Shown here: in pieces, positions 1 through 32,000 of the stretch
Numbering within the stretch: position 1 is the stretch's first letter
Layout of the letters: each line of letters starts with the position of its first letter
Origin: Candidatus Saccharimonadota bacterium
GTDB taxonomy: Bacteria; Patescibacteriota; Gracilibacteria; BD1-5; UBA6164
NCBI GenBank assembly: GCA_004563595.2
Contig: CP042461.1
Span: 420,001 to 452,000, forward strand
DNA length: 32,000 nucleotides
Direction of reading: 5' to 3'
Program-made: the position numbers and the translations under genes
Notes under the pieces: model-generated
Databases searched by the model: none
Seen by the model: the letters and a program-made list of their open reading frames with translations, nothing else
Told to the model about the DNA's origin: nothing

Positions 1-1668
1 ATGTTCTCATCTTATTGGATGCATATATCATACTCATACACTAATTGTAAGAGAGCCTTTTGTTCCGGCAAATGAGAATTCAGTATCTTCAAATTTTTGT
101 CTAAGTCTTTCAGCAACCTTTAGTACGTCTCAGTCTTCAATAATAAGTACTAATTCTTCTCATCAATACCTAAATGCTCAGTCAGTTGGTCTGAGAGTAT
201 TATGTATGATTGCTCAAGCATCTCTAAGTGCATCGTCTCATCATTCATGTCAAAATGTATCATTGACCTTCTTAAAGAAGTCTATATCTACAAATATAAC
301 ACCAATATTTTTATTTTTTCTATTTGCTGTTTCGCTTGCTTTAATTATTTCTTCATTAAAGGCTCTTCTGTTACTCAGTTTTGTAAGAGGATCAATAGTA
401 GCTAACTTTTGTAATTCTTTATTATCATTTGAAAAACGACTTAATAAAGTTGCTGTGACTGAAGTAGCATTTTCTTTTAAAAATTGAGAGATAAGTTTTT
501 CTCAAGTATTATTTATGTTTAAAGCCATGAGTAGTATTTGATAAGACTCAGGTTCTAATGTGAGTTGAGGAACTTTGTTATTAATTGCTTTATAGAGTTG
601 AGTGAGAGTAAAAATATATGAAGGAGGAGTATTGTCTGAGTCAGAATTATTAATGTGATTTGCAATTCAATATATAGCACTATTCAGGTATTTGTAATCT
701 GTTCAATTTTCTAGGTTATAGTTTTCTATAACTGTCGTAACTGCAGTAAGAGTTTCTTTAATATCGTTTTCTCAGTAATCTAGATTAAGTTTTGTAAGTA
801 GAGCACCTTTATTGATCCAAAGTTCTGCTTTTGGTATATCTACATTAACCTCTTTTCATGCATTCATGCCAGATAACGCTTTGTGTGATTTTTCAATAAG
901 TTGAAGAAGTTCATCTGTTGAAGCCCTTATATCTTCAATGCTTGAGTTTTTTTCACTGATTTGAGTGCTGTGACGATTGTCTAAGTGAAATAATTGAGAT
1001 AACAATTGGATTCTATTATTTTTATCAAGGCTATTATCTTTACTTGATATATGTATTAAATATCAAAATAATTTTCTACAAAAAGAAACCATTCATAAAT
1101 AATTGTCGATAAGCCTATCGCTCTTTGAGTAAGGTATTAATAAATTATTTATTATTTCAAACATGTGAGTGAATTCTTTGTGTAGATTAGAAAAGAATTC
1201 ATGATCGACAGAATCTTTGTGTTCTATAACTTGTGTAAAGAATTTAGTTTTTTCTAATAAAAATTCTTGTAAAACAGTAAAATCTCAATAATGTAATTCT
1301 GTTATTATTTCATTGAGGGATAATTCATGATTTTTCCCTAGTCACATTAATGGAAACAAGTATGATAAATCTTCTTGCGTATGATCGTCATCTGCTATCT
1401 GGATACAATTTTTAACTAAAGTTGATAAAACTTCCATGTCTCTATGAACAAGTCAATTACTTGTGATGTTTAATTCAGAGGAGCTGAATATTTTTCTTAA
1501 TAGTTCCAGTTGATTCATCTTAGAATTATCACAATTTTCAACTTGATTTAATACTGATTTTGAAACATGGCATGTTACTGCTTCTAAACTAGATATTGTG
1601 TCGATAGGAGATGTTACCTCATCTCCTATTTCTTTTCATATTAGTATATGATTTCATTCATTACTCAT
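1..1668 (-). CDS. Diguanylate cyclase (GGDEF domain) with a ~420-aa uncharacterised N-terminal region; the 3' end runs off the window start
   Basis: With TGA=Gly the frame is open from ATG 1668 to nt 1, and an in-frame stop lies just upstream at 1672-1674. The C-terminal part reads DPLTKLSNRRAFNEE..DIDFFKKVNDTFGHEGGDDALR..RYGGEEL..TISVGVG, a canonical GGDEF fold. Both Gly of GGEEL (nt 160-165) and the G of FGH..GGD are TGA codons. Confidence 0.9.
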
Positions 1669-1689
1669 TCTTTATTTTTATTTAATATA

Positions 1690-1725
1690 TAAAAAAATAA
1701 TAACTAAAGTTATTTTAGTTATTAT
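1690..1725 (-). terminator. Rho-independent terminator after the 81-aa ORF
   Basis: A 12-bp AT-rich inverted repeat (1697-1708 / 1714-1725, 5-nt loop) is followed on the minus strand by a T-run (1690-1696). Confidence 0.5.
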
Positions 1726-1750
1726 AGGTAAAAAGACTAATTGTCAACTG

Positions 1751-1996
1751 TTAATTTATTTGATGAGTTGTTTTTATTATAGTACATTCTCAATCAATGG
1801 TTTCTCACTGTAATTCGGCAAGAAGGTCTACTGCATAATCACTTAAATTAAGAGCAAACTTTAACTCCTCTCTTTGAGTTCATCAACCAAGAATATTATG
1901 AACATTTTTTTGTGTACCATCAGTAACTCAAACATGTTGAGCTAGGGAAATTGGTAATTGTTGATGTTGTTCTGGTGATTGTTTATATGCTTCCAT
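1751..1996 (-). CDS. Hypothetical small protein (81 aa)
   Basis: ATG 1996 to TAA 1751-1753 is open only if the six in-frame TGA codons are read as sense. No motif recognised. Confidence 0.55.
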
Positions 1997-2090
1997 GATT
2001 AAATTAATTAAGAAATAATCATCTTTTACGTCTAATATACTATTGTGTTTTACTCTAAAGTCAAACTGATTTACCTTTTATTTATTCTTC

Positions 2091-2495
2091 TTACTGAAGA
2101 GTTTGATAAAGATCCATTTCTACTACTGTAAGGTCTACTCATTTTCCAAGCATTTCACCAAGCCTCTGTTTTAAAATTTTTTCTGTAATTTCTATATGCT
2201 TTTTTAGAGTGGAGTTTCTATGATGAATCGGAGCATCTAATAACTCATTTTTATAACAATCTATGAGCTCATTAATTGATTGTAATTCTTGTATCCTTCT
2301 ATATTCTTCATATGTATTATCTACATTATCTCTTACTGGAGTTATTGTTTTTTGTTCTGATAATATTGAACGTACATCTTCTATTACAGTTGTTTTTCTC
2401 GATTGTGTTAGTATTCCATGTGTACCTTCACTTGTAAACTCAAGATTTTGAGAGTTATCATTATTTTTTGGGCTTTCAGAATGTTTATCGCTCAT
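2091..2495 (-). CDS. Hypothetical protein (134 aa)
   Basis: The track ORF 2139-2495 reads through TGA 2139-2141 to TAA 2091-2093. An in-frame TAA lies upstream of ATG 2495. Confidence 0.65.
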
Positions 2496-2518
2496 ATATC
2501 CTTAGACGTTAAAATATA

Positions 2519-2884
2519 CTATCTTGTATCTCTATTATTTATCTTGAAAAATAATTCACTTAATGTTTGTTCTTCCTTTGTATTCAGTCATTCAGGGTGT
2601 TCTTGAATAACATTTACATAGCTTTTTAAAATAGAAATCGTTTCTGTTTCTCATGAACTTAGATCTGGAAAAGTACTTACTTCTCGGCCTCATTCTTTTT
2701 CTCTATTTTCCATAATAACTTTATATAAAAGTAAAGTAGGGGTATCTAGTATTATAAGGATTTTTAAAATAAAGCGAAAGATTATTAATAGGAGGAATGG
2801 ATAAAGAACTTTGGGATAATAATCTTGAGTTTTAATTGCAAAAAACAATATTATCATACAAAAAATGTGAACAAAAACGCTCAT
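2519..2884 (-). CDS. Small membrane protein (121 aa, two hydrophobic N-terminal helices)
   Basis: The track ORF 2690-2884 extends through 4 TGA codons to TAG 2519-2521. The N-terminus MSVFVHIFCMIILFFAI..LYPFLLLIIFRFILKILII is hydrophobic. Confidence 0.6.
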
Positions 2885-3089
2885 ATTTTTTAAAATACAA
2901 AAAATATACTATTATTACTTTAAATATGATATACTTTTAAGTATGAAAATAAGAAGATGGAACTATAAATCTTGCTATAATTTCATAAAATCTTAAAATA
3001 AAACATAAGAAAGTTTTGACTTAAAAATATACTCGTATATATATTGTATATATTTAAGTAAATATCTTTAATTTTATAATATTGTTCCT

Positions 3090-3467
3090 ATGGCAAAAAA
3101 GGAGTTCGAAGAAATAGTATTGGAAAAACTATCAAGTTTTGAAAATTTTCAAGGAGTTGTGATTCAAAAACTAGATACTATTGAGACTGATGTATCTGAA
3201 CTAAAAACTGATGTATCGTGACTGAAGAAAGATGTATCTGGGCTAAAGTCAGATGTTTCGATATTGAAGCATAAAGTAGATGTAATTGATGATAGAACAT
3301 CAATTATGGGAAGACAAATTGAAGTGTTAGAAGGGAGGTCATCTGTCATGGACAGAAAAATTGATGGATTATATGATCAAAACATAGAGTTACAAGCCTC
3401 TATTGACCTTAATAGTAAATATATCAATCAATCATTTGAAAAGATTTCAGAGAATAATTTTAAATAG
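3090..3467 (+). CDS. Coiled-coil protein with heptad repeats (125 aa)
   Basis: ATG 3090 to TAG 3465-3467 with one internal TGA. Sequence MAKKEFEEIVLEKL..TDVSELK TDVSGLK KDVSGLK SDVSILK.. Confidence 0.75.
3186..3269 (+). repeat. Four tandem 21-nt (7-codon) repeats inside the coiled-coil gene
   Basis: Repeat units are actgatgtatctgaactaaaa / actgatgtatcgtgactgaag / aaagatgtatctgggctaaag / tcagatgtttcgatattgaag. TGA at 3219-3221 sits at the repeat position that is GGG (Gly) in the next unit. Confidence 0.85.
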
Positions 3468-3634
3468 AATTTTAATTCTCTATGAAAATAACTTTTATAA
3501 GCTGAAGTAACATAAATAATTAAAACGTCAAGCTAAAAAGAGTATATTTTTCGTTTTGTTAATGTCCTGTTAATGTCTGATGAGTATAATCTTTTTGTTC
3601 AAGGGTCGAGGAGGAAACTTGATACATAAAAAAA

Positions 3635-3668
3635 GAAGATAGGAGAGGAGGCCTGCCTTCTTTTTTTT
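3635..3668. terminator. Bidirectional terminator between convergent genes
   Basis: Stem gaagatagg (3635-3643) / cctgccttc (3652-3660) has one mismatch and an 8-nt loop. It is flanked by an A-run upstream and T8 (3661-3668) downstream. Confidence 0.55.
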
Positions 3669-3776
3669 GTGTTGATTTTAGGTGTGCCTAACAGTAATAT
3701 TGGAGAAGGCAATTAACAGTATTTTCTCTGTTTATAAATATTATTTATATGGAATGATTATTTATTTTAAAAGTAA

Positions 3777-4595
3777 CTAAAAAATACTCACTAGTTTTGT
3801 AAATGATTGTATCACACTTTTTTTATCTCACTTCAATCATACTATCTTGTGCATCAAAATATTATCAATACATCAAAACAAAAAATTATCATATGCAACA
3901 GTATAAGTAAGATCAAGGTTATCTATAAAATCAGAATAAAAATACTTTATATCACTGTACAATAAAGCGAGCCTATCTTCTAGAGTTGTATCTTCTAAAA
4001 ACTCTAACTTTGTTTGATATTCTGTGAAAAAATCTTTTCATCACTTGATCCAAAAATTATTTAATATTTTTAATTCTTTATTTTCTTCTAAGAGATTCTC
4101 TTTATCGAAAACATTTCACTCTAATAAATTTCTTAAATTTTTATAATCGTTTTTCTGTATATTCTCAATATTTAGTAGAGAAGTAAATCATTCTGACTCA
4201 CTGGCTGGCTTAAAAATTATAAATAGATATAAAAGCATTTCCATTTTTATATCTTTTCACCTGTTTTCCCAGTTTGAATAAATGTTATTGAAATCTGAAA
4301 TTAAATTCACTGCATGAATATCTGACGGTACAATATTTTTTAAAAGACCTTGCCTTCTGAGAGGAGTTAAATTTGTAGAATCGTAGACTATACTTTCCAT
4401 TCATGCATTTATATAATTATTTATTTTTTTATAAGAGTTATTTACTCATATAATATTTAATTCATTTTGAGTATAATTATTGTTTTGTAATATTGCTATT
4501 TCATCATCACTGCTCACGATCTTAGAATCTTTATATCATTGCAAGTACGTTGTTTTTCCACTACATGGAGGTCAAACTAATATTGTTAGGCTCAT
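3777..4595 (-). CDS. P-loop NTPase/kinase (AAA_33 / polynucleotide-kinase-like N-terminal domain) with an unknown C-terminal half (272 aa)
   Basis: MSLTILVGPPCSGKTTYL is a Walker A motif whose first Gly is TGA. Downstream ..VYDSTNLTPLRRQGLL.. resembles small kinase folds. The frame was checked codon by codon. ATG 4595 overlaps the upstream stop by 1 nt (TAATG). Confidence 0.75.
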
Positions 4596-5488
4596 TATAT
4601 AATTTCTAAATTATAATTACTCATTCCTTTTGTTGAGTACATATTTCCATCACTTCAAATAATAACTCAATCAATATTTTTTTTCTTCAGGAAATCAAGA
4701 GATTTCTCTGTTCCCATGGCAATACAGGCAGTAGCATATGCATCACAGACATAACAACTATCTGCAATAAGTGTTATACTCACTATTTCATTATTGTTAT
4801 CATTTGATTCCGGAGTGAGTATATGATGAAAATTCTCATCATCAATACTCCATTTTCTTTTATATGTTCAGGATGTGGAAACCGCTTTGTCTTTTATTTC
4901 CAAAGTAGAAAAAATTTCATCTGCATTAAAAGGATTATCGATGGCAACTACAGGATTTGTTCATGATGCATTTACTCAGAAAAGTGAGATATCTCAACCA
5001 GCATTCACAATGAAATTTGAGTATCATATCTCTTTTAAGTATTTTGAAACGAGATCTACTGTATATCATTTCACTATTCAACCTAAGTCTAGGTTTTGAT
5101 TTTCTTGTAATGTAACATTATTTCAACTGATTCATACTTTTTCTAAATCCAAATCATTGATCTCTTGCTTTTTTTCAAAAATTCATTTTCAAAAATCAGA
5201 TGAGTATCAAATGTTTTTCAGATTAACAAGGGGATTAAAAAATCATGCACTTTCTCTATATGTTTGCATTGATAACTCTAATACATTGATAAATCTATTA
5301 CTGACTACTCATTCTTTTTTTGTGTTTAATAAAAATAAGTCTGAATCTTTTGAAAATCTAGAAAACTCTCTTTCAATAGAATAAAAAATACCAAAAGCAT
5401 TATAGATATCCTCTAAGGGATTGTTATCTGAAATGATGGTTATATTTATATCAGTTCACATTAAAAACTGTTTTCTTGAATATTGCAT
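4595..5488 (-). CDS. apbE: ApbE-family FAD:protein FMN transferase (297 aa)
   Basis: Motifs GGIVKGYTVD, NAGGDISL, TSGTYKRKW, HHILTP and CDAYATAC are present in the order typical of ApbE/Ftp. Many of the conserved Gly are TGA. Confidence 0.85.
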
Positions 5489-5496
5489 GTACAGCT

Positions 5497-6756
5497 CTAT
5501 TTAAATATTATTTTAAACTCAGTTCAACTTCCTTTTTCACTTTTTACTTCTAATTTGTAATCTAAAATATTAGTTATTTTTTTTACGATATTGAGTCAGA
5601 CTCAATATCACTTTCATTTTGTATTTGCTCTATAGAAGCTATCAAATATTTTAGATAAGTTTTTTTTGCTGATGCCTACTCAACTGTCTTTAATAGTAAG
5701 AGTGTTTTTATCAAAGATAATACTTATTTTTCATCACTGTTTGTTGTATTTAAATGCATTATCTAAAATATTTTTTATGAGTATTTCAACGAGTTTTTTA
5801 TTTGTGGTGAGAAGAATACTTCCCGGTATTTTCTCGACTATTTTTATGCCTTTTGAATGATAGATTTTTTTTAAGATATCTGTCTTTTCTTTTATAATGC
5901 TTGAAATATCTATAGTATTTTTTTTAATGTCTCACTTAAAATTTTCTATTTTTGAAATGAATAAAAATGTTTCAAGGAGCTCATTGAGTACATCAATTTG
6001 TCTTTCAATTTTACCAAATGATTCATTGTTTTTTCAGGAGAGTATGAGATATTCAAGCTCACTTGAAATAACCATAAGCGGAGTTTTAAATTCGTGTGCT
6101 ACTTGAGAGTTAAAATCTTTCAGACTCTTTGTGTTTTGTTCAATGATATCTAAGAAATTATTAATAGAATCTACTATTGTATTTATTTCATCATTCTTAT
6201 TTAAATGTAAGTCAATTTTTTCAACATGGTTTAAATCGATATCTTTTAATTTTTTTGAAATATAAAAAATATCTTTTAAAGCTAACTTTGTGAATAAAAG
6301 CTTTGAAATAATAAAAGATAATATTGTGAAAATAAACAATAGTAATACCCCTATTTTTATTCATCTTACTTGTGAGTAAGCATGTGTTGATACATCGTAA
6401 GGAATAAGTATGTCTCAAAACTTTGTTTCTTGTTGATGAATAACAAAGAATAAGTCTTCTCTAGAATATATCTCCAAAAATACTTGGTTATATTGTTCTC
6501 TATGAGATCATTGAGAGAAATATCATCATAGCTCACTGAGTTCTTTTAACATTTTTTTTCGTTGTATAGTTATATCAGAGCTTTCCTCTAATACTTCAGC
6601 ATATTCACTCTCCATTTTTTTTGTTATATCATTTCTTTCTTCATCATACCATGCAAAAAAGGATAATACGTTTAAGAGTATCAGTATCGTTCATACTATA
6701 AAAAAGGTAAATATCGAAAATATCATTGATATCCTTGTCGAAGTTTTAATTTTCAT
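5497..6756 (-). CDS. Sensor histidine kinase (419 aa; two TM segments, HisKA + HATPase_c)
   Basis: H-box SQVAHEFKTPL, N-box DNAFKYN, G1 DSGVGI and G2 GKGYGVGLNIV are present, with TGA at the conserved Gly. The start overlaps the regulator gene by 11 nt. Confidence 0.92.
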
Positions 6757-7408
6757 CTGTATGTATTATAGAATAACCAAATCATTTTATAGTTTTTATT
6801 ATATCTTTTCCTAACTTTTTTCTGAGAGAATAAATATATACATCTAATTTATTATCACCTCAGAATAATTCTTGAGATCACCAAATATGCTCAATTAAAT
6901 CTGATTTTGAAACGGTGTTATTCTTGTATATGAATTCTAAAACTAAAAACTCTTTTGTTTTTAATGAGATTATTGTATTATTTTTTTTAATAATTTTTTT
7001 AGTAAAATCGACTCATATATCTCATAATATTATTACTTCATCAATATGTAGTCTTTTTGCAATAGCCTTTATTCTTGCTTGTAATTCTCTGACTTTAAAA
7101 GGTTTTACAATGTAATCATCAGCTCCAGATTCGAGTCATAATATTTTATCATCATCTTCTCATCTAGCTGTCATCATGATGATTGGTACTTCACTTTTTA
7201 ATCGTATTCGGTTACATAATGTTATCCCGTCTATTTTAGGGAGCATTAAATCGAGTAGAATTAAATCATATTCTCAAAGTAAGAATTCTTTTATTCCTTC
7301 TTCTCAATCAAATTTCTGAGTAATTAAGAAATTCGTATTTTCATATTCTAATACTTTTTTTATATTTTCTGATATGTCTTTATTATCTTCTATGAGTAAT
7401 ATTTTCAT
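6746..7408 (-). CDS. OmpR/PhoB-family response regulator (220 aa)
   Basis: Receiver domain [31 protein letters not shown], followed by a winged-helix domain ..[34 protein letters not shown]. Confidence 0.92.
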
Positions 7409-7533
7409 AATGTAGGAGTTACGATCTATTCGTTCTGTTCTCGGTTGTCTCTCATTTTATCCATTTTTCATTGGTTACTAAATTTTTTTTCATTTTTCTG
7501 TTCATCTATATTTTCCTTCTGAAACATATTTTA

Positions 7534-8451
7534 TTAACTTGCTGAAGTAGTTGTATCTGCTTTTTCTTGGGCAGCTTTTTGTGCTGCGATTCTTGCTTGT
7601 TCAGTTGCGATAGCATTGAGTCTATCAGTTTCTATCTTTGCCAGTCTTTCAGCCTCTTTTTCTGCTGCTAACCTTTTTTCTCTTTCAATTTTTCATTGTT
7701 CAATTTTTCTTTTTGTTTCTTCTCGTTCTTTTGTCAGGGCTATTTTTTTATCTGCTTCTATTTTTGCGAGTCTTGCTCTCTCATCTGCTTCAGCTAAGGC
7801 CTCATTATTAGCATTTTCTTTTATAATAGCTTCATTTCTAGCTATCTGCGCTGCTTTTTTTTCAAGACTGAGATTAATAGCATCAATATATACAAGAATT
7901 TTCTCTTGGATTAAGATATTTAGCTCTGAGAATAGAAGTTTCTTTTTTTCGTATTTATAAATCATGTTTTCTTCATCTGTGCTTGTTATATTTGATTCAA
8001 GAGAAAATATTTTTTCATCAATTAATTCATTCAGTCTTTTGTATATACTTAATTTTCTTGTATCAGCACTATATTTGTTATTAATATTGTGAGAAAATGT
8101 ATCTAATTTATCTCTCAATATTGTTTTTTCACTTTCTGAGAGTATGACCTTCTTCTTTTCTATTGTTTTTTTCACTTCTAAAACTGGATTATTATCTGAT
8201 ACTGCAGTATTTGGATGAGTATATGTCTTGTGATAATCTCAACCGGATTCTTTTTCATATGACCAACCACTTTCTTTGCCTCAACTTTCTGCATAAGATG
8301 CGTCTATTAGTGATATATTCAATTTTTTAACGCTCCAAAAGTTATCAAGGTCACTGTCTTGTAGTGAGATTACTCATCAAAACGATAGAGTAGATACAAA
8401 AAATATACTTCAAATAGCGATTACTTTTACAAGGGATTTTTTTAACTTCAT
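7534..8451 (-). CDS. Secreted or membrane-anchored coiled-coil protein, Ala/Glu/Lys-rich C-terminus (305 aa)
   Basis: The N-terminal hydrophobic segment MKLKKSLVKVIAIGSIFFVSTLSFGGV looks like a signal or anchor. The C-terminus has repeated ..ERARLAKIEADKK.. / ..AERLAKIETDRL... The track ORF 7693-8175 extends in both directions through TGA. Confidence 0.75.
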
Positions 8452-8583
8452 ATTACACAAATTATATTATAAACTATTTATAAATGCTATAATAATGAGC
8501 AACATGAATTTAAAATGAATTTGAGAATTTAATGACAAATGTCGTTGATTTCTAATTATTTTTATTAAAAAAATAGAAAAAAC

Positions 8584-8612
8584 TTGACAGGGTTACTATA
8601 AAGAATTATAAT
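8584..8612 (+). promoter_or_regulatory. Consensus sigma70-type promoter
   Basis: TTGACA (8584-8589), a 17-nt spacer, then TATAAT (8607-8612). It lies ~55 nt upstream of the next CDS. Confidence 0.6.
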
Positions 8613-8671
8613 GACTATGTCATTTTTTCTGAAGCTATTTTCAGAGATAATATTTTGATAACTTTGTGATT

Positions 8672-10072
8672 ATGACGACTCAAAAACAGTCATCAGATTT
8701 AGGAATGAATCAAGGTCAACAAGAATCAACACCTTTGAAAAGTAAATTTTCAGAGGGCTTTCAACGTGCTCAATCTGAGATTAGTAAAATTGCAAAAGCT
8801 GCAGTTGTCACTCTTGCAGCAACAACTGCTACTCAAGCTTTGGCAAATGAAGTAAAAGGGAATACAGATAAAATATTATTGGCTCAGGTGTCTCCTGTAG
8901 ATGTTATAGCTCCTGAGCTTCAAGATATCGTTTCGGATCAGTTCATCGTTGATGCTCAGTCTGAAGAGATTGAACAAGATACATCCATCAATTTAGAGAG
9001 TTTTATATTAAGGCCCGCGTATGAGCCATACAAGTGAGTAGTGTCAGATGCGTATGTAAACTTAGAAGAAATAGATCCAAACTTTGTGGTGCCATCAAGT
9101 ATTCATACTATTGAAGACTTTCATACATTACTTTCAAGTATTGCTGTGGTTCGTGATTCAAGTAGGATACAAGAATGGAGAGACAAGATGGATATATTAG
9201 TTGTGGAAAATCCTTCTCTCTTTCAAACATATCTTCAATCAGTAAATGCTTATCGTGCTACTCTTCAAAATGAAGATGTAGAGACAGTAAATCCAATGGT
9301 TCCAGAAAAGATTGTTACTTCTCTTGGTACTATTATTACTGAAAAATTTTCAGATATGGAGACGAAGAAAAGGCAATTAGAATATGCTCAAGATATATAT
9401 ACTGTATTAGCTATTTTTACTAAAACAGGTGATTTTGACTGAGTATTTGACCTTGCTTGAGCTCAAAGAATAGAGAATGAAGATTCATGAGCATGATATT
9501 CTTCAATTGAATTGACTCCAGAAAGGATAGAATTCCTCTTATCAATTTGAAAAAATATTTCAATGGAAGATGTTCTTTGATTGAATAAACTTCATGAAGA
9601 ATTACTTGCTGATGTAGAATCAGCATTAGATTATTATTCTGAATTACTTCATTTGCCAGTTATAGAGTGACAGGAAGAAACTCTTTTAGAAATATGAGAT
9701 ATAGTGAGAGCTGGGATTCAAGAACAAATTCAGTGAACGTTACTCAGTGAGAAATATGTAACAGGAAGATATTCGGAAAAAACAGATGAATGGAAAGAAA
9801 AAAAGGCTAAAAGAACGGTGTTAACAAGATTAAATGGGTTTTTCAAATGAGTTCAAAACTCTAGTTCAGAATACTTATTAAAATATTCTCCAGAATTTAC
9901 TCAAAACTTACTTAATTCAGAGGAACAAATCCTTACAATGAACCCATCACTTCAATGAGTATTTAATAAACTTTCTGTCACTCAGAGTAAAGATAATATA
10001 GTAAAGTTAAAAGAAATAAATAAAAATTTAGGAAAAATAAAAAAAGATTTTATACAGCTTACGTGAAGGTAA
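8672..10072 (+). CDS. Hypothetical secreted protein (466 aa from ATG 8672; GTG 8666 is also possible)
   Basis: Track ORFs 8666-9037 and 9041-9442 are one frame joined by TGA and continue to TAA 10070-10072. The N-terminus ..KIAKAAVVTLAATTATQALANE resembles a signal peptide with an AxA site. No family recognised. Confidence 0.7.
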
Positions 10073-10171
10073 ATTATTAACACGAAGTAATATTAGTTGT
10101 CAATAGAAATAACTCTCTTTTTATAAGGGAATATGGTAAGATATTATAAGATTATTTATAATATCTTTTTT

Positions 10172-11884
10172 ATGGCATTTGAAGGAGCAAATACATATCC
10201 TGAGCAAGTTGAACAGATATGAAATATTCAGGAAAAAAGTGAACAATTAATTCATCCAGAGATAGATGAATTAATATCTTTGTTACGTAATGATTTTGAC
10301 TGGAATGATGATTTTTGAGATCAAGAAGCAGAGTTATTGAAATTTCAAAAGTATGTAAATTCTTTGGATGATGAGAAAAAGCAATATATTATAAAAACCT
10401 TTTGATCTGTAGAGGAACCTTGAGCTGATCCTGAAAGAATATGAGATGATATATATGATAATGGATATATTATTTCTGATATATCTTTTTTACATTTTTC
10501 TACTGAATTTTGAGCAAACTTTGAAGAAGCATCAAATGAAGAGAAAGTTAAGTATGATCAAGATGAAGTTTGATATGAACAGGAAAATATAAAATTAATG
10601 AATGAAATTTCTGAAGCATTAGGGCGTTTACCGGAAGTATTATGATTAAGAGGGGCTAATTTAGAATGAGAAGCTGGAAGGAAATTAAATACTCTTATCA
10701 AGGAGTGGAATCTTAAAAAACCTGGTGATGATGTTCAGGATATTCTTAAATTACAAAAAGAGTTTCTTGATATATTAAAGAATAATCCTGCAGAAAGAGA
10801 AGCTTTATTAGGAGCTATATACAAAGATCCAGAGCTATATAACAGCTTGAAATCATATGTGATTGCTTTAGATTCTAGCTTTGAAGCTACATTTAAGGTG
10901 TATGAAAATCTCCACCCAGCGAATCCGATTGAGGGAACTATAATTAAATGAGCATTTTCTAATAACAATATTGAAAGAAATGGAGATATGCTTGAATCTG
11001 AGGTATGAAACGGTCAAAAAATTGTCTTAGATCTCTCAAAAATCCCACCAGAAAGATTTATCAGTAATGGGACCTTTTCACTCAAAACAAAATTATCTAT
11101 TTGAGAATTTTATCCAGCAATATCAGAGTATTGAATCGCATTTGAAAATGCACAAAAAGAAACCCTTCCACAAAATGCTCGTTTAGAATCTGCTAAAAAC
11201 TACCTTGAAAGCCCCGAATTTCAAAATAGTGACCTCAATGTAACAAAGAGAAGATTACTTGTAATCCTAGGAGAAGAATTATCGAATGAACTCTGAGTAA
11301 CATTTGCCTCTTCCAAAGAAATACTCTCAAACAAACTCTCAAGTATAAACCAAAAAATAAAAGAGAATACAGACCTCCTTTCTCAGCTAGAATATGAGTA
11401 TCAAAATGCACTTGAATGATATCTTTCTGCTTATAGAAAAACAATGGAGCAAAAAGACCTCATCACTCGTGAAGCATTAGGATTTATAACAACTCTCGGA
11501 CTTGATATAATCATGACTCAAACTCAATTAACAGAAATCTTAGCAAGAATTAAGAGATGAGATCTCAAGCTTAATTTATGAGTCAGTTTTGACCCACAAA
11601 ATACTAATCTCGCAGAGTGAAATTTCTGAGAACCAAGAAATGAAGACAACAGAGATCAGTTTAGATGAAATATGACAAGGTTTGCGAATAAAATCCTCTG
11701 ACTCTCACCTGAATGATTGAATCAGGATGGAGAAATGACTTGATTTGATATAGAAACCTATAGAAAACTTGAGAATTGAGCGCAACCCAAGATGGGAACA
11801 GAACTCACTGCTTTATATGAAAATGCATGACTCTCTTCTGAAAAAGTAGGAATTGATAGGATTGTTGAGAATTTGAAATGATAA
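10172..11884 (+). CDS. Hypothetical acidic protein (570 aa)
   Basis: ATG 10172 to TAA 11882-11884 is open with roughly 35-40 in-frame TGA codons and no TAA/TAG. No family recognised. Confidence 0.7.
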
Positions 11885-11892
11885 GGGGAGAA

Positions 11893-11930
11893 ATAAAAGA
11901 GCTTATTCAGTGAAGAATATGCTCTTTTAT
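11893..11930. terminator. Bidirectional terminator hairpin
   Basis: ataaaagagc (11893-11902) pairs with gctcttttat (11921-11930), with an inner tattc/gaata extension. It has A/T runs on both sides and lies between the convergent CDS and the tRNA. Confidence 0.6.
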
Positions 11931-11943
11931 TGTGGTTGAAATT

Positions 11944-12021
11944 TGGTACCAGTGGGTGGAGTCGAACCACCGACCTCAGGGTTATGAGTCCTGCGCCACT
12001 AACCAACTGTGCTACACTGGT
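11944..12021 (-). tRNA. tRNA with CAU anticodon (Met elongator type or lysidine-Ile2; not resolved)
   Basis: Minus-strand cloverleaf with a 7-bp acceptor stem ACCAGTG/CACTGGT, discriminator A and encoded CCA. The D-arm is GCAC-AGTTGGTTA-GTGG and the anticodon loop is CTCATAA. The T-arm GGTGG-TTCGACT-CCACC is perfect. Total length is 78 nt, and the A31/C39 and G10/G25 positions are non-canonical. Confidence 0.85.
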
Positions 12022-12075
12022 ATATTAGAAGTAATATAATTATATGTATTAATTGTAATATGTATAATTAGTTTC

Positions 12076-12726
12076 CTACCAATGTTCTCAAAAAATGACG
12101 TTATATATAGTATATGGTCAATCATACGCTTCTAATATCCCTTCTCTATACTCTTTTTTTCTTTCTTCTGTAAAGGTCTCAAATTCTTCACACATATCCA
12201 TATGTACTTTTTCATGGTTTTTATATGGCATGGAATTTACTCATATTATATCAGTCTGGATATCACAAATATCTTTTGAAATATGCCTATATGATGCATC
12301 TTCTAAAAAAAATTTAATTTTTTCTATAATTATTTTCTGATTTTCAGATAATATTTGATCTCTAAATTGATCAATATAGTAATATTTAAATGGAACCGAA
12401 ACTATTATATTAAAAGGAGAGTCAATTTTATTGTCATCACTCCTGTAATCTATATGAAATGAATTTCAGTTATCCATATCAAAATTTCATGCCCATACTA
12501 AAAAATTCTCAACCTGTATTTTTTTCATTAATTCTTTTGTAATATTATCAAGAAAAGATATTTTTTTATCGTAATTATATGAATCAAGTTTTAATCTATT
12601 TAAGTTCTCTTTTTTTAATAAATAGATATCAAATATATCTTTAGGAATCTTAAGTTTCTCTTTTAATAAATCTTCATATAATTGTTCTTTTGTTTTCATA
12701 AATATAGGATTAATATATAGTTTCAT
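12076..12726 (-). CDS. Putative immunity protein, paralog A (216 aa from ATG 12726; 207 aa if it starts at ATG 12699)
   Basis: The track ORF 12487-12726 extends through TGA to TAG 12076-12078. The C-terminal ~50 aa (MPY..H.KVHMDMCEEFETFT.ERKKEYREGILEAYDGPYTIYNVIFGEHW) is near-identical to the gene at 13649-14281, while the N-terminal halves have diverged. Confidence 0.7.
12077..12232. repeat. ~155-nt near-identical repeat (partner 13650-13805)
   Basis: By-eye alignment shows about 10 mismatches. The repeat covers the 3' ends of the two immunity-like paralogs. Confidence 0.85.
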
Positions 12727-12826
12727 TTCATTTTTGAATATCTGTATATCCGTGCACTGATCAATCTTTTCTAATAATTATTCTCATAAAATCTGTATTA
12801 GTACCATTTTTATATATAATTTTCAT
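12710..12826 (-). pseudogene. Orphan toxin C-terminal tip (38 codons), homologous to the last ~35 aa of the 1102-aa protein
   Basis: MKIIYKNGTNTDFMRIIIRKDGSVHGYTDIQKGNETIY compares with ..IYAKNGTNTDFMRIIIRKDGSVHGYPDVINGTNDIVIY in the full-length gene. Nt 12746-12811 match 14323-14388 with 2 mismatches. Confidence 0.6.
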
Positions 12827-13496
12827 CCTTAATAATAATGGACTCTCAATATAATAAATGTTTTACTTTAAAGGCTCACTGATAATCCAATCTAATATAT
12901 TTTTCTAAGTCGTTTGTTTTGTTAATTATTTTTTCTCTTCAATCTTCTCAATCAAAATAAAAATCATTTTCTCAGAAAGATAAATTATATTGTCTAGTCA
13001 TCATTCTTTTATGATATTCCATTGAATGAAAATCCTCTCATTCAATATCTAGTTCTTCTTCAGCTATATCTTTTGTTAATTTATTATATCACCTATTTTT
13101 TAGAAAAATTTCAATGAGTTTAATTTTTTCTTTATCAAAAGTTGGATTAATACAATAGTATTTTAATAGTCAAGATAAGTAAATTACTCAATGTCATTCA
13201 ATTGTTAAACTTAAATAGTATCACTCTTCATCTTCAATAAAAATATCTGTAACTAAATTATGTTTATTTAGGTCTTTGCTAATTTGAAAGCCATTGTTAT
13301 TGGGGGAATTTATTAAAGAATCTTTATAGTCACTATTTACATACTTGAATAGCTCTTGTTTTATAAAATTTTTACTAGAAAATATCTCTTTCCCTGAAAT
13401 AGCCTCTATACTGAGACATAACTTTGGTATATTTTCAAGCTTTTTTTTGTGGTTTTTTTTGAATAAATTAGATATTTCTTTTATATTCCTATTCAT
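12810..13496 (-). CDS. Hypothetical protein (228 aa) lying between the two immunity paralogs; possibly another immunity gene
   Basis: The track ORF 13221-13496 extends through 10 TGA codons to TAA 12810-12812. No motif recognised. Confidence 0.6.
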
Positions 13497-13648
13497 AATT
13501 TAATTTTTAATTCATAATGTAGAATTTTGATGTACAGGAAAACCATGTATGGCTCAATCATTTTTGATAATGATTCTTATTTTTTAAGTAACTTTCAGGA
13601 TTCTTCATATTATGATATTTATAGTCTATAAATCAGGAAATATATCTT

Positions 13649-14281
13649 TTACCAATGTTCTCAGAAAATTACGTTATATATAGTATATGGTCAATCATAC
13701 GCTTCTAATATTCCTTCTCTATACTCTTTTTTTCTTTCCTGAGTAAAGGTCTCAAATTCTTCACACATATCCATATGTACTTTTACATGATCTTCATATG
13801 GCATACTATAACTTCATACTATGTCAGTAGGTATTTTCCATAATTCAAGGGGGAGAGTTTTATATAATTTTTCTTTTAAAAATGGAATGATTTTATTGAT
13901 GATTTCTAATATTTCTCATTCAACTTTTTCTTCTCTGACCTGTTCAATATAATAATATGGTACATCTAACGATACAGCTATATTAAAGGGGGAAAACTTT
14001 GTCATATCTTTAGAGTGGAATCAAATACTAAAAATATTAGATCAGAAGGTATTTGACCGTGATGCTCATAATGCATAATGAGGTTTATTTACTAATTTAA
14101 TTAATTCATCAGAGATTTTTTTAATAAATTTTTTATCCCTTTCAAAACTCTTTTTTGTTTCTTGAAAATAATCAATGTTTCCTTTCCTGCTTTTATATAT
14201 CTCTAATATTTCTTTTGGTAGTTTATCTTTATTCTCGAGGATTTTTTTTAAACATTCATCTCTATTCATAGTAGTGTTCAT
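13649..14281 (-). CDS. Putative cognate immunity protein, paralog B (210 aa)
   Basis: ATG 14281 overlaps the TAA of the upstream 1102-aa gene by 1 nt (TAATG). The track ORF 14066-14281 extends to TAA 13649-13651. It is a paralog of 12076-12726. Confidence 0.7.
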
Positions 14282-17200
14282 TAATAAATAACGATATCAT
14301 TAGTTCAGTTGATTACATCTGGATATCCGTGCACTGATCAATCTTTTCTAATGATTATTCTCATAAAGTCTGTATTAGTACCATTTTTTGCATATATTCA
14401 AACATCAGACAGTTTAACTAGAATCCCGTCAGATTTAGTTTTATTAATATCAAATACATCTTTAGGAACCTTGTCTAAAGCTATTTTATGTAAACCTATA
14501 ACTTCATCAGAGTTAGTTGTGTAAAAATAACTTTTTGGTTTGTTAGGTTTATCTTTTAATGCTTTTTCATAAAGAGGATTTCATTTAATATGCTCCTGTA
14601 CTTTAACTGCTCCTTGCAAAATCTTAAATTGAAATCAGTTTTTACTTTCAAATGTTAGAGTTTTTGAAAACTTATTTGCTTGCTTGAGCGTATTTAAGTC
14701 CTTTGAATCATCACTGACAAGTTTTTTACCTTTATTTAATTTTGATAAAGGAATGAGGTTCAGAGCTATATGAGTTTCTATATAACTTTTGTAGTATCAT
14801 TTATCATAATCAGAGTATCCATCAATAATTTCATCAATATTTTCTAATATTTCTATCCCATCTACTAAATATTCTGGTAGATTTGATAAGTTTAAGTTAA
14901 TATCGCTATTTATCAAGTTTGTCATTGCTTTTTTTACTGCTGATAGAAGCTCAGGGAGCATTGATGGGTCAATTATTTCAATCATTCCAACTATAAAATC
15001 ACCAATTGCTTTCTCAGTTCAATCAATTGATCATAGACCTGGACTATACACTCTTTTTAGCTCTTTTAATCATTCATCTGACTGCATGAGGCTGTATACT
15101 TGATCTATATCTGGTATGAGTTGTTTATATGTGTTATATTCATTATCATTTAAAAATCATGAATTATATATTTTTTCTAAGAAACTCGATGAATATACAC
15201 TTTTTCAAGTTAATGTTTCATAGTTTTCTCTGGTGTTATATCATACCAGTGTAAGATACTGTTGGATTGCTACTTGATAATTTAATGACACCTCTGTTAG
15301 ATTAGATAGGACTACTGTATCAAAATAATCAAAATCTCTTAACTTTTTTATTAATGAATCATTATCAATTGTTTCCTCTATTTGTTTATTATTTGCCTCT
15401 TTAATCAAAAATTCTCTCACTGCCTCTTCATGATCAGAATTATTTACTTCAATCCTATCCATTGTAGAAACAGTTGAGTAATCTGGAGCAACTTTAAATT
15501 CTATCCATACGAGCGCAGGGTAATCATTCCCAGTTCACTTTCTGTTGTATTTTGTATACACAGTAAAAGGGTACTCTTTGTATTCATTTGTACCATAAGC
15601 TCATCAACTTATATAATTTTTTATCTGGCCTTCATCATAACGAGTGCTTGATTCTAAGGTTTCTGTATCAACTCATTTTTTAGAAAGATAGGTATTGAGT
15701 CTTCCAAGAAACCCCTCGGGATTATATATTGTCGTAGCATCTAAATCATCATTTCCTTCATTTCCTCATAATATTGGAGTTTCATCTTCATCATCATTTA
15801 TGATAATAACATCTGGACTTTCAGAATCACCACCTCAAAAAATGATATCATCACTGGTATCCCATTTATCTTCCATCAGCGCTTGTTGCTCTGGAGTAAG
15901 CTGATTAAAGAAGTAAGCATCTCTTTCTAAATATCTTCTTACCGTAGCAGATCACCTATCTCATCTGGATGATCAGAGATTAAAGTTTATCCACACCCCA
16001 TCAGGTCTCAGATATCTTTGTTCTCATGTAAAATCTCTGTCCGAAAATTTTACGATTCATGTATCACGATAAAAACTATTGTTACTGGTATCTTGATATC
16101 TATTTTTGTATTGGTAGACTACAGTTATTCCATACACATTTGCTATTTTTGGCACCCAATATTCTTCTTTATTTTGATACCTACAACCATCATTTTTTAT
16201 ATATCAATTTAACCATACGGGCTTTACCGTATCTGATATCCAGTATTCTTTGAAAGTATCATCTTCTATATTTTCAATAATTTGAGACGAACAATAGAGT
16301 CTTTTTACATATAAGTTTTGTGTATTTACATTGTTTATAGTAATTACTAGGTCTTTGCTTCTTCAGTTTTCATAGGTAAGTGTGAGAACTATCTCTTGGG
16401 ACTCTCAATTATAACGTTCACTTGGCCTATATGCTAATATTCCTCAGTTCACTTCTAACGAAGAGTTATTTCAAGATTTGATTGTGGCTGTAATAGCTAA
16501 ATTATTTTCATTTTTTATAACTCATAAATCGTACCAATTTATTTCAAATTGATCTCATACTGGTCATTCTATCACCGTAGGGTATTCTACAGAAAAATTA
16601 CTCACTTCTATTGCTGTAGTATTTTCTGCTATATTTTCTTCATCGAGGTTTTGAGATGTATCTCAATTACTTTCAGGAGTATTTCACTCTGAGAGCGTAC
16701 TTGAATTAGTAAAAGTTTCTACTATGGAAACAGAACCATTTTTATATGTCTCTTTGATGTAAAGTGTTTCTCATTGATATATTGCTATTGAATCATCATT
16801 ATATAAAGCCCAATCTTCTCAGTTGTAACTGATATTTATATATCAATCAGTATCAGTTTTTGTTAATCTCAGATAGAGAGTACTATTTTCATATTTCCTA
16901 TCAACAATAATGATATTTGAATCTTGCTTGATAGTATCTATTGATTCAGTTACAAAAGAAACACTTCTATCAGTTATAATTGTAGAATCATTATTATCAC
17001 AGTTGTGTGCATCATTTATATTGATTTTTCAATCAGAGTTTGTATCTGATAATTTTAAACCATCGGTAAGTATCTCACTTATCTTTTTATTTATTAATTC
17101 AACATTAACTGAAGAATCTGAGTTGAGGTATAAGCCAAGATTCTCTCAATTTTTTCACAGAAGTATTTCTGTTACTTGGGTAGTACATAAATTAAGATGG

Positions 17201-17589
17201 GCATTCACTAAGTTATTTGATGATACAATTGTTTTTATGGCATCAAGAGTTCCAATGTCAGAAGATGAAGATATAATAAGCTGAGTGTCATCTTCTAAAT
17301 CTTGTTGTATTTCTCTCAGGTTCAGTTGGTATTTTCAATTTGAGTCGGTGATTGTTTGATAGATGACTTCTCCTGAACTGAGTTTTTGAATCTCAATATT
17401 TGAATTTGGTGCTCATCCGTCTAGAGTGATATTTTCGTTTGATGTAGCTAGACTTTCTGATACATTATTTTGTCATGAATCATTTGTGGATACTGTAGGT
17501 CATTCACCTCAACAACCTCCAGTTGATAATAGAGCTGCAAGCGAAATGGTTAGTATAGGTTTATTTAATTCCTCCTTCTTAAATAACAT
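14281..17589 (-). CDS. Large surface lipoprotein with a polymorphic-toxin-like C-terminal domain (1102 aa)
   Basis: One frame runs from ATG 17589 to TAA 14281-14283, and every codon was checked for TAA/TAG. Track ORFs 14797-14985 and 15241-15462 lie in this frame. The N-terminus MLFKKEELNKPILTISLAALLSTGGCGGEG has a signal peptide and lipobox Cys. The C-terminal tip is duplicated as an orphan at 12710-12826. Confidence 0.85.
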
Positions 17590-17683
17590 ATATTTTCTAT
17601 TATAATAATAATACAATAACAAAATTATAATAATAAAAGTCAAGAAGGCAATATCCTTCACCTTGACAATTTTACTTTTTTAC

Positions 17684-17710
17684 TTGACAAGCTTGAAATA
17701 AGATTATAAT
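17684..17710 (+). promoter_or_regulatory. Candidate promoter for the cadherin-like lipoprotein gene
   Basis: TTGACA (17684-17689), a 15-nt spacer, then TATAAT (17705-17710). The spacer is shorter than optimal. Confidence 0.35.
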
Positions 17711-17743
17711 AAATAAGAATTTTAATTTATAATTTGAATGATT

Positions 17744-18832
17744 ATGAAAAGTTTAGACAAGATGAGTAATGAAGTGGATACTTCTAAGGAATCTCAATGA
17801 ATATTTCCTAAAAAAGTAAATAAATTACTTATAGCTACAGCTTTTTCGGCATCTCTTCTGACTGGATGTGGTGGATGAGGAGGAGGTTGATCTGATACAT
17901 CAGCAAACAATACTTGAACTACAGTTGAAGCACAAAATGCAGCTTTTGAAAATGCAGTTAGCGATTTAGAACTGAGAACACTTACAATAGATGATAATGC
18001 AAATCCTACTGATACTTTATCACTTGATGTAGATATATCAGGTTTAACAGAAGTTACTTTTTGAGACAATGAAGATAATATTCTTGTAACTTGAACGAAT
18101 GGACCAAAAATTGTACTAACAGTCTCATCAGATGACTATGCTGATGTATGAGAAAGTGTTGAAAGCTTATCTTTCAAAAACATACATGCTATAGCTATTC
18201 CTAAAGACTTGGTTGTAAATAAAGTTGATGAAACTCCAGATTTACAGGTTTCAAACCTTACTTGTTCTGAGACCGTTACTTTATGAGATCCTATTAACTG
18301 TTCAGCTTGATATAATTTTCAAAATAGTTACACACAAGCAACAGCAGGTTTATATGACAGTTTTGGTAATTTAATAACAGACTTTACAGTTACTGTAGAT
18401 ACAGATACTAAAAATGTAGTGTTTGATCAAGCTGATACTGCTTCACTTGATGCAGGAGATTATACTATAAAAATAACTTTTGAGTGAGAAGGTTGAGATC
18501 AAGAATTTGAAAAAGACTTAGAGATTATTGCTTCTAATACTGCACCAACTGCTGCTGACGTAAATCTTAATGTTGGTGGTGAAGAAACAATAACTTACGA
18601 CCTTGATTGAGATATATCAGATACTGAATCTACTGATGCTAATTTAACTGTTTCAGTTGTTTCAGGTCCTTCACATTGATCATTATCATGGAACGGAAAT
18701 GAATTTACATACGAAGTAACTGATGGAACTTTCTATGCAGGACCAGATAGTTTTACATATGAAGTAACTGATGAAGGGTGATTAAAAAGTACCGTTAAAA
18801 CTGTAAGTATGACAGGGATATTCGATTTTTAA
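17744..18832 (+). CDS. Lipoprotein with a C-terminal cadherin-like/bacterial Ig-like domain (362 aa)
   Basis: LLIATAFSASLLTGCGGGGGGSD has a lipobox followed by a Gly run encoded by mixed GGN and TGA. The C-terminus APTAADVNLNVGGEETITYDL..SVVSGPSHGSLSWNGNEFTYEVTDGTFYAGPDSFTYEVTDEGG fits the cadherin-like/VCBS-type pattern. ATG 17738 or 17762 are alternative starts. Confidence 0.8.
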
Positions 18833-18840
18833 AGAGAAAT

Positions 18841-18895
18841 TAATATCAATTAAAAACCCATTGAATAAAATTCAATGGGTTTTTAATTGATATTA
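18841..18895. terminator. Perfect ~26-bp inverted repeat (bidirectional terminator)
   Basis: taatatcaattaaaaacccattgaat (18841-18866) pairs with attcaatgggtttttaattgatatta (18870-18895). It sits between convergent genes, and the right arm contains the TAA of the pilin-LamG gene. Confidence 0.65.
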
Positions 18896-21082
18896 TTGGT
18901 TATATATTTTTAGATAATTTACAACTCAATTCAGTTGTCATGTGAGATTATTTTTTGATCAAATATATAGGTCGTTAGCATCTATTGAGTCAATTGGAAA
19001 TAGTCTTGTTCAAATGTGTAAAGTTTTACTTTTATTATTTATAATAATTGTTTCAAAATTTGATAAAAAAATTAAGTTGCAGGGTGTTGTACCCCCATCA
19101 TAACAAATAATATTTCCTTTATACTTTATTGTATGTTGTAATCATGCCTTTCATATACTTAATCACTTATTTATTTCATTATCAAATATATACCTTCATC
19201 AAGTTTGTTCAAGTGCATTTTTCTCTACACTCATTTCAATTACATAATCATCATCATCACCTAAGTCTAACCCAGCTCAAAGATATTTTAAGTAATCACT
19301 CCCATCAATAAGAACTCATCAATCATCTATATTAACCCCTGCTGAGTCTGAACTAATAATTCAACTATTTGTATACATATCAAAATCTCAAGCTTCATTA
19401 TATGGTGCGTATGCTACTAATTCCCATCAATCAACGGTAAGCATAGTATCAGTTTCGGCACATTCTTCACTTGTTCCTACAGTAAAAGTATCACATGGAG
19501 TATTTAGAGAAGTATCATCATAGTCAGCTGCAATAAGAGGAATAATCAAAGTTTGACTATAGATTTCAGTTCCATCAGCTTTAGTATATCAGAATGCAAC
19601 TTTTAGCTCACTATCAGCTGAAGTATAGGTATTGAGTGGCTCTTGTGAATCCATTGTTGTATCTTGTGTCAGTGTTAATTGAGTATCTGATTCCCAATTA
19701 TTAGAAAGTAACTGACCATTAATCTTTATAAATTCAGCATTGTTTTTAAGAGTATCATTTAACTTAATATCTATCTGATAGTTATTATTGTTTATATATG
19801 AAAAAGTAGCAAGTTGAGTTTGAATAGTATTTGTTATTTTTCAATAATTATTTAATGCTTCACCTTTTATTTGCGGTGGAAGAGAATTGAGAGCTGAGGT
19901 AGAAATATTTGTAGATCAACCATAGCCAATATCAGTTCATTTTTCAGGGTTTCCAGTTATTACTTCTATATATGTGGTTCCATTAAGATCACTTGATATT
20001 ACTGATGGAAGTCAGGTTATAGGAGCTGTAGAAATAGAAGGAGTAGACTTATTTAGCGTTTGACTTAATACCTTGTAGTCAGTGAGTCCTGAAATGGATA
20101 AGACGTTAACCTTTCATTCTTTTACAGTAATATTTGTATCAATATCTTTTTTGATTCAAAAAATAGTTCACCTTACAGCTGCTGTAGCATCTGTTGTATA
20201 TATTTCGAAATCAGAATCATCATCGAGACTAGTTGCTTTATTCCAGATAGTTCATCAACCAAGAGTCAGTTTGATATCAGTGAAGAGATTATTTTCTTTT
20301 TTGAATACCATTTTTGACAGAATAAGTTCTGAATTATTTGCTGTATCTCATAGAATTGATGATGTTCAGTCTGAGAAATATATTTCAGCGTATCAACCAC
20401 TTAATACTGTTATTTTATCTCATTCACCAAGAGTATATGAGAGTATTGCTCAAGTATCAGTGATATTTTCATTGATAGTTACGGTTCCATCAAAATCATT
20501 TATTTTTGCTACTAAGATTCTTTCATCTGGATTATATGGGAAATTTGATTCTGATCCATCATACACGAAATCTGGTCCATTATATTCTCTGATAAGATTA
20601 TATGGTCACACTTCAGCTGCATAGTTTCATCTTACAAATGATTCTGCTTCTCAATTTACCCAATTGATTCCGGCTAATTCATATTCTTCATTTGCTATAA
20701 GCTTTCCATATGCATAGTATTGATTTGTTTTTGGATCAAGAGGCAGGGCATCAAGGTATCTTTTTGGAAGGGTTCATTCTGTAATAAAACCATGAACTCA
20801 GAAAATATCCGACGATGATGAATGAGCATATGATGCGTCTTCTTTGAAATAGTTATTATTTCATGTTGGGAGGGGGAGTGTTTTTGTTTCTTGTTTGTAC
20901 GACTCAAGAGAGTTTGTTATCGTTTCTATATCTGCAGTTATTTTTGAGTTGTTTGTCTTGTCTTGATAGTTATTGCTAACTGTAAAACCAACCACTGCAA
21001 GTAAAGCTATAATTGAAATCGTTATAATGACTTCCACAAATGAAAAAGCTTTTCTATTTTTGTACACTACCATTTTTATCAT
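18893..21082 (-). CDS. Prepilin-type N-terminus fused to a large body ending in a LamG/concanavalin-A-like lectin domain (729 aa)
   Basis: The N-terminus ..KNRKA/FSFVEVIITISIIALLAVVGF is a class III signal with Glu at +5. The C-terminus ..GVLIDGSDYLKY..DDYVIEMSV..GGRYIFDNE..LHIGTR..DLYIGSKNNLTGQLNGVVNYLKIYNQ fits the Laminin_G_3 pattern. The frame was verified codon by codon. Confidence 0.85.
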
Positions 21083-21186
21083 GTTAAAAAATAACGAGAT
21101 ACTCCTTATAAATGGAATACAATTTTTAGTATATATATTTAGCAGAGTTTTACAAAAAATCTTTGATAGAATTTAATCTTAGAAAC

Positions 21187-21214
21187 TTGCTATTATATTA
21201 GACTTGTGTATAAT
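21187..21214 (+). promoter_or_regulatory. Candidate promoter of the five-gene operon
   Basis: TTGCTA (21187-21192), a 16-nt spacer, then TATAAT (21209-21214). Confidence 0.45.
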
Positions 21215-21248
21215 TCATAAAAATTTACTTCTTATTGAATCTTTGAAT

Positions 21249-21728
21249 ATGAAAAAAATGGATATTATTTTATTAGGTGAAGTTAAAAAAATTTTATCAG
21301 AAAATGAAAAATATACTCTGGATCCAAAAACTGAAAAATTAATTAATGAAGTTTGCCTATATTTAGAACAAATTTATGCAAATCAAATAGATGTTAAAGA
21401 GCTGGAGGAGTGTTATTTAACGTCAACGCTTGTTTTAATTTGAAAAATAGACAGATTACTTGAGTCAATAAAAGTAAGTAAAATAAAGGAGTATAGAATA
21501 ATGATTGATTTTAAAAAATGAGTTAGTTTTAACGAATTTGTAGAGTATTATAATTTTATTTGATGTGAAGATGGATTACAAACAGATATGTGAAATACAA
21601 CATCATTATTTAATAATTTACAACAATCTTCAACTACTCAGTGATTGTATCTTTTACATCAAGAGCTATATGAGCATGAAGATGACACTGATGATTCTCT
21701 TTATTATATAATATTAAAGTCTAATTAA
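21249..21728 (+). CDS. Hypothetical protein (159 aa)
   Basis: ATG 21249 (in frame with track ORF 21204-21443) extends through TGA to TAA 21726-21728. Confidence 0.6.
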
Positions 21729-21729
21729 T

Positions 21730-23124
21730 ATGTTATATTTTGAATATTTTCAGAACTACCTTTTAAAAGAATTAATTATCTGCGAGAAGCAATATTTAGA
21801 ATTTAAAAAATATATTAAAGAAAATAATATTATTTTTAGTGATGAATTATTACTTTTAGTTGAAAAAAAAATAGAGTTATGCAAAAATGATATTGATTCT
21901 TTTCGTCTTGAAAATGGTTTTAAAAATGAAATATTATTTAGAACATTACTACAAGAGATATCATTAATAAAAACTGAATTTGATTGGAGAAGTGCGGCAT
22001 ATCAAAATAGTTTACATACTAATACTTATAATTTATTTAATTTAGATAAAAAAGATGTTAATTATAATAGGTATGGAAGTAAATACATTTTAAAAATTGA
22101 GGAATATTTATTAGAGCTGTATAATATCCCTAGTCATTATAGGTGTCTTGTAACATCCTCATGAATGTCTGCATATTCATTAATTGAATGAGTGTTACTT
22201 AGGAAATTGTATCATAGTAATGATACTATATATATACCTTGATATATATATTTTGAGTCTTATGAACAAATAAGTAAATTAAAAAGCCTATGATTAAAAA
22301 TTATGACTTGAGATAGTAATAGTTTTAATGAAGAGTGAATTTTAAATTACATATATACAAATCAACCTAAATTTGTTTTTTTAGATTCAGTGTTAAATAC
22401 TTCCGATAGTAAAGTCATAGATTTAGATTATATATTTTCTAGGCTTAATAATAACTATAAAAAAGAAATTTTTATAGTTACTGACTTAACTATGTCTTGA
22501 ATTGATTGTACCTTCACAAAATATAATAATTTGAATATATTGATGTATGGAAGCGCTTCAAAATATTTATTTAATTGACTTGATATTTCTATGATGTGAT
22601 TTGTTTTTGTAAATAAAAACTTTTATGAATATGCTGAGAGACAAAGAAGAAATATATGAGCAATACTTTATGATTTTCAGGCTTGTTGTTATCCACGAAT
22701 TTGAACGACTTTTTTTAACGATAGGTTAGAAGCAATTAACCAAGATGTAATACTTTTTTTTAATAGTTTAAGGAATAATAATAAAATTAATGATAAATAT
22801 AAGATATGCTATGCTTGAGAAAAGTTATTTAAAATTTGAAAATCTTTTTGATGATCTATCATAACTATAAGTTTTATAGATGATAATTTGAAAAATAAAG
22901 AAAATTACAGTAATTTGATAGATTTGTTGATAAAAGAAGCACAAAAAATGGAAACCCCTTTAATTGAGTGAGTTAGCTTTTGATTCTCTATTACAAGAAT
23001 TTCTGCTTCGGATGTTATGTCAAAATGAGAACCACCTTTTCTAAGAGTTTCTATATGACCGAGATATTATAATAAAATTGAAAGCATAATTGAAATTTTC
23101 ACAAAAATTTTGATTAATTATTAG
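21730..23124 (+). CDS. PLP-dependent enzyme of the Cys/Met-metabolism (trans-sulfuration, fold type I) family, divergent, with a ~130-aa N-terminal extension (464 aa)
   Basis: TSSGMSAYS, DLTMSG, YGSASKYLFNGLD (candidate PLP lysine), ..GVSFGFSITRISAS.. and FLRVSIG appear in the order expected for cystathionine lyase/synthase-like enzymes. The frame was checked. Confidence 0.65.
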
Positions 23125-23142
23125 TAATTAATTTATAATATT

Positions 23143-24039
23143 ATGAGTGAAAGTATAAAAAAACAGTATTTTTATAAGAAAAATAATTTTTTGTGATATT
23201 GCTATATATTAAGTTATATAGCGTTCTTTTGATCAATTATTTATTTTATAATATCAGTTAATAATTTAGGAATTATTTTTTTATTAATGATGATTTTATG
23301 ATTTTTTCAAGCATGATTTAATCAATGAAAACATGAATTTTTACATAATACTGTGATTAATAATAAGATTTTAAATCATTTTTTTTGGTATTTTTTTTCA
23401 ATACCCATTCTTGTAAATCCGCACTTAAATAAAGATTTCCACTTATTACACCATAAATCCCTATGAACAGATGATGACCCAGAGTTATCTTTTAAAGTAA
23501 GAAAAAACTATAGCTTTAACGCAGTTCTATGGGATAAAATAAAGAACCCTTTTATATTAGACTTAATATTTTTAAATTACAAAATATTATTTTGTAATAT
23601 TTATCCATCTTATGTCTCTGAAGAAAATAAAAAAATAGTTAAAAAAGATTCTATAATAATTTTTTTAACTCATATATTTTTTATTGGATTGATTCTTTAT
23701 AATGGAAGTTATTATTTATTATTTATTTGGTATTTTACTTTAGAATATATTTGATTTAATATATTATGTATGTTTGACATAGCTGAACATAGATGATGTG
23801 ATATTACTGATTTTGAGAATAATTCAAGAACTGTAATATCTAATTATTTCATAACATATATTACTTGGTTTAATAATTACCACTCTGTACATCATAAAGA
23901 TTCAAAGGATAAATTAGTAACTTTTTATAAAAGAAAGAAATATTTTGATCTATTTGATAAATATAAAACAAGGAAAATAGAAAAATCTTATCTGAAGTTT
24001 ATATTAAAAATTAATGAAAATCCAAGTTTTTATAAATAA
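23143..24039 (+). CDS. Membrane fatty-acid-desaturase-family di-iron protein (298 aa)
   Basis: Three His boxes (HEFLH, HLLHH, HSVHH) are separated by hydrophobic segments. Confidence 0.8.
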
Positions 24040-24049
24040 ATAATATATT

Positions 24050-25099
24050 ATGAAGTTTATTAGTCCAGAAAGTTGAGAATTAACAAATGATGAAAAATGA
24101 AATATCCAACAGGATATATTACTATCTGTTTATGATAAGGATTATCCTGTTTGAAATACTACTAAAGCTATCGAACAAATAAGAAGTGGTATTCAAAAAG
24201 TCCTGTTTTGGAGTGATAGCCTTGATGTACTAAAACAAGGAACTTGATGAACAATCTCTTTAGTTAAAGATGAAACAAAATGAAATAGTACTTTTGAAAT
24301 GTGTAGAGCATGATCTAATATTAATAATGGATGATGATACAAGGCCGTATTTGAATTATATAATTGTTTTTTAAATTCAAATTTTAACCAATTATTTGCT
24401 ACTCCGAGAAACTGCTTAGATAGAGAGAATGAGGAATGAAAAAAAATTCCATGATGAAAAGCTATTTCATTAATATATTCAAGATTGAAAGATGTTAAAT
24501 TTTGGTGAATAGCACCATGGTATATCATGCCATGAAATACCATGGAATTACTTGATTTAAGGATATTTACGAAAAATGATTTAGTGAGAGAAAGGTTAAC
24601 AAAGTGAGATAAATTATACATTTTTTCTGATAAATATAAATCTGTATATGAGGAAATGATTGATAATAACTATTGAATAGAAAATGTGATTTCTTCTCTA
24701 GGTAAATTATCAAAACAAAAAAAAATATGAGAATATAATTTTTTTATTGAGTATGACGACAATGAACATACTAGTAATTATACTTATTCATCTGTTAAAG
24801 TAAGTAATAAATGAGAGCACAGTATAGACATGATAGAGACAATCTTATCTACTTTAAAGAGTAAAGTTTCAATTTTTAAATTAAATTTGTTTGATAGCTC
24901 AAATGTTTTATTACAAGAATATTTAGACACACATTGATACGTTTTAGTTTCACTTTTCCCAGAATCTAATCAAATGATATGATACTTTGTAAAAAGCGAA
25001 AATAAGAAATACGCTTTGCCTTATTATTATGGAGAGGATCAATTATCAAGAGATATGGATATACAAGCTAAAATTATTAACTTATTTATTAGTTCTTAA
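24050..25099 (+). CDS. Hypothetical protein (349 aa)
   Basis: ATG 24050 to TAA 25097-25099 is open with about 25 TGA codons. The 142-aa track ORF on the opposite strand is an antisense artefact. Confidence 0.65.
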
Positions 25100-25102
25100 T
25101 TT

Positions 25103-26077
25103 ATGAATTTTACACAAATCAAATTAGAAGAAATTTTAGAAGCAATGAAAAGTTTTGAAGATATTATAAAAACTACACCTTTGGAGTATAATAAATATTT
25201 ATCTCATAAATATAAATCAACTATTTATCTTAAAAGAGAAGATTTGCAAGTTACAGGATCTTTTAAAATAAGGGGGGTATTAAATTTTATTAACAATAAC
25301 AAACTGCATTGCATTGAAAGATGAGTAGTATGCGCCTCAGCATGAAATCATTCCCAATGAGTAGCTTTGATGTGTAGGAAATTTAAAATTTTTTGAGACA
25401 TTTTTTTACCTATAAATACTCCAAGTTATAAGGTTGATAAAACGATACAATATTGAGGAGATTTTATAAAGGTACATCAAGTAGGATCTGATTTCGACTT
25501 TTCTTATAATCAGGCTAAATGTTTTTCTCAAAATAATGAAAGTGTTTTTATTCATCCCTTTGATGATAGAGATATTATAGTTTGACAATCCACAGTATGA
25601 TACGAAATTTTTAGTGATACATCAATTACTGACAATATAGATTTTATAGTTTGTCCTATTTGATGAGGGTGATTAATCTCTTGAATTATAGAATCTGCTA
25701 AGCTTTTTTCTCAAAGTACTAGAATACTTTGATGTGAGCCTGAGTGAGCTTCTTCAATGAAAAAAAGTATAGAAGAATGAAAGGTTGTGAAATTAAATAA
25801 AATTGATGTATTTATTGATTGAGTTAGCGTCAAAGAAGTATGAAATTATAATTTCAATATTTGTAAAAATTATAATTTAAAAATAGAATTATCAAATTTG
25901 AACTCATTATTAAAAACGATTTTTGATATTTATGAAAAGACCAATATTTCAATGGAATTAGCCAGCGCAATGACGGTTGATATACTTAATAATATTTCAG
26001 ATAAAATAAAGTGAAAAACAATTGTGTTAATAATCTCATGATGAAATATTGATATGAATAAATTGTATTCTTTGTAG
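25103..26077 (+). CDS. Fold-type-II PLP enzyme, threonine/serine ammonia-lyase-like, without a regulatory ACT domain (324 aa)
   Basis: SFKIRG (PLP lysine), ASAGNHSQGVA and the CPIGGGGLISG tetraglycine loop (three of its four Gly are TGA; the third is GGG) are present. Confidence 0.85.
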
Positions 26078-26193
26078 TCCCTTATTTTTTTATATTGCTT
26101 AGTGTTTATGTATCATTAAGTTTTTCCTGATTATTAAAAAATAAGTGCAATTTAAATTTTGTTGGTTAGTTTTGACTCCCTTACTTTTACAAG

Positions 26194-26221
26194 TTGACAA
26201 AAATCAGTTTCTTTATAAAAT
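26194..26221 (+). promoter_or_regulatory. Candidate promoter of the thrS leader
   Basis: TTGACA (26194-26199), a 16-nt spacer, then TAAAAT (26216-26221). Confidence 0.45.
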
Positions 26222-26248
26222 ACTTTTATTAGTTTCTAATAAGGACAT

Positions 26249-26302
26249 ATGAGCCTCGCACAACTTGAAACCATAACAGGTACCACTCTTACTTTTCAGT
26301 AG
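26249..26302 (+). CDS. Candidate thrS leader peptide MSLAQLETITGTTLTFQ (17 aa, 5 Thr)
   Basis: AAGGA lies 3 nt upstream of ATG 26249. Thr codons are at 26270, 26276, 26282, 26285 and 26291. The TAG stop at 26300-26302 lies inside hairpin segment A. Confidence 0.5.
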   Translation: MSLAQLETITGTTLTFQ

Positions 26303-26366
26303 AGACTTTTTGTGTAAATAAAAATTTAAAAAACAAAAACTCTACTGATTCTAGTAGAGTTTTTTT
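26297..26366 (+). promoter_or_regulatory. Attenuator: competing antiterminator (A:B) and terminator (B:C) hairpins
   Basis: Segment A is cagtagag..ttttt (26297-26311), B is aaaaactctactg (26335-26347) and C is agtagagttttttt (26353-26366). B pairs perfectly with C (12 bp, followed by a T-run) or with A (8+5 bp with a 2-nt bulge). Confidence 0.55.
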
Positions 26367-26370
26367 AATT

Positions 26371-26475
26371 ACTCCCCCTGCCTTTCAGGCATCCCCCTCC
26401 ATGAGGGGGAACTAAGATTTTCATTGAATTAGATTCTCCCTCTTGGAGGGAGATGTCCTTTAGGACAGAGGGAGT
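26371..26475. repeat. GC-rich nested-palindrome element, copy 1 (105 nt, thrS 5' UTR)
   Basis: Two inverted ~48-nt units, each with sub-hairpins (gcct-ttc-aggc; ccccctc-cat-gaggggg; tctccctc-ttg-gagggaga; gtcct-tt-aggac). The element is closed by actccccctg/cagagggagt. The 10- and 23-nt cores are identical to copy 2. Confidence 0.85.
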
Positions 26476-26505
26476 TTACAACAATATATACTAAACAAAC
26501 AAAAA

Positions 26506-28269
26506 ATGAACATAGAAACAAAGAGGCATTCATTGGCTCATATCATGGCTCAAGCTGTAAAAGACTTATATCCAGATGTAAAAGTAGCAATAGGACCGGA
26601 TACTGATGATGGATTTTATTATGATTTTGATTTTGGAGAAGTAGAATTTTCTGATAAAGAATTAAAGAACGTAGAGAAAAAAATGAAAAAAATTGTTTCT
26701 CAAAATCAATTTTTTGAGCAATTTAACCTTCCCGTTGATGAAGCTATTTCAAAATTAGAATCTCAGGGTGAGGTATTTAAAGTGGAACTTGCTAAAAAAC
26801 TGAAATCAGAAGGGGAAACAGAGCTTTCTTTTTATAAAAATATTTCTCAACAATGAGATGAAAAATTTGTAGATATGTGCAGAGGTCCTCATGTATCAAA
26901 AATGAGTGAGCTCGATGCAAATTCATTTAAACTTGCAAGAGTAGCTGGAGCTTATTGGCTTGGGAATAGTGATAATGCACAACTCACAAGAATTTACGCA
27001 TACGCATTTAATGATAGAGCTGAGCTTGATGTACATCTTAAAATGCTTGAAGAAGCAAAAAAAAGAGATCATAGAATACTCTGAGCAAAGCTTAAGCTAT
27101 TTACTATTTCTGACCTTATTGGTCCAGGTCTTCCTCTTATGCAACCAGCAGGAATGGTAATAAGACAAGAAATTGAAGATTATTTATGGGAGTTACATAA
27201 AGGGAAAGGATATGATAGAGTATGGTCTCCTCATATTGCAAAAGAATCTTTGTATGAGACATCAGGTCATGCTGCAAAGTTCTGAGATGAATTATTTAAA
27301 GTTCAAGGGAAAGAAGATAAATTTATCTTAAAACCTATGAACTGTCCTCATCATATGCAAATTTTTGCTGATAATCAGTTTAGTTATAGAGATATGCCAG
27401 TCAGATATTTCGAACCTGCAACAGTATATAGAGATGAGAAATCAGGACAATTATCAGGTCTTACAAGAGTAAGGGCTATTACTCAAGATGATGGACATTT
27501 ATTCTGTAGAGTTGATCAAATCAAAGATGAGGTAAAATCAATTACTGATATCATTAAAGAATTTTATACAACTATTTGAATGACAGAGGATTATTGGGTA
27601 TCACTTTCAGTAAGAGGAGATGATAAATCTATCTATCTTTGAGGGGATGATGTATGGGAAAAAGCTGAAGCTGCATTAGAAGCTGCTTCAAAAGAAAATG
27701 ATCTTCCATACAAAAGAGTGGAATGAGAAGCTGCTTTTTATGGACCAAAATTAGACTTTATGTTCAAAGATGCTATTGGAAGAGAATGGCAACTAGCTAC
27801 TATTCAATGTGATTTCAATCTTCCTGAAAGATTTAATCTTGCATTTACAAACAAAGAGGGTGAAAAAGAAAGACCAGTAGTAATCCATAGAGCTATCTCT
27901 GGTTCATTAGAAAGAGGTATGGGAGTATTTATAGAACACTTTGCTGGTACTTTCCCATTATGGATGGCTCCAAGACAAGTAAAAATAGTTCCAGTTTCAG
28001 ATGTTTTCTTTGACTATGCTGAAAAAGTAGAAAAAGAACTTAAAAATGCATGAATCAGAGTGACTGCTGACTATGCTTCTGATGGACTCAATAAAAAAGT
28101 AAGAAATGCAGAAAAAATGCACAATAATTATATCTTAGTTCTCTGAGAGCAAGAAGAAACAAATAATTCTGTTTCAGTAAGAAACTATAAAACAAAAGAT
28201 CAAACAGTTGTAGGTTTAGAAGAGTTTAAAACTATGATTTTGGATGAGATTAAAGAGAGGAGGTTGTAG
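26506..28269 (+). CDS. thrS: Threonine--tRNA ligase lacking the N-terminal TGS domain (587 aa)
   Basis: Four track ORFs in one frame are joined by TGA. Motifs [11 protein letters not shown] (editing domain HxxxH), [21 protein letters not shown](TGA)[38 protein letters not shown] and [10 protein letters not shown] are present. Confidence 0.97.
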
Positions 28270-28338
28270 AAATTAGATTTCTTTCTTCTCTCTGGAGATT
28301 ATATTTATAAGGATTATTTAAATTTAATTTTATTGCTT

Positions 28339-29916
28339 ATGTTCAAAACACAAAATAAAGGATTTACATTAGTAGAATTAATCGTTGTAATTACAATTCT
28401 TGCAATTTTATGAACGATAGCCTTTATATCACTTCAATGATATAGTAAGGATGCAAGAAATAGTGCAAGAGTATCTGATATAAAAAACACTGAAAAAGTA
28501 CTTGAGCTTTTTGCTTTAGAAAGAGGAAAATATCCAGTTCCATGAAATGCTTCAGATGTAACAGCATCATGAGGAACGGTTGTGTTGTGGAAAGCTTGAG
28601 ATATGGATGCTGATGTACAAAGGCAGGTTGAAAGACTTTCAAAACTCCCTCTTGACCCAAAAACAGGAGAAACCATGAAATATGCAACTACATTAAGTAG
28701 GAAAGAATATGAATTGAAATATGATTTTGAATTAGCACAAAATAGTATTATAAATACGAGTTATGCAGATTCAAATTATCCATATGTAAGGTGAACATAT
28801 AATTGATTATATCTTTTAGCTGATAATAATATCTATTATTCAGTTCCATGACTGCATACATCTACAAATACACTAGATACTGCAGTAGATTTTGAGATGA
28901 ATAATAAAACAGTAAATTATCAAGTATCACCACTGTCTTATTCATGAGTAACACTTACAAGCAGTAATGTGACAGACAATTATGTTAATTTCTGACTTGC
29001 TCTTAAAGCTGCTTATGAAAATGAAACTGATTTAAATGATGGACTATATATACAAGTAAAAGCTATTGATGAAACAACAGCAGAGGTATTTGCTGTAAAT
29101 ATTACTCAATGAATTTCTGTAGGAACTCCTCAAGTAGCAGTTGCAGAAAATGGGACATGTTGATCAGATGATGCTTGAAGCTTTACGGTTACTCCAACAA
29201 ACCTTTGTTCAGCAGGCGCATCAAGTGTTGTAACCGATGGATGAGCATGAAATAATTATGCTTGGACATGTGATGGCTTGAATTGATGAACAAATGATAC
29301 TTGTAGTGCAAGTCATGAAAATACAACTTATCCATGATGTGATAATGAAGATATAACATTTGGAATTTATACAATATCAGCATGTAACGTATGAACGAAC
29401 ATAGCATGAACAAGTGCAAGTTCATATGGTGATCATTTTCAATTTGGTAGAAATGTTACGTATCCAACCTGGACAAATTGAAATGTATGATATACTTATG
29501 ATTGGAAATCACCAGGTGGAGCTGATTCATGAAGTGCTAATGATTGGTGAGTATATGAATCTGTAAAATGAACTGCAACATATCAAAACTCAAATTCTGC
29601 TAGTCAGACTCTGATGCAATGACCATGTGCTACATGATATCATATCCCAACTGATGTAGAATGGAATGGTATATTAGTAGCATGAGGATGGTGAAGTAAT
29701 GGAACGAACATGATGAATGCAATTAAATTACCATTTGCTGGATATCGTGGTGCGAGTAATGCAATTCTTGGAGGTCAAGGTAGTTCAGCACTTTATTGGA
29801 CTGCTACTCCAACTGATGCTTACAGTTATCGTTTTTCTTTTAATGCAAGTAGTATCAGTCCATCTACTTCTAGTTATCGTTGAGATGGCTTTAGTATTCG
29901 TTGTTTTAAAAATTAG
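28339..29916 (+). CDS. Prepilin-type N-terminus fused to a Cys-rich middle region and a C-terminal FISUMP (Fibrobacter succinogenes major paralogous, TIGR02145-like) domain (525 aa)
   Basis: MFKTQNKG/FTLVELIVVITILAILG is a canonical prepilin motif. The C-terminus GPCATGYHIPTDVEWNGIL..KLPFAGYRG..ALYWTATP..GFSIRCFKN fits the FISUMP pattern. The frame was verified line by line. Confidence 0.85.
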
Positions 29917-29981
29917 AAGTTTTTAAGATTAGGATTCTGATATGGATAGCTTTAATTTATACTTTAACAATGTATTCTTAA

Positions 29982-30659
29982 ATGGGTTTGAAAAAAATAT
30001 ATATTGTGGTTTCTTTGATGTTATTGATAGTATTAACTGGGTGTTGAATATGAGATGATGCTAATAAAGAGGTATTTTGAGAGAATAAGATAGCTTCTTT
30101 AAATCCTGTAGAAAATAATAAAAATGAAGAGATATTAGTACCCGTTAATTGTATTGATAATTTAACTCAAGAGTGAGTAGATGAACTAAATAGGGTATTA
30201 AAAAGAACTTTTTCTATTGAAGGTTGGTGTAGCTTAACGGTATTAGATTTAAGAGATAAACAATTAAAAATTCTTCCTAAAGAGTTAGGGGGATTATCAA
30301 ATTTAGGTTTTTTATATCTAGGAAGGAATCAATTAACAACCTTGCCAAGTGAGCTAAAAAACTTAACAAATTTAGTATTATTGGACGTATGGAAAAATCA
30401 ATTTACAGAATTTCCTCATGTAATTTGAGAATTGAAGGGTTTAACTGTTTTAGGTTTAAGTCATAACCAATTATCGATACTTCCACAAGAGATACAGAAT
30501 TTAAAAAATTTAGATTTTCTATATTTAGAGTGAAATAGTTGATTATTCCCATTGGATAAAAGCTTTGGTTTTAAATTTGAAAATGACGCAACTCAGTGAG
30601 GCATGAGAATACGATATAATGAGGAAGTATGAAAAGTAGAGATTAGTATAATTGATTAA
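29982..30659 (+). CDS. Leucine-rich-repeat lipoprotein (225 aa)
   Basis: MGLKKIYIVVSLMLLIVLTGCG has a lipobox. Consecutive LRRs follow: LDLRDKQLKILPKELGGLSNLGFLYLGRNQLTTLPSELKNLTNLVLLDVWKNQFTEFPHVIGELKGLTVLGLSHNQLSILPQEIQNLKNL. Confidence 0.85.
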
Positions 30660-30707
30660 TGAGAAATATACTCTAAATATTATACTGTTGATGAGTAGGT
30701 TCTAAAA

Positions 30708-30747
30708 AAGTTCTTCAAATTGAAGGACTTTTTCTTTTGTTTTTTTT
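30708..30747 (+). terminator. Rho-independent terminator after the LRR gene
   Basis: A 9-bp stem (30708-30716 / 30722-30730, one G-U pair) is followed by tttcttttgttttttt. Confidence 0.55.
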
Positions 30748-30757
30748 AAGAAAAAGA

Positions 30758-30801
30758 GTACAATTATTTGTACATAATAAATTACAAAATAATGTACATA
30801 A
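30758..30801 (+). promoter_or_regulatory. Toxin-antitoxin promoter/operator region
   Basis: Palindrome gtacaa-ttat-ttgtac (30758-30773), plus a direct repeat of TGTACATAAT at ~30769 and ~30793. Each repeat carries a -10-like CATAAT just upstream of the antitoxin ATG. Confidence 0.45.
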
Positions 30802-30803
30802 TC

Positions 30804-31079
30804 ATGACTACAAAAATAATTAGTTTGAATGAGTATAGAAAAAATCTTTCTACTCTGTGGAAGCAATCAAGGGAAAATGATATTAAATATATTGTTATGG
30901 TTCATTCAAAACCAGTTTTTGAGGTGAACCCTATCAAAGAAGATTATCTTGATGAAAATTGGGATACTATGTATACATCTGATAATCATAAAGCATACCT
31001 AAAAGCTCAAGAAGAATTAAAAAATTGAGAGACTGTTGACTGAAAAGAGTTTTTACTTGATTTAATAAAATCAAAATAG
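30804..31079 (+). CDS. Phd/YefM-type antitoxin (91 aa)
   Basis: MTTKIISLNEYRKNLSTLWKQSRENDIKYIVMVHSKPVFEVNPI.. matches the Phd/YefM N-terminal pattern. The gene sits 1 nt upstream of a RelE-like ORF. Confidence 0.7.
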
Positions 31080-31080
31080 C

Positions 31081-31338
31081 ATGTACAGATATAGTTTTTC
31101 AAAGGAGGTACAAAAATTTTTAAAAAATAGAGAATTAAAGTTTGTAGAAAAGGTATATATGAATTTCGAACTGTTATCGGTAGACCCGTTTGATAATAAT
31201 TTGGATATATAAAAACTGAAATGAAAAGGGAATAGTTATAGGTTAAGAATATGAAAATATAGGTTTTTATATGAGCTTATAGATCAGGAAATATTGATTT
31301 ATGTTCATGAGGCTGGATCAAGAGGAGATATTTATTAA
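31081..31338 (+). pseudogene. RelE/ParE-family toxin interrupted by an in-frame TAA
   Basis: MYRYSFSKEVQKFLKN..DPFDNNLDI*KLKGKGNSYRLRIGKYRFLYELIDQEILIYVHEAGSRGDIY. The TAA at 31210-31212 replaces one codon of the conserved D.KKLKG..YRLRIGDYR motif region. Confidence 0.65.
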
Positions 31339-31413
31339 AATATATACTTTTTTTGTCACCTTTTCTTAACTTATTCGTCTAAGTAAGTACAAGCCTTAAA
31401 AAAAATTAGTAAA

Positions 31414-31450
31414 AAAACTCGGAGTGGTTATAATTCTCCCGAGTTTTTTT
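31414..31450 (+). terminator. Rho-independent terminator after the toxin-antitoxin module
   Basis: Stem aaaactcgg(a)g / ctcccgagtttt is followed by a T-run (31444-31450). Confidence 0.55.
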
Positions 31451-31468
31451 ATTGTCTTAAAATCATGT

Positions 31469-32000
31469 ATGATTTATGATGTTGTAATAGTTTGAGCATG
31501 AGCTGCTGGTTTATTTGCTTGAATAAGTCTTGATAAAAAATTAAAAAAAATAGTTTTAGAAAAAAATGAGAAGCCTTGAATAAAGGTTTTATTATCATGA
31601 TGAGAGAGGGCGAATGTTTCAAATATGGATATTGATCCAGAAAGGGACTATTTTACTCAAAACAAAAAATTTTTACTGAGTATATTTTCAAAGTATACAA
31701 ACTGGGATATTATGAGTTTTTTTTCTGAAAATTGAGTAAGTATAGTGGAGGAAGATAGATCGAGGTTGATTTTAGAAAGCTGAGATAGTAAAGAGTTGCT
31801 CGCTTGTTTATTGAAAAAGGTGAAAGAAAATAATTGTGATGTGAAGTGTGGGGATTGAGTGGAGAAGATAGAAAAAACTCCCCCTGTCCTAAAGGACATC
31901 CCCCTCCATGAGGGGGAACTTTGTTCTTACCCCCCTCATGGAGGGGGGATTAAGGGGGGAGTATTTACCATCACAACATCATCATGACAAAAATATCAAG
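31469..32000 (+). CDS. HI0933/BaiN-like FAD-dependent oxidoreductase (partial; runs off the window end)
   Basis: MIYDVVIVGAGAAGLFAG is a Rossmann GxGxxG motif with two TGA Gly. It continues ..IVLEKNEKPGIKVLLSGGERANVSN... The frame is open to nt 32000. Confidence 0.85.
31877..31963. repeat. GC-rich nested-palindrome element, copy 2 (87 nt, in frame inside the flavoprotein CDS)
   Basis: actccccctg-tcctaaaggac-atccccctccatgagggggaact, a spacer, then an inverted partial unit ccccctcatggaggggggattaaggggggagt. It translates as TPPVLKDIPLHEGELCSYPPHGGGIKGGV without a stop. Confidence 0.85.

Follow-up and report, generated by a model that had tools for sequence, protein, structure and literature searches.

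A Probable Polymorphic Toxin-Immunity Locus with Tail-Only Orphan Cassettes in a Code 25 Gracilibacterium

Layout of the locus

The 32,000-nucleotide stretch of DNA analyzed here (the window) comes from the closed genome of a tiny, uncultured organism, Candidatus Gracilibacteria bacterium 28_42_T64, which uses genetic code 25. The open reading frames add up to 2,156 aa under table 11 and to 14,538 aa under table 4/25, and the NCBI protein of the largest gene at the locus has Gly at the TGA positions. When TGA is read as a sense codon, all of the features described for the locus are present on the minus strand, as the original prediction had proposed. In the direction of transcription, a gene for a 1,102-aa lipobox protein is followed by a 210-aa gene overlapping its end, a decayed toxin tail with a 228-aa gene, a 38-codon tail with a 207-aa gene, and tRNA-Met; no terminator-like site was found inside this array. 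The features are as follows.

14281..17589, minus strand: carrier/toxin gene A9Q91_02105 (1,102 aa, 44 TGA=Gly codons; code 25 reading frame, identical to NCBI protein P0001)
17512..17589, minus strand: signal peptide with a lipobox-like LSTGG-C (aa 1 to 26), read directly from the sequence
14680..15021, minus strand: lineage-specific pretoxin module (aa ~857 to 970; local HMM, 157 bits)
14284..14640, minus strand: putative C-terminal toxin domain (aa 984 to 1102), divergent Ntox50-like (BECR RNase family; six-member alignment)
14323..14388, minus strand: repeat block A, copy 1 (toxin tail), 66 nt
13649..14281, minus strand: imm1, cognate partner (putative immunity) gene, 210 aa (partner-family HMM, 265 bits)
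13649..13828, minus strand: repeat block B, copy 1 (3' end of imm1; repeat search, 179 nt, 89%)
13500..13583, minus strand: orphan toxin tail 2, subtype B, 27 codons, KIRIIIKNDGAIHGFPVHQNSTLGIKN followed by a stop, no start codon (C-terminal-domain HMM, 34.8 bits, model positions 85 to 110)
12810..13496, minus strand: orphan partner gene 2 (A9Q91_02095; g228), 228 aa (partner-family HMM, 214 bits)
12746..12811, minus strand: repeat block A, copy 2 (2 mismatches to copy 1, both synonymous)
12710..12826, minus strand: orphan toxin tail 3, 38-codon reading frame MKIIYKNGTNTDFMRIIIRKDGSVHGYTDIQKGNETIY (C-terminal-domain HMM, 42.8 bits, positions 76 to 110)
12076..12699, minus strand: orphan partner gene 3, imm3 (A9Q91_02090), 207 aa, 46% identical to imm1
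12076..12255, minus strand: repeat block B, copy 2 (3' end of imm3; repeat search)
11944..12021, minus strand: tRNA-Met(CAT) (ARAGORN and Rfam)

The TAA stop of the carrier gene (14283-14281) has one base in common with the ATG of imm1 (14281-14279); the resulting TAATG is exactly the overlap originally described and has the geometry of translational coupling.

The carrier protein and its pretoxin module

The N terminus of the carrier (MLFKKEELNKPILTISLAALLSTGGC) has a charged n-region, a hydrophobic core (KD 2.07 over 12 aa), and Cys26. Its predicted lipobox is noncanonical at position -3 (Thr); P0003, a full-length homolog at locus L004 that is 40% identical, has a canonical lipobox (...LLGISG-C) under TGA=Gly, and a neighboring lipoprotein in the window has LLTG-C. 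The 1,102-aa protein has no match in Pfam. The earlier view of a carrier without Rhs/YD or related elements was borne out: unlike CdiA and Rhs proteins, the carrier contains no FHA/TPS, VENN, YD/Rhs, or PAAR elements. The expectation of a polymorphic C terminus fared differently according to the comparison. Against L004, the C terminus was the most conserved part (60 to 67% identity, versus 25 to 50% in the body), and polymorphism was seen only when the family was compared more widely and, relative to L008, over the final ~60 residues.

Just ahead of the C-terminal domain lies the pretoxin module, whose HMM scored 123 bits on the held-out L004. The module precedes EndoU, barnase-type, ColE3-like, and unknown C termini (P0008, P0021, P0030, P0013, P0010, P0027, and P0031). 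In other code 25 proteins it is fused to EndoU_bacteria (47.7 and 38.7 bits); it is also fused to a barnase-type RNase (Ribonuclease, PF00545; 52.6 bits, in P0030) and to a Cytotoxic/ColE3 domain (20.7 bits, under the cutoff of 22). Small genes come after each of these three kinds of fusion, and orphan modules are found there as well. Judged from these sequences, the module is a clade-restricted toxin carrier.

The C-terminal domain as a divergent Ntox50 member

The original prediction held that the C-terminal domain matched no toxin family, and the window's own copy indeed has no match in Pfam, Ntox50 included. Its relatives alter this picture. Three of the six family members passed the gathering cutoff of PF15542 (Ntox50, 22.2 bits) with 29.8, 28.9, and 25.9 bits over model positions 5 to 87 of 92, and two more scored 20.1 and 14.6 bits. 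Transitive homology via relatives that are 50 to 61% identical therefore supports assignment of the window domain to Ntox50 as a divergent member. Residues invariant in the six-member alignment are H1000, K1019-S-Y, E1029, D1083-G, and H1087-G-Y-P1090; the HG[YF]P motif is located where the HxVP of Ntox50 is expected, and the N- and C-terminal invariant His agree with the published description of Ntox50, which has one of each (PMC3482391). A profile of the domain gave a weak but colinear match to the MafB2 toxin in the PDB (8hhj_B, E=0.16). Foldseek found no PDB neighbor for the confident AF2 model of the domain (pLDDT 83.4), and not even 8HHJ, the solved structure of an Ntox50 toxin, was recovered (best E=0.7).

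Two Ntox50 systems are available for comparison, YxiD-CTD/YxxD of Bacillus subtilis (LXG, T7SS) and MafB2-CT2/MafI2 of Neisseria (PDB 8HHJ); the YxiD C-terminal domain has been shown experimentally to be a tRNase that is neutralized 1:1 by the product of the downstream gene (PMC12700104). The window locus shares with them a C-terminal domain of ~100 aa (PF15542, via the three relatives), an N-terminal His and a second, C-terminal one within an Hx[VYF]P motif, an immunity gene (putative here) directly downstream, and the setting of a polymorphic toxin. It differs in that its copy is too diverged for the Pfam model and has, in addition, a beta-hairpin and helices at its N terminus and a 12- to 15-aa tail past HxxP. 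The carrier also differs, being a predicted lipoprotein with a lineage-specific module rather than an LXG/T7SS or MafB-N protein, and the partners are 205- to 253-aa alpha/beta proteins with no Pfam or PDB match, unlike the small, Sm-like YxxD and the helical MafI2.

A partner gene family linked to the toxin domain

No match to imm1 was found in Pfam, NCBIfam, PADLOC, or the PDB. A member of one partner family, to which imm1 belongs, lies directly downstream of the C-terminal domain in 6/6 independent loci (the window, L002, L004, L005, L008, and L011; L002 and L008 are from MAG GCA_028688895.1), and the held-out L011 partner scored 172 bits on the partner HMM. This linkage, the RNase fusions of the pretoxin module, and the Ntox50 homology support the central reading of the original prediction: a surface protein of the polymorphic-toxin type, its cognate partner, and downstream orphan cassettes of toxin tip plus immunity gene.

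The 228-aa gene, g228, had been thought unrelated to its neighbors; its score on the partner-family HMM identifies it as a distant paralog of imm1 and imm3. In L008, the gene that directly follows the subtype B toxin is 45% identical to g228 (E=7e-54), and immA of L002 matches both imm1 (3e-29) and g228 (1e-5). imm3 is 48 to 49% identical to the cognate partners of P0003 and P0007, to which imm1 is only 35 to 36% identical. Toxin tails and partners covary by subtype: the L008 toxin, whose partner is the g228-like one, has a tail like tail 2, and imm3-like partners go with toxins whose tails read DV..G..DI..Y. Hydrophobic segments are absent from the partner proteins, which are mildly acidic (pI 5.2 to 6.3); the AF2 model of imm3 has a pLDDT of 76. 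Subtype A toxin domains are basic (pI 9.2), whereas subtype B toxins have a pI of 6 to 7, without charge complementarity.

Orphan cassettes and probable exchange at the locus

The 33-codon reading frame at 13507-13608, earlier noted between the two cassettes in the same geometry, exists but is in the wrong frame; the real third copy of the tail is tail 2. This tail is in the frame of g228, with a TAA (13586-13584) just before it, and resembles the tails of L008 (KIRIIVTSDGAVHGFPV...) and P0004. Tail 2 and g228 are a true orphan cassette of a second toxin/partner subtype, with a full-length counterpart in L008. In tail 3, which some pipelines call as a 38-aa protein (P0024), Thr occupies the position of the invariant HG[YF]P proline.

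Block A, which has exactly the length and the two mismatches first reported for the tail repeat, matches twice in the window, where 0 matches were expected from 100 shuffles. Comparison of imm1 and imm3 gave a sharp breakpoint at codon 156, with nucleotide identities of 52% before and 93% after it (maximum chi-square, 85), in line with the earlier description of a near-identical 3' end and a diverged 5' part. Conservation of block B at the protein level is absent in the L004 and L005 partners, so its identity within the window points to recent exchange rather than constraint. The near-identical blocks, A of 66 nt and B of ~150 nt, flank a saturated core that comprises the final ~12 codons of the toxin and codons 1 to 156 of the immunity gene, an arrangement that indicates gene conversion or recombination in the recent past. 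Crossing over from one A copy to the other would exchange toxin tail and immunity gene together, in a single step.

The downstream cassettes might instead be decaying products of tandem duplication with no present function, neither protective nor substrates for recombination. The missing start codon of tail 2 and the missing Pro of tail 3 fit such decay, as do the internal stop in the g228-like gene of L002 and the lack of tail-only orphans beside the Ntox50-like toxins in L002, L004, L005, L008, and L011. However, both orphan partner reading frames are intact and full length despite saturated divergence from imm1, imm3 is nearer than imm1 to the cognates of other genomes, and uniform decay is incompatible with 93 to 97% identity in two short blocks around a ~50% core. 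The geometry of tail plus partner also recurs with an EndoU toxin in L015, where a tail-only orphan is accompanied by a partner paralog. We regard simple decay as rather unlikely.

Assembly and genomic setting

Duplicated segments can arise from collapsed or misjoined repeats, and an independent Logan assembly (run SRR3580189) does break at 13755, inside block B. Such a break is what a genuine repeat is expected to cause in a de Bruijn graph; up to it, contig and window agree at 100% identity across 12.6 kb (13755-26399). The copies themselves differ (2/66 nt and ~10/153 nt) and flank wholly different sequence, and each has homologous partner genes in other genomes. The 28_42_T64 genome is closed and was manually curated read by read with paired-read support (PMC6851277). 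An artefact, raised originally as grounds for refutation, is thus extremely improbable.

The array ends 54 nt from tRNA-Met(CAT), and its GC content (21 to 25%) is below that of its flanks (30 to 35%); both would suit a genomic island inserted by tRNA-targeted, site-specific integration, as the original prediction implied. Integrases use the 3' end of tRNA genes, but the array lies at the 5' (promoter) side of this one. Furthermore, no integrase or recombinase domain was found in the neighboring genes, a repeat search gave no direct copy of the tRNA, a tRNA is present in 0/8 related loci, and a GC content of 21 to 25% is usual for the small partner genes in all loci. We therefore consider an island very unlikely; the tRNA marks the end of the array, probably incidentally.

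Discussion

We consider it quite likely that this Gracilibacterium locus is one for polymorphic toxins and their immunity proteins, given its anatomy and homologies, the conserved linkage of toxin domain and partner gene, and the modular way in which the carrier module is joined to known RNase toxins. We infer that the 1,102-aa protein would be exported by Sec and anchored by lipid at the cell surface via Cys26, displaying its C-terminal toxin domain. This Ntox50-clade, BECR-fold domain would probably cleave tRNA or other RNA by means of His1000 and the HG[YF]P His1087, and the 210-aa gene product may be a soluble cytoplasmic protein that binds and neutralizes the toxin in the producer. The downstream cassettes may be relics of earlier or alternative toxin/immunity pairs in which the toxin has been cut to its last 27 to 38 codons and the immunity genes have been left intact; the orphan partners would probably protect against relatives still deploying the same toxin subtypes.

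The succession of a main toxin, its immunity gene, and promoterless cassettes of toxin fragment plus immunity gene resembles that of CdiA-CT/CdiI and Rhs-CT/RhsI. Classical orphan modules that keep upstream homology for recombination, as in those systems, occur in relatives (with shared stretches of 196 nt at 99.5% in L014 and of 479 nt at 79% in L002). In the window, by contrast, the orphans are tail-only pieces of the toxin domain rather than complete alternative toxins, and their homology arms lie within the tail of the toxin and the immunity gene's 3' end; they cannot alone restore a different toxin.

A clade-restricted region upstream of polymorphic C termini is also known from MafB-N/MafA of Neisseria and from the lipobox effectors APD1/APD2 of Amoebophilus (PMC3482391), in which surface retention is through the lipobox in APD1/2 and the lipoprotein partner MafA for MafB (Zhang et al. 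2012; PMC3482391). The carrier resembles these proteins in its conserved, clade-restricted region and its predicted surface anchoring. It is unlike them in that its module (aa 857 to 970) immediately precedes the toxin instead of following directly on the signal peptide, the part of the protein ahead of the module is poorly conserved, and the host is a code 25 CPR bacterium; the Amoebophilus effectors also differ from the window locus, which has immunity genes and orphans.

Barnase/barstar likewise pairs an exported RNase (predicted here) with an intracellular inhibitor encoded alongside, and P0030 has a barnase-type domain on the same module, although the window domain itself shows no relation to barnase (hhalign probability, 0.9%). 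By this logic, the organism, which is unable to make nucleotides, could use surface-anchored RNases to digest host or detritus RNA, with the partner protecting the producer before export and no interbacterial killing. All recognizable domains on the carrier module are indeed RNases (EndoU, barnase-type, ColE3-like, and Ntox50-like), a lipid anchor would hold the enzyme at the producer's surface, and the genome paper argues for life on host-derived compounds and detritus (PMC6851277). Nutrition, however, gives no reason to keep g228 and imm3 intact for toxin subtypes no longer encoded, and it leaves unexplained both the orphan modules with recombination homology and the covariation of toxin tails and partners; Ntox50, EndoU_bacteria, and ColE3 are, moreover, reported to be polymorphic-toxin domains that act on RNA inside cells (PMC3482391; PMC12700104). 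We consider a nutritional role unlikely, since orphan partners and subtype diversity argue for conflict rather than housekeeping.

Three elements of the locus are new: the family of partner proteins, the carrier module, and orphans that keep only a toxin tail. As a polymorphic toxin-immunity locus, the array would represent a bacterial weapon of a familiar kind, made of mostly new parts, in a lineage from which none had been described before.

Results

Genetic code and organization of the array

In the window, which has a GC content of 28%, table 11 gave only 16 ORFs of at least 100 aa (2,156 aa in sum), with long ORFs nearly absent, whereas reading TGA as a sense codon gave 59 ORFs summing to 14,538 aa; because the table-11 calls fragmented the genes, code 25 (TGA = Gly) was used instead. 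The large protein at the center of this analysis is 100% identical to the hypothetical protein A9Q91_02105 of "Candidatus Gracilibacteria bacterium 28_42_T64," encoded on a 1.34-Mb contig. The genome is a closed, manually curated BD1-5 genome from Sieber et al. 2019 (PMC6851277), in which the present locus is not discussed. The array consists of the following features:

14281-17589, minus strand: carrier/toxin gene, a code-25 ORF of 1102 aa
13649-14281, minus strand: imm1, partner gene of 210 aa, with an ATG that overlaps the toxin stop
13500-13583, minus strand: orphan toxin tail (tip 2), KIRIIIKNDGAIHGFPVHQNSTLGIKN and a stop, read in the g228 frame, with a stop codon before it and no ATG
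12810-13496, minus strand: g228, ORF of 228 aa
12710-12826, minus strand: orphan toxin tail (tip 3), 38-codon ORF with a block A match to the main gene
12076-12699, minus strand: imm3, ORF of 207 aa, paralogue of imm1
11944-12021, minus strand: tRNA-Met(CAT), adjoining the end of the array

The layout agrees with the original prediction: all genes lie on the minus strand, and the TAA stop of the 1102-aa gene shares one base with the ATG of imm1 (TAATG). The predicted repetition of the toxin tail was likewise borne out, in that a 66-nt segment (block A; 14323-14388) recurs at 12746-12811 with 2 mismatches, both synonymous, where 0 chance matches are expected, and this 38-codon orphan is followed by the imm1 paralogue. 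The products of imm1 and imm3 are 46% identical without gaps, and the described combination of a diverged 5' part and a near-identical 3' part (block B) corresponds to nucleotide identities of 52% up to codon 156 and 93% beyond it, with a sharp breakpoint (chi-square, 85). A 33-codon ORF proposed at 13507-13608 does exist but is in the wrong frame; the real tail copy is tip 2, a third copy of the toxin tail, more diverged than the others. An assembly artifact is very unlikely as the origin of these duplications: an independent Logan assembly of the same run does stop inside the repeat, but it is identical over the 12.6 kb before that, and the copies themselves have diverged. The array has a GC content of 21 to 25%, below that of its flanks, and the partner genes are equally AT rich in every locus; a promoter and terminator scan of 11800-17900 found fewer promoter-like sites than in shuffled sequences.

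The array had also been placed at a typical tRNA island site. It lies on the 5' side of the tRNA, no integrase domain was found in the neighboring genes and no tRNA-derived repeat was found, and no tRNA is present in the related loci; the adjacency seems incidental. Two large ORFs just past the tRNA, at 8651-10072 (plus strand; 466 aa) and 10127-11884 (plus strand; 583 aa), have no Pfam match. The neighborhood is rich in surface proteins (17726-18832, plus strand; 18893-21172, minus strand; 28270-29916, plus strand), and no secretion or delivery machinery is evident among the neighbors, which instead include an Ig-domain lipoprotein and pilin-like proteins. Behind its lipobox, the second lipoprotein has a poly-Gly stretch, and it also contains a Big_9/cadherin-like domain; type IV pilin methylation motifs are present at the N termini of two large neighbors, of which one has a FecR domain and the other a Fib_succ_major-like C terminus. 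A perfect 26-nt inverted repeat with a 3-nt loop (18841-18895; TAATATCAATTAAAAACCCATTGAAT / ATTCAATGGGTTTTTAATTGATATTA) sits between the convergent genes for the Ig-domain lipoprotein (17726-18832, plus strand) and the FecR/pilin-like protein (18893-21172, minus strand), outside the scanned interval of 11800-17900, and is probably a bidirectional terminator.

Homologues and related loci

Searches of window proteins against Pfam, NCBIfam, and PADLOC returned nothing meaningful, and single-sequence PDB searches gave only spurious TPR or enoyl-CoA hydratase matches. Word-indexed searches found only the full-length protein itself and its TGA = Trp mistranslation, and nothing for its C-terminal 146 aa; a profile search returned 4 proteins. 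The family became visible only when 1.8 billion representatives were searched exhaustively with HMMER, which yielded 28 matches in a modular pattern: a full-length homologue, P0003 (1152 aa); many shorter proteins with counterparts of residues ~850-975; and P0004 and P0007, whose ends match the last ~120 residues. GTDB genomes and JGI metagenomes were scanned twice at the DNA level with a degenerate tail motif in which Gly could be TGA or GGN; the scans gave 3 true loci, with L008 and L011 as additions and L007 as a duplicate of L002, and 6 chance matches. The contexts of the related loci were decoded with table 25. The chance matches L006, L009, L010, L012, and L013 have GC contents of 35 to 53% and are otherwise without similarity. 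Three of them, on Flavobacteriaceae-like contigs with a GC content of 35 to 37%, share a longer conserved stretch in a stop-rich frame (L006, ~7816-7853; L012, ~2401-2438; L013, ~4366-4403), which may be a conserved noncoding element or RNA gene unrelated to the toxin locus.

Apart from the protein's own record, the only database entry was P0002, the same gene translated with TGA as Trp, all 44 of 44 differences being G to W, in line with the 44 TGA = Gly codons of the gene. Public metagenome gene calls (Logan, JGI, and ENA) render code-25 genes of this family in this way, P0002, P0003, and P0007 among them. Replacing W with G doubles the Pfam scores of related toxin domains (EndoU, from 24.1 to 47.7 bits), which functionally supports the assignment of TGA to Gly; conversely, the halved scores under TGA = Trp imply that code-25 toxins are systematically underannotated.

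The predicted toxin domain

The prediction that the C-terminal domain (aa 984-1102) matches no known toxin family needs correction. The window copy itself has no Pfam match at an E value of ≤1 or ≤10, but five of the six family members match Ntox50 (PF15542; cutoff, 22.2 bits), three of them above the cutoff (L005, 29.8 bits; L008, 28.9 bits; L011, 25.9 bits; model positions 5-87 of 92) and two below it (L004, 20.1 bits; L002, 14.6 bits). Identity between the window domain and these five relatives is 37 to 61%, and the family HMM gives this domain 160 bits. As it lacks a direct Pfam match while relatives exceed the cutoff, we classify it as Ntox50-like by transitive homology rather than as a directly recognized member, and RNase activity is a prediction. 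In the definition of Zhang et al. 2012 (PMC3482391), Ntox50 is an RNase predicted to adopt the BECR fold; its conserved elements are H, S, K, T, H, and K residues and an HxVP motif, one His being N-terminal and the second C-terminal, and it has no assigned immunity family. Invariant in the six-sequence alignment are H1000, K1019-S-Y, E1029, D1083-G, and H1087-G-[YF]-P1090; the last lies at the position expected for HxVP, with Y or F replacing V, and the family thus has the His pair of Ntox50, one on the N-terminal side and the other, C-terminal, within an HxVP-like motif.

The Ntox50 domain of Bacillus subtilis YxiD (YxiD-CTD) is a metal-dependent tRNase, is neutralized 1:1 by the downstream protein YxxD, and is structurally close to Neisseria MafB2-CT2 (PDB 8HHJ) (PMC12700104). 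Our family profile aligned with 8hhj_B in a colinear but weak manner (E = 0.16). AF2 models, computed on the exact database protein strings, gave a pLDDT of 83.4 and a pTM of 0.76 for the toxin domain, whose C-terminal two thirds form a strand-helix-helix-strand-strand-strand arrangement; the Foldseek comparison proposed as a check yielded no significant PDB or BFVD (viral) neighbor. Profile comparison with hhalign argued against kinship of the toxin profile with the barnase-type C termini (0.9%) and with the C terminus of the L014 orphan (3%) and gave a weak link to the P0010-type C terminus (54%). The L014 orphan module (5272-5823) has an unassigned C terminus, WTNHGFKH…SAGVIHGHPITEQEY, with a GxxHGxP ending reminiscent of HG[YF]P in the Ntox50-like domains, a resemblance for which the hhalign support of 3% is negligible. 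The subtype B toxin domains are not basic.

The partner family

In six of six loci, the C-terminal domain is directly followed by a member of one partner family. The partners of L004, L005, and L011 are 49, 48, and 43% identical to imm3 and 36, 35, and 33% identical to imm1, respectively; the L002 partner matches imm1 (E = 3e-29) and, over its full length, g228 (E = 1e-5), and the L008 partner is 45% identical to g228 (E = 7e-54). The latter match and the family HMM contradict the description of g228 as unrelated and place it in the same family as imm1. Across an alignment of eight partners, 11 positions are invariant and the C termini share the motif Y-x-G-x-[YF]-x-[IV]-x-x-[VL]-x-[FY]-G-E; the HMM gives 214 to 283 bits for the three genes of the window and 172 bits for the held-out L011 partner. 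Searches of Pfam, NCBIfam, PADLOC, and PDB sequences returned no match to the family, and its AF2 model (pLDDT, 76; pTM, 0.69) has no PDB neighbor in Foldseek. The proteins are mildly acidic and lack hydrophobic segments. Toxin and partner covary, the subtype B tail being paired with a g228-type partner in L008, and a directly downstream, covarying gene of this kind is best read as the putative immunity gene. Downstream of the toxin/partner pair in L002 lies a g228-like gene (10422-11060) with an in-frame stop between TKEL and EKVLDIDGED, which is either a pseudogene or a MAG sequencing error.

The carrier protein and its pretoxin module

As read from the sequence, the N terminus of the 1102-aa protein resembles a signal peptide with a lipobox at Cys26, which is noncanonical at position -3, and the lipobox of the homologue P0003 is canonical; these features predict the N-terminal trafficking signal of an exported multidomain protein. 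Upstream of the toxin domain, a pretoxin module (aa ~857-970) scores 157 bits on a local HMM in the window, 123 bits on the held-out L004, and 95 to 175 bits among proteins with differing C termini, which include EndoU, barnase-type, ColE3-like, Ntox50-like, and unassigned domains. In other code-25 proteins, the module is joined to EndoU_bacteria in P0008 (47.7 bits) and the second L014 gene (38.7 bits), to barnase-type Ribonuclease (PF00545) in P0030 (52.6 bits; C-terminal end, RRIVIGKGGERYYTEDHYSTFIKIK), to a colicin E3 Cytotoxic domain in P0013 (20.7 bits, below the cutoff of 22), and to unassigned domains in P0010, P0027, and P0031. In L005 and L011, by comparison, the Ntox50-like domain lacks the module and follows unrelated upstream sequence, which points to domain shuffling.

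Close relatives differ from the predicted scheme of a conserved body and a variable C terminus: compared with the full-length L004 homologue, the C-terminal domain is 60 to 67% identical and the rest of the protein 25 to 50%, and the best-conserved part is therefore the C terminus. The toxin varies among the family members and within the last ~60 residues. The large protein has a further short conserved domain at aa ~660-740 (window, ~15370-15610; …YPFTVYTKYNRKGTGNDYPALVWIEFKV…), shared with P0011, P0012, P0014, P0016, P0020, and other large Gracilibacteria proteins, including the 1387-aa L002 gene and the 1532-aa L005 gene. In L002, this domain constitutes the homology between the main gene and the orphan, and it could act as another junction for recombination or processing.

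Orphan cassettes

The toxin-domain HMM detected the two orphan tails at 42.8 and 34.8 bits and nothing further in the window. The toxin of L008, which has the pretoxin module as well, matches aa 668-1090 of the large protein with 40% identity, with 53 to 62% at aa 881-1040 and a drop to ~31% over the last 60 residues; its tail, KIRIIVTSDGAVHGFPV..., resembles tip 2, and the gene downstream is the g228 orthologue. Tip 2 and g228 are therefore the remnant of a second toxin/partner subtype, and the middle cassette is a true orphan.

Elsewhere, L014 contains two tandem toxins with 891 nt in common at 97%, each followed by paralogous ~140-aa genes, and an orphan in which 196 nt match the pretoxin 3' end of the main gene at 99.5% before a different C terminus follows. 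In L002, P0004 lacks an ATG and duplicates 479 nt (79%) of the upstream 1387-aa gene. The orphan in L015 consists of the EndoU tail alone (30.4 bits; model positions 67-128), and the gene after it is an EndoU-partner paralogue, an arrangement that matches that of the window. Orphan cassettes are thus present as two in the window, in classical form in L002 and L014, and as a tail-only form in L015, and the latter three loci look like textbook polymorphic toxin loci. The end of the 1387-aa L002 gene (1103-5266) and an L015 fragment (3718-3957) share an NGSGHYKP motif; these C termini have no Pfam match and presumably resemble GH-E/HNH-type nuclease toxins.

Blocks A and B are 93 to 97% identical and flank a core of ~50% identity. 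Block B is not conserved at the protein level in the L004 and L005 partners, so the pattern reflects recent duplication, gene conversion, or recombination rather than constraint. The distal orphan, imm3, is nearer to the cognate partners of other genomes than imm1 is, consistent with a newer cassette having displaced an older one. The invariant Pro is no longer present in tip 3 (HGYT), and tip 2 lacks a start codon, which indicates that the toxin fragments are decaying beside intact partner genes, as would be expected of retained orphan immunity. A crossover between the block A copies, 1,577 nt apart, is predicted to join the main toxin to the tip 3 tail and imm3.

Discussion

Our results support the main reading of the original prediction, that the locus is a polymorphic toxin-immunity system, which is a known kind, on the strength of the partner linkage in six of six loci, the fusion of the module to several RNases, and the orphan cassettes. 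Homologues share an upstream region and differ in their C-terminal toxin domains. Established delivery classes are not recognizable: the protein and its neighbors have no TPS, FHA, VENN/pretoxin motif, or CdiB match in Pfam or NCBIfam (CDI; CdiB/CdiA, T5SS), neither it nor its homologues have an RHS/YD Pfam match, and instead of an LXG match (T7SS), it has a Sec/lipobox signal and pilin-like and Ig-domain neighbors. The carrier accordingly lacks Rhs/YD, hemagglutinin, and LXG elements in Pfam, as had been noted. Judged from sequence, its warhead is a very divergent Ntox50-type domain with predicted RNase activity. Polymorphic toxin systems and Ntox50 are already established, and the locus is not a new principle; what appears to be new is the immunity family, the carrier module, the predicted lipoprotein anchoring in code-25 CPR, and the tail-only orphans. 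In the searchable literature we found no prior description of the locus or family and, for CPR genomes, only passing mentions of Rhs/TccC-like genes.

We speculate, while considering it unlikely, that Gracilibacteria, and probably other code-25 CPR, have their own toxin delivery platform combined with a tail-and-immunity swap and a TGA barrier. The platform would be a lipid-anchored surface protein whose clade-specific pretoxin module presents interchangeable RNase warheads at the contact site between episymbiont and host or competitor, without T5SS, T6SS, T7SS, or Rhs machinery. In the unusual swap, blocks A (the last toxin β-strands) and B (the 3' end of the immunity gene) would serve as short homology arms, so that the extreme C-terminal tail of the toxin and the specificity-determining N-terminal 156 immunity residues would be exchanged together while the catalytic core stays constant. 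With 44 TGA = Gly codons in the toxin gene, the weapon would also be impossible to translate for recipients that use the standard code.

A large share of bacterial diversity belongs to the CPR/Patescibacteria, whose members live attached to other cells. To our knowledge, almost nothing is known of the molecules that they use against hosts or competitors, and the locus offers a concrete candidate effector/immunity pair. The carrier module provides a search handle for toxins of code-25 lineages, whose genes are fragmented or mistranslated when called with the standard code. The partner genes constitute a putative new immunity family for Ntox50-type RNases, for which none was given in the 2012 survey (PMC3482391), and the unusual tail-only orphan cassettes may show how toxin-immunity specificity is encoded and exchanged.

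What the first reader, a model, noticed from the sequence alone, without database searches (positions are those of the whole stretch)
26194..26366. Thr-codon-rich leader ORF with mutually exclusive hairpins upstream of thrS: candidate ribosome-mediated attenuator
Downstream of a TTGACA-16-TAAAAT promoter lies a 17-codon ORF, MSLAQLETITGTTLTFQ, in which 5 of the last 11 codons are Thr. Its TAG stop (26300-26302) sits inside segment A (cagtagagacttttt). Segment B (aaaaactctactg) can pair with A, or with the near-copy C (agtagagttttttt). The B:C pairing forms a hairpin followed by a T-run, ~140 nt upstream of the thrS ATG. A ribosome that reaches the stop would mask A and allow the B:C terminator. 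Stalling at the earlier Thr codons would free A to form the A:B antiterminator. This is the pheST/thr-operon logic applied to thrS, which is otherwise known to use a T-box (Firmicutes) or a translational operator (E. coli). I am not aware of such a mechanism being described in CPR bacteria.
Basis: inference. Interest (0 to 1): 0.75.

Follow-up and report, generated by a model that had tools for sequence, protein, structure and literature searches.

The report
Threonine-sensing leader attenuator before thrS
A short threonine-rich reading frame with two mutually exclusive RNA hairpins sits in front of the threonyl-tRNA synthetase gene, and the same design recurs in at least 50 related Gracilibacteria and SR1 genomes, so it is very probably a classical ribosome-sensed switch in a bacterial group where none had been reported.

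Summary
At 26194-26366 there is a promoter (TTGACA-16-TAAAAT), a 17-codon ORF MSLAQLETITGTTLTFQ with 5 Thr, and a segment B that pairs either with A (-15.7 kcal/mol) or with C plus a T-run (-14.0).

In this one sequence that is only mildly unusual (z = -2.5). Comparison with relatives settles it.
- At least 50 of 81 thrS loci (window plus 80 GTDB species, ThrRS 57-80% identical) carry the same arrangement.
- The promoter sits at a fixed distance from the leader start.
- Thr is 28.7% of leader residues, against 4.5% in ThrRS.
- The stop codon lies in or at the edge of segment 2, and a terminator follows.
- The antiterminator covaries with the terminator arm: 0 of 20,000 permutations reach the observed energy, and 82.9% of cells pair against 49-64% in slid controls.
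- Every metagenomic leader hit with enough downstream sequence (8 of 8) precedes thrS.

Rfam 15 has no matching family, and I found no report of such an element in candidate phyla radiation (CPR) bacteria.

Verdict: a real, conserved leader-peptide transcription attenuator of thrS. It is a new member of a known kind (pheST/trp/thr type), not a new mechanism. No experiment has tested it. The role of an invariant RNA block in codons 3-8 is unexplained.

The parts
26194..26221 (+). Sigma-70-type promoter: -35 TTGACA (26194-26199), 16-nt spacer, -10 TAAAAT (26216-26221). The inferred transcription start is near 26228.
   Evidence: Best promoter-like site in the 4-kb scan. In relatives the TTGACA-16-TAtAnT promoter is conserved, and the -10 ends at a median of 27 nt before the leader start codon.
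26228..26248 (+). Short 5'UTR of the leader with an SD-like AAGGA at 26241-26245.
   Evidence: Sequence. The motif TAAYAAGG(C/A)A is conserved before the leader start in the AT-rich clade.
26249..26302 (+). Leader ORF of 17 codons plus TAG, encoding MSLAQLETITGTTLTFQ. Thr codons are at 26270-72, 26276-78, 26282-87 and 26291-93.
   Evidence: Homologous leaders M-x-L-A-Q-L-x-T-(T/I)-T-T... occur in at least 50 of 81 thrS loci. Thr is 28.7% of leader residues against 4.5% in ThrRS. ACN triplets make up 28.7% in frame 0, against 3.6% and 12.9% in the other frames.
26256..26272 (+). Near-invariant nucleotide block T.GCA..ACTTG..AC (codons 3-8). Positions 26258-26263 can pair with 26310-26315, acting as a candidate segment 1.
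   Evidence: Invariant columns in alignment A1. Codon-level test: Ala is always GCA (35/35) and Leu is CTT in 37/42, while the encoded residues at neighbouring codons vary. The pairing appears in the fold. Its role is unresolved.
26286..26293 (+). Segment 1b (CTCTTACT), the 5' arm of a weak local hairpin with 26298-26304.
   Evidence: -4.0 kcal/mol. The equivalent hairpin around the stop codon is 84.3% paired, and 5 of its 8 pairs change on both sides, in alignment A4, which was fitted to this structure.
26296..26315 (+). It contains the leader stop codon.
   Evidence: Pairs with 26333-26348 (-15.7 kcal/mol). In relatives the stop codon lies in or at the 5' edge of this segment.
26333..26348 (+). 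It is shared by the antiterminator (with segment 2) and the terminator (with segment 4).
   Evidence: Covariation with segment 2: cognate -11.56 against permuted -7.32 +/- 0.56 kcal/mol, 0 of 20,000 permutations. In A4, 82.9% of cells pair against 49-64% in slid controls, and 0 of 500 shuffles reach the observed score.
26352..26366 (+). This is the 3' arm and U-tract of the intrinsic terminator.
   Evidence: 13-bp hairpin, -14.0 kcal/mol. All 45 leader-bearing loci first detected have a terminator, at -9.6 to -25.5 kcal/mol. The helix is 95.7% paired in A4, and 9 of its 14 pairs change on both sides. Covariance model R1 scores the window at 61.5 bits, E = 1e-7.
26368..26480 (.). GC-rich imperfect palindromic repeat inserted between the terminator and thrS. 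It is not part of the attenuator, but it belongs to the read-through 5'UTR.
   Evidence: Strong hairpin. Sub-threshold Rfam matches, far below the gathering scores, go only to plant microRNA-precursor hairpin families. A second copy lies at 31875-31972.
26506..28269 (+). thrS, the regulated gene (587 aa, read with TGA as Gly).
   Evidence: Pfam tRNA-synt_2b, HGTP_anticodon and tRNA_SAD. 57-80% identical to ThrRS of 80 Gracilibacteria, SR1 and other CPR species.

Best explanation
This is a ribosome-mediated (leader-peptide) transcription attenuator that sets thrS transcription according to the supply of charged tRNA-Thr.

Proposed sequence of events:
1. Transcription starts near 26228 and a ribosome initiates at 26249.
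2. If Thr-tRNA is plentiful, the ribosome runs to the TAG at 26300. There it covers segment 2 (26296-26315), so segment 3 (26333-26348) stays free. Segment 3 pairs with segment 4 as soon as segment 4 is made, and the 13-bp hairpin plus U-tract (26335-26366) releases RNA polymerase before thrS.
3. If Thr-tRNA is scarce (low Thr or too little ThrRS), the ribosome stalls at Thr codons 8-13 (26270-26287). Segment 2 stays exposed and pairs with segment 3 (16 bp) before segment 4 exists. The terminator cannot form, and polymerase reads through the inserted palindrome into thrS.

The result is homeostatic feedback on ThrRS, as at E. coli pheST.

Shown here:
- the anatomy of the element;
- conservation of the ORF, its Thr codons, the promoter and the terminator;
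- covariation of both alternative helices;
- exclusive association with thrS.

Inferred, not shown:
- that the ORF is translated;
- that transcription and translation are coupled;
- the stall sites;
- the actual response to Thr-tRNA.
For: (1) Recurrence.
- 45 of 81 thrS loci have a Thr-rich short ORF plus terminator by a motif-guided search.
- L049 and L045, L005, L006 and L014 add five more.
- A generic search gives 37/77 on the sense strand against 1/77 on the antisense strand.
- The set includes SR1 HOT-345 (L076) and L077, whose sequences are quite different (MQQLTTTTSTTTD) but whose architecture is the same.

(2) Regulatory codons.
- Thr is 28.7% of 673 leader residues against 4.5% in ThrRS.
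- ACN triplets are enriched in frame 0 only.
- The first Thr codon is ACC or ACG in 35/42 leaders, although these are 16% of Thr codons in thrS.

(3) Promoter. TTGACA-16-TAtAnT is conserved, and the -10 ends at a median of 27 nt before the leader start codon.

(4) Antiterminator.
- The alignment-free cognate versus non-cognate test, on 19 representatives with different stems, gives -11.56 against -7.32 +/- 0.56 kcal/mol, with 0 of 20,000 permutations reaching the cognate value.
- On an alignment fitted to the opposite (terminator) state, 82.9% of cells pair against 48.8-63.8% when slid. 8 pairs and 34 cells change on both sides, and the covariation score is 0.234 against 0.152 +/- 0.012.

(5) Terminator and local hairpin: 91.7% paired, 14 pairs with double changes.

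(6) The stop codon lies in or at the edge of segment 2 in nearly all representatives.

(7) Specificity.
- Of the metagenome contigs returned for the conserved 15-base pattern (the scan stopped at its 120-record limit), 10 carry a Thr-rich leader (one more, L158, has a single Thr). All 8 of those, L158 included, with enough downstream DNA are followed by thrS within 110-550 nt.
- No other such element occurs in the 32-kb window.

(8) Masked folding of the window's leader behaves as the model requires.

(9) No Rfam family, including T-box, matches the window or 38 related loci.
Against: - There is no experimental or transcriptomic evidence of any kind.
- In the window the full-length leader at equilibrium is bistable (-26.6 against -25.5). 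With a ribosome masked at Thr10-13, equilibrium favours the terminator. The model therefore works only kinetically, with A:B forming before C is made.
- The segment-1:2 pairing in the window is weak, so an untranslated leader would read through. This differs from trp.
- The sequence is AT-rich and low in complexity, so it offers many alternative pairings.
- About 30 of 81 loci lack the element.
- Two oral Gracilibacteria (L040, L048) keep the hairpins but have lost most Thr codons. The structure can therefore persist without obvious Thr sensing.
- The SD-like motif is weak or absent in the GC-richer clades.
- The invariant RNA block in codons 3-8 is not explained by the model.
Confidence: 0.85

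Rival explanations
1. The hairpin plus T-run is an ordinary, possibly bidirectional, terminator or an isolated structural element. The short ORF and the A:B complementarity are chance products of AT-rich sequence, or of a tandem duplication of a hairpin.
For: The single-sequence folding z-score is only -2.49. The simple scanner calls the hairpin on the minus strand, because it has an A-tract on one side and a T-tract on the other. Segment 1b/2a resembles 3/4, as a duplicated hairpin would.
Against: At least 50 related loci have the same ORF, Thr codons, promoter spacing, terminator and covarying antiterminator, against 1 of 77 in the reverse-complement control. The upstream gene ends 258 nt earlier, and a conserved promoter lies between it and the hairpin. 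No minus-strand gene converges on the hairpin.
Confidence: 0.02
2. The conserved RNA is sensed by a trans-acting factor rather than by a translating ribosome. The candidates are uncharged tRNA-Thr (T-box-like), ThrRS itself (as at the E. coli thrS operator) or another protein. On this view the ORF is incidental or secondary.
For: A block of near-invariant nucleotides in codons 3-8 is constrained at RNA level, not peptide level. The AT-rich clade has an extra long-range helix between the 5'UTR and the spacer, with compensatory changes. L040 and L048 keep the structure with few Thr codons. The first Thr codon is mostly ACC, which from my memory is the specifier codon of the B. subtilis thrS T-box.
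Against: There is no T-box or other Rfam hit. The supposed 'anticodon-like' CTTGTAA is not conserved, because codon 7 varies between GTA, GAA, GGA, GAT, ATG and AAC. Thr codons come in in-frame runs of 3-8, against the single specifier codon of a T-box (from memory). ACN periodicity is frame-specific. SR1 leaders share the Thr run and the hairpins but not the block. The stop codon is placed in segment 2 throughout the family.
Confidence: 0.06
3. The leader ORF acts mainly at the level of translation or as a peptide. It could be an upstream ORF that boosts or gates thrS translation by reinitiation or mRNA unfolding, a nascent-peptide arrest sequence, or a functional micropeptide. The terminator would then be constitutive or only leaky.
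For: Leader ORFs have been proposed to raise translation of downstream genes (PMC4833913). thrS itself has no visible SD. The N-terminal motif LAQL is conserved.
Against: In the window 203 nt and a strong palindrome separate the leader stop from the thrS ATG, and in several relatives whole genes lie between them. Reinitiation is therefore implausible. Residues at codons 2, 5 and 7 vary freely while the nucleotides are fixed, which argues against peptide-level selection. The covarying antiterminator has no role in this model.
Confidence: 0.05

Closest known systems
E. coli pheST attenuator (pheM leader peptide)
   Same: An aminoacyl-tRNA synthetase gene is preceded by a short ORF rich in the cognate amino-acid codons, an antiterminator and terminator that exclude each other, and an intrinsic terminator. 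The logic is feedback through charging of the cognate tRNA (known from the literature; cited as the model for aaRS attenuators in PMC1262725).
   Different: The amino acid (Thr, not Phe), the phylum (CPR, genetic code 25) and the sequence all differ. The only Rfam trace is a sub-threshold Phe_leader hit (17.8 bits against a cut-off of 55, E = 2.7). The window's element has only a weak segment-1:2 pairing.
Enterobacterial thr operon leader (thrL, Rfam RF00506 Thr_leader)
   Same: A leader peptide with runs of Thr interspersed with Ile. From my memory E. coli thrL is [21 protein letters not shown]; here the pattern is ...TITTIITSIIK or ...TITGTTLT. Attenuation works through a terminator.
   Different: thrL controls the biosynthetic genes thrABC, not the synthetase. 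Thr_leader is absent from the window's Rfam hits, both at gathering score and among all hits up to E = 10. These organisms have reduced genomes, and the target here is thrS.
Streptomyces lividans thrL-thrS leader (PMC8079986), and Streptomyces trpS and leuS attenuators (PMC1262725)
   Same: A leader peptide upstream of an aaRS gene, including thrS itself, outside the Proteobacteria.
   Different: The Streptomyces thrL has only two Thr codons. Its authors note that there is no clear U-rich terminator, and it rests on one RNA-seq data set. The present family has 2-8 Thr codons, a canonical terminator and comparative support for both helices.
T-box riboswitch upstream of thrS in Firmicutes
   Same: The same regulated gene and the same output (antitermination when tRNA-Thr is uncharged). 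A terminator and an antiterminator share a strand.
   Different: The sensor here is a translating ribosome, not direct tRNA binding. No Stem I, specifier loop or T-box sequence is present, and there is no RF00230 hit in the window or in 38 related loci.
E. coli thrS translational operator
   Same: Autoregulatory control of thrS expression by an RNA element in the leader.
   Different: From the literature, the operator mimics the tRNA-Thr anticodon arm, sits next to the thrS ribosome-binding site and blocks translation when ThrRS binds. Here the element ends 139 nt before the ATG, carries a terminator and has no conserved anticodon-like loop.

Membership tests
Leader-peptide (ribosome-mediated) transcription attenuators (trp/his/phe/thr/pheST class) | A short ORF with a start codon downstream of its own promoter and upstream of the regulated gene | tested here: met
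   ORF 26249-26302 lies downstream of TTGACA-16-TAAAAT. ATG or GTG start codons and a promoter at a fixed distance (median 27 nt from the -10) are seen across 44 loci.
Leader-peptide (ribosome-mediated) transcription attenuators (trp/his/phe/thr/pheST class) | Enrichment of codons for the amino acid cognate to the regulated gene, in the leader's reading frame | tested here: met
   5 of 17 codons in the window. In the family, Thr is 28.7% of residues against 4.5% in ThrRS, and ACN makes up 28.7% in frame 0 against 3.6% and 12.9% in the other frames.
Leader-peptide (ribosome-mediated) transcription attenuators (trp/his/phe/thr/pheST class) | An intrinsic terminator (hairpin plus U-tract) between the leader ORF and the structural gene | tested here: met
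   Window 26335-26366, -14.0 kcal/mol. Present in all 45 loci. 95.7% paired, with 9 of 14 pairs changing on both sides.
Leader-peptide (ribosome-mediated) transcription attenuators (trp/his/phe/thr/pheST class) | An antiterminator that uses the 5' arm of the terminator and is conserved by covariation | tested here: met
   A:B is -15.7 kcal/mol. Permutation test: 0 of 20,000. 82.9% paired against 49-64% in slid controls, on an alignment fitted to the other state.
Leader-peptide (ribosome-mediated) transcription attenuators (trp/his/phe/thr/pheST class) | Geometry that lets ribosome position choose the fold: the stop codon in or next to segment 2, and regulatory codons far enough upstream to leave segment 2 free | tested here: met
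   Segment 2 starts 9 nt before to 6 nt after the end of the stop codon in 17 of 19 representatives. The first Thr codon is a median of 10 codons before the stop. Masked folds behave as the model requires.
Leader-peptide (ribosome-mediated) transcription attenuators (trp/his/phe/thr/pheST class) | A segment 1:2 (anti-antiterminator or pause) hairpin that gives termination when the leader is not translated | tested here: inconclusive
   The window has only a 6-bp outer pairing and a -4.0 kcal/mol local pairing, and neither competes with A:B at equilibrium. Longer helices with compensatory changes occur in the GC-richer clade. The cognate versus non-cognate test is weak, with a median rank of 17 of 45.
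Leader-peptide (ribosome-mediated) transcription attenuators (trp/his/phe/thr/pheST class) | Read-through increases in vivo when the cognate charged tRNA is limiting, and this depends on translation of the leader | not testable with these tools
   This needs Term-seq, reporter or in-vitro coupled assays. The organisms are uncultured or episymbiotic.
Rfam RF00506 Thr_leader (enterobacterial thrL) | A match to the family covariance model at its gathering score | tested here: not met
   No hit at gathering score in the window or in 19 leader-bearing loci. The family is absent even from the E <= 10 list for 26000-26600.
T-box leader (Rfam RF00230) | Stem I with a specifier loop and the conserved T-box sequence in an antiterminator bulge; a match to the covariance model | tested here: not met
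   No T-box hit in the window at gathering score or at E <= 10, nor in 38 related loci.
E. coli-type thrS translational operator | Hairpins that mimic the tRNA-Thr anticodon arm, placed next to the thrS ribosome-binding site | tested here: not met
   The element ends 139 nt upstream of the thrS ATG in the window. The only anticodon-loop-like string (CTTGTAA) is not conserved, because codon 7 varies.

The most novel reading that the evidence does not exclude
The element may be more than a textbook attenuator. Three observations are not needed by the ribosome-only model:
- a nucleotide block in leader codons 3-8 (T.GCA..ACTTG..AC) that is invariant at RNA level but not at peptide level;
- a clade-specific covarying helix between the 5'UTR and the spacer;
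- structure that persists in lineages that have lost the Thr codons.

Together these could mark a second input, such as a bound protein (ThrRS?), tRNA or ribosome-loading element. The family would then be a composite sensor specific to code-25 CPR bacteria. It may also be the first of a wider set of leader-peptide switches that replace T-boxes in these reduced genomes.
Probability: 0.12. Interest if true: 0.75.

Novelty: new member of a known kind. Interest (0 to 1): 0.55.

Why it matters
Very few cis-regulatory RNAs are known in the candidate phyla radiation, whose members are mostly uncultured episymbionts with tiny genomes. My full-text searches found no report of transcription attenuation in them.

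- **What it implies about these cells.** A leader-peptide attenuator conserved across Gracilibacteria and SR1 implies that they couple transcription to translation closely enough for ribosome position to steer RNA folding. It also implies that they monitor tRNA-Thr charging.
- **A third strategy for thrS.** Known controls of thrS are the T-box in Firmicutes and the translational operator in E. coli. This adds a well-supported third route.
- **A check on the genetic code.** Several leaders carry an in-frame TGA before the Thr codons, so they work only if TGA is read as a sense codon.
- **A practical tool.** The covariance model built here (R1) and the motif can be used to annotate thrS leaders in metagenomes.

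The mechanism itself is classical, so the gain is in taxonomic reach and annotation, not in principle.

Tried and rejected
- **Rfam.** At gathering score the window gives only a tRNA. At E <= 10 the intergenic region gives sub-threshold hits: plant microRNA-precursor hairpin families on the palindrome, and insignificant Phe_leader and PyrR hits on the leader.
- **RNAalifold on the plain MAFFT alignment of whole leaders (A1).** It recovered only 4 terminator pairs, because stems of different length were out of register. I replaced it with alignment-free duplex tests and a covariance-model alignment.
- **Helix between the 5'UTR and the spacer.** It is real in the AT-rich clade but absent from the window (z = +0.98) and from other clades. 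It is therefore not part of the window's mechanism.
- **Segment-1:2 pairing as a conserved anti-antiterminator.** The cognate versus non-cognate test had no power, because the 5' strand is nearly invariant. I left this as inconclusive.
- **tRNA-Thr anticodon-loop mimic (CTTGTAA).** Rejected because codon 7 varies.
- **Equilibrium folding of the full leader with ribosome masks.** It favoured the terminator for stalls at Thr10-13. This showed that only a kinetic (co-transcriptional) reading works, which one search then tested.
- **Metagenome pattern scan.** About 110 of the 120 hits were chance matches without a leader ORF. Only the hits with an ORF were used.
- **Literature.** The co-occurrence of 'thrS' and 'leader peptide' in a Vibrio fischeri paper was irrelevant.
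- **Other attenuators in the window.** I looked for other amino-acid leader ORFs in the window's intergenic regions and found none.
Full report
**Context.** The window has 28% G+C and reads TGA as a sense codon. ORFs of at least 100 aa cover 43.8 kb under code 25 but only 6.5 kb under code 11. The gene at 26506-28269 is thrS, with Pfam class-II core, HGTP anticodon-binding and tRNA_SAD domains. Its closest relatives among 185,579 species genomes are Gracilibacteria MAGs, at up to 80% amino-acid identity when re-scored under code 25. The 428-nt gap upstream of thrS (26078-26505) is the longest intergenic region in the window. The gene before it (25103-26077) is a PALP-fold enzyme on the same strand.

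**The observation.**
- The promoter is TTGACA (26194) - 16 nt - TAAAAT (26221), the best promoter-like site in the 4 kb scanned.
- The ORF runs from ATG 26249 to TAG 26300-26302 and encodes MSLAQLETITGTTLTFQ, with five Thr codons.
- Segment B (26333-26348) pairs either with A or with C.
- A is 26296-26313. The A:B pairing is 16 bp with a 2-nt bulge, -15.7 kcal/mol.
- C is 26352-26364. The B:C pairing is 13 bp, -14.0 kcal/mol, followed by the T-run 26360-26366.

The minimum-free-energy fold of the whole leader contains A:B (-26.6 kcal/mol). Forcing the terminator costs about 1 kcal/mol (-25.5). Taken alone, the sequence is only modestly unusual: z = -2.49, and 3 of 200 shuffles fold as well.

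**Comparative test.** I fetched thrS with 3-kb flanks from 80 species genomes and searched upstream of each.
- A first pass for ATG-initiated ORFs with at least 20% Thr gave a recognisable family: MRLAQLETITKTTLLKSK, MSLTQLGTTTTTITLLNQ, MSLAQLVTTTTNIF, MVAQLVTTTTNLTSS, MSLAQLDTTTTTTTSKN, and the SR1 form MQQLTTTTSTTTD.
- Many of the nearest relatives use a GTG start, for example (M)NLAQLVTITTIITSIIK.
- With both start codons allowed, 45 of 81 loci have the leader followed by a hairpin plus T-run of -9.6 to -25.5 kcal/mol.
- A covariance model and a looser scan added L049, L045, L005, L006 and L014, giving at least 50.
- As a control I applied a generic rule: an ORF of 7-30 codons, at least 3 Thr within 5 residues, and a terminator within 150 nt. 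It hits 37 of 77 upstream regions on the sense strand and 1 of 77 on the reverse complement.

Thr makes up 28.7% of 673 leader residues, against 4.5% in the ThrRS proteins. ACN triplets are 28.7% in the leader frame, against 3.6% and 12.9% in the other two frames. The promoter is conserved as well: TTGACA, a 16-nt spacer and TAtAnT, with the -10 ending at a median of 27 nt before the leader start codon. The window has exactly that spacing.

**The alternative helices.** Terminator stems differ widely between lineages: CTCTACT, CTCTTATTT, CTTCTA, CGCTCCGC, CCCCTCCG, CTCTTGCC and others. In each lineage, a segment that overlaps or abuts the leader stop codon is complementary to the 5' arm of that lineage's own terminator.
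- **Alignment-free test.** I took 19 representatives with distinct stems. The best duplex between the stop-codon region and the cognate terminator arm averages -11.56 kcal/mol. Permuted partners average -7.32 +/- 0.56, and none of 20,000 permutations reaches the cognate value.
- **Alignment-based test.** I built a covariance model of the OFF state (local hairpin plus terminator; R1). It finds the window's element at 61.5 bits, E = 1e-7. On the resulting 38-sequence alignment the OFF-state pairs are 91.7% paired, and 14 pairs change on both sides. That alignment is fitted to the OFF state, so this result is expected to look good.
- **The more telling result.** The ON-state (antiterminator) pairs, to which the alignment was not fitted, are 82.9% paired. 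Slid controls give 48.8-63.8%. There are 8 pairs and 34 cells with changes on both sides, and the covariation score is 0.234 against 0.152 +/- 0.012 in shuffles (0 of 500).

Both mutually exclusive structures are therefore under selection.

**Specificity.** I scanned the metagenome collection for the conserved block TAGCACAACTTGNNACC. Ten carry a Thr-rich leader ORF, and one more (L158) has a single Thr. Of these, all 8 with enough downstream sequence are followed by thrS within 110-550 nt. No other intergenic region of the window has a comparable ORF plus terminator. No Rfam 15 family reaches its threshold on the element, either in the window or in 19 leader-bearing loci. Nineteen thrS loci that lack the element show no T-box either.

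**Mechanism.** The best explanation is classical ribosome-mediated attenuation.

I folded the window's leader with a ribosome footprint masked, and with the transcript ending at 26350, so that segment 3 had been made but segment 4 had not:

| Ribosome position | Antiterminator A:B |
|---|---|
| none | forms, probability about 1 |
| stalled at Thr codons 8, 10, 12 or 13 | forms, probability about 1 (0.62 for the upper half at Thr13 with the longer footprint) |
| stalled at Thr15 | upper half lost |
| at the stop codon | abolished |

At full length and at equilibrium the picture is different. Stalls at Thr10-13 then favour the terminator. The switch can therefore only work kinetically, which is what is expected of attenuators. 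This remains an inference.

The window's candidate segment-1:2 pairings are weak: 26258-63 with 26310-15, and 26286-93 with 26298-304. An untranslated leader would therefore read through.

**What the model does not explain.** Codons 3-8 carry a nearly invariant nucleotide block, T.GCA..ACTTG..AC. The residues encoded at codons 2, 5 and 7 vary, yet Ala is always GCA (35/35; GCA is 39% of Ala codons in thrS) and Leu is CTT in 37/42 (27% in thrS). The constraint is therefore on the RNA, not the peptide. Candidate partners exist: GTTGTG just 3' of segment 2, and in the GTG-start clade a hairpin that would bury the start codon. None explains the invariance in all clades.

Other loose ends:
- The AT-rich clade also has a helix between the 5'UTR and the spacer, with compensatory changes. 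The window lacks it.
- Two oral Gracilibacteria keep the hairpins but have few Thr codons.
- The first Thr codon is ACC or ACG in 35 of 42 leaders, although these are the rare Thr codons in thrS (16%). This fits a sensitive stall site, but it could also reflect an RNA-level constraint.

**Comparison with what is known.** Leader-peptide attenuation of aaRS genes is established for pheST. It has been predicted for Streptomyces trpS and leuS (PMC1262725) and for Bacillus hisS paralogues (PMC2965389). A thrL-thrS leader with two Thr codons and no clear terminator was reported from S. lividans RNA-seq (PMC8079986). Full-text searches found nothing on attenuators or leader peptides in Gracilibacteria, Patescibacteria or CPR.

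The element meets every sequence-level criterion of the leader-peptide attenuator class that I could test, except a convincing 1:2 hairpin. It is not a member of the Rfam Thr_leader or T-box families. I therefore file it as a new member of a known kind.

**Verdict.** Confidence that this is a Thr-tRNA-sensing leader-peptide attenuator of thrS is about 0.85. The remaining doubt is about function in vivo and about the unexplained RNA block, not about whether the feature is real.

Noticed in passing
window 26368-26480 and 31875-31972; L004:2910-2936, L023:2463-2486: A GC-rich (about 55%) imperfect palindromic repeat of about 110 nt sits between the attenuator terminator and thrS. A second, related copy lies inside the ORF 31469-31999, which has an FAD/NAD-binding N-terminus, and the reading frame runs through it (...PPVLKDIPLHEGELCSYPPHGGGIKGGVF...). 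This recalls, from memory, the Rickettsia palindromic elements that insert in frame into genes. L004 and L023 carry 24-27 identical bases at the same spot upstream of thrS.
   Followed up: partly
L007, L011, L020, L021 (about 400-nt elements); L005:1290-2988, L006:1370-2988, L014:2390-2988, L045:2070-2991: The short stretch between the attenuator terminator and thrS looks like an insertion hot spot. Different relatives have repeat-rich elements of about 400 nt or one to three unrelated ORFs lodged there, which leaves the attenuator 0.5-1.7 kb from thrS.
   Followed up: partly
L001, L002, L004, L007-L011, L019, L025, L027, L033, L040, L080 (5'UTR and spacer of the leader): In the AT-rich clade the first bases of the transcript (ATATTTCTTAA) pair with TTAAGAAATAT in the spacer between segments 2 and 3. 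There are compensatory changes, for example TTTACTTTTTA with TAAAAAGTAA in L040 and GTTAATTTCTAA with TTAGAAATTA in L001. The window lacks this helix.
   Followed up: partly
window 26256-26272 and the aligned columns of A1: The nucleotide block T.GCA..ACTTG..AC in leader codons 3-8 is nearly invariant although the encoded residues vary. Ala is always GCA and Leu nearly always CTT. The constraint is at RNA level and its cause is unknown.
   Followed up: partly
L040:2798-2950 (Gracilibacteria HOT-871), L048:2871-2968 (GN02-872): These human-oral Gracilibacteria keep the promoter, hairpins and terminator, but their leaders have lost most Thr codons (MNLAQLMTIITKYNSIKK and MKPRRLMTIAMKIYSIGK). The sensor may be decaying or repurposed.
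   Followed up: no
leaders of L019, L008, L025, L026, L045, L074: An in-frame TGA (GCA TGA CTT) sits at leader codon 5, upstream of the Thr codons. These leaders can work only if TGA is read as a sense codon (Gly, code 25), which gives an independent hint about the genetic code of these genomes.
   Followed up: no
leader ORFs of the family, first Thr codon (window 26270-26272): The first Thr codon is ACC or ACG in 35 of 42 leaders, while these two codons make up only 16% of Thr codons in the thrS genes. In addition, Thr alternates with Ile (TITTIIT), as I recall from E. coli thrL.
   Followed up: partly
window 25103-26077: The gene immediately upstream of the thrS leader encodes a PALP-fold pyridoxal-phosphate enzyme with an SFKIRG-type motif, the fold that includes Thr/Ser dehydratases. 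I did not check whether this neighbourhood is conserved.
   Followed up: no
L026:1115-1208: The covariance model R1 hits (44 bits, E = 3e-4) a two-hairpin, terminator-ending element about 1.8 kb upstream of thrS. It is distinct from that locus's own thrS leader and has no Thr-rich ORF. It may be another attenuator-like leader for a different gene.
   Followed up: no

What the first reader, a model, noticed from the sequence alone, without database searches (positions are those of the whole stretch)
26371..26475. GC-rich nested-palindrome element family in an AT-rich genome (copy 1, between the thrS attenuator and the thrS start)
A 105-nt block contrasts sharply with its AT-rich flanks. It consists of two inverted ~48-nt units: ACTCCCYCTG, a short hairpin, then ATCYCCCTCCAWGAGGGRGAAYT. 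These can fold as an outer 10-bp stem enclosing four small hairpins. A second copy lies 5.4 kb away (31877-31963), with 10-nt and 23-nt cores that are identical. Differences between units keep the pairing intact, for example ccccctc/gaggggg versus tctccctc/gagggaga, and gcct/aggc versus gtcct/aggac. That suggests selection on structure. The element looks like a REP/BIME/MITE- or RPE-type selfish repeat or a structured RNA module. I do not recognise it as a known family.
Basis: seen in the sequence. Interest (0 to 1): 0.65.

Follow-up and report, generated by a model that had tools for sequence, protein, structure and literature searches.

The report
GC-rich palindromic selfish repeat family
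The 105-base block is one copy of a widespread family of GC-rich, hairpin-forming repeated DNA that sits between genes and, in these TGA-recoded Gracilibacteria, often in frame inside genes, and that is repeatedly found next to a small nuclease gene of unknown function (DUF559), which may be what moves it.

Summary
Copy 1 (26371-26475) and copy 2 (31877-31962) are two members of a nested-palindrome repeat. Each has two inverted units of about 41-48 nt: a 10-nt terminal arm, a variable-stem hairpin A and a conserved C5TC/GAG5 hairpin B.

The host uses genetic code 25, so it is a Gracilibacteria-type genome. The family occurs in at least 4 Gracilibacteria MAGs. With the same architecture it also occurs in more than 118 metagenome contigs of 22-65% GC, including an Oscillospiraceae MAG. 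Hairpin stems covary strongly. No Rfam family matches, and I found no description in the searchable literature.

Copy 2 lies in frame inside an HI0933-like flavoprotein gene whose orthologue has an empty site. In recoded contigs, 13 of 28 copies sit in frame inside real genes, as Rickettsia palindromic elements do. I saw no target-site duplication and found no transposase or RAYT.

A DUF559 (Vsr-fold) endonuclease gene directly abuts the element in 6 independent element-seeded loci. All 9 independent DUF559-seeded loci carry such modules at the gene ends, often as direct repeats on both sides.

Best reading: a non-autonomous REPIN/RPE-like selfish repeat, probably mobilised with or by DUF559. 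That last step is inferred, not shown.

The parts
26371..26475 (.). Copy 1: a full element made of a left unit, an AT-rich spacer and an inverted right unit. It is intergenic, lying in the thrS leader 30 nt upstream of the ATG.
   Evidence: Sequence. Folds at -59.9 kcal/mol, z -7.9. Covariance-model hits of 46.3 and 45.9 bits.
26371..26413 (+). Left unit of copy 1: arm ACTCCCCCTG, hairpin A GCCTTTCAGGC, hairpin B CCCCCTCCATGAGGGGG, tail AACT.
   Evidence: The same 39-mer is present unchanged in L005, L041, L082 and L137, which come from other Gracilibacteria assemblies.
26431..26475 (-). Right unit of copy 1, read on the minus strand: ACTCCCTCTG, GTCCTAAAGGAC, ATCTCCCTCCAAGAGGGAGAATCT. It carries the T-type variant of the arm and of hairpin B.
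   Evidence: The left/right typing is consistent across loci.
31877..31962 (.). Copy 2: a left unit (31877-31919), a spacer, hairpin B' (31930-31948) and a right arm GGGGGGAGT (31954-31962). Hairpin A' is missing. It lies in frame in the HI0933-like gene and is read as TPPVLKDIPLHEGELCSYPPHGGGIKGGV.
   Evidence: The orthologue in L011, and P0246 and P0247, lack the insert at this loop.
31469..32000 (+). Host gene of copy 2: an HI0933-like FAD flavoprotein, translated with code 25. It runs off the end of the window.
   Evidence: Pfam PF03486, E 7.8e-30. PDB 2i0z alignment. 73% amino-acid identity to the L011 orthologue.
26506..28269 (+). thrS (threonyl-tRNA synthetase), the gene downstream of copy 1. 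This is context, not part of the element.
   Evidence: PDB 1nyq, E 1e-147. Five of its 8 TGA codons align with conserved Gly residues.
26194..26364 (+). Context upstream of copy 1: a promoter-like site (TTGACA-16-TAAAAT, 26194-26221) and a terminator-like hairpin with a T-run (26335-26364). The element begins 6 nt after the T-run.
   Evidence: No T-box or other Rfam match.

Best explanation
The block is one copy of a dispersed, non-autonomous, selfish DNA repeat of the REPIN/RPE kind.

It is built from two inverted units. Each unit carries a C-rich terminal arm, a hairpin with a free-to-vary stem (A) and a hairpin with a conserved stem (B). The two ends differ in a fixed way: the left arm and hairpin B are CCCCC-type, the right ones CCTCC/CTCCC-type.

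What is conserved is the local hairpins plus short sequence motifs. That is the signature of recognition by a protein acting on folded single-stranded or cruciform DNA.

Copies arise without target-site duplication. They decay to solo units. They survive wherever they do no harm: in intergenic leaders (copy 1, in the thrS 5' leader), or in frame in surface loops of proteins (copy 2, adding about 29 residues to an HI0933-like flavoprotein).

The most likely partner enzyme is a small DUF559 (Vsr-fold, PD-(D/E)xK) endonuclease gene located elsewhere in the genome. That gene is itself embedded between copies of the element, much as RAYT genes are embedded between REPs. Orphan copies would then be either trans-mobilised elements or footprints left when a repeat-flanked DUF559 cassette collapses by recombination.

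Shown here: the repeat family, its structure and covariation, the in-frame insertions with empty orthologous sites, the lack of a TSD, and the DUF559 adjacency.

Inferred: DNA-level rather than RNA-level recognition, mobility itself, and the role of DUF559. My confidence is about 0.85 that this is selfish or mobile repeated DNA, and about 0.4 that DUF559 is the mobilising enzyme.
For: Family and spread:
- 8 Gracilibacteria loci from 4 MAGs.
- 241 units in total, mostly as convergent left/right pairs, plus solo units and tandem arrays.
- Present in both recoded and standard-code hosts. One host is an Oscillospiraceae MAG.

Structure:
- Covariation in hairpins A and B.
- A compensated C-G to T-A change distinguishes left from right hairpin B: 103 against 57 units.

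In-frame insertions:
- Window HI0933 gene against the empty L011 site.
- The same loop is filled differently in P0241 and P0245 and is empty in P0246 and P0247.
- 13 of 28 copies in recoded loci lie inside long ORFs. These ORFs are confirmed as PBP1A, RNase HII-QueH, radical SAM, FemAB, YaaA, TRCF, HI0933 and HsdM.

No transposase:
- Recurrent neighbours other than DUF559 are housekeeping genes.
- There is no RayT homologue in 930 kb.

DUF559:
- PF04480, E 1e-25 to 1e-31.
- It abuts the element in 11 loci, 6 of them independent.
- All DUF559-seeded loci carry modules within 60 nt or less of the gene ends.
- 21 of 36 hairpins lie within 250 nt of the gene, against 3.8 expected, p 4e-12.
- Direct repeats of the element flank the gene in L090, L147, L151 and L152.
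- DUF559 is 60-70% identical between Gracilibacteria, Nostoc, Chloroflexi and Bacteroidota, which implies horizontal movement.
- Annotated DUF559 ORFs run into translated hairpins.
Against: - No DUF559 gene lies in the 32-kb window, and the source genome could not be retrieved. So the partner enzyme is not shown for this organism.
- Only about 6% of element loci have DUF559 nearby.
- Outside Gracilibacteria and the termite-gut set, the DUF559-flanking modules are CCCCCTT...AAGGGGG hairpins. They share architecture with the window element but not demonstrable sequence homology.
- Adjacency could mean that DUF559 targets the repeats, or that both simply accumulate in permissive spots.
- No transposition intermediate, recent identical-copy burst or excision event was observed.
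- A RAYT elsewhere in these genomes is not excluded.
- The pattern-based scans fix the motifs they searched for, so motif conservation across hosts is partly ascertainment.
Confidence: 0.6

Rival explanations
1. A true REP/REPIN mobilised by a RAYT (IS200/IS605-like Y1 transposase) encoded elsewhere. On this view the DUF559 adjacency is incidental.
For: The element shows the hallmarks listed for REPINs in PMC3116915: an inverted doublet of palindromic units, solo units as remnants, tandem clusters, compensatory changes, no TSD, and a long-hairpin versus clover alternative fold. The element matches these.
Against: - There is no conserved GTAG-like tetranucleotide; the invariant positions are C/T-run motifs.
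- About half of the copies in recoded genomes are genic.
- No RayT homologue was found in 930 kb of element-bearing DNA or among recurrent neighbours. DUF559 is found at the position where a RAYT would be expected.
Confidence: 0.15
2. A MITE derived from a DDE transposon, for example an IS630/Tc1-like element, and moved in trans by that transposase.
For: The element has 10-nt terminal inverted arms. The termini ACTCCCTCTGTCC resemble Stowaway-type TIRs, which gives sub-threshold Rfam hits to MITE-derived plant miRNA families.
Against: - No TA or other target-site duplication appears in any inspected copy.
- No long element with the same ends enclosing a transposase was found.
- The internal hairpins are conserved and covary, which a TIR-only recognition mode does not require.
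Confidence: 0.07
3. A host-beneficial structural element, such as an mRNA stabiliser, terminator, insulator or protein-binding site, kept by selection for cellular function rather than by selfish spread.
For: Many copies sit in leaders or between genes, for example copy 1 in the thrS leader and the copies upstream of adk and other genes. Hairpin B followed by T-rich sequence scores as terminator-like.
Against: - Copies occur in both orientations, as tandem arrays, and in frame inside at least 9 unrelated genes.
- Orthologous sites are filled in some lineages and empty in others.
- An identical 39-mer is shared across species whose genes are only 73-82% identical. This fits spread or homogenisation better than local function.
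Confidence: 0.1
4. A cis-regulatory structured RNA of the thrS leader, that is, part of an attenuator, T-box or riboswitch.
For: It lies between a terminator-like hairpin and the thrS start. A relative (L090) also has copies upstream of thrS.
Against: - There is no Rfam match.
- The same element lies inside an unrelated coding gene 5.4 kb away and in hundreds of unrelated contexts.
- In L090 the copies flank a DUF559 gene and are in the opposite orientation.
Confidence: 0.03
5. An attC-like recombination site: small circular DUF559 cassettes integrate at the palindromes by site-specific or homologous recombination, and orphan copies are unused sites.
For: The element-DUF559-element arrangement appears in L090, L147, L151 and L152. 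In other loci the gene is flanked upstream by a hairpin plus the G-rich arm and downstream by the C-rich arm plus a hairpin. The elements are imperfect palindromes of attC-like size with fixed asymmetry.
Against: - There are no GTTRRRY/RYYYAAC cores.
- No integrase or recombinase is nearby.
- In L090 the duplication includes locus-specific flanks (13 and 31 nt), which simple Campbell integration would not produce.
- This model does not explain new insertions into genes.
Confidence: 0.05

Closest known systems
Rickettsia palindromic elements (RPE)
   Same: Both are palindromic repeats of about 100-150 bp in a reduced, AT-rich genome. Both are found intergenically and, unusually often, in frame inside unrelated housekeeping genes, adding a peptide segment. 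No transposase is known for either (review PMC10969869; this family).
   Different: - The host phylum differs: Patescibacteria/Gracilibacteria with code 25, plus Bacillota and others.
- The sequence and architecture are unrelated: two inverted units, each with two hairpins.
- This family spreads across phyla.
- It is associated with DUF559 genes.
REP / BIME / REPIN with RAYT
   Same: Both show inverted doublets of palindromic units that fold as one long hairpin or as a clover of small hairpins. Both show solo units as remnants, tandem clusters, compensatory changes and no TSD. In both, a specific small gene is flanked by the repeats (PMC3116915).
   Different: - There is no GTAG-type motif.
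- The element is not restricted to extragenic space.
- The flanked gene is a Vsr-fold DUF559 endonuclease, not an HUH Y1 transposase.
- The same motifs recur across phyla instead of being species-specific.
Yeast mitochondrial GC clusters (from my own knowledge: de Zamaroczy and Bernardi; Weiller; Wenzlau and Perlman on var1)
   Same: Both are GC-rich palindromic clusters dispersed in an extremely AT-rich genome. Both are optional between strains. Some GC clusters are inserted in frame in a protein gene (var1). The mobilising mechanism is unresolved in both.
   Different: GC clusters belong to a eukaryotic organelle and are shorter (30-50 bp). They are unrelated in sequence and have no DUF559 link.
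Bacterial MITEs such as Correia/NEMIS, ERIC and Nezha
   Same: Both are small, non-coding, multi-copy and hairpin-forming, have terminal inverted arms, and are occasionally intragenic.
   Different: MITEs have TSDs and a recognisable parent IS. Neither was seen here.
Integron attC sites
   Same: Both are imperfect palindromes of 60-140 nt whose structure, not sequence, is conserved in part, with strand-defining asymmetries. Both are adjacent to small promoterless-looking ORFs.
   Different: The conserved cores differ, there is no IntI, there are no cassette arrays, and the sequence motifs are strongly conserved here.

Membership tests
REP/BIME/REPIN-RAYT | Inverted doublet of short imperfect palindromes that can fold as a hairpin. 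| tested here: met
   Left/right unit pairs occur in most loci. Folding z-scores are -7.9 and -5.9.
REP/BIME/REPIN-RAYT | Conserved GTAG-type tetranucleotide at the foot of the palindrome (from my own knowledge: Nunvar 2010; Ton-Hoang 2012). | tested here: not met
   The invariant columns of alignment A1 are C/T-run positions (ACTCCC.C.G ... C.CCCTC ... GAGGG). No GTAG is present.
REP/BIME/REPIN-RAYT | Extragenic location. | tested here: not met
   13 of 28 copies in recoded loci are inside genes, in frame.
REP/BIME/REPIN-RAYT | Cognate RAYT gene flanked by the repeats. | tested here: inconclusive
   tblastn with E. coli RayT found nothing at E<1 in 930 kb of element-bearing loci. No Y1 transposase appears among recurrent neighbours. 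Whole host genomes were not available.
Rickettsia palindromic elements | Palindromic repeat frequently inserted in frame in unrelated ORFs. | tested here: met
Rickettsia palindromic elements | Sequence relationship to RPE-1 to RPE-10, and a Rickettsia host. | not tested
   No RPE reference sequences were at hand. The host is a code-25 Gracilibacteria-type genome, so membership is not claimed.
MITE (DDE-transposon derived) | Terminal inverted repeats. | tested here: met
   ACTCCCYCTG ... CAGRGGGAGT arms.
MITE (DDE-transposon derived) | Target-site duplication. | tested here: not met
   The flanks of more than 100 copies, read by eye, show no direct duplication and no conserved target.
MITE (DDE-transposon derived) | Parent IS with the same ends. 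| tested here: inconclusive
   No left...right pair encloses a transposase in the loci. Whole genomes were not searched.
Integron attC | RYYYAAC / GTTRRRY core sites and an IntI-linked cassette array. | tested here: not met
   The termini are ACTCCC/GGGAGT. No integrase or array appears in the loci.
Rfam structured RNA (T-box, riboswitch, sRNA) | Match to a curated covariance model at the gathering score. | tested here: not met
   The only hits are tRNA-Met in the window and a 6S RNA in L036. The element gives only sub-threshold plant-miRNA hits.
DUF559 / PF04480 (partner gene, not in the window) | Pfam DUF559 domain above the gathering score, and a Vsr-like endonuclease relative in the PDB. 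| tested here: met
   87.7-107 bits against a cutoff of 20.6. NCBIfam PRK09767 similarity. PDB 3hrl, E 5e-11.

The most novel reading that the evidence does not exclude
The element belongs to a cross-phylum mobile system that has not been described. In it, the small stand-alone DUF559 (Vsr-fold) endonuclease plays the part that RAYT plays for REPINs. The gene sits between copies of a nested-palindrome repeat, moves horizontally with them, and seeds orphan copies. Those orphans populate intergenic DNA and, in frame, protein loops, and they are the source of the recurrent 'PL.EG/PPHGGG' segments in Gracilibacteria proteins. This reading would give DUF559 a function. It would also supply an enzyme candidate for RPE-like elements, for which none is known.
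Probability: 0.35. Interest if true: 0.85.

Novelty: new variant of a known kind. Interest (0 to 1): 0.68.

Why it matters
Palindromic repeats that insert in frame into genes are textbook for Rickettsia, but their mobilising machinery is unknown. This report finds the same behaviour in a candidate-phyla-radiation lineage with an altered genetic code. Empty and filled orthologous sites are in hand.

The repeat is also statistically tied to one small, very widespread gene of unknown function (DUF559), which looks horizontally mobile. That turns two open questions into bench experiments with defined substrates: what moves RPE/REP-like elements that have no RAYT, and what stand-alone DUF559 nucleases do.

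There are practical consequences too. These repeats create spurious ORF extensions and odd peptide insertions in annotations of Gracilibacteria, cyanobacteria and gut Firmicutes. They are also likely break points in MAG assemblies.

Tried and rejected
- Known structured RNA, including a thrS T-box. The Rfam gathering scan of the window, an E<=10 scan of 25900-26600 and a scan of 20 related loci found nothing relevant.
- Phage or plasmid origin. The pattern is absent from IMG/VR. PLSDB gave one weak partial hit, in Deinococcus.
- Retrieving the source contig. The source genome therefore stayed out of reach.
- Stowaway/Tc1-like MITE. The terminal similarity is real, but there is no TA duplication.
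- TGA recoding as the enabler of in-frame insertion. Code 25 opens only one extra frame in copy 1. The frame used by copy 2 has no TGA and is open under either code. In-frame copies also occur in a standard-code HsdM. So recoding is at most a minor factor.
- A transposase between distant left and right ends, or a recurrent neighbour gene other than DUF559. Clustering of all ORFs gave only housekeeping families.
- RAYT. None was found in 930 kb.
- Strand-specific RNA inferred from G-U versus C-A intermediates. The counts are asymmetric (26 against 3) but are equally explained by mutation bias.
- Literature. Searches on Gracilibacteria plus palindromic, DUF559, Vsr-like homing, and the literal motifs found no description.
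- A full Pfam scan of 122 neighbour ORFs was prepared but not run, because clustering had already answered the question.

Full report
**1. The observation**

The block at 26371-26475 is as described. It reads:
- a C-rich arm ACTCCCCCTG
- a small hairpin GCCTTTCAGGC
- a second hairpin CCCCCTC-CAT-GAGGGGG
- a 17-nt AT-rich spacer
- then the same three modules inverted, with specific C-to-T differences (CTCCCTC-TTG-GAGGGAG, GTCCTTTAGGAC, CAGAGGGAGT)

A second copy at 31877-31962 has the identical arm and an identical 24-nt core. Its right unit is shortened and lacks hairpin A.

The 17-nt core with up to 3 mismatches occurs 7 times, counting both strands, against 0 expected. Both copies fold much better than shuffled controls, with z-scores of -7.9 and -5.9. 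The window averages about 28% GC.

**2. The host**

Table-11 ORFs cover only 20% of the window. Reading TGA as sense gives normal gene density. In ThrRS, five of eight TGA codons align with conserved glycines of S. aureus ThrRS. The genome therefore uses code 25, which points to Gracilibacteria or Absconditabacteria. Every gene in the window contains TGA codons.

Copy 1 lies in the thrS leader. It starts 6 nt after a terminator-like hairpin (26335-26364), which follows a near-consensus promoter (26194-26221), and it ends 30 nt before the ATG at 26506. No T-box or any other Rfam family matches.

**3. Copy 2 is inside a gene**

The ORF that runs from 31469 to the window end is an HI0933-like flavoprotein (PF03486, E 8e-30; PDB 2i0z). 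The element is read through in frame as TPPVLKDIPLHEGELCSYPPHGGGIKGGV.

The orthologue in a related MAG (L011, 73% amino-acid identity) reads ...VKIIEK-KDD-FFEIET... where the window reads ...VEKIEK-[29 aa]-FTITTS.... Among further orthologues, two have different, shorter, hairpin-derived inserts at this same loop (P0241, P0245). Two have none (P0246, P0247), as L011 also has none.

The L011 gene is an intact 397-codon ORF that carries two solo units in frame at other positions. P0247 is empty at one of those positions.

**4. The family**

A genome scan with the 21-nt core found the element in four Gracilibacteria MAGs. Further, more diverged copies lie in the same loci, including four in 2.8 kb of L012.

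These contigs range from 22 to 65% GC. Some are TGA-recoded, but most use the standard code. One (L069) is 100% identical in MutS2 to an Oscillospiraceae MAG. A Mesorhizobium locus shows the same architecture with a slightly different arm.

Outside the positions fixed by the search pattern, the architecture recurs:
- a right unit GCCTCCCTC-loop-GAGGGAGGTG-hairpin-CGGAGGGAGT
- consistent left/right differences, all of them C/T transitions
- solo units and tandem arrays

The family is absent from IMG/VR and from Rfam.

**5. Structure is under selection**

In 212 distinct units, hairpin A has at least 4 Watson-Crick pairs in 75%, against 0.9% of shuffles, with 49 different 5' arms.

On a gap-free alignment of 46 units, 97.3% of cells pair. 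There are 65 double-change cells against 23 +/- 4.8 in shuffles (0 of 500 as high), and slid registers collapse to 47-71% paired.

Left and right hairpin B differ by a compensated pair: CCCCCTC/GAGGGGG in 103 units against CTCCCTC/GAGGGAG in 57. So the local hairpins are what is kept, rather than pairing between the left and right units. This does not tell DNA from RNA. The distribution of copies in both orientations, inside genes and in arrays argues for DNA.

**6. Behaviour**

In recoded loci, 13 of 28 copies lie inside long ORFs. Pfam confirms these as PBP1A (four copies in one gene), an RNase HII-QueH fusion, a radical-SAM enzyme (two copies), FemAB, YaaA, TRCF and HI0933.

In standard-code loci at most 15 of 92 copies are genic. 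One clear case is a unit inside the N6_Mtase domain of an HsdM.

I saw no target-site duplication and no conserved flank.

The left-unit 39-mer of copy 1 is identical in four other Gracilibacteria loci (L005, L041, L082, L137), although genes shared with related assemblies (L090, L011) are only 73-82% identical.

This profile matches Rickettsia palindromic elements (review PMC10969869). In its doublet/singlet/cluster organisation it matches REPINs (PMC3116915).

**7. What might move it**

Clustering all ORFs of the loci gave only one recurrent neighbour that is not housekeeping: a small DUF559 protein.

*In element-seeded loci.* DUF559 abuts the element, 0-80 nt away, in 11 loci, 6 of them independent. 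It lies upstream or downstream, and its ORF often runs into the repeat.

*The thrS orthologue (L090).* The upstream region reads repeat-DUF559-repeat. Each repeat is about 138 nt and includes the element. The window, at the corresponding place, has a solo element.

*In DUF559-seeded loci.* Seeding from DUF559 instead, every locus sampled has such modules at the gene ends: 9 independent loci, four of them chosen without regard to ORF extensions.
- In two Gracilibacteria loci of 20 kb and 12 kb, the only element is the one 22-28 nt upstream of DUF559.
- L147, L151 and Nostoc L152 have direct copies on both sides.
- Calothrix, Bacteroidota, Patescibacteria and another locus have a hairpin plus G-rich arm upstream and a C-rich arm plus hairpin downstream.
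- Overall, 21 of 36 C-run/G-run hairpins lie within 250 nt of the gene, against 3.8 expected (p 4e-12).

*Signs of horizontal movement.* DUF559 proteins are 60-70% identical between Gracilibacteria, Nostoc, Chloroflexi and Bacteroidota. Their annotated ORFs carry translated-hairpin extensions.

*Negative results.* No RayT homologue occurs in 930 kb. The closest solved structure to DUF559 is the endonuclease-like protein 3hrl.

**8. Interpretation**

The element is a non-autonomous selfish repeat of the REPIN/RPE kind. The geometry around DUF559 parallels RAYT genes flanked by REPs, so DUF559 is the best candidate for the partner enzyme. Alternatively, DUF559 could be a homing-type gene that targets the repeats.

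Orphan copies such as the two in this window would be either trans-mobilised units or footprints of collapsed repeat-DUF559-repeat cassettes.

This step is inference, for three reasons. No DUF559 gene lies in the window. The source genome could not be retrieved. The modules next to DUF559 in distant phyla share architecture rather than demonstrable homology with the window element.

**9. Novelty**

Literature searches found no description of this family or of a DUF559-repeat link. I rate the finding a new variant of a known kind. It is a palindromic selfish repeat with RPE-like coding insertions, found in a new lineage and spread across phyla. It comes with a candidate enzyme of a different fold from the one known for REPs.

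Noticed in passing
whole window; ThrRS 26506-28269: The genome reads TGA as glycine (code 25). Five of 8 TGA codons in thrS align with conserved Gly residues, and every gene in the window has TGA codons.
   Followed up: yes
window 26506-28269: ThrRS lacks the N-terminal TGS domain: the alignment starts at residue 70 of S. aureus ThrRS. The L090 orthologue starts at the same point.
   Followed up: partly
window 26194-26364: The thrS leader has a near-consensus promoter (TTGACA-16-TAAAAT) and a hairpin with a T-run. An alternative pairing is possible between cagtagag (26298-26305) and ctctactg (26340-26347), which looks attenuator-like. No T-box model matches, even at E<=10.
   Followed up: partly
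window 12077-12255 / 13650-13828 and 12727-12811 / 14304-14388: Direct repeats of 179 nt and 85 nt at 89% identity, spaced about 1575 nt apart. They appear to be tandem paralogous genes on the minus strand.
   Followed up: no
window 18841-18895: A perfect 26-nt inverted repeat with a 3-nt loop between convergent genes, probably a bidirectional terminator.
   Followed up: no
window 3184-3267: Three to four 21-nt tandem repeats (7-codon periodicity) inside a small gene.
   Followed up: no
window 26369-26477 (Rfam sub-threshold hits): The element termini ACTCCCTCTGTCC resemble the TIR of plant Stowaway MITEs. This gives sub-threshold hits to the MITE-derived miRNA families MIR6224, MIR1120 and MIR1862. 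There is no TA duplication, so this is probably convergence or chance.
   Followed up: partly
L007 5300-5460 and L018 2560-2690 (Cloacimonadales chromosomes): Tandem arrays with a period of about 47 nt, made of an ATCCCCCTC-loop-GAGGGGGA hairpin followed by a CAGGGGGTG arm. This is a different arrangement of the same modules.
   Followed up: no
L008 4160-4400 (Mesorhizobium sp.): An element with the same architecture in an alphaproteobacterium of 65% GC: CCCCTCTCTG, then hairpin GTCCTGCCGGAC, then TCTCCCCCTCAAGGGGG, then a spacer and the inverse.
   Followed up: no
L055 / L065 / L089 / L134 (standard-code gut contigs): A type I R-M operon reads hsdM, hsdS, one or two tandem elements, then DUF559. 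The hsdS stop codon overlaps the first base of the element. hsdM carries an in-frame solo unit (TPPVTKGDIPLKEGD).
   Followed up: partly
proteins P0001-P0120: Stand-alone DUF559 proteins are 60-70% identical across Gracilibacteria, Nostoc, Chloroflexi, Latescibacteria and Bacteroidota. That is unusually high for such distant hosts and points to horizontal transfer.
   Followed up: partly
L072, L094, L125 and similar loci (GC 0.31-0.40, termite-gut contigs): Solo left units nested inside a further outer helix, CCCGCCCGCC ... GGGGCGGG. This is either a palindrome inside another palindrome or a composite element.
   Followed up: no

What the first reader, a model, noticed from the sequence alone, without database searches (positions are those of the whole stretch)
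31877..31963. The same palindromic element is inserted in frame inside a flavoprotein gene (RPE-like behaviour)
Copy 2 spans exactly 29 codons (87 nt) of the HI0933/BaiN-like oxidoreductase ORF and reads TPPVLKDIPLHEGELCSYPPHGGGIKGGV with no stop or frameshift. The flanking sequence (..CGDGVEKIEK | FTITTSSGQKYQ) looks like the ordinary strand-turn-strand region of this family. Copy 1 is clearly non-coding, because an in-frame TAG at 26461 blocks any thrS extension. The element is therefore a nucleic-acid repeat that has been tolerated, or selected, as a peptide insertion. This phenomenon is classically described for Rickettsia palindromic elements.
Basis: partly seen in the sequence, partly recalled or inferred. 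Interest (0 to 1): 0.75.

Follow-up and report, generated by a model that had tools for sequence, protein, structure and literature searches.

The report
In-frame triplex-hairpin repeat in flavoprotein gene
A GC-rich 87-base repeat sits in frame inside an enzyme gene of a recoded (UGA = glycine) candidate-phylum bacterium; it belongs to a widespread family of "hairpin plus third strand" DNA repeats that also sit in frame in essential genes of other phyla and that often flank a small nuclease gene (DUF559).

Summary
Window 31877-31963 is 87 nt (29 codons, no stop) inside an HI0933-like flavoprotein gene, read with TGA = Gly. A second copy lies between genes at 26371-26475. Orthologues and solved structures lack the 29 residues. 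The insertion point is a turn between two beta strands.

The "Rickettsia palindromic element-like" reading is supported and generalises. Related modules are in frame in PBP1A, RNase HII, a radical-SAM enzyme, YaaA, DUF559 and another HI0933-like gene in other Gracilibacteria assemblies. The same 19-nt hairpin is in frame in DnaE, Cas1, a P-type ATPase, a DNA methylase and a rhamnosidase of standard-code bacteria.

The element is not a plain palindrome. It is two inverted ~40-nt modules. In each module an outer pyrimidine strand mirrors the hairpin's pyrimidine arm, and this mirror relation co-varies across arm variants. That is the design of the known BoxC/PIT/TMECO intrastrand-triplex repeats.

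New lead: DUF559 endonuclease genes are flanked by such modules in most loci checked, with 56-nt terminal inverted repeats in a Deinococcus plasmid and a BoxC near E. coli ycjD. This suggests the doublets are MITE-like derivatives.

Not shown: translation of the insert, intactness of the gene beyond the window end, triplex formation, and mobilisation.

The parts
31469..31999 (+). 5' part (177 codons) of an HI0933-like FAD flavoprotein gene, read with TGA = Gly. It runs off the window end.
   Evidence: Translation. Pfam PF03486, 104.9 bits, residues 4-137. PDB homologues 2i0z, 4cnj, 2gqf and 3v76.
31877..31963 (+). Copy 2: an 87-nt doublet element, 29 in-frame codons (TPPVLKDIPLHEGELCSYPPHGGGIKGGV).
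   Evidence: As RNA it folds at -60.8 kcal/mol, z = -6.2.
31878..31885 (+). Copy 2, left module: outer pyrimidine strand Y3 (CTCCCCCT). It is the mirror of the Y arm and the parallel complement of the R arm.
31886..31897 (+). Copy 2, left module: linker hairpin GTCC-TAAA-GGAC.
   Evidence: The stem co-varies across the family (pair columns 13-24: GC 9, CG 8, UA 6, AU 4).
31899..31917 (+). Copy 2, left module: hairpin TCCCCCTC-CAT-GAGGGGGA. This is the 19-mer found across phyla.
31918..31929 (+). Copy 2: AT-rich spacer between the two modules.
31930..31948 (+). Copy 2, right module: hairpin CCCCCCTC-ATG-GAGGGGGG.
31954..31961 (+). Copy 2, right module: outer purine strand R3 (GGGGGGAG), the mirror of the R arm GAGGGGGG.
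26371..26475 (.). Copy 1: a 105-nt intergenic doublet. It lies between the terminator-like hairpin of the upstream gene and the thrS start.
   Evidence: As RNA it folds at -59.9 kcal/mol (+ strand) and -63.5 kcal/mol (- strand), z = -7 to -8.
26372..26410 (+). Copy 1, left module: Y3 CTCCCCCT (26372-79), linker hairpin GCC-TTTCA-GGC (26380-90), hairpin TCCCCCTC-CAT-GAGGGGGA (26392-410).
26435..26474 (+). Copy 1, right module: hairpin TCTCCCTC-TTG-GAGGGAGA (26435-53), linker hairpin GTCC-TTTA-GGAC (26455-66), R3 AGAGGGAG (26467-74).
   Evidence: The same heterotypic left/right pairing is seen in L054, L100, L111 and L048.
26461..26463 (+). TAG in frame with thrS. It shows that copy 1 is not part of the thrS coding sequence.
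26506..28269 (+). Threonyl-tRNA synthetase gene (context only).
   Evidence: Translation. In L008 and L128 the homologous gene matches tRNA_SAD, tRNA-synt_2b and HGTP_anticodon and lies in the same order before the flavoprotein gene.
26335..26366 (.). Ordinary terminator-like hairpin plus T run, just upstream of copy 1 (context only).

Best explanation
Shown: the 87 nt are one copy of a dispersed GC-rich repeat family of Gracilibacteria-type (UGA = Gly) genomes. Each full element is a doublet of two inverted ~40-nt modules. A module is: outer strand, then an optional linker hairpin of free sequence, then an 8-bp pyrimidine/purine hairpin. The outer strand is the mirror image of the hairpin's pyrimidine arm. 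It is therefore the Hoogsteen-type partner (C for G, T for A, parallel) of the purine arm. This is the architecture of potential intrastrand-triplex repeats (BoxC / PIT / TMECO). The copy lies in the turn between two beta strands of the FAD-binding domain of an HI0933-like flavoprotein gene.

Inferred: the copy was inserted there and survives because it adds a whole number of codons, has no TAA or TAG in the frame used, and sits at a site that tolerates extra residues. It is most likely transcribed and translated as a Pro/Gly-rich 29-residue loop, as Rickettsia palindromic elements are. The reassignment of TGA helps, because the core hairpin contains CCATGAGG.

More speculative: the doublets may be MITE-like, gene-less derivatives of small units whose two ends are such modules and whose only gene is a DUF559 (Vsr-like, PD-(D/E)xK) endonuclease. 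That enzyme would nick or recognise the folded module and so promote copying.
For: Family and insertion:
- The two window copies are far above chance.
- The exact 21-mer occurs in three other Gracilibacteria-type assemblies; one of them carries a 'Peribacteria' record title.
- Orthologues lack the insert.
- The Pfam match stops at the insertion point.
- In an AlphaFold model of the orthologue P0005, a different insert at the same site (residues 142-161) has pLDDT below 50 and lies between strands 133-137 and 164-168. The model matches 4cnj, 2i0z and 2gqf.

In-frame copies elsewhere (Pfam):
- L005: intact 397-aa HI0933-like gene with two modules.
- L002: RNase HII-QueH gene and a radical-SAM gene.
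- L004: YaaA.
- L048: PBP1A with four insertions (one of them a doublet), and DUF559.
- In standard-code bacteria: DnaE, N6/N4 methylase, P-type ATPase, Cas1 and GH78 rhamnosidase.
- Control: in L119 an element splits a reverse-transcriptase gene out of frame.

Architecture:
- The exact mirror relation is kept in at least ten arm variants from loci of 23-64% GC.
- The mirror of the arm is found upstream 155 times, against 16 times for a direct copy.
- Watson-Crick hairpins: 98.1% of cells paired, 42 double-sided changes, 0 of 500 shuffles as high.
- Parallel outer-strand/purine-arm pairs: covariation 0.368, against 0.239 in shuffles (0 of 500 as high) and 0.19-0.23 when slid.
- Literature: PMC4666352.

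DUF559:
- Next to modules in six distinct hairpin-ascertained loci: L019, L048, L081/L084, L122, L126, L127.
- Modules next to DUF559 in the four distinct protein-ascertained metagenome and genome places, held as loci L132-L136.
- E. coli ycjD has a TMECO match 168 nt downstream.
- L142 (Deinococcus) has 56-nt, 98% terminal inverted repeats around a lone DUF559 gene between paaD and paaZ. L140 (Pseudanabaena) has 40-nt and 35-nt inverted arms plus a gene-less doublet beside it.
Against: - The gene is cut by the window end 36 nt after the element, and the source contig was not found. Some orthologues carry stops or frame changes (L131, L129, L008), so decay of this gene cannot be excluded.
- No transcript or peptide data were available.
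- No target-site duplication and no clean empty/filled pair were found.
- Triplex formation is inferred only from symmetry and covariation. Related sequences inflate shuffle tests. C+.G-C triplets need protonation, and in closed single modules the outer strands can simply pair with each other.
- In Gracilibacteria the DUF559 link rests on one locus (L048), which has no long inverted repeats around the gene. No DUF559 gene is in the window.
- In L133 modules sit at every intergenic junction, not only next to DUF559.
- No matched control set of other genes was scored for nearby modules.
Confidence: 0.68

Rival explanations
1. The flavoprotein gene is a decaying pseudogene, and the element happens to preserve the frame.
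For: The window ends 12 codons after the element. Orthologues show an in-frame TAA (L131), an early stop (L129) and frame changes at elements (L008). About one in six random insertions of this element would be open.
Against: All 136 residues before the insert and the 12 after it align with orthologues and keep the FAD motifs. L005 and L128 have intact 397- and 387-codon genes, and L005 carries two modules. In-frame copies recur in essential genes such as PBP1A, RNase HII and DnaE.
Confidence: 0.12
2. The segment is present in the DNA but is not part of the protein. It could be removed from the RNA, skipped by the ribosome (as in phage T4 gene 60 or yeast mitochondrial bypass elements), or act as an intragenic attenuator.
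For: The fold is very stable at -60.8 kcal/mol. The first hairpin plus its T-rich tail matches a simple terminator pattern on the sense strand. In L008 the reading frame changes exactly at two elements and is restored.
Against: The element is in frame and stop-free, which skipping would not require. No matching take-off and landing codons or intron-like features were found. No Rfam family reached its threshold. The L008 contig name carries '2x', which I read as low coverage. Its shifts lie in C6/G6 runs, where sequencing errors are common.
Confidence: 0.08
3. The element is mainly a host-selected structural signal (terminator, mRNA stabiliser or protein-binding site), and copy 2 is a by-product.
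For: Intergenic copies fill gene gaps. They are followed by a run of three or more T in 8 of 11 cases, against 2 of 11 for genic copies (Fisher p = 0.03). The hairpins co-vary.
Against: A/T runs are expected anyway in intergenic DNA of 21-28% GC genomes. Orientation relative to genes is mixed. E. coli PIT elements showed no promoter or terminator activity (PMC4666352). A terminator inside essential genes would be harmful.
Confidence: 0.1
4. The 29 residues are an old, lineage-specific loop of the protein rather than an insertion of repeat DNA.
For: This turn varies in length among orthologues.
Against: The left module is essentially identical to non-coding copy 1 (an exact 24-nt match; their 9-nt outer-strand segments ACTCCCCCT are also identical; the two differ in the linker hairpin) and to copies in unrelated genes and genomes. 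The segment has 50-54% GC in a 28% GC gene.
Confidence: 0.02

Closest known systems
Rickettsia palindromic elements (RPEs)
   Same: A dispersed repeat with strong fold-back potential. It is found between genes and in frame inside unrelated housekeeping genes, adding a peptide at sites compatible with the fold (PMC10969869).
   Different: The host and sequence family differ. The elements here are shorter (about 40-nt modules, 87-125-nt doublets). They have mirror (triplex-type) symmetry. They occur in several phyla. There is no evidence for a conserved peptide: the reading frame and orientation vary (IPLHEGE, SPSMRG, PPHGGG, SPSWRE).
BoxC / PIT elements / TMECO intrastrand triplex motifs (Hoyne et al. 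2000; Holder et al. 2015, PMC4666352)
   Same: Three consecutive blocks (pyrimidine arm, purine arm, mirror third strand) form class II on one strand and a pyrimidine-motif class on the other. They are GC-rich, multi-copy and highly conserved. They often occur as inverted doublets of two different subtypes. They are abundant in Microcystis, Nostoc and Anabaena.
   Different: The window has no match to the TMECO consensus. Most Gracilibacteria modules have an 11-19-nt linker hairpin where the ITxF search allows loops of 1-6 nt. TMECO is 'always intergenic' in E. coli, whereas these elements are often inside genes and in frame. That paper reports no protein partner.
MITEs and REP/REPIN-RAYT systems
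   Same: Short non-coding inverted doublets that look like the two ends of a larger unit with the gene deleted. In other phyla the matching gene-carrying unit exists (DUF559 between 56-nt inverted repeats). This resembles RAYT genes flanked by REPs (PMC3116915, listed).
   Different: No target-site duplication was seen. The candidate enzyme is a Vsr-like PD-(D/E)xK nuclease, not a DDE or Y1 transposase. Mobilisation is untested.
GC clusters and translational-bypass elements of yeast mitochondria (from my own knowledge; not checked in the library)
   Same: GC-rich palindromic mobile inserts in very AT-rich genomes that land inside protein-coding genes.
   Different: Bypass elements are skipped by the ribosome and need not be in frame. 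Copy 2 is in frame and stop-free.

Membership tests
Rickettsia palindromic elements | Dispersed fold-back repeat present both between genes and inside ORFs. | tested here: met
Rickettsia palindromic elements | Genic copies preserve the reading frame of a recognisable gene. | tested here: met
   window; other genes.
Rickettsia palindromic elements | Insertion at surface-exposed positions compatible with the fold. | tested here: inconclusive
   Only a model of the orthologue P0005 could be made. Its insert at the same site is a low-confidence loop between two strands.
Rickettsia palindromic elements | Rickettsia (alphaproteobacterial) host. | tested here: not met
   The host uses TGA = Gly, and its relatives are Gracilibacteria assemblies.
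Rickettsia palindromic elements | Sequence homology to an RPE consensus. | not tested
   No RPE consensus sequence was at hand, so no sequence comparison was made.
BoxC / PIT / TMECO intrastrand triplex motifs | Three blocks on one strand: pyrimidine arm, complementary purine arm, and a third strand that mirrors one arm. | tested here: met
   All four modules in the window. Family-wide evidence.
BoxC / PIT / TMECO intrastrand triplex motifs | Stems of at least 8 nt with loops of 1-6 nt (ITxF criteria). | tested here: inconclusive
   The right module of copy 2 qualifies (loops of 3 and 5 nt). The other three modules have 12-13 nt between the outer strand and the hairpin (an 11-12-nt linker hairpin plus one base).
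BoxC / PIT / TMECO intrastrand triplex motifs | TMECO consensus CCCTCNCCC N3-6 GGGNGAGGG N3 GGGNGAGGG. | tested here: not met
   The first two blocks of the consensus (CCCTCNCCC N3-6 GGGNGAGGG) were searched: 0 matches in the window. The same two-block pattern finds the E. coli site.
BoxC / PIT / TMECO intrastrand triplex motifs | Exclusively intergenic location. | tested here: not met
   Copy 2 and many relatives are inside genes.
BoxC / PIT / TMECO intrastrand triplex motifs | Physical triplex formation (CD, NMR, footprinting). | not testable with these tools
   Only symmetry and covariation were assessed.
MITE | Short, non-coding, with terminal inverted repeats. | tested here: met
MITE | Target-site duplication. 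| tested here: not met
   Inspection of the flanks of 22 copies found no repeat. They show only A-rich left and T-rich right contexts.
MITE | A gene-carrying relative with the same ends. | tested here: inconclusive
   Clear in Deinococcus and Pseudanabaena. In Gracilibacteria there is only a doublet 27 nt upstream of a DUF559 gene, with no long inverted repeats.
REP/REPIN-RAYT | An associated Y1 (RAYT) transposase gene flanked by the repeats. | not tested
   No systematic scan for PF01797 was made. The recurrent neighbour found by clustering was DUF559.

The most novel reading that the evidence does not exclude
BoxC/PIT/TMECO-type triplex-hairpin repeats, including the window's doublets, may be the ends and the gene-less (MITE-like) derivatives of a previously unrecognised class of very small selfish elements. 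Their only gene would be a DUF559 Vsr-like endonuclease. Under this reading the elements occur across phyla (Gracilibacteria, Cyanobacteriota, Bacteroidota, Planctomycetota, Deinococcota, Pseudomonadota). They repeatedly land in frame inside essential genes and add Pro/Gly-rich loops. Loss of TGA as a stop makes recoded lineages especially permissive.
Probability: 0.3. Interest if true: 0.85.

Novelty: new variant of a known kind. Interest (0 to 1): 0.7.

Why it matters
In-frame colonisation of protein genes by repeat DNA is best known from Rickettsia. Here the same behaviour appears in a candidate-phylum bacterium with a reassigned stop codon. The same module is also in frame in DnaE, Cas1, PBP1A, a P-type ATPase and other genes of unrelated phyla. 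Repeat-driven loop insertion may therefore be a general source of protein length variation.

The work also ties these inserts to the BoxC/PIT/TMECO repeats, whose origin and spread the one paper read on them (Holder et al. 2015) left unexplained. It offers a testable candidate partner (DUF559) and three-way covariation that makes triplex folding testable.

On the practical side, gene callers and aligners will mis-handle such inserts, especially in code-25 genomes.

Tried and rejected
Retrieving the source contig failed:
- The exact 21-mer and 19-mer scans of genome and metagenome collections did not return the window's own copies.
- A table-11 fragment of thrS is not on record.
- P0155, from a Gracilibacteria genome, is not on record.

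Known-family and literature searches:
- Rfam gave no family at gathering threshold. Only generic long-hairpin (miRNA precursor) matches appeared far below threshold.
- The hairpin sequence, Gracilibacteria plus palindromic, MITE plus Patescibacteria, and triplex plus in-frame gave nothing relevant.
- None of the 25 papers that mention DUF559 points, by title or abstract, to a link with repeats.

Ideas considered and dropped:
- Nested self-insertion of a hairpin, as in cyanobacterial small dispersed repeats: this predicts a direct copy of the arm, but a mirror copy is observed.
- Outer strands exist to pair with each other: the canonical doublets keep a C.A mismatch there, while each outer strand matches its own hairpin.
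- Phage carriage: there is only one viral contig hit.
- The 3' end of ycjD as part of a dispersed E. coli repeat: it has only 1-2 places per genome.
- A tRNA-Gly(UCA) in the window as proof of the code: only a tRNA-Met was found.

One Pfam call was made with a bad placeholder and returned an error.

Full report
**1. What is in the window**

The window has 28% GC. It reads as coding only if TGA is a sense codon. Open frames of at least 100 aa sum to 14,538 aa with table 25, against 2,156 aa with table 11.

An ORF starts at ATG 31469 and runs off the window end. Read with TGA = Gly it gives MIYDVVIVGAGAAGLFAG...LSGGERANVSN.... Of its ten TGA codons, residues 9, 11, 44 and 45 align with Gly of the FAD-binding GxGxxG and SGGxRxN motifs of solved homologues, so Gly rather than Trp is the reading. 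Pfam HI0933_like matches residues 4-137 (E 6e-30) and ends exactly where the 87-nt segment begins.

The segment 31877-31963 reads TPPVLKDIPLHEGELCSYPPHGGGIKGGV without a stop. It is a GC island of 50-54% GC.

A second copy lies at 26371-26475. It sits between a conventional terminator-like hairpin and the thrS start codon (26506). A TAG at 26461 is in frame with thrS. The shared core is far above chance: 7 matches in the window against 0.00 in shuffles, a 24-nt exact direct match and a 44-nt, 91% inverted match.

**2. Is it an insertion?**

Fifteen relatives of the protein were found, named 'Candidatus Gracilibacteria' where a name exists. DNA was fetched for six of them.

- L130, L131 and L005 have 0-3 residues at this position. 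L128, the closest relative and syntenic with thrS, has about 10 unrelated AT-rich codons.
- L128 and L005 have intact genes of 387 and 397 codons.
- The PDB homologues 2i0z, 4cnj and 3v76 have a short turn there.
- The 12 codons after the segment (FTITTSSGQKYQ) align with L128 (YKVTTSSGQVYF), so the frame is truly kept.
- An AlphaFold model of P0005 has its own insert at the same place (residues 142-161). That insert has pLDDT below 50 and lies between strands 133-137 and 164-168. The model matches 4cnj, 2i0z and 2gqf at TM 0.64-0.66.
- The window protein itself could not be modelled, because the tool refuses table-25 translations.

Three orthologues (L008, L009, L129) carry different GC-rich hairpin inserts at this same turn. 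L005 and L008 each carry an insert at a second shared site. So a few positions are hit repeatedly or are the only ones tolerated.

**3. The behaviour is general**

The exact 21-mer occurs in three other Gracilibacteria-type assemblies, one of them labelled 'Peribacteria' in its record title. A module finder and Pfam show in-frame copies in these genes:

- an intact HI0933-like gene with two modules (L005);
- an RNase HII-QueH gene and a radical-SAM gene (L002);
- YaaA (L004);
- PBP1A with four insertions (one of them a doublet), and DUF559 (L048).

Other copies fill intergenic gaps. In L119 an element splits a reverse-transcriptase gene with a change of frame. That is what one expects where selection is weak.

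The 19-mer hairpin was found in more than 118 metagenome contigs of 21-69% GC. In standard-code bacteria it is in frame in DnaE (residues 836-850), an N6/N4 DNA methylase, a heavy-metal P-type ATPase, Cas1 and a GH78 rhamnosidase.

Being stop-free is a modest signal. The canonical left module is open in all six frames with code 25, and in four of six with code 11, because of CCATGAGG. The whole of copy 2 is open only in the frame actually used.

**4. Anatomy**

Each element is two inverted modules separated by an AT-rich spacer. A module consists of:

- an outer strand (CTCCCCCT);
- a linker hairpin whose stem sequence is free but whose frame is fixed (G-stem-loop-stem-C-A);
- the hairpin TCCCCCTC-CAT-GAGGGGGA.

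The outer strand is the reverse, not the reverse complement, of the pyrimidine arm. This mirror relation is kept exactly in at least ten arm variants from loci of 23-64% GC: TCCCCCTC, TCTCCCTC, CCTCCCTC, CCCCCCTC, TCCCCTCC, TCCCTCCC, CCTCCCCC, CTCCCCCT, TCTCCCCC and CTCCCCCC. The mirror of the arm is found upstream 155 times, against 16 times for a direct copy. The cognate mirror is the one found, and shuffling the upstream regions among six arm types reached the observed six matches in 141 of 100,000 trials.

On an alignment of 27 modules:

- The Watson-Crick hairpins are 98.1% paired with 42 double-sided changes, and 0 of 500 shuffles are as high.
- The parallel outer-strand/purine-arm 'pairs' co-vary. 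Column pair 7-45 shows CG 16 and UA 7. Column pair 9-47 shows UA 19 and CG 4. The score is 0.368, against 0.239 in shuffles and 0.19-0.23 when slid.

No ordinary mutational process makes mirror repeats, and a mirror has no meaning for a symmetric protein dimer. The physical model that uses it is a pyrimidine-motif triplex on one strand and a purine-motif triplex on the other. In the canonical doublets the two outer strands keep a C.A mismatch with each other while each matches its own hairpin.

**5. What is known**

This is the design of BoxC / PIT / TMECO intrastrand triplex motifs (Holder et al. 2015, PMC4666352). Those repeats:

- are GC-rich, highly conserved and abundant in Enterobacteria, Microcystis, Anabaena and Nostoc;
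- are class II on one strand and a pyrimidine-motif class on the other;
- at five of 18 E. coli sites form inverted doublets that always combine two subtypes;
- are always intergenic in E. coli;
- have no link to mobile elements and no promoter or terminator activity;
- are associated with local genome instability.

The window's elements share the architecture and the heterotypic doublets. They differ in three ways. They do not match the TMECO consensus. Most carry a linker hairpin longer than the loops the ITxF search allows. They often sit inside genes.

In-frame behaviour is the hallmark of Rickettsia palindromic elements (PMC10969869). The element therefore works like an RPE but is not a member of that family. 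No Rfam family fits. I found no paper in the library describing such inserts in Gracilibacteria or Patescibacteria.

**6. A candidate partner**

Clustering all ORFs of the fetched loci showed DUF559 (PF04480, Vsr-like PD-(D/E)xK) genes next to the hairpin in six distinct places: L019, L048, L081/L084, L122, L126 and L127. Modules lie from 4 nt (L084) to about 160 nt (L081) from the gene ends, or inside the ORF, and often on both sides.

Starting instead from the protein:

- All four distinct places fetched, held as five loci L132-L136 (Cyclobacteriaceae, Brocadiaceae, Scalindua, Chitinophagaceae), have a module just upstream of the start codon and another at or after the 3' end.
- In E. coli K-12 a TMECO match lies 168 nt downstream of ycjD, a DUF559 gene. 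The paper does not mention ycjD. With 23 TMECOs in 4.6 Mb, I estimate about 0.4% for such proximity by chance.
- On a Deinococcus psychrotolerans plasmid, a lone DUF559 gene between paaD and paaZ is bracketed by 56-nt, 98% inverted repeats. Each repeat is a mirror-type module.
- In Pseudanabaena, 40-nt and 35-nt inverted arms bracket the gene, and a gene-less doublet lies beside it.
- Picosynechococcus and N. gonorrhoeae also fit. Sinorhizobium fits only partly, and Synechocystis B12 weakly.

The DUF559 clade includes a group I intron homing endonuclease (PMC3424549). The Gracilibacteria DUF559 gene (L048) is 58-65% identical to Nostocales proteins.

This suggests gene-carrying units whose gene-less doublets are MITE-like. 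The weak points are these:

- In Gracilibacteria the link rests on one locus, which has no long inverted repeats.
- No DUF559 gene is in the window.
- No matched control genes were scored.
- No target-site duplication was seen.

**7. Verdict**

The element is better described as a doublet of triplex-type hairpin modules of the BoxC/PIT kind, inserted at a permissive turn and most likely translated.

Four things are not shown: translation of the insert, intactness of the gene beyond base 32000, triplex formation, and the way the elements spread.

Noticed in passing
L008:5714-5744 and about 5960-5995: In the syntenic orthologue the flavoprotein reading frame shifts by +1 at a 31-nt module and is restored at a second GC-rich module about 250 nt later. 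The contig name carries '2x', which I read as low coverage. Homopolymer sequencing errors in C6/G6 runs are therefore the likely cause, but programmed frameshifting or bypass is not excluded.
   Followed up: partly
L011, L041, L086/L046, L019, L056: The identical 19-nt hairpin with mirror flanks is in frame in DnaE, an N6/N4 DNA methylase, a heavy-metal P-type ATPase, Cas1 and a GH78 rhamnosidase of standard-code bacteria (37-55% GC).
   Followed up: yes
L142:716-1210; L140:586-1312; L137:5218-5761: DUF559 endonuclease genes are bracketed by triplex-type modules. In Deinococcus there are 56-nt inverted repeats around a lone gene between paaD and paaZ. In Pseudanabaena there are inverted doublets plus a gene-less doublet. 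In E. coli a BoxC/TMECO lies 168 nt downstream of ycjD, with a ~50-nt duplicate of the ycjD 3' end in between.
   Followed up: partly
L133:1936-4259; L141; L139: DUF559 cassettes with modules sit inside or next to defence-type or DNA-modification loci: between hsdM and hsdS of a type I R-M operon (L133), next to BREX pglX (L141), and upstream of a DUF1156 gene (L139, function not checked). In L133 a module lies at every intergenic junction.
   Followed up: no
L119:454-1302 with 42-539: A reverse-transcriptase gene is split by an element, with a change of frame and a stop. This is an out-of-frame insertion in a probably dispensable gene.
   Followed up: partly
L131:329-600; L129:1682-1864: Two HI0933-like orthologues carry an in-frame TAA or an early stop, so this gene may be decaying in some lineages or the assemblies contain errors.
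   Followed up: no
window 31899-31927: The first hairpin of copy 2, followed by ACTTTGTTCT, matches a simple intrinsic-terminator pattern on the sense strand inside the gene.
   Followed up: no
window 12077-12811 and 13650-14388: There are two 89%-identical direct repeats (179 nt and 85 nt). They correspond to two paralogous minus-strand genes with the same C-terminus (EYREGILEAYDGPYTIYNVIFGEHW).
   Followed up: no
window 18841-18895: A perfect 26-nt inverted repeat with a 3-nt loop lies in the gap between the + ORF that ends at 18829 and the - ORF that begins at 18896. It is AT-rich and unrelated to the GC-rich elements.
   Followed up: no
window 3184-3267: There are three to four tandem 21-nt units (71-77% alike) inside the ORF at 3072-3464.
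   Followed up: no
one search hit list: The DUF559 protein of a Gracilibacteria assembly is 58-65% identical to Nostoc, Anabaena and Calothrix proteins. This hints at transfer between phyla that both carry the modules. Many DUF559 hits sit on very short contigs or on several contigs, as multi-copy genes do.
   Followed up: no
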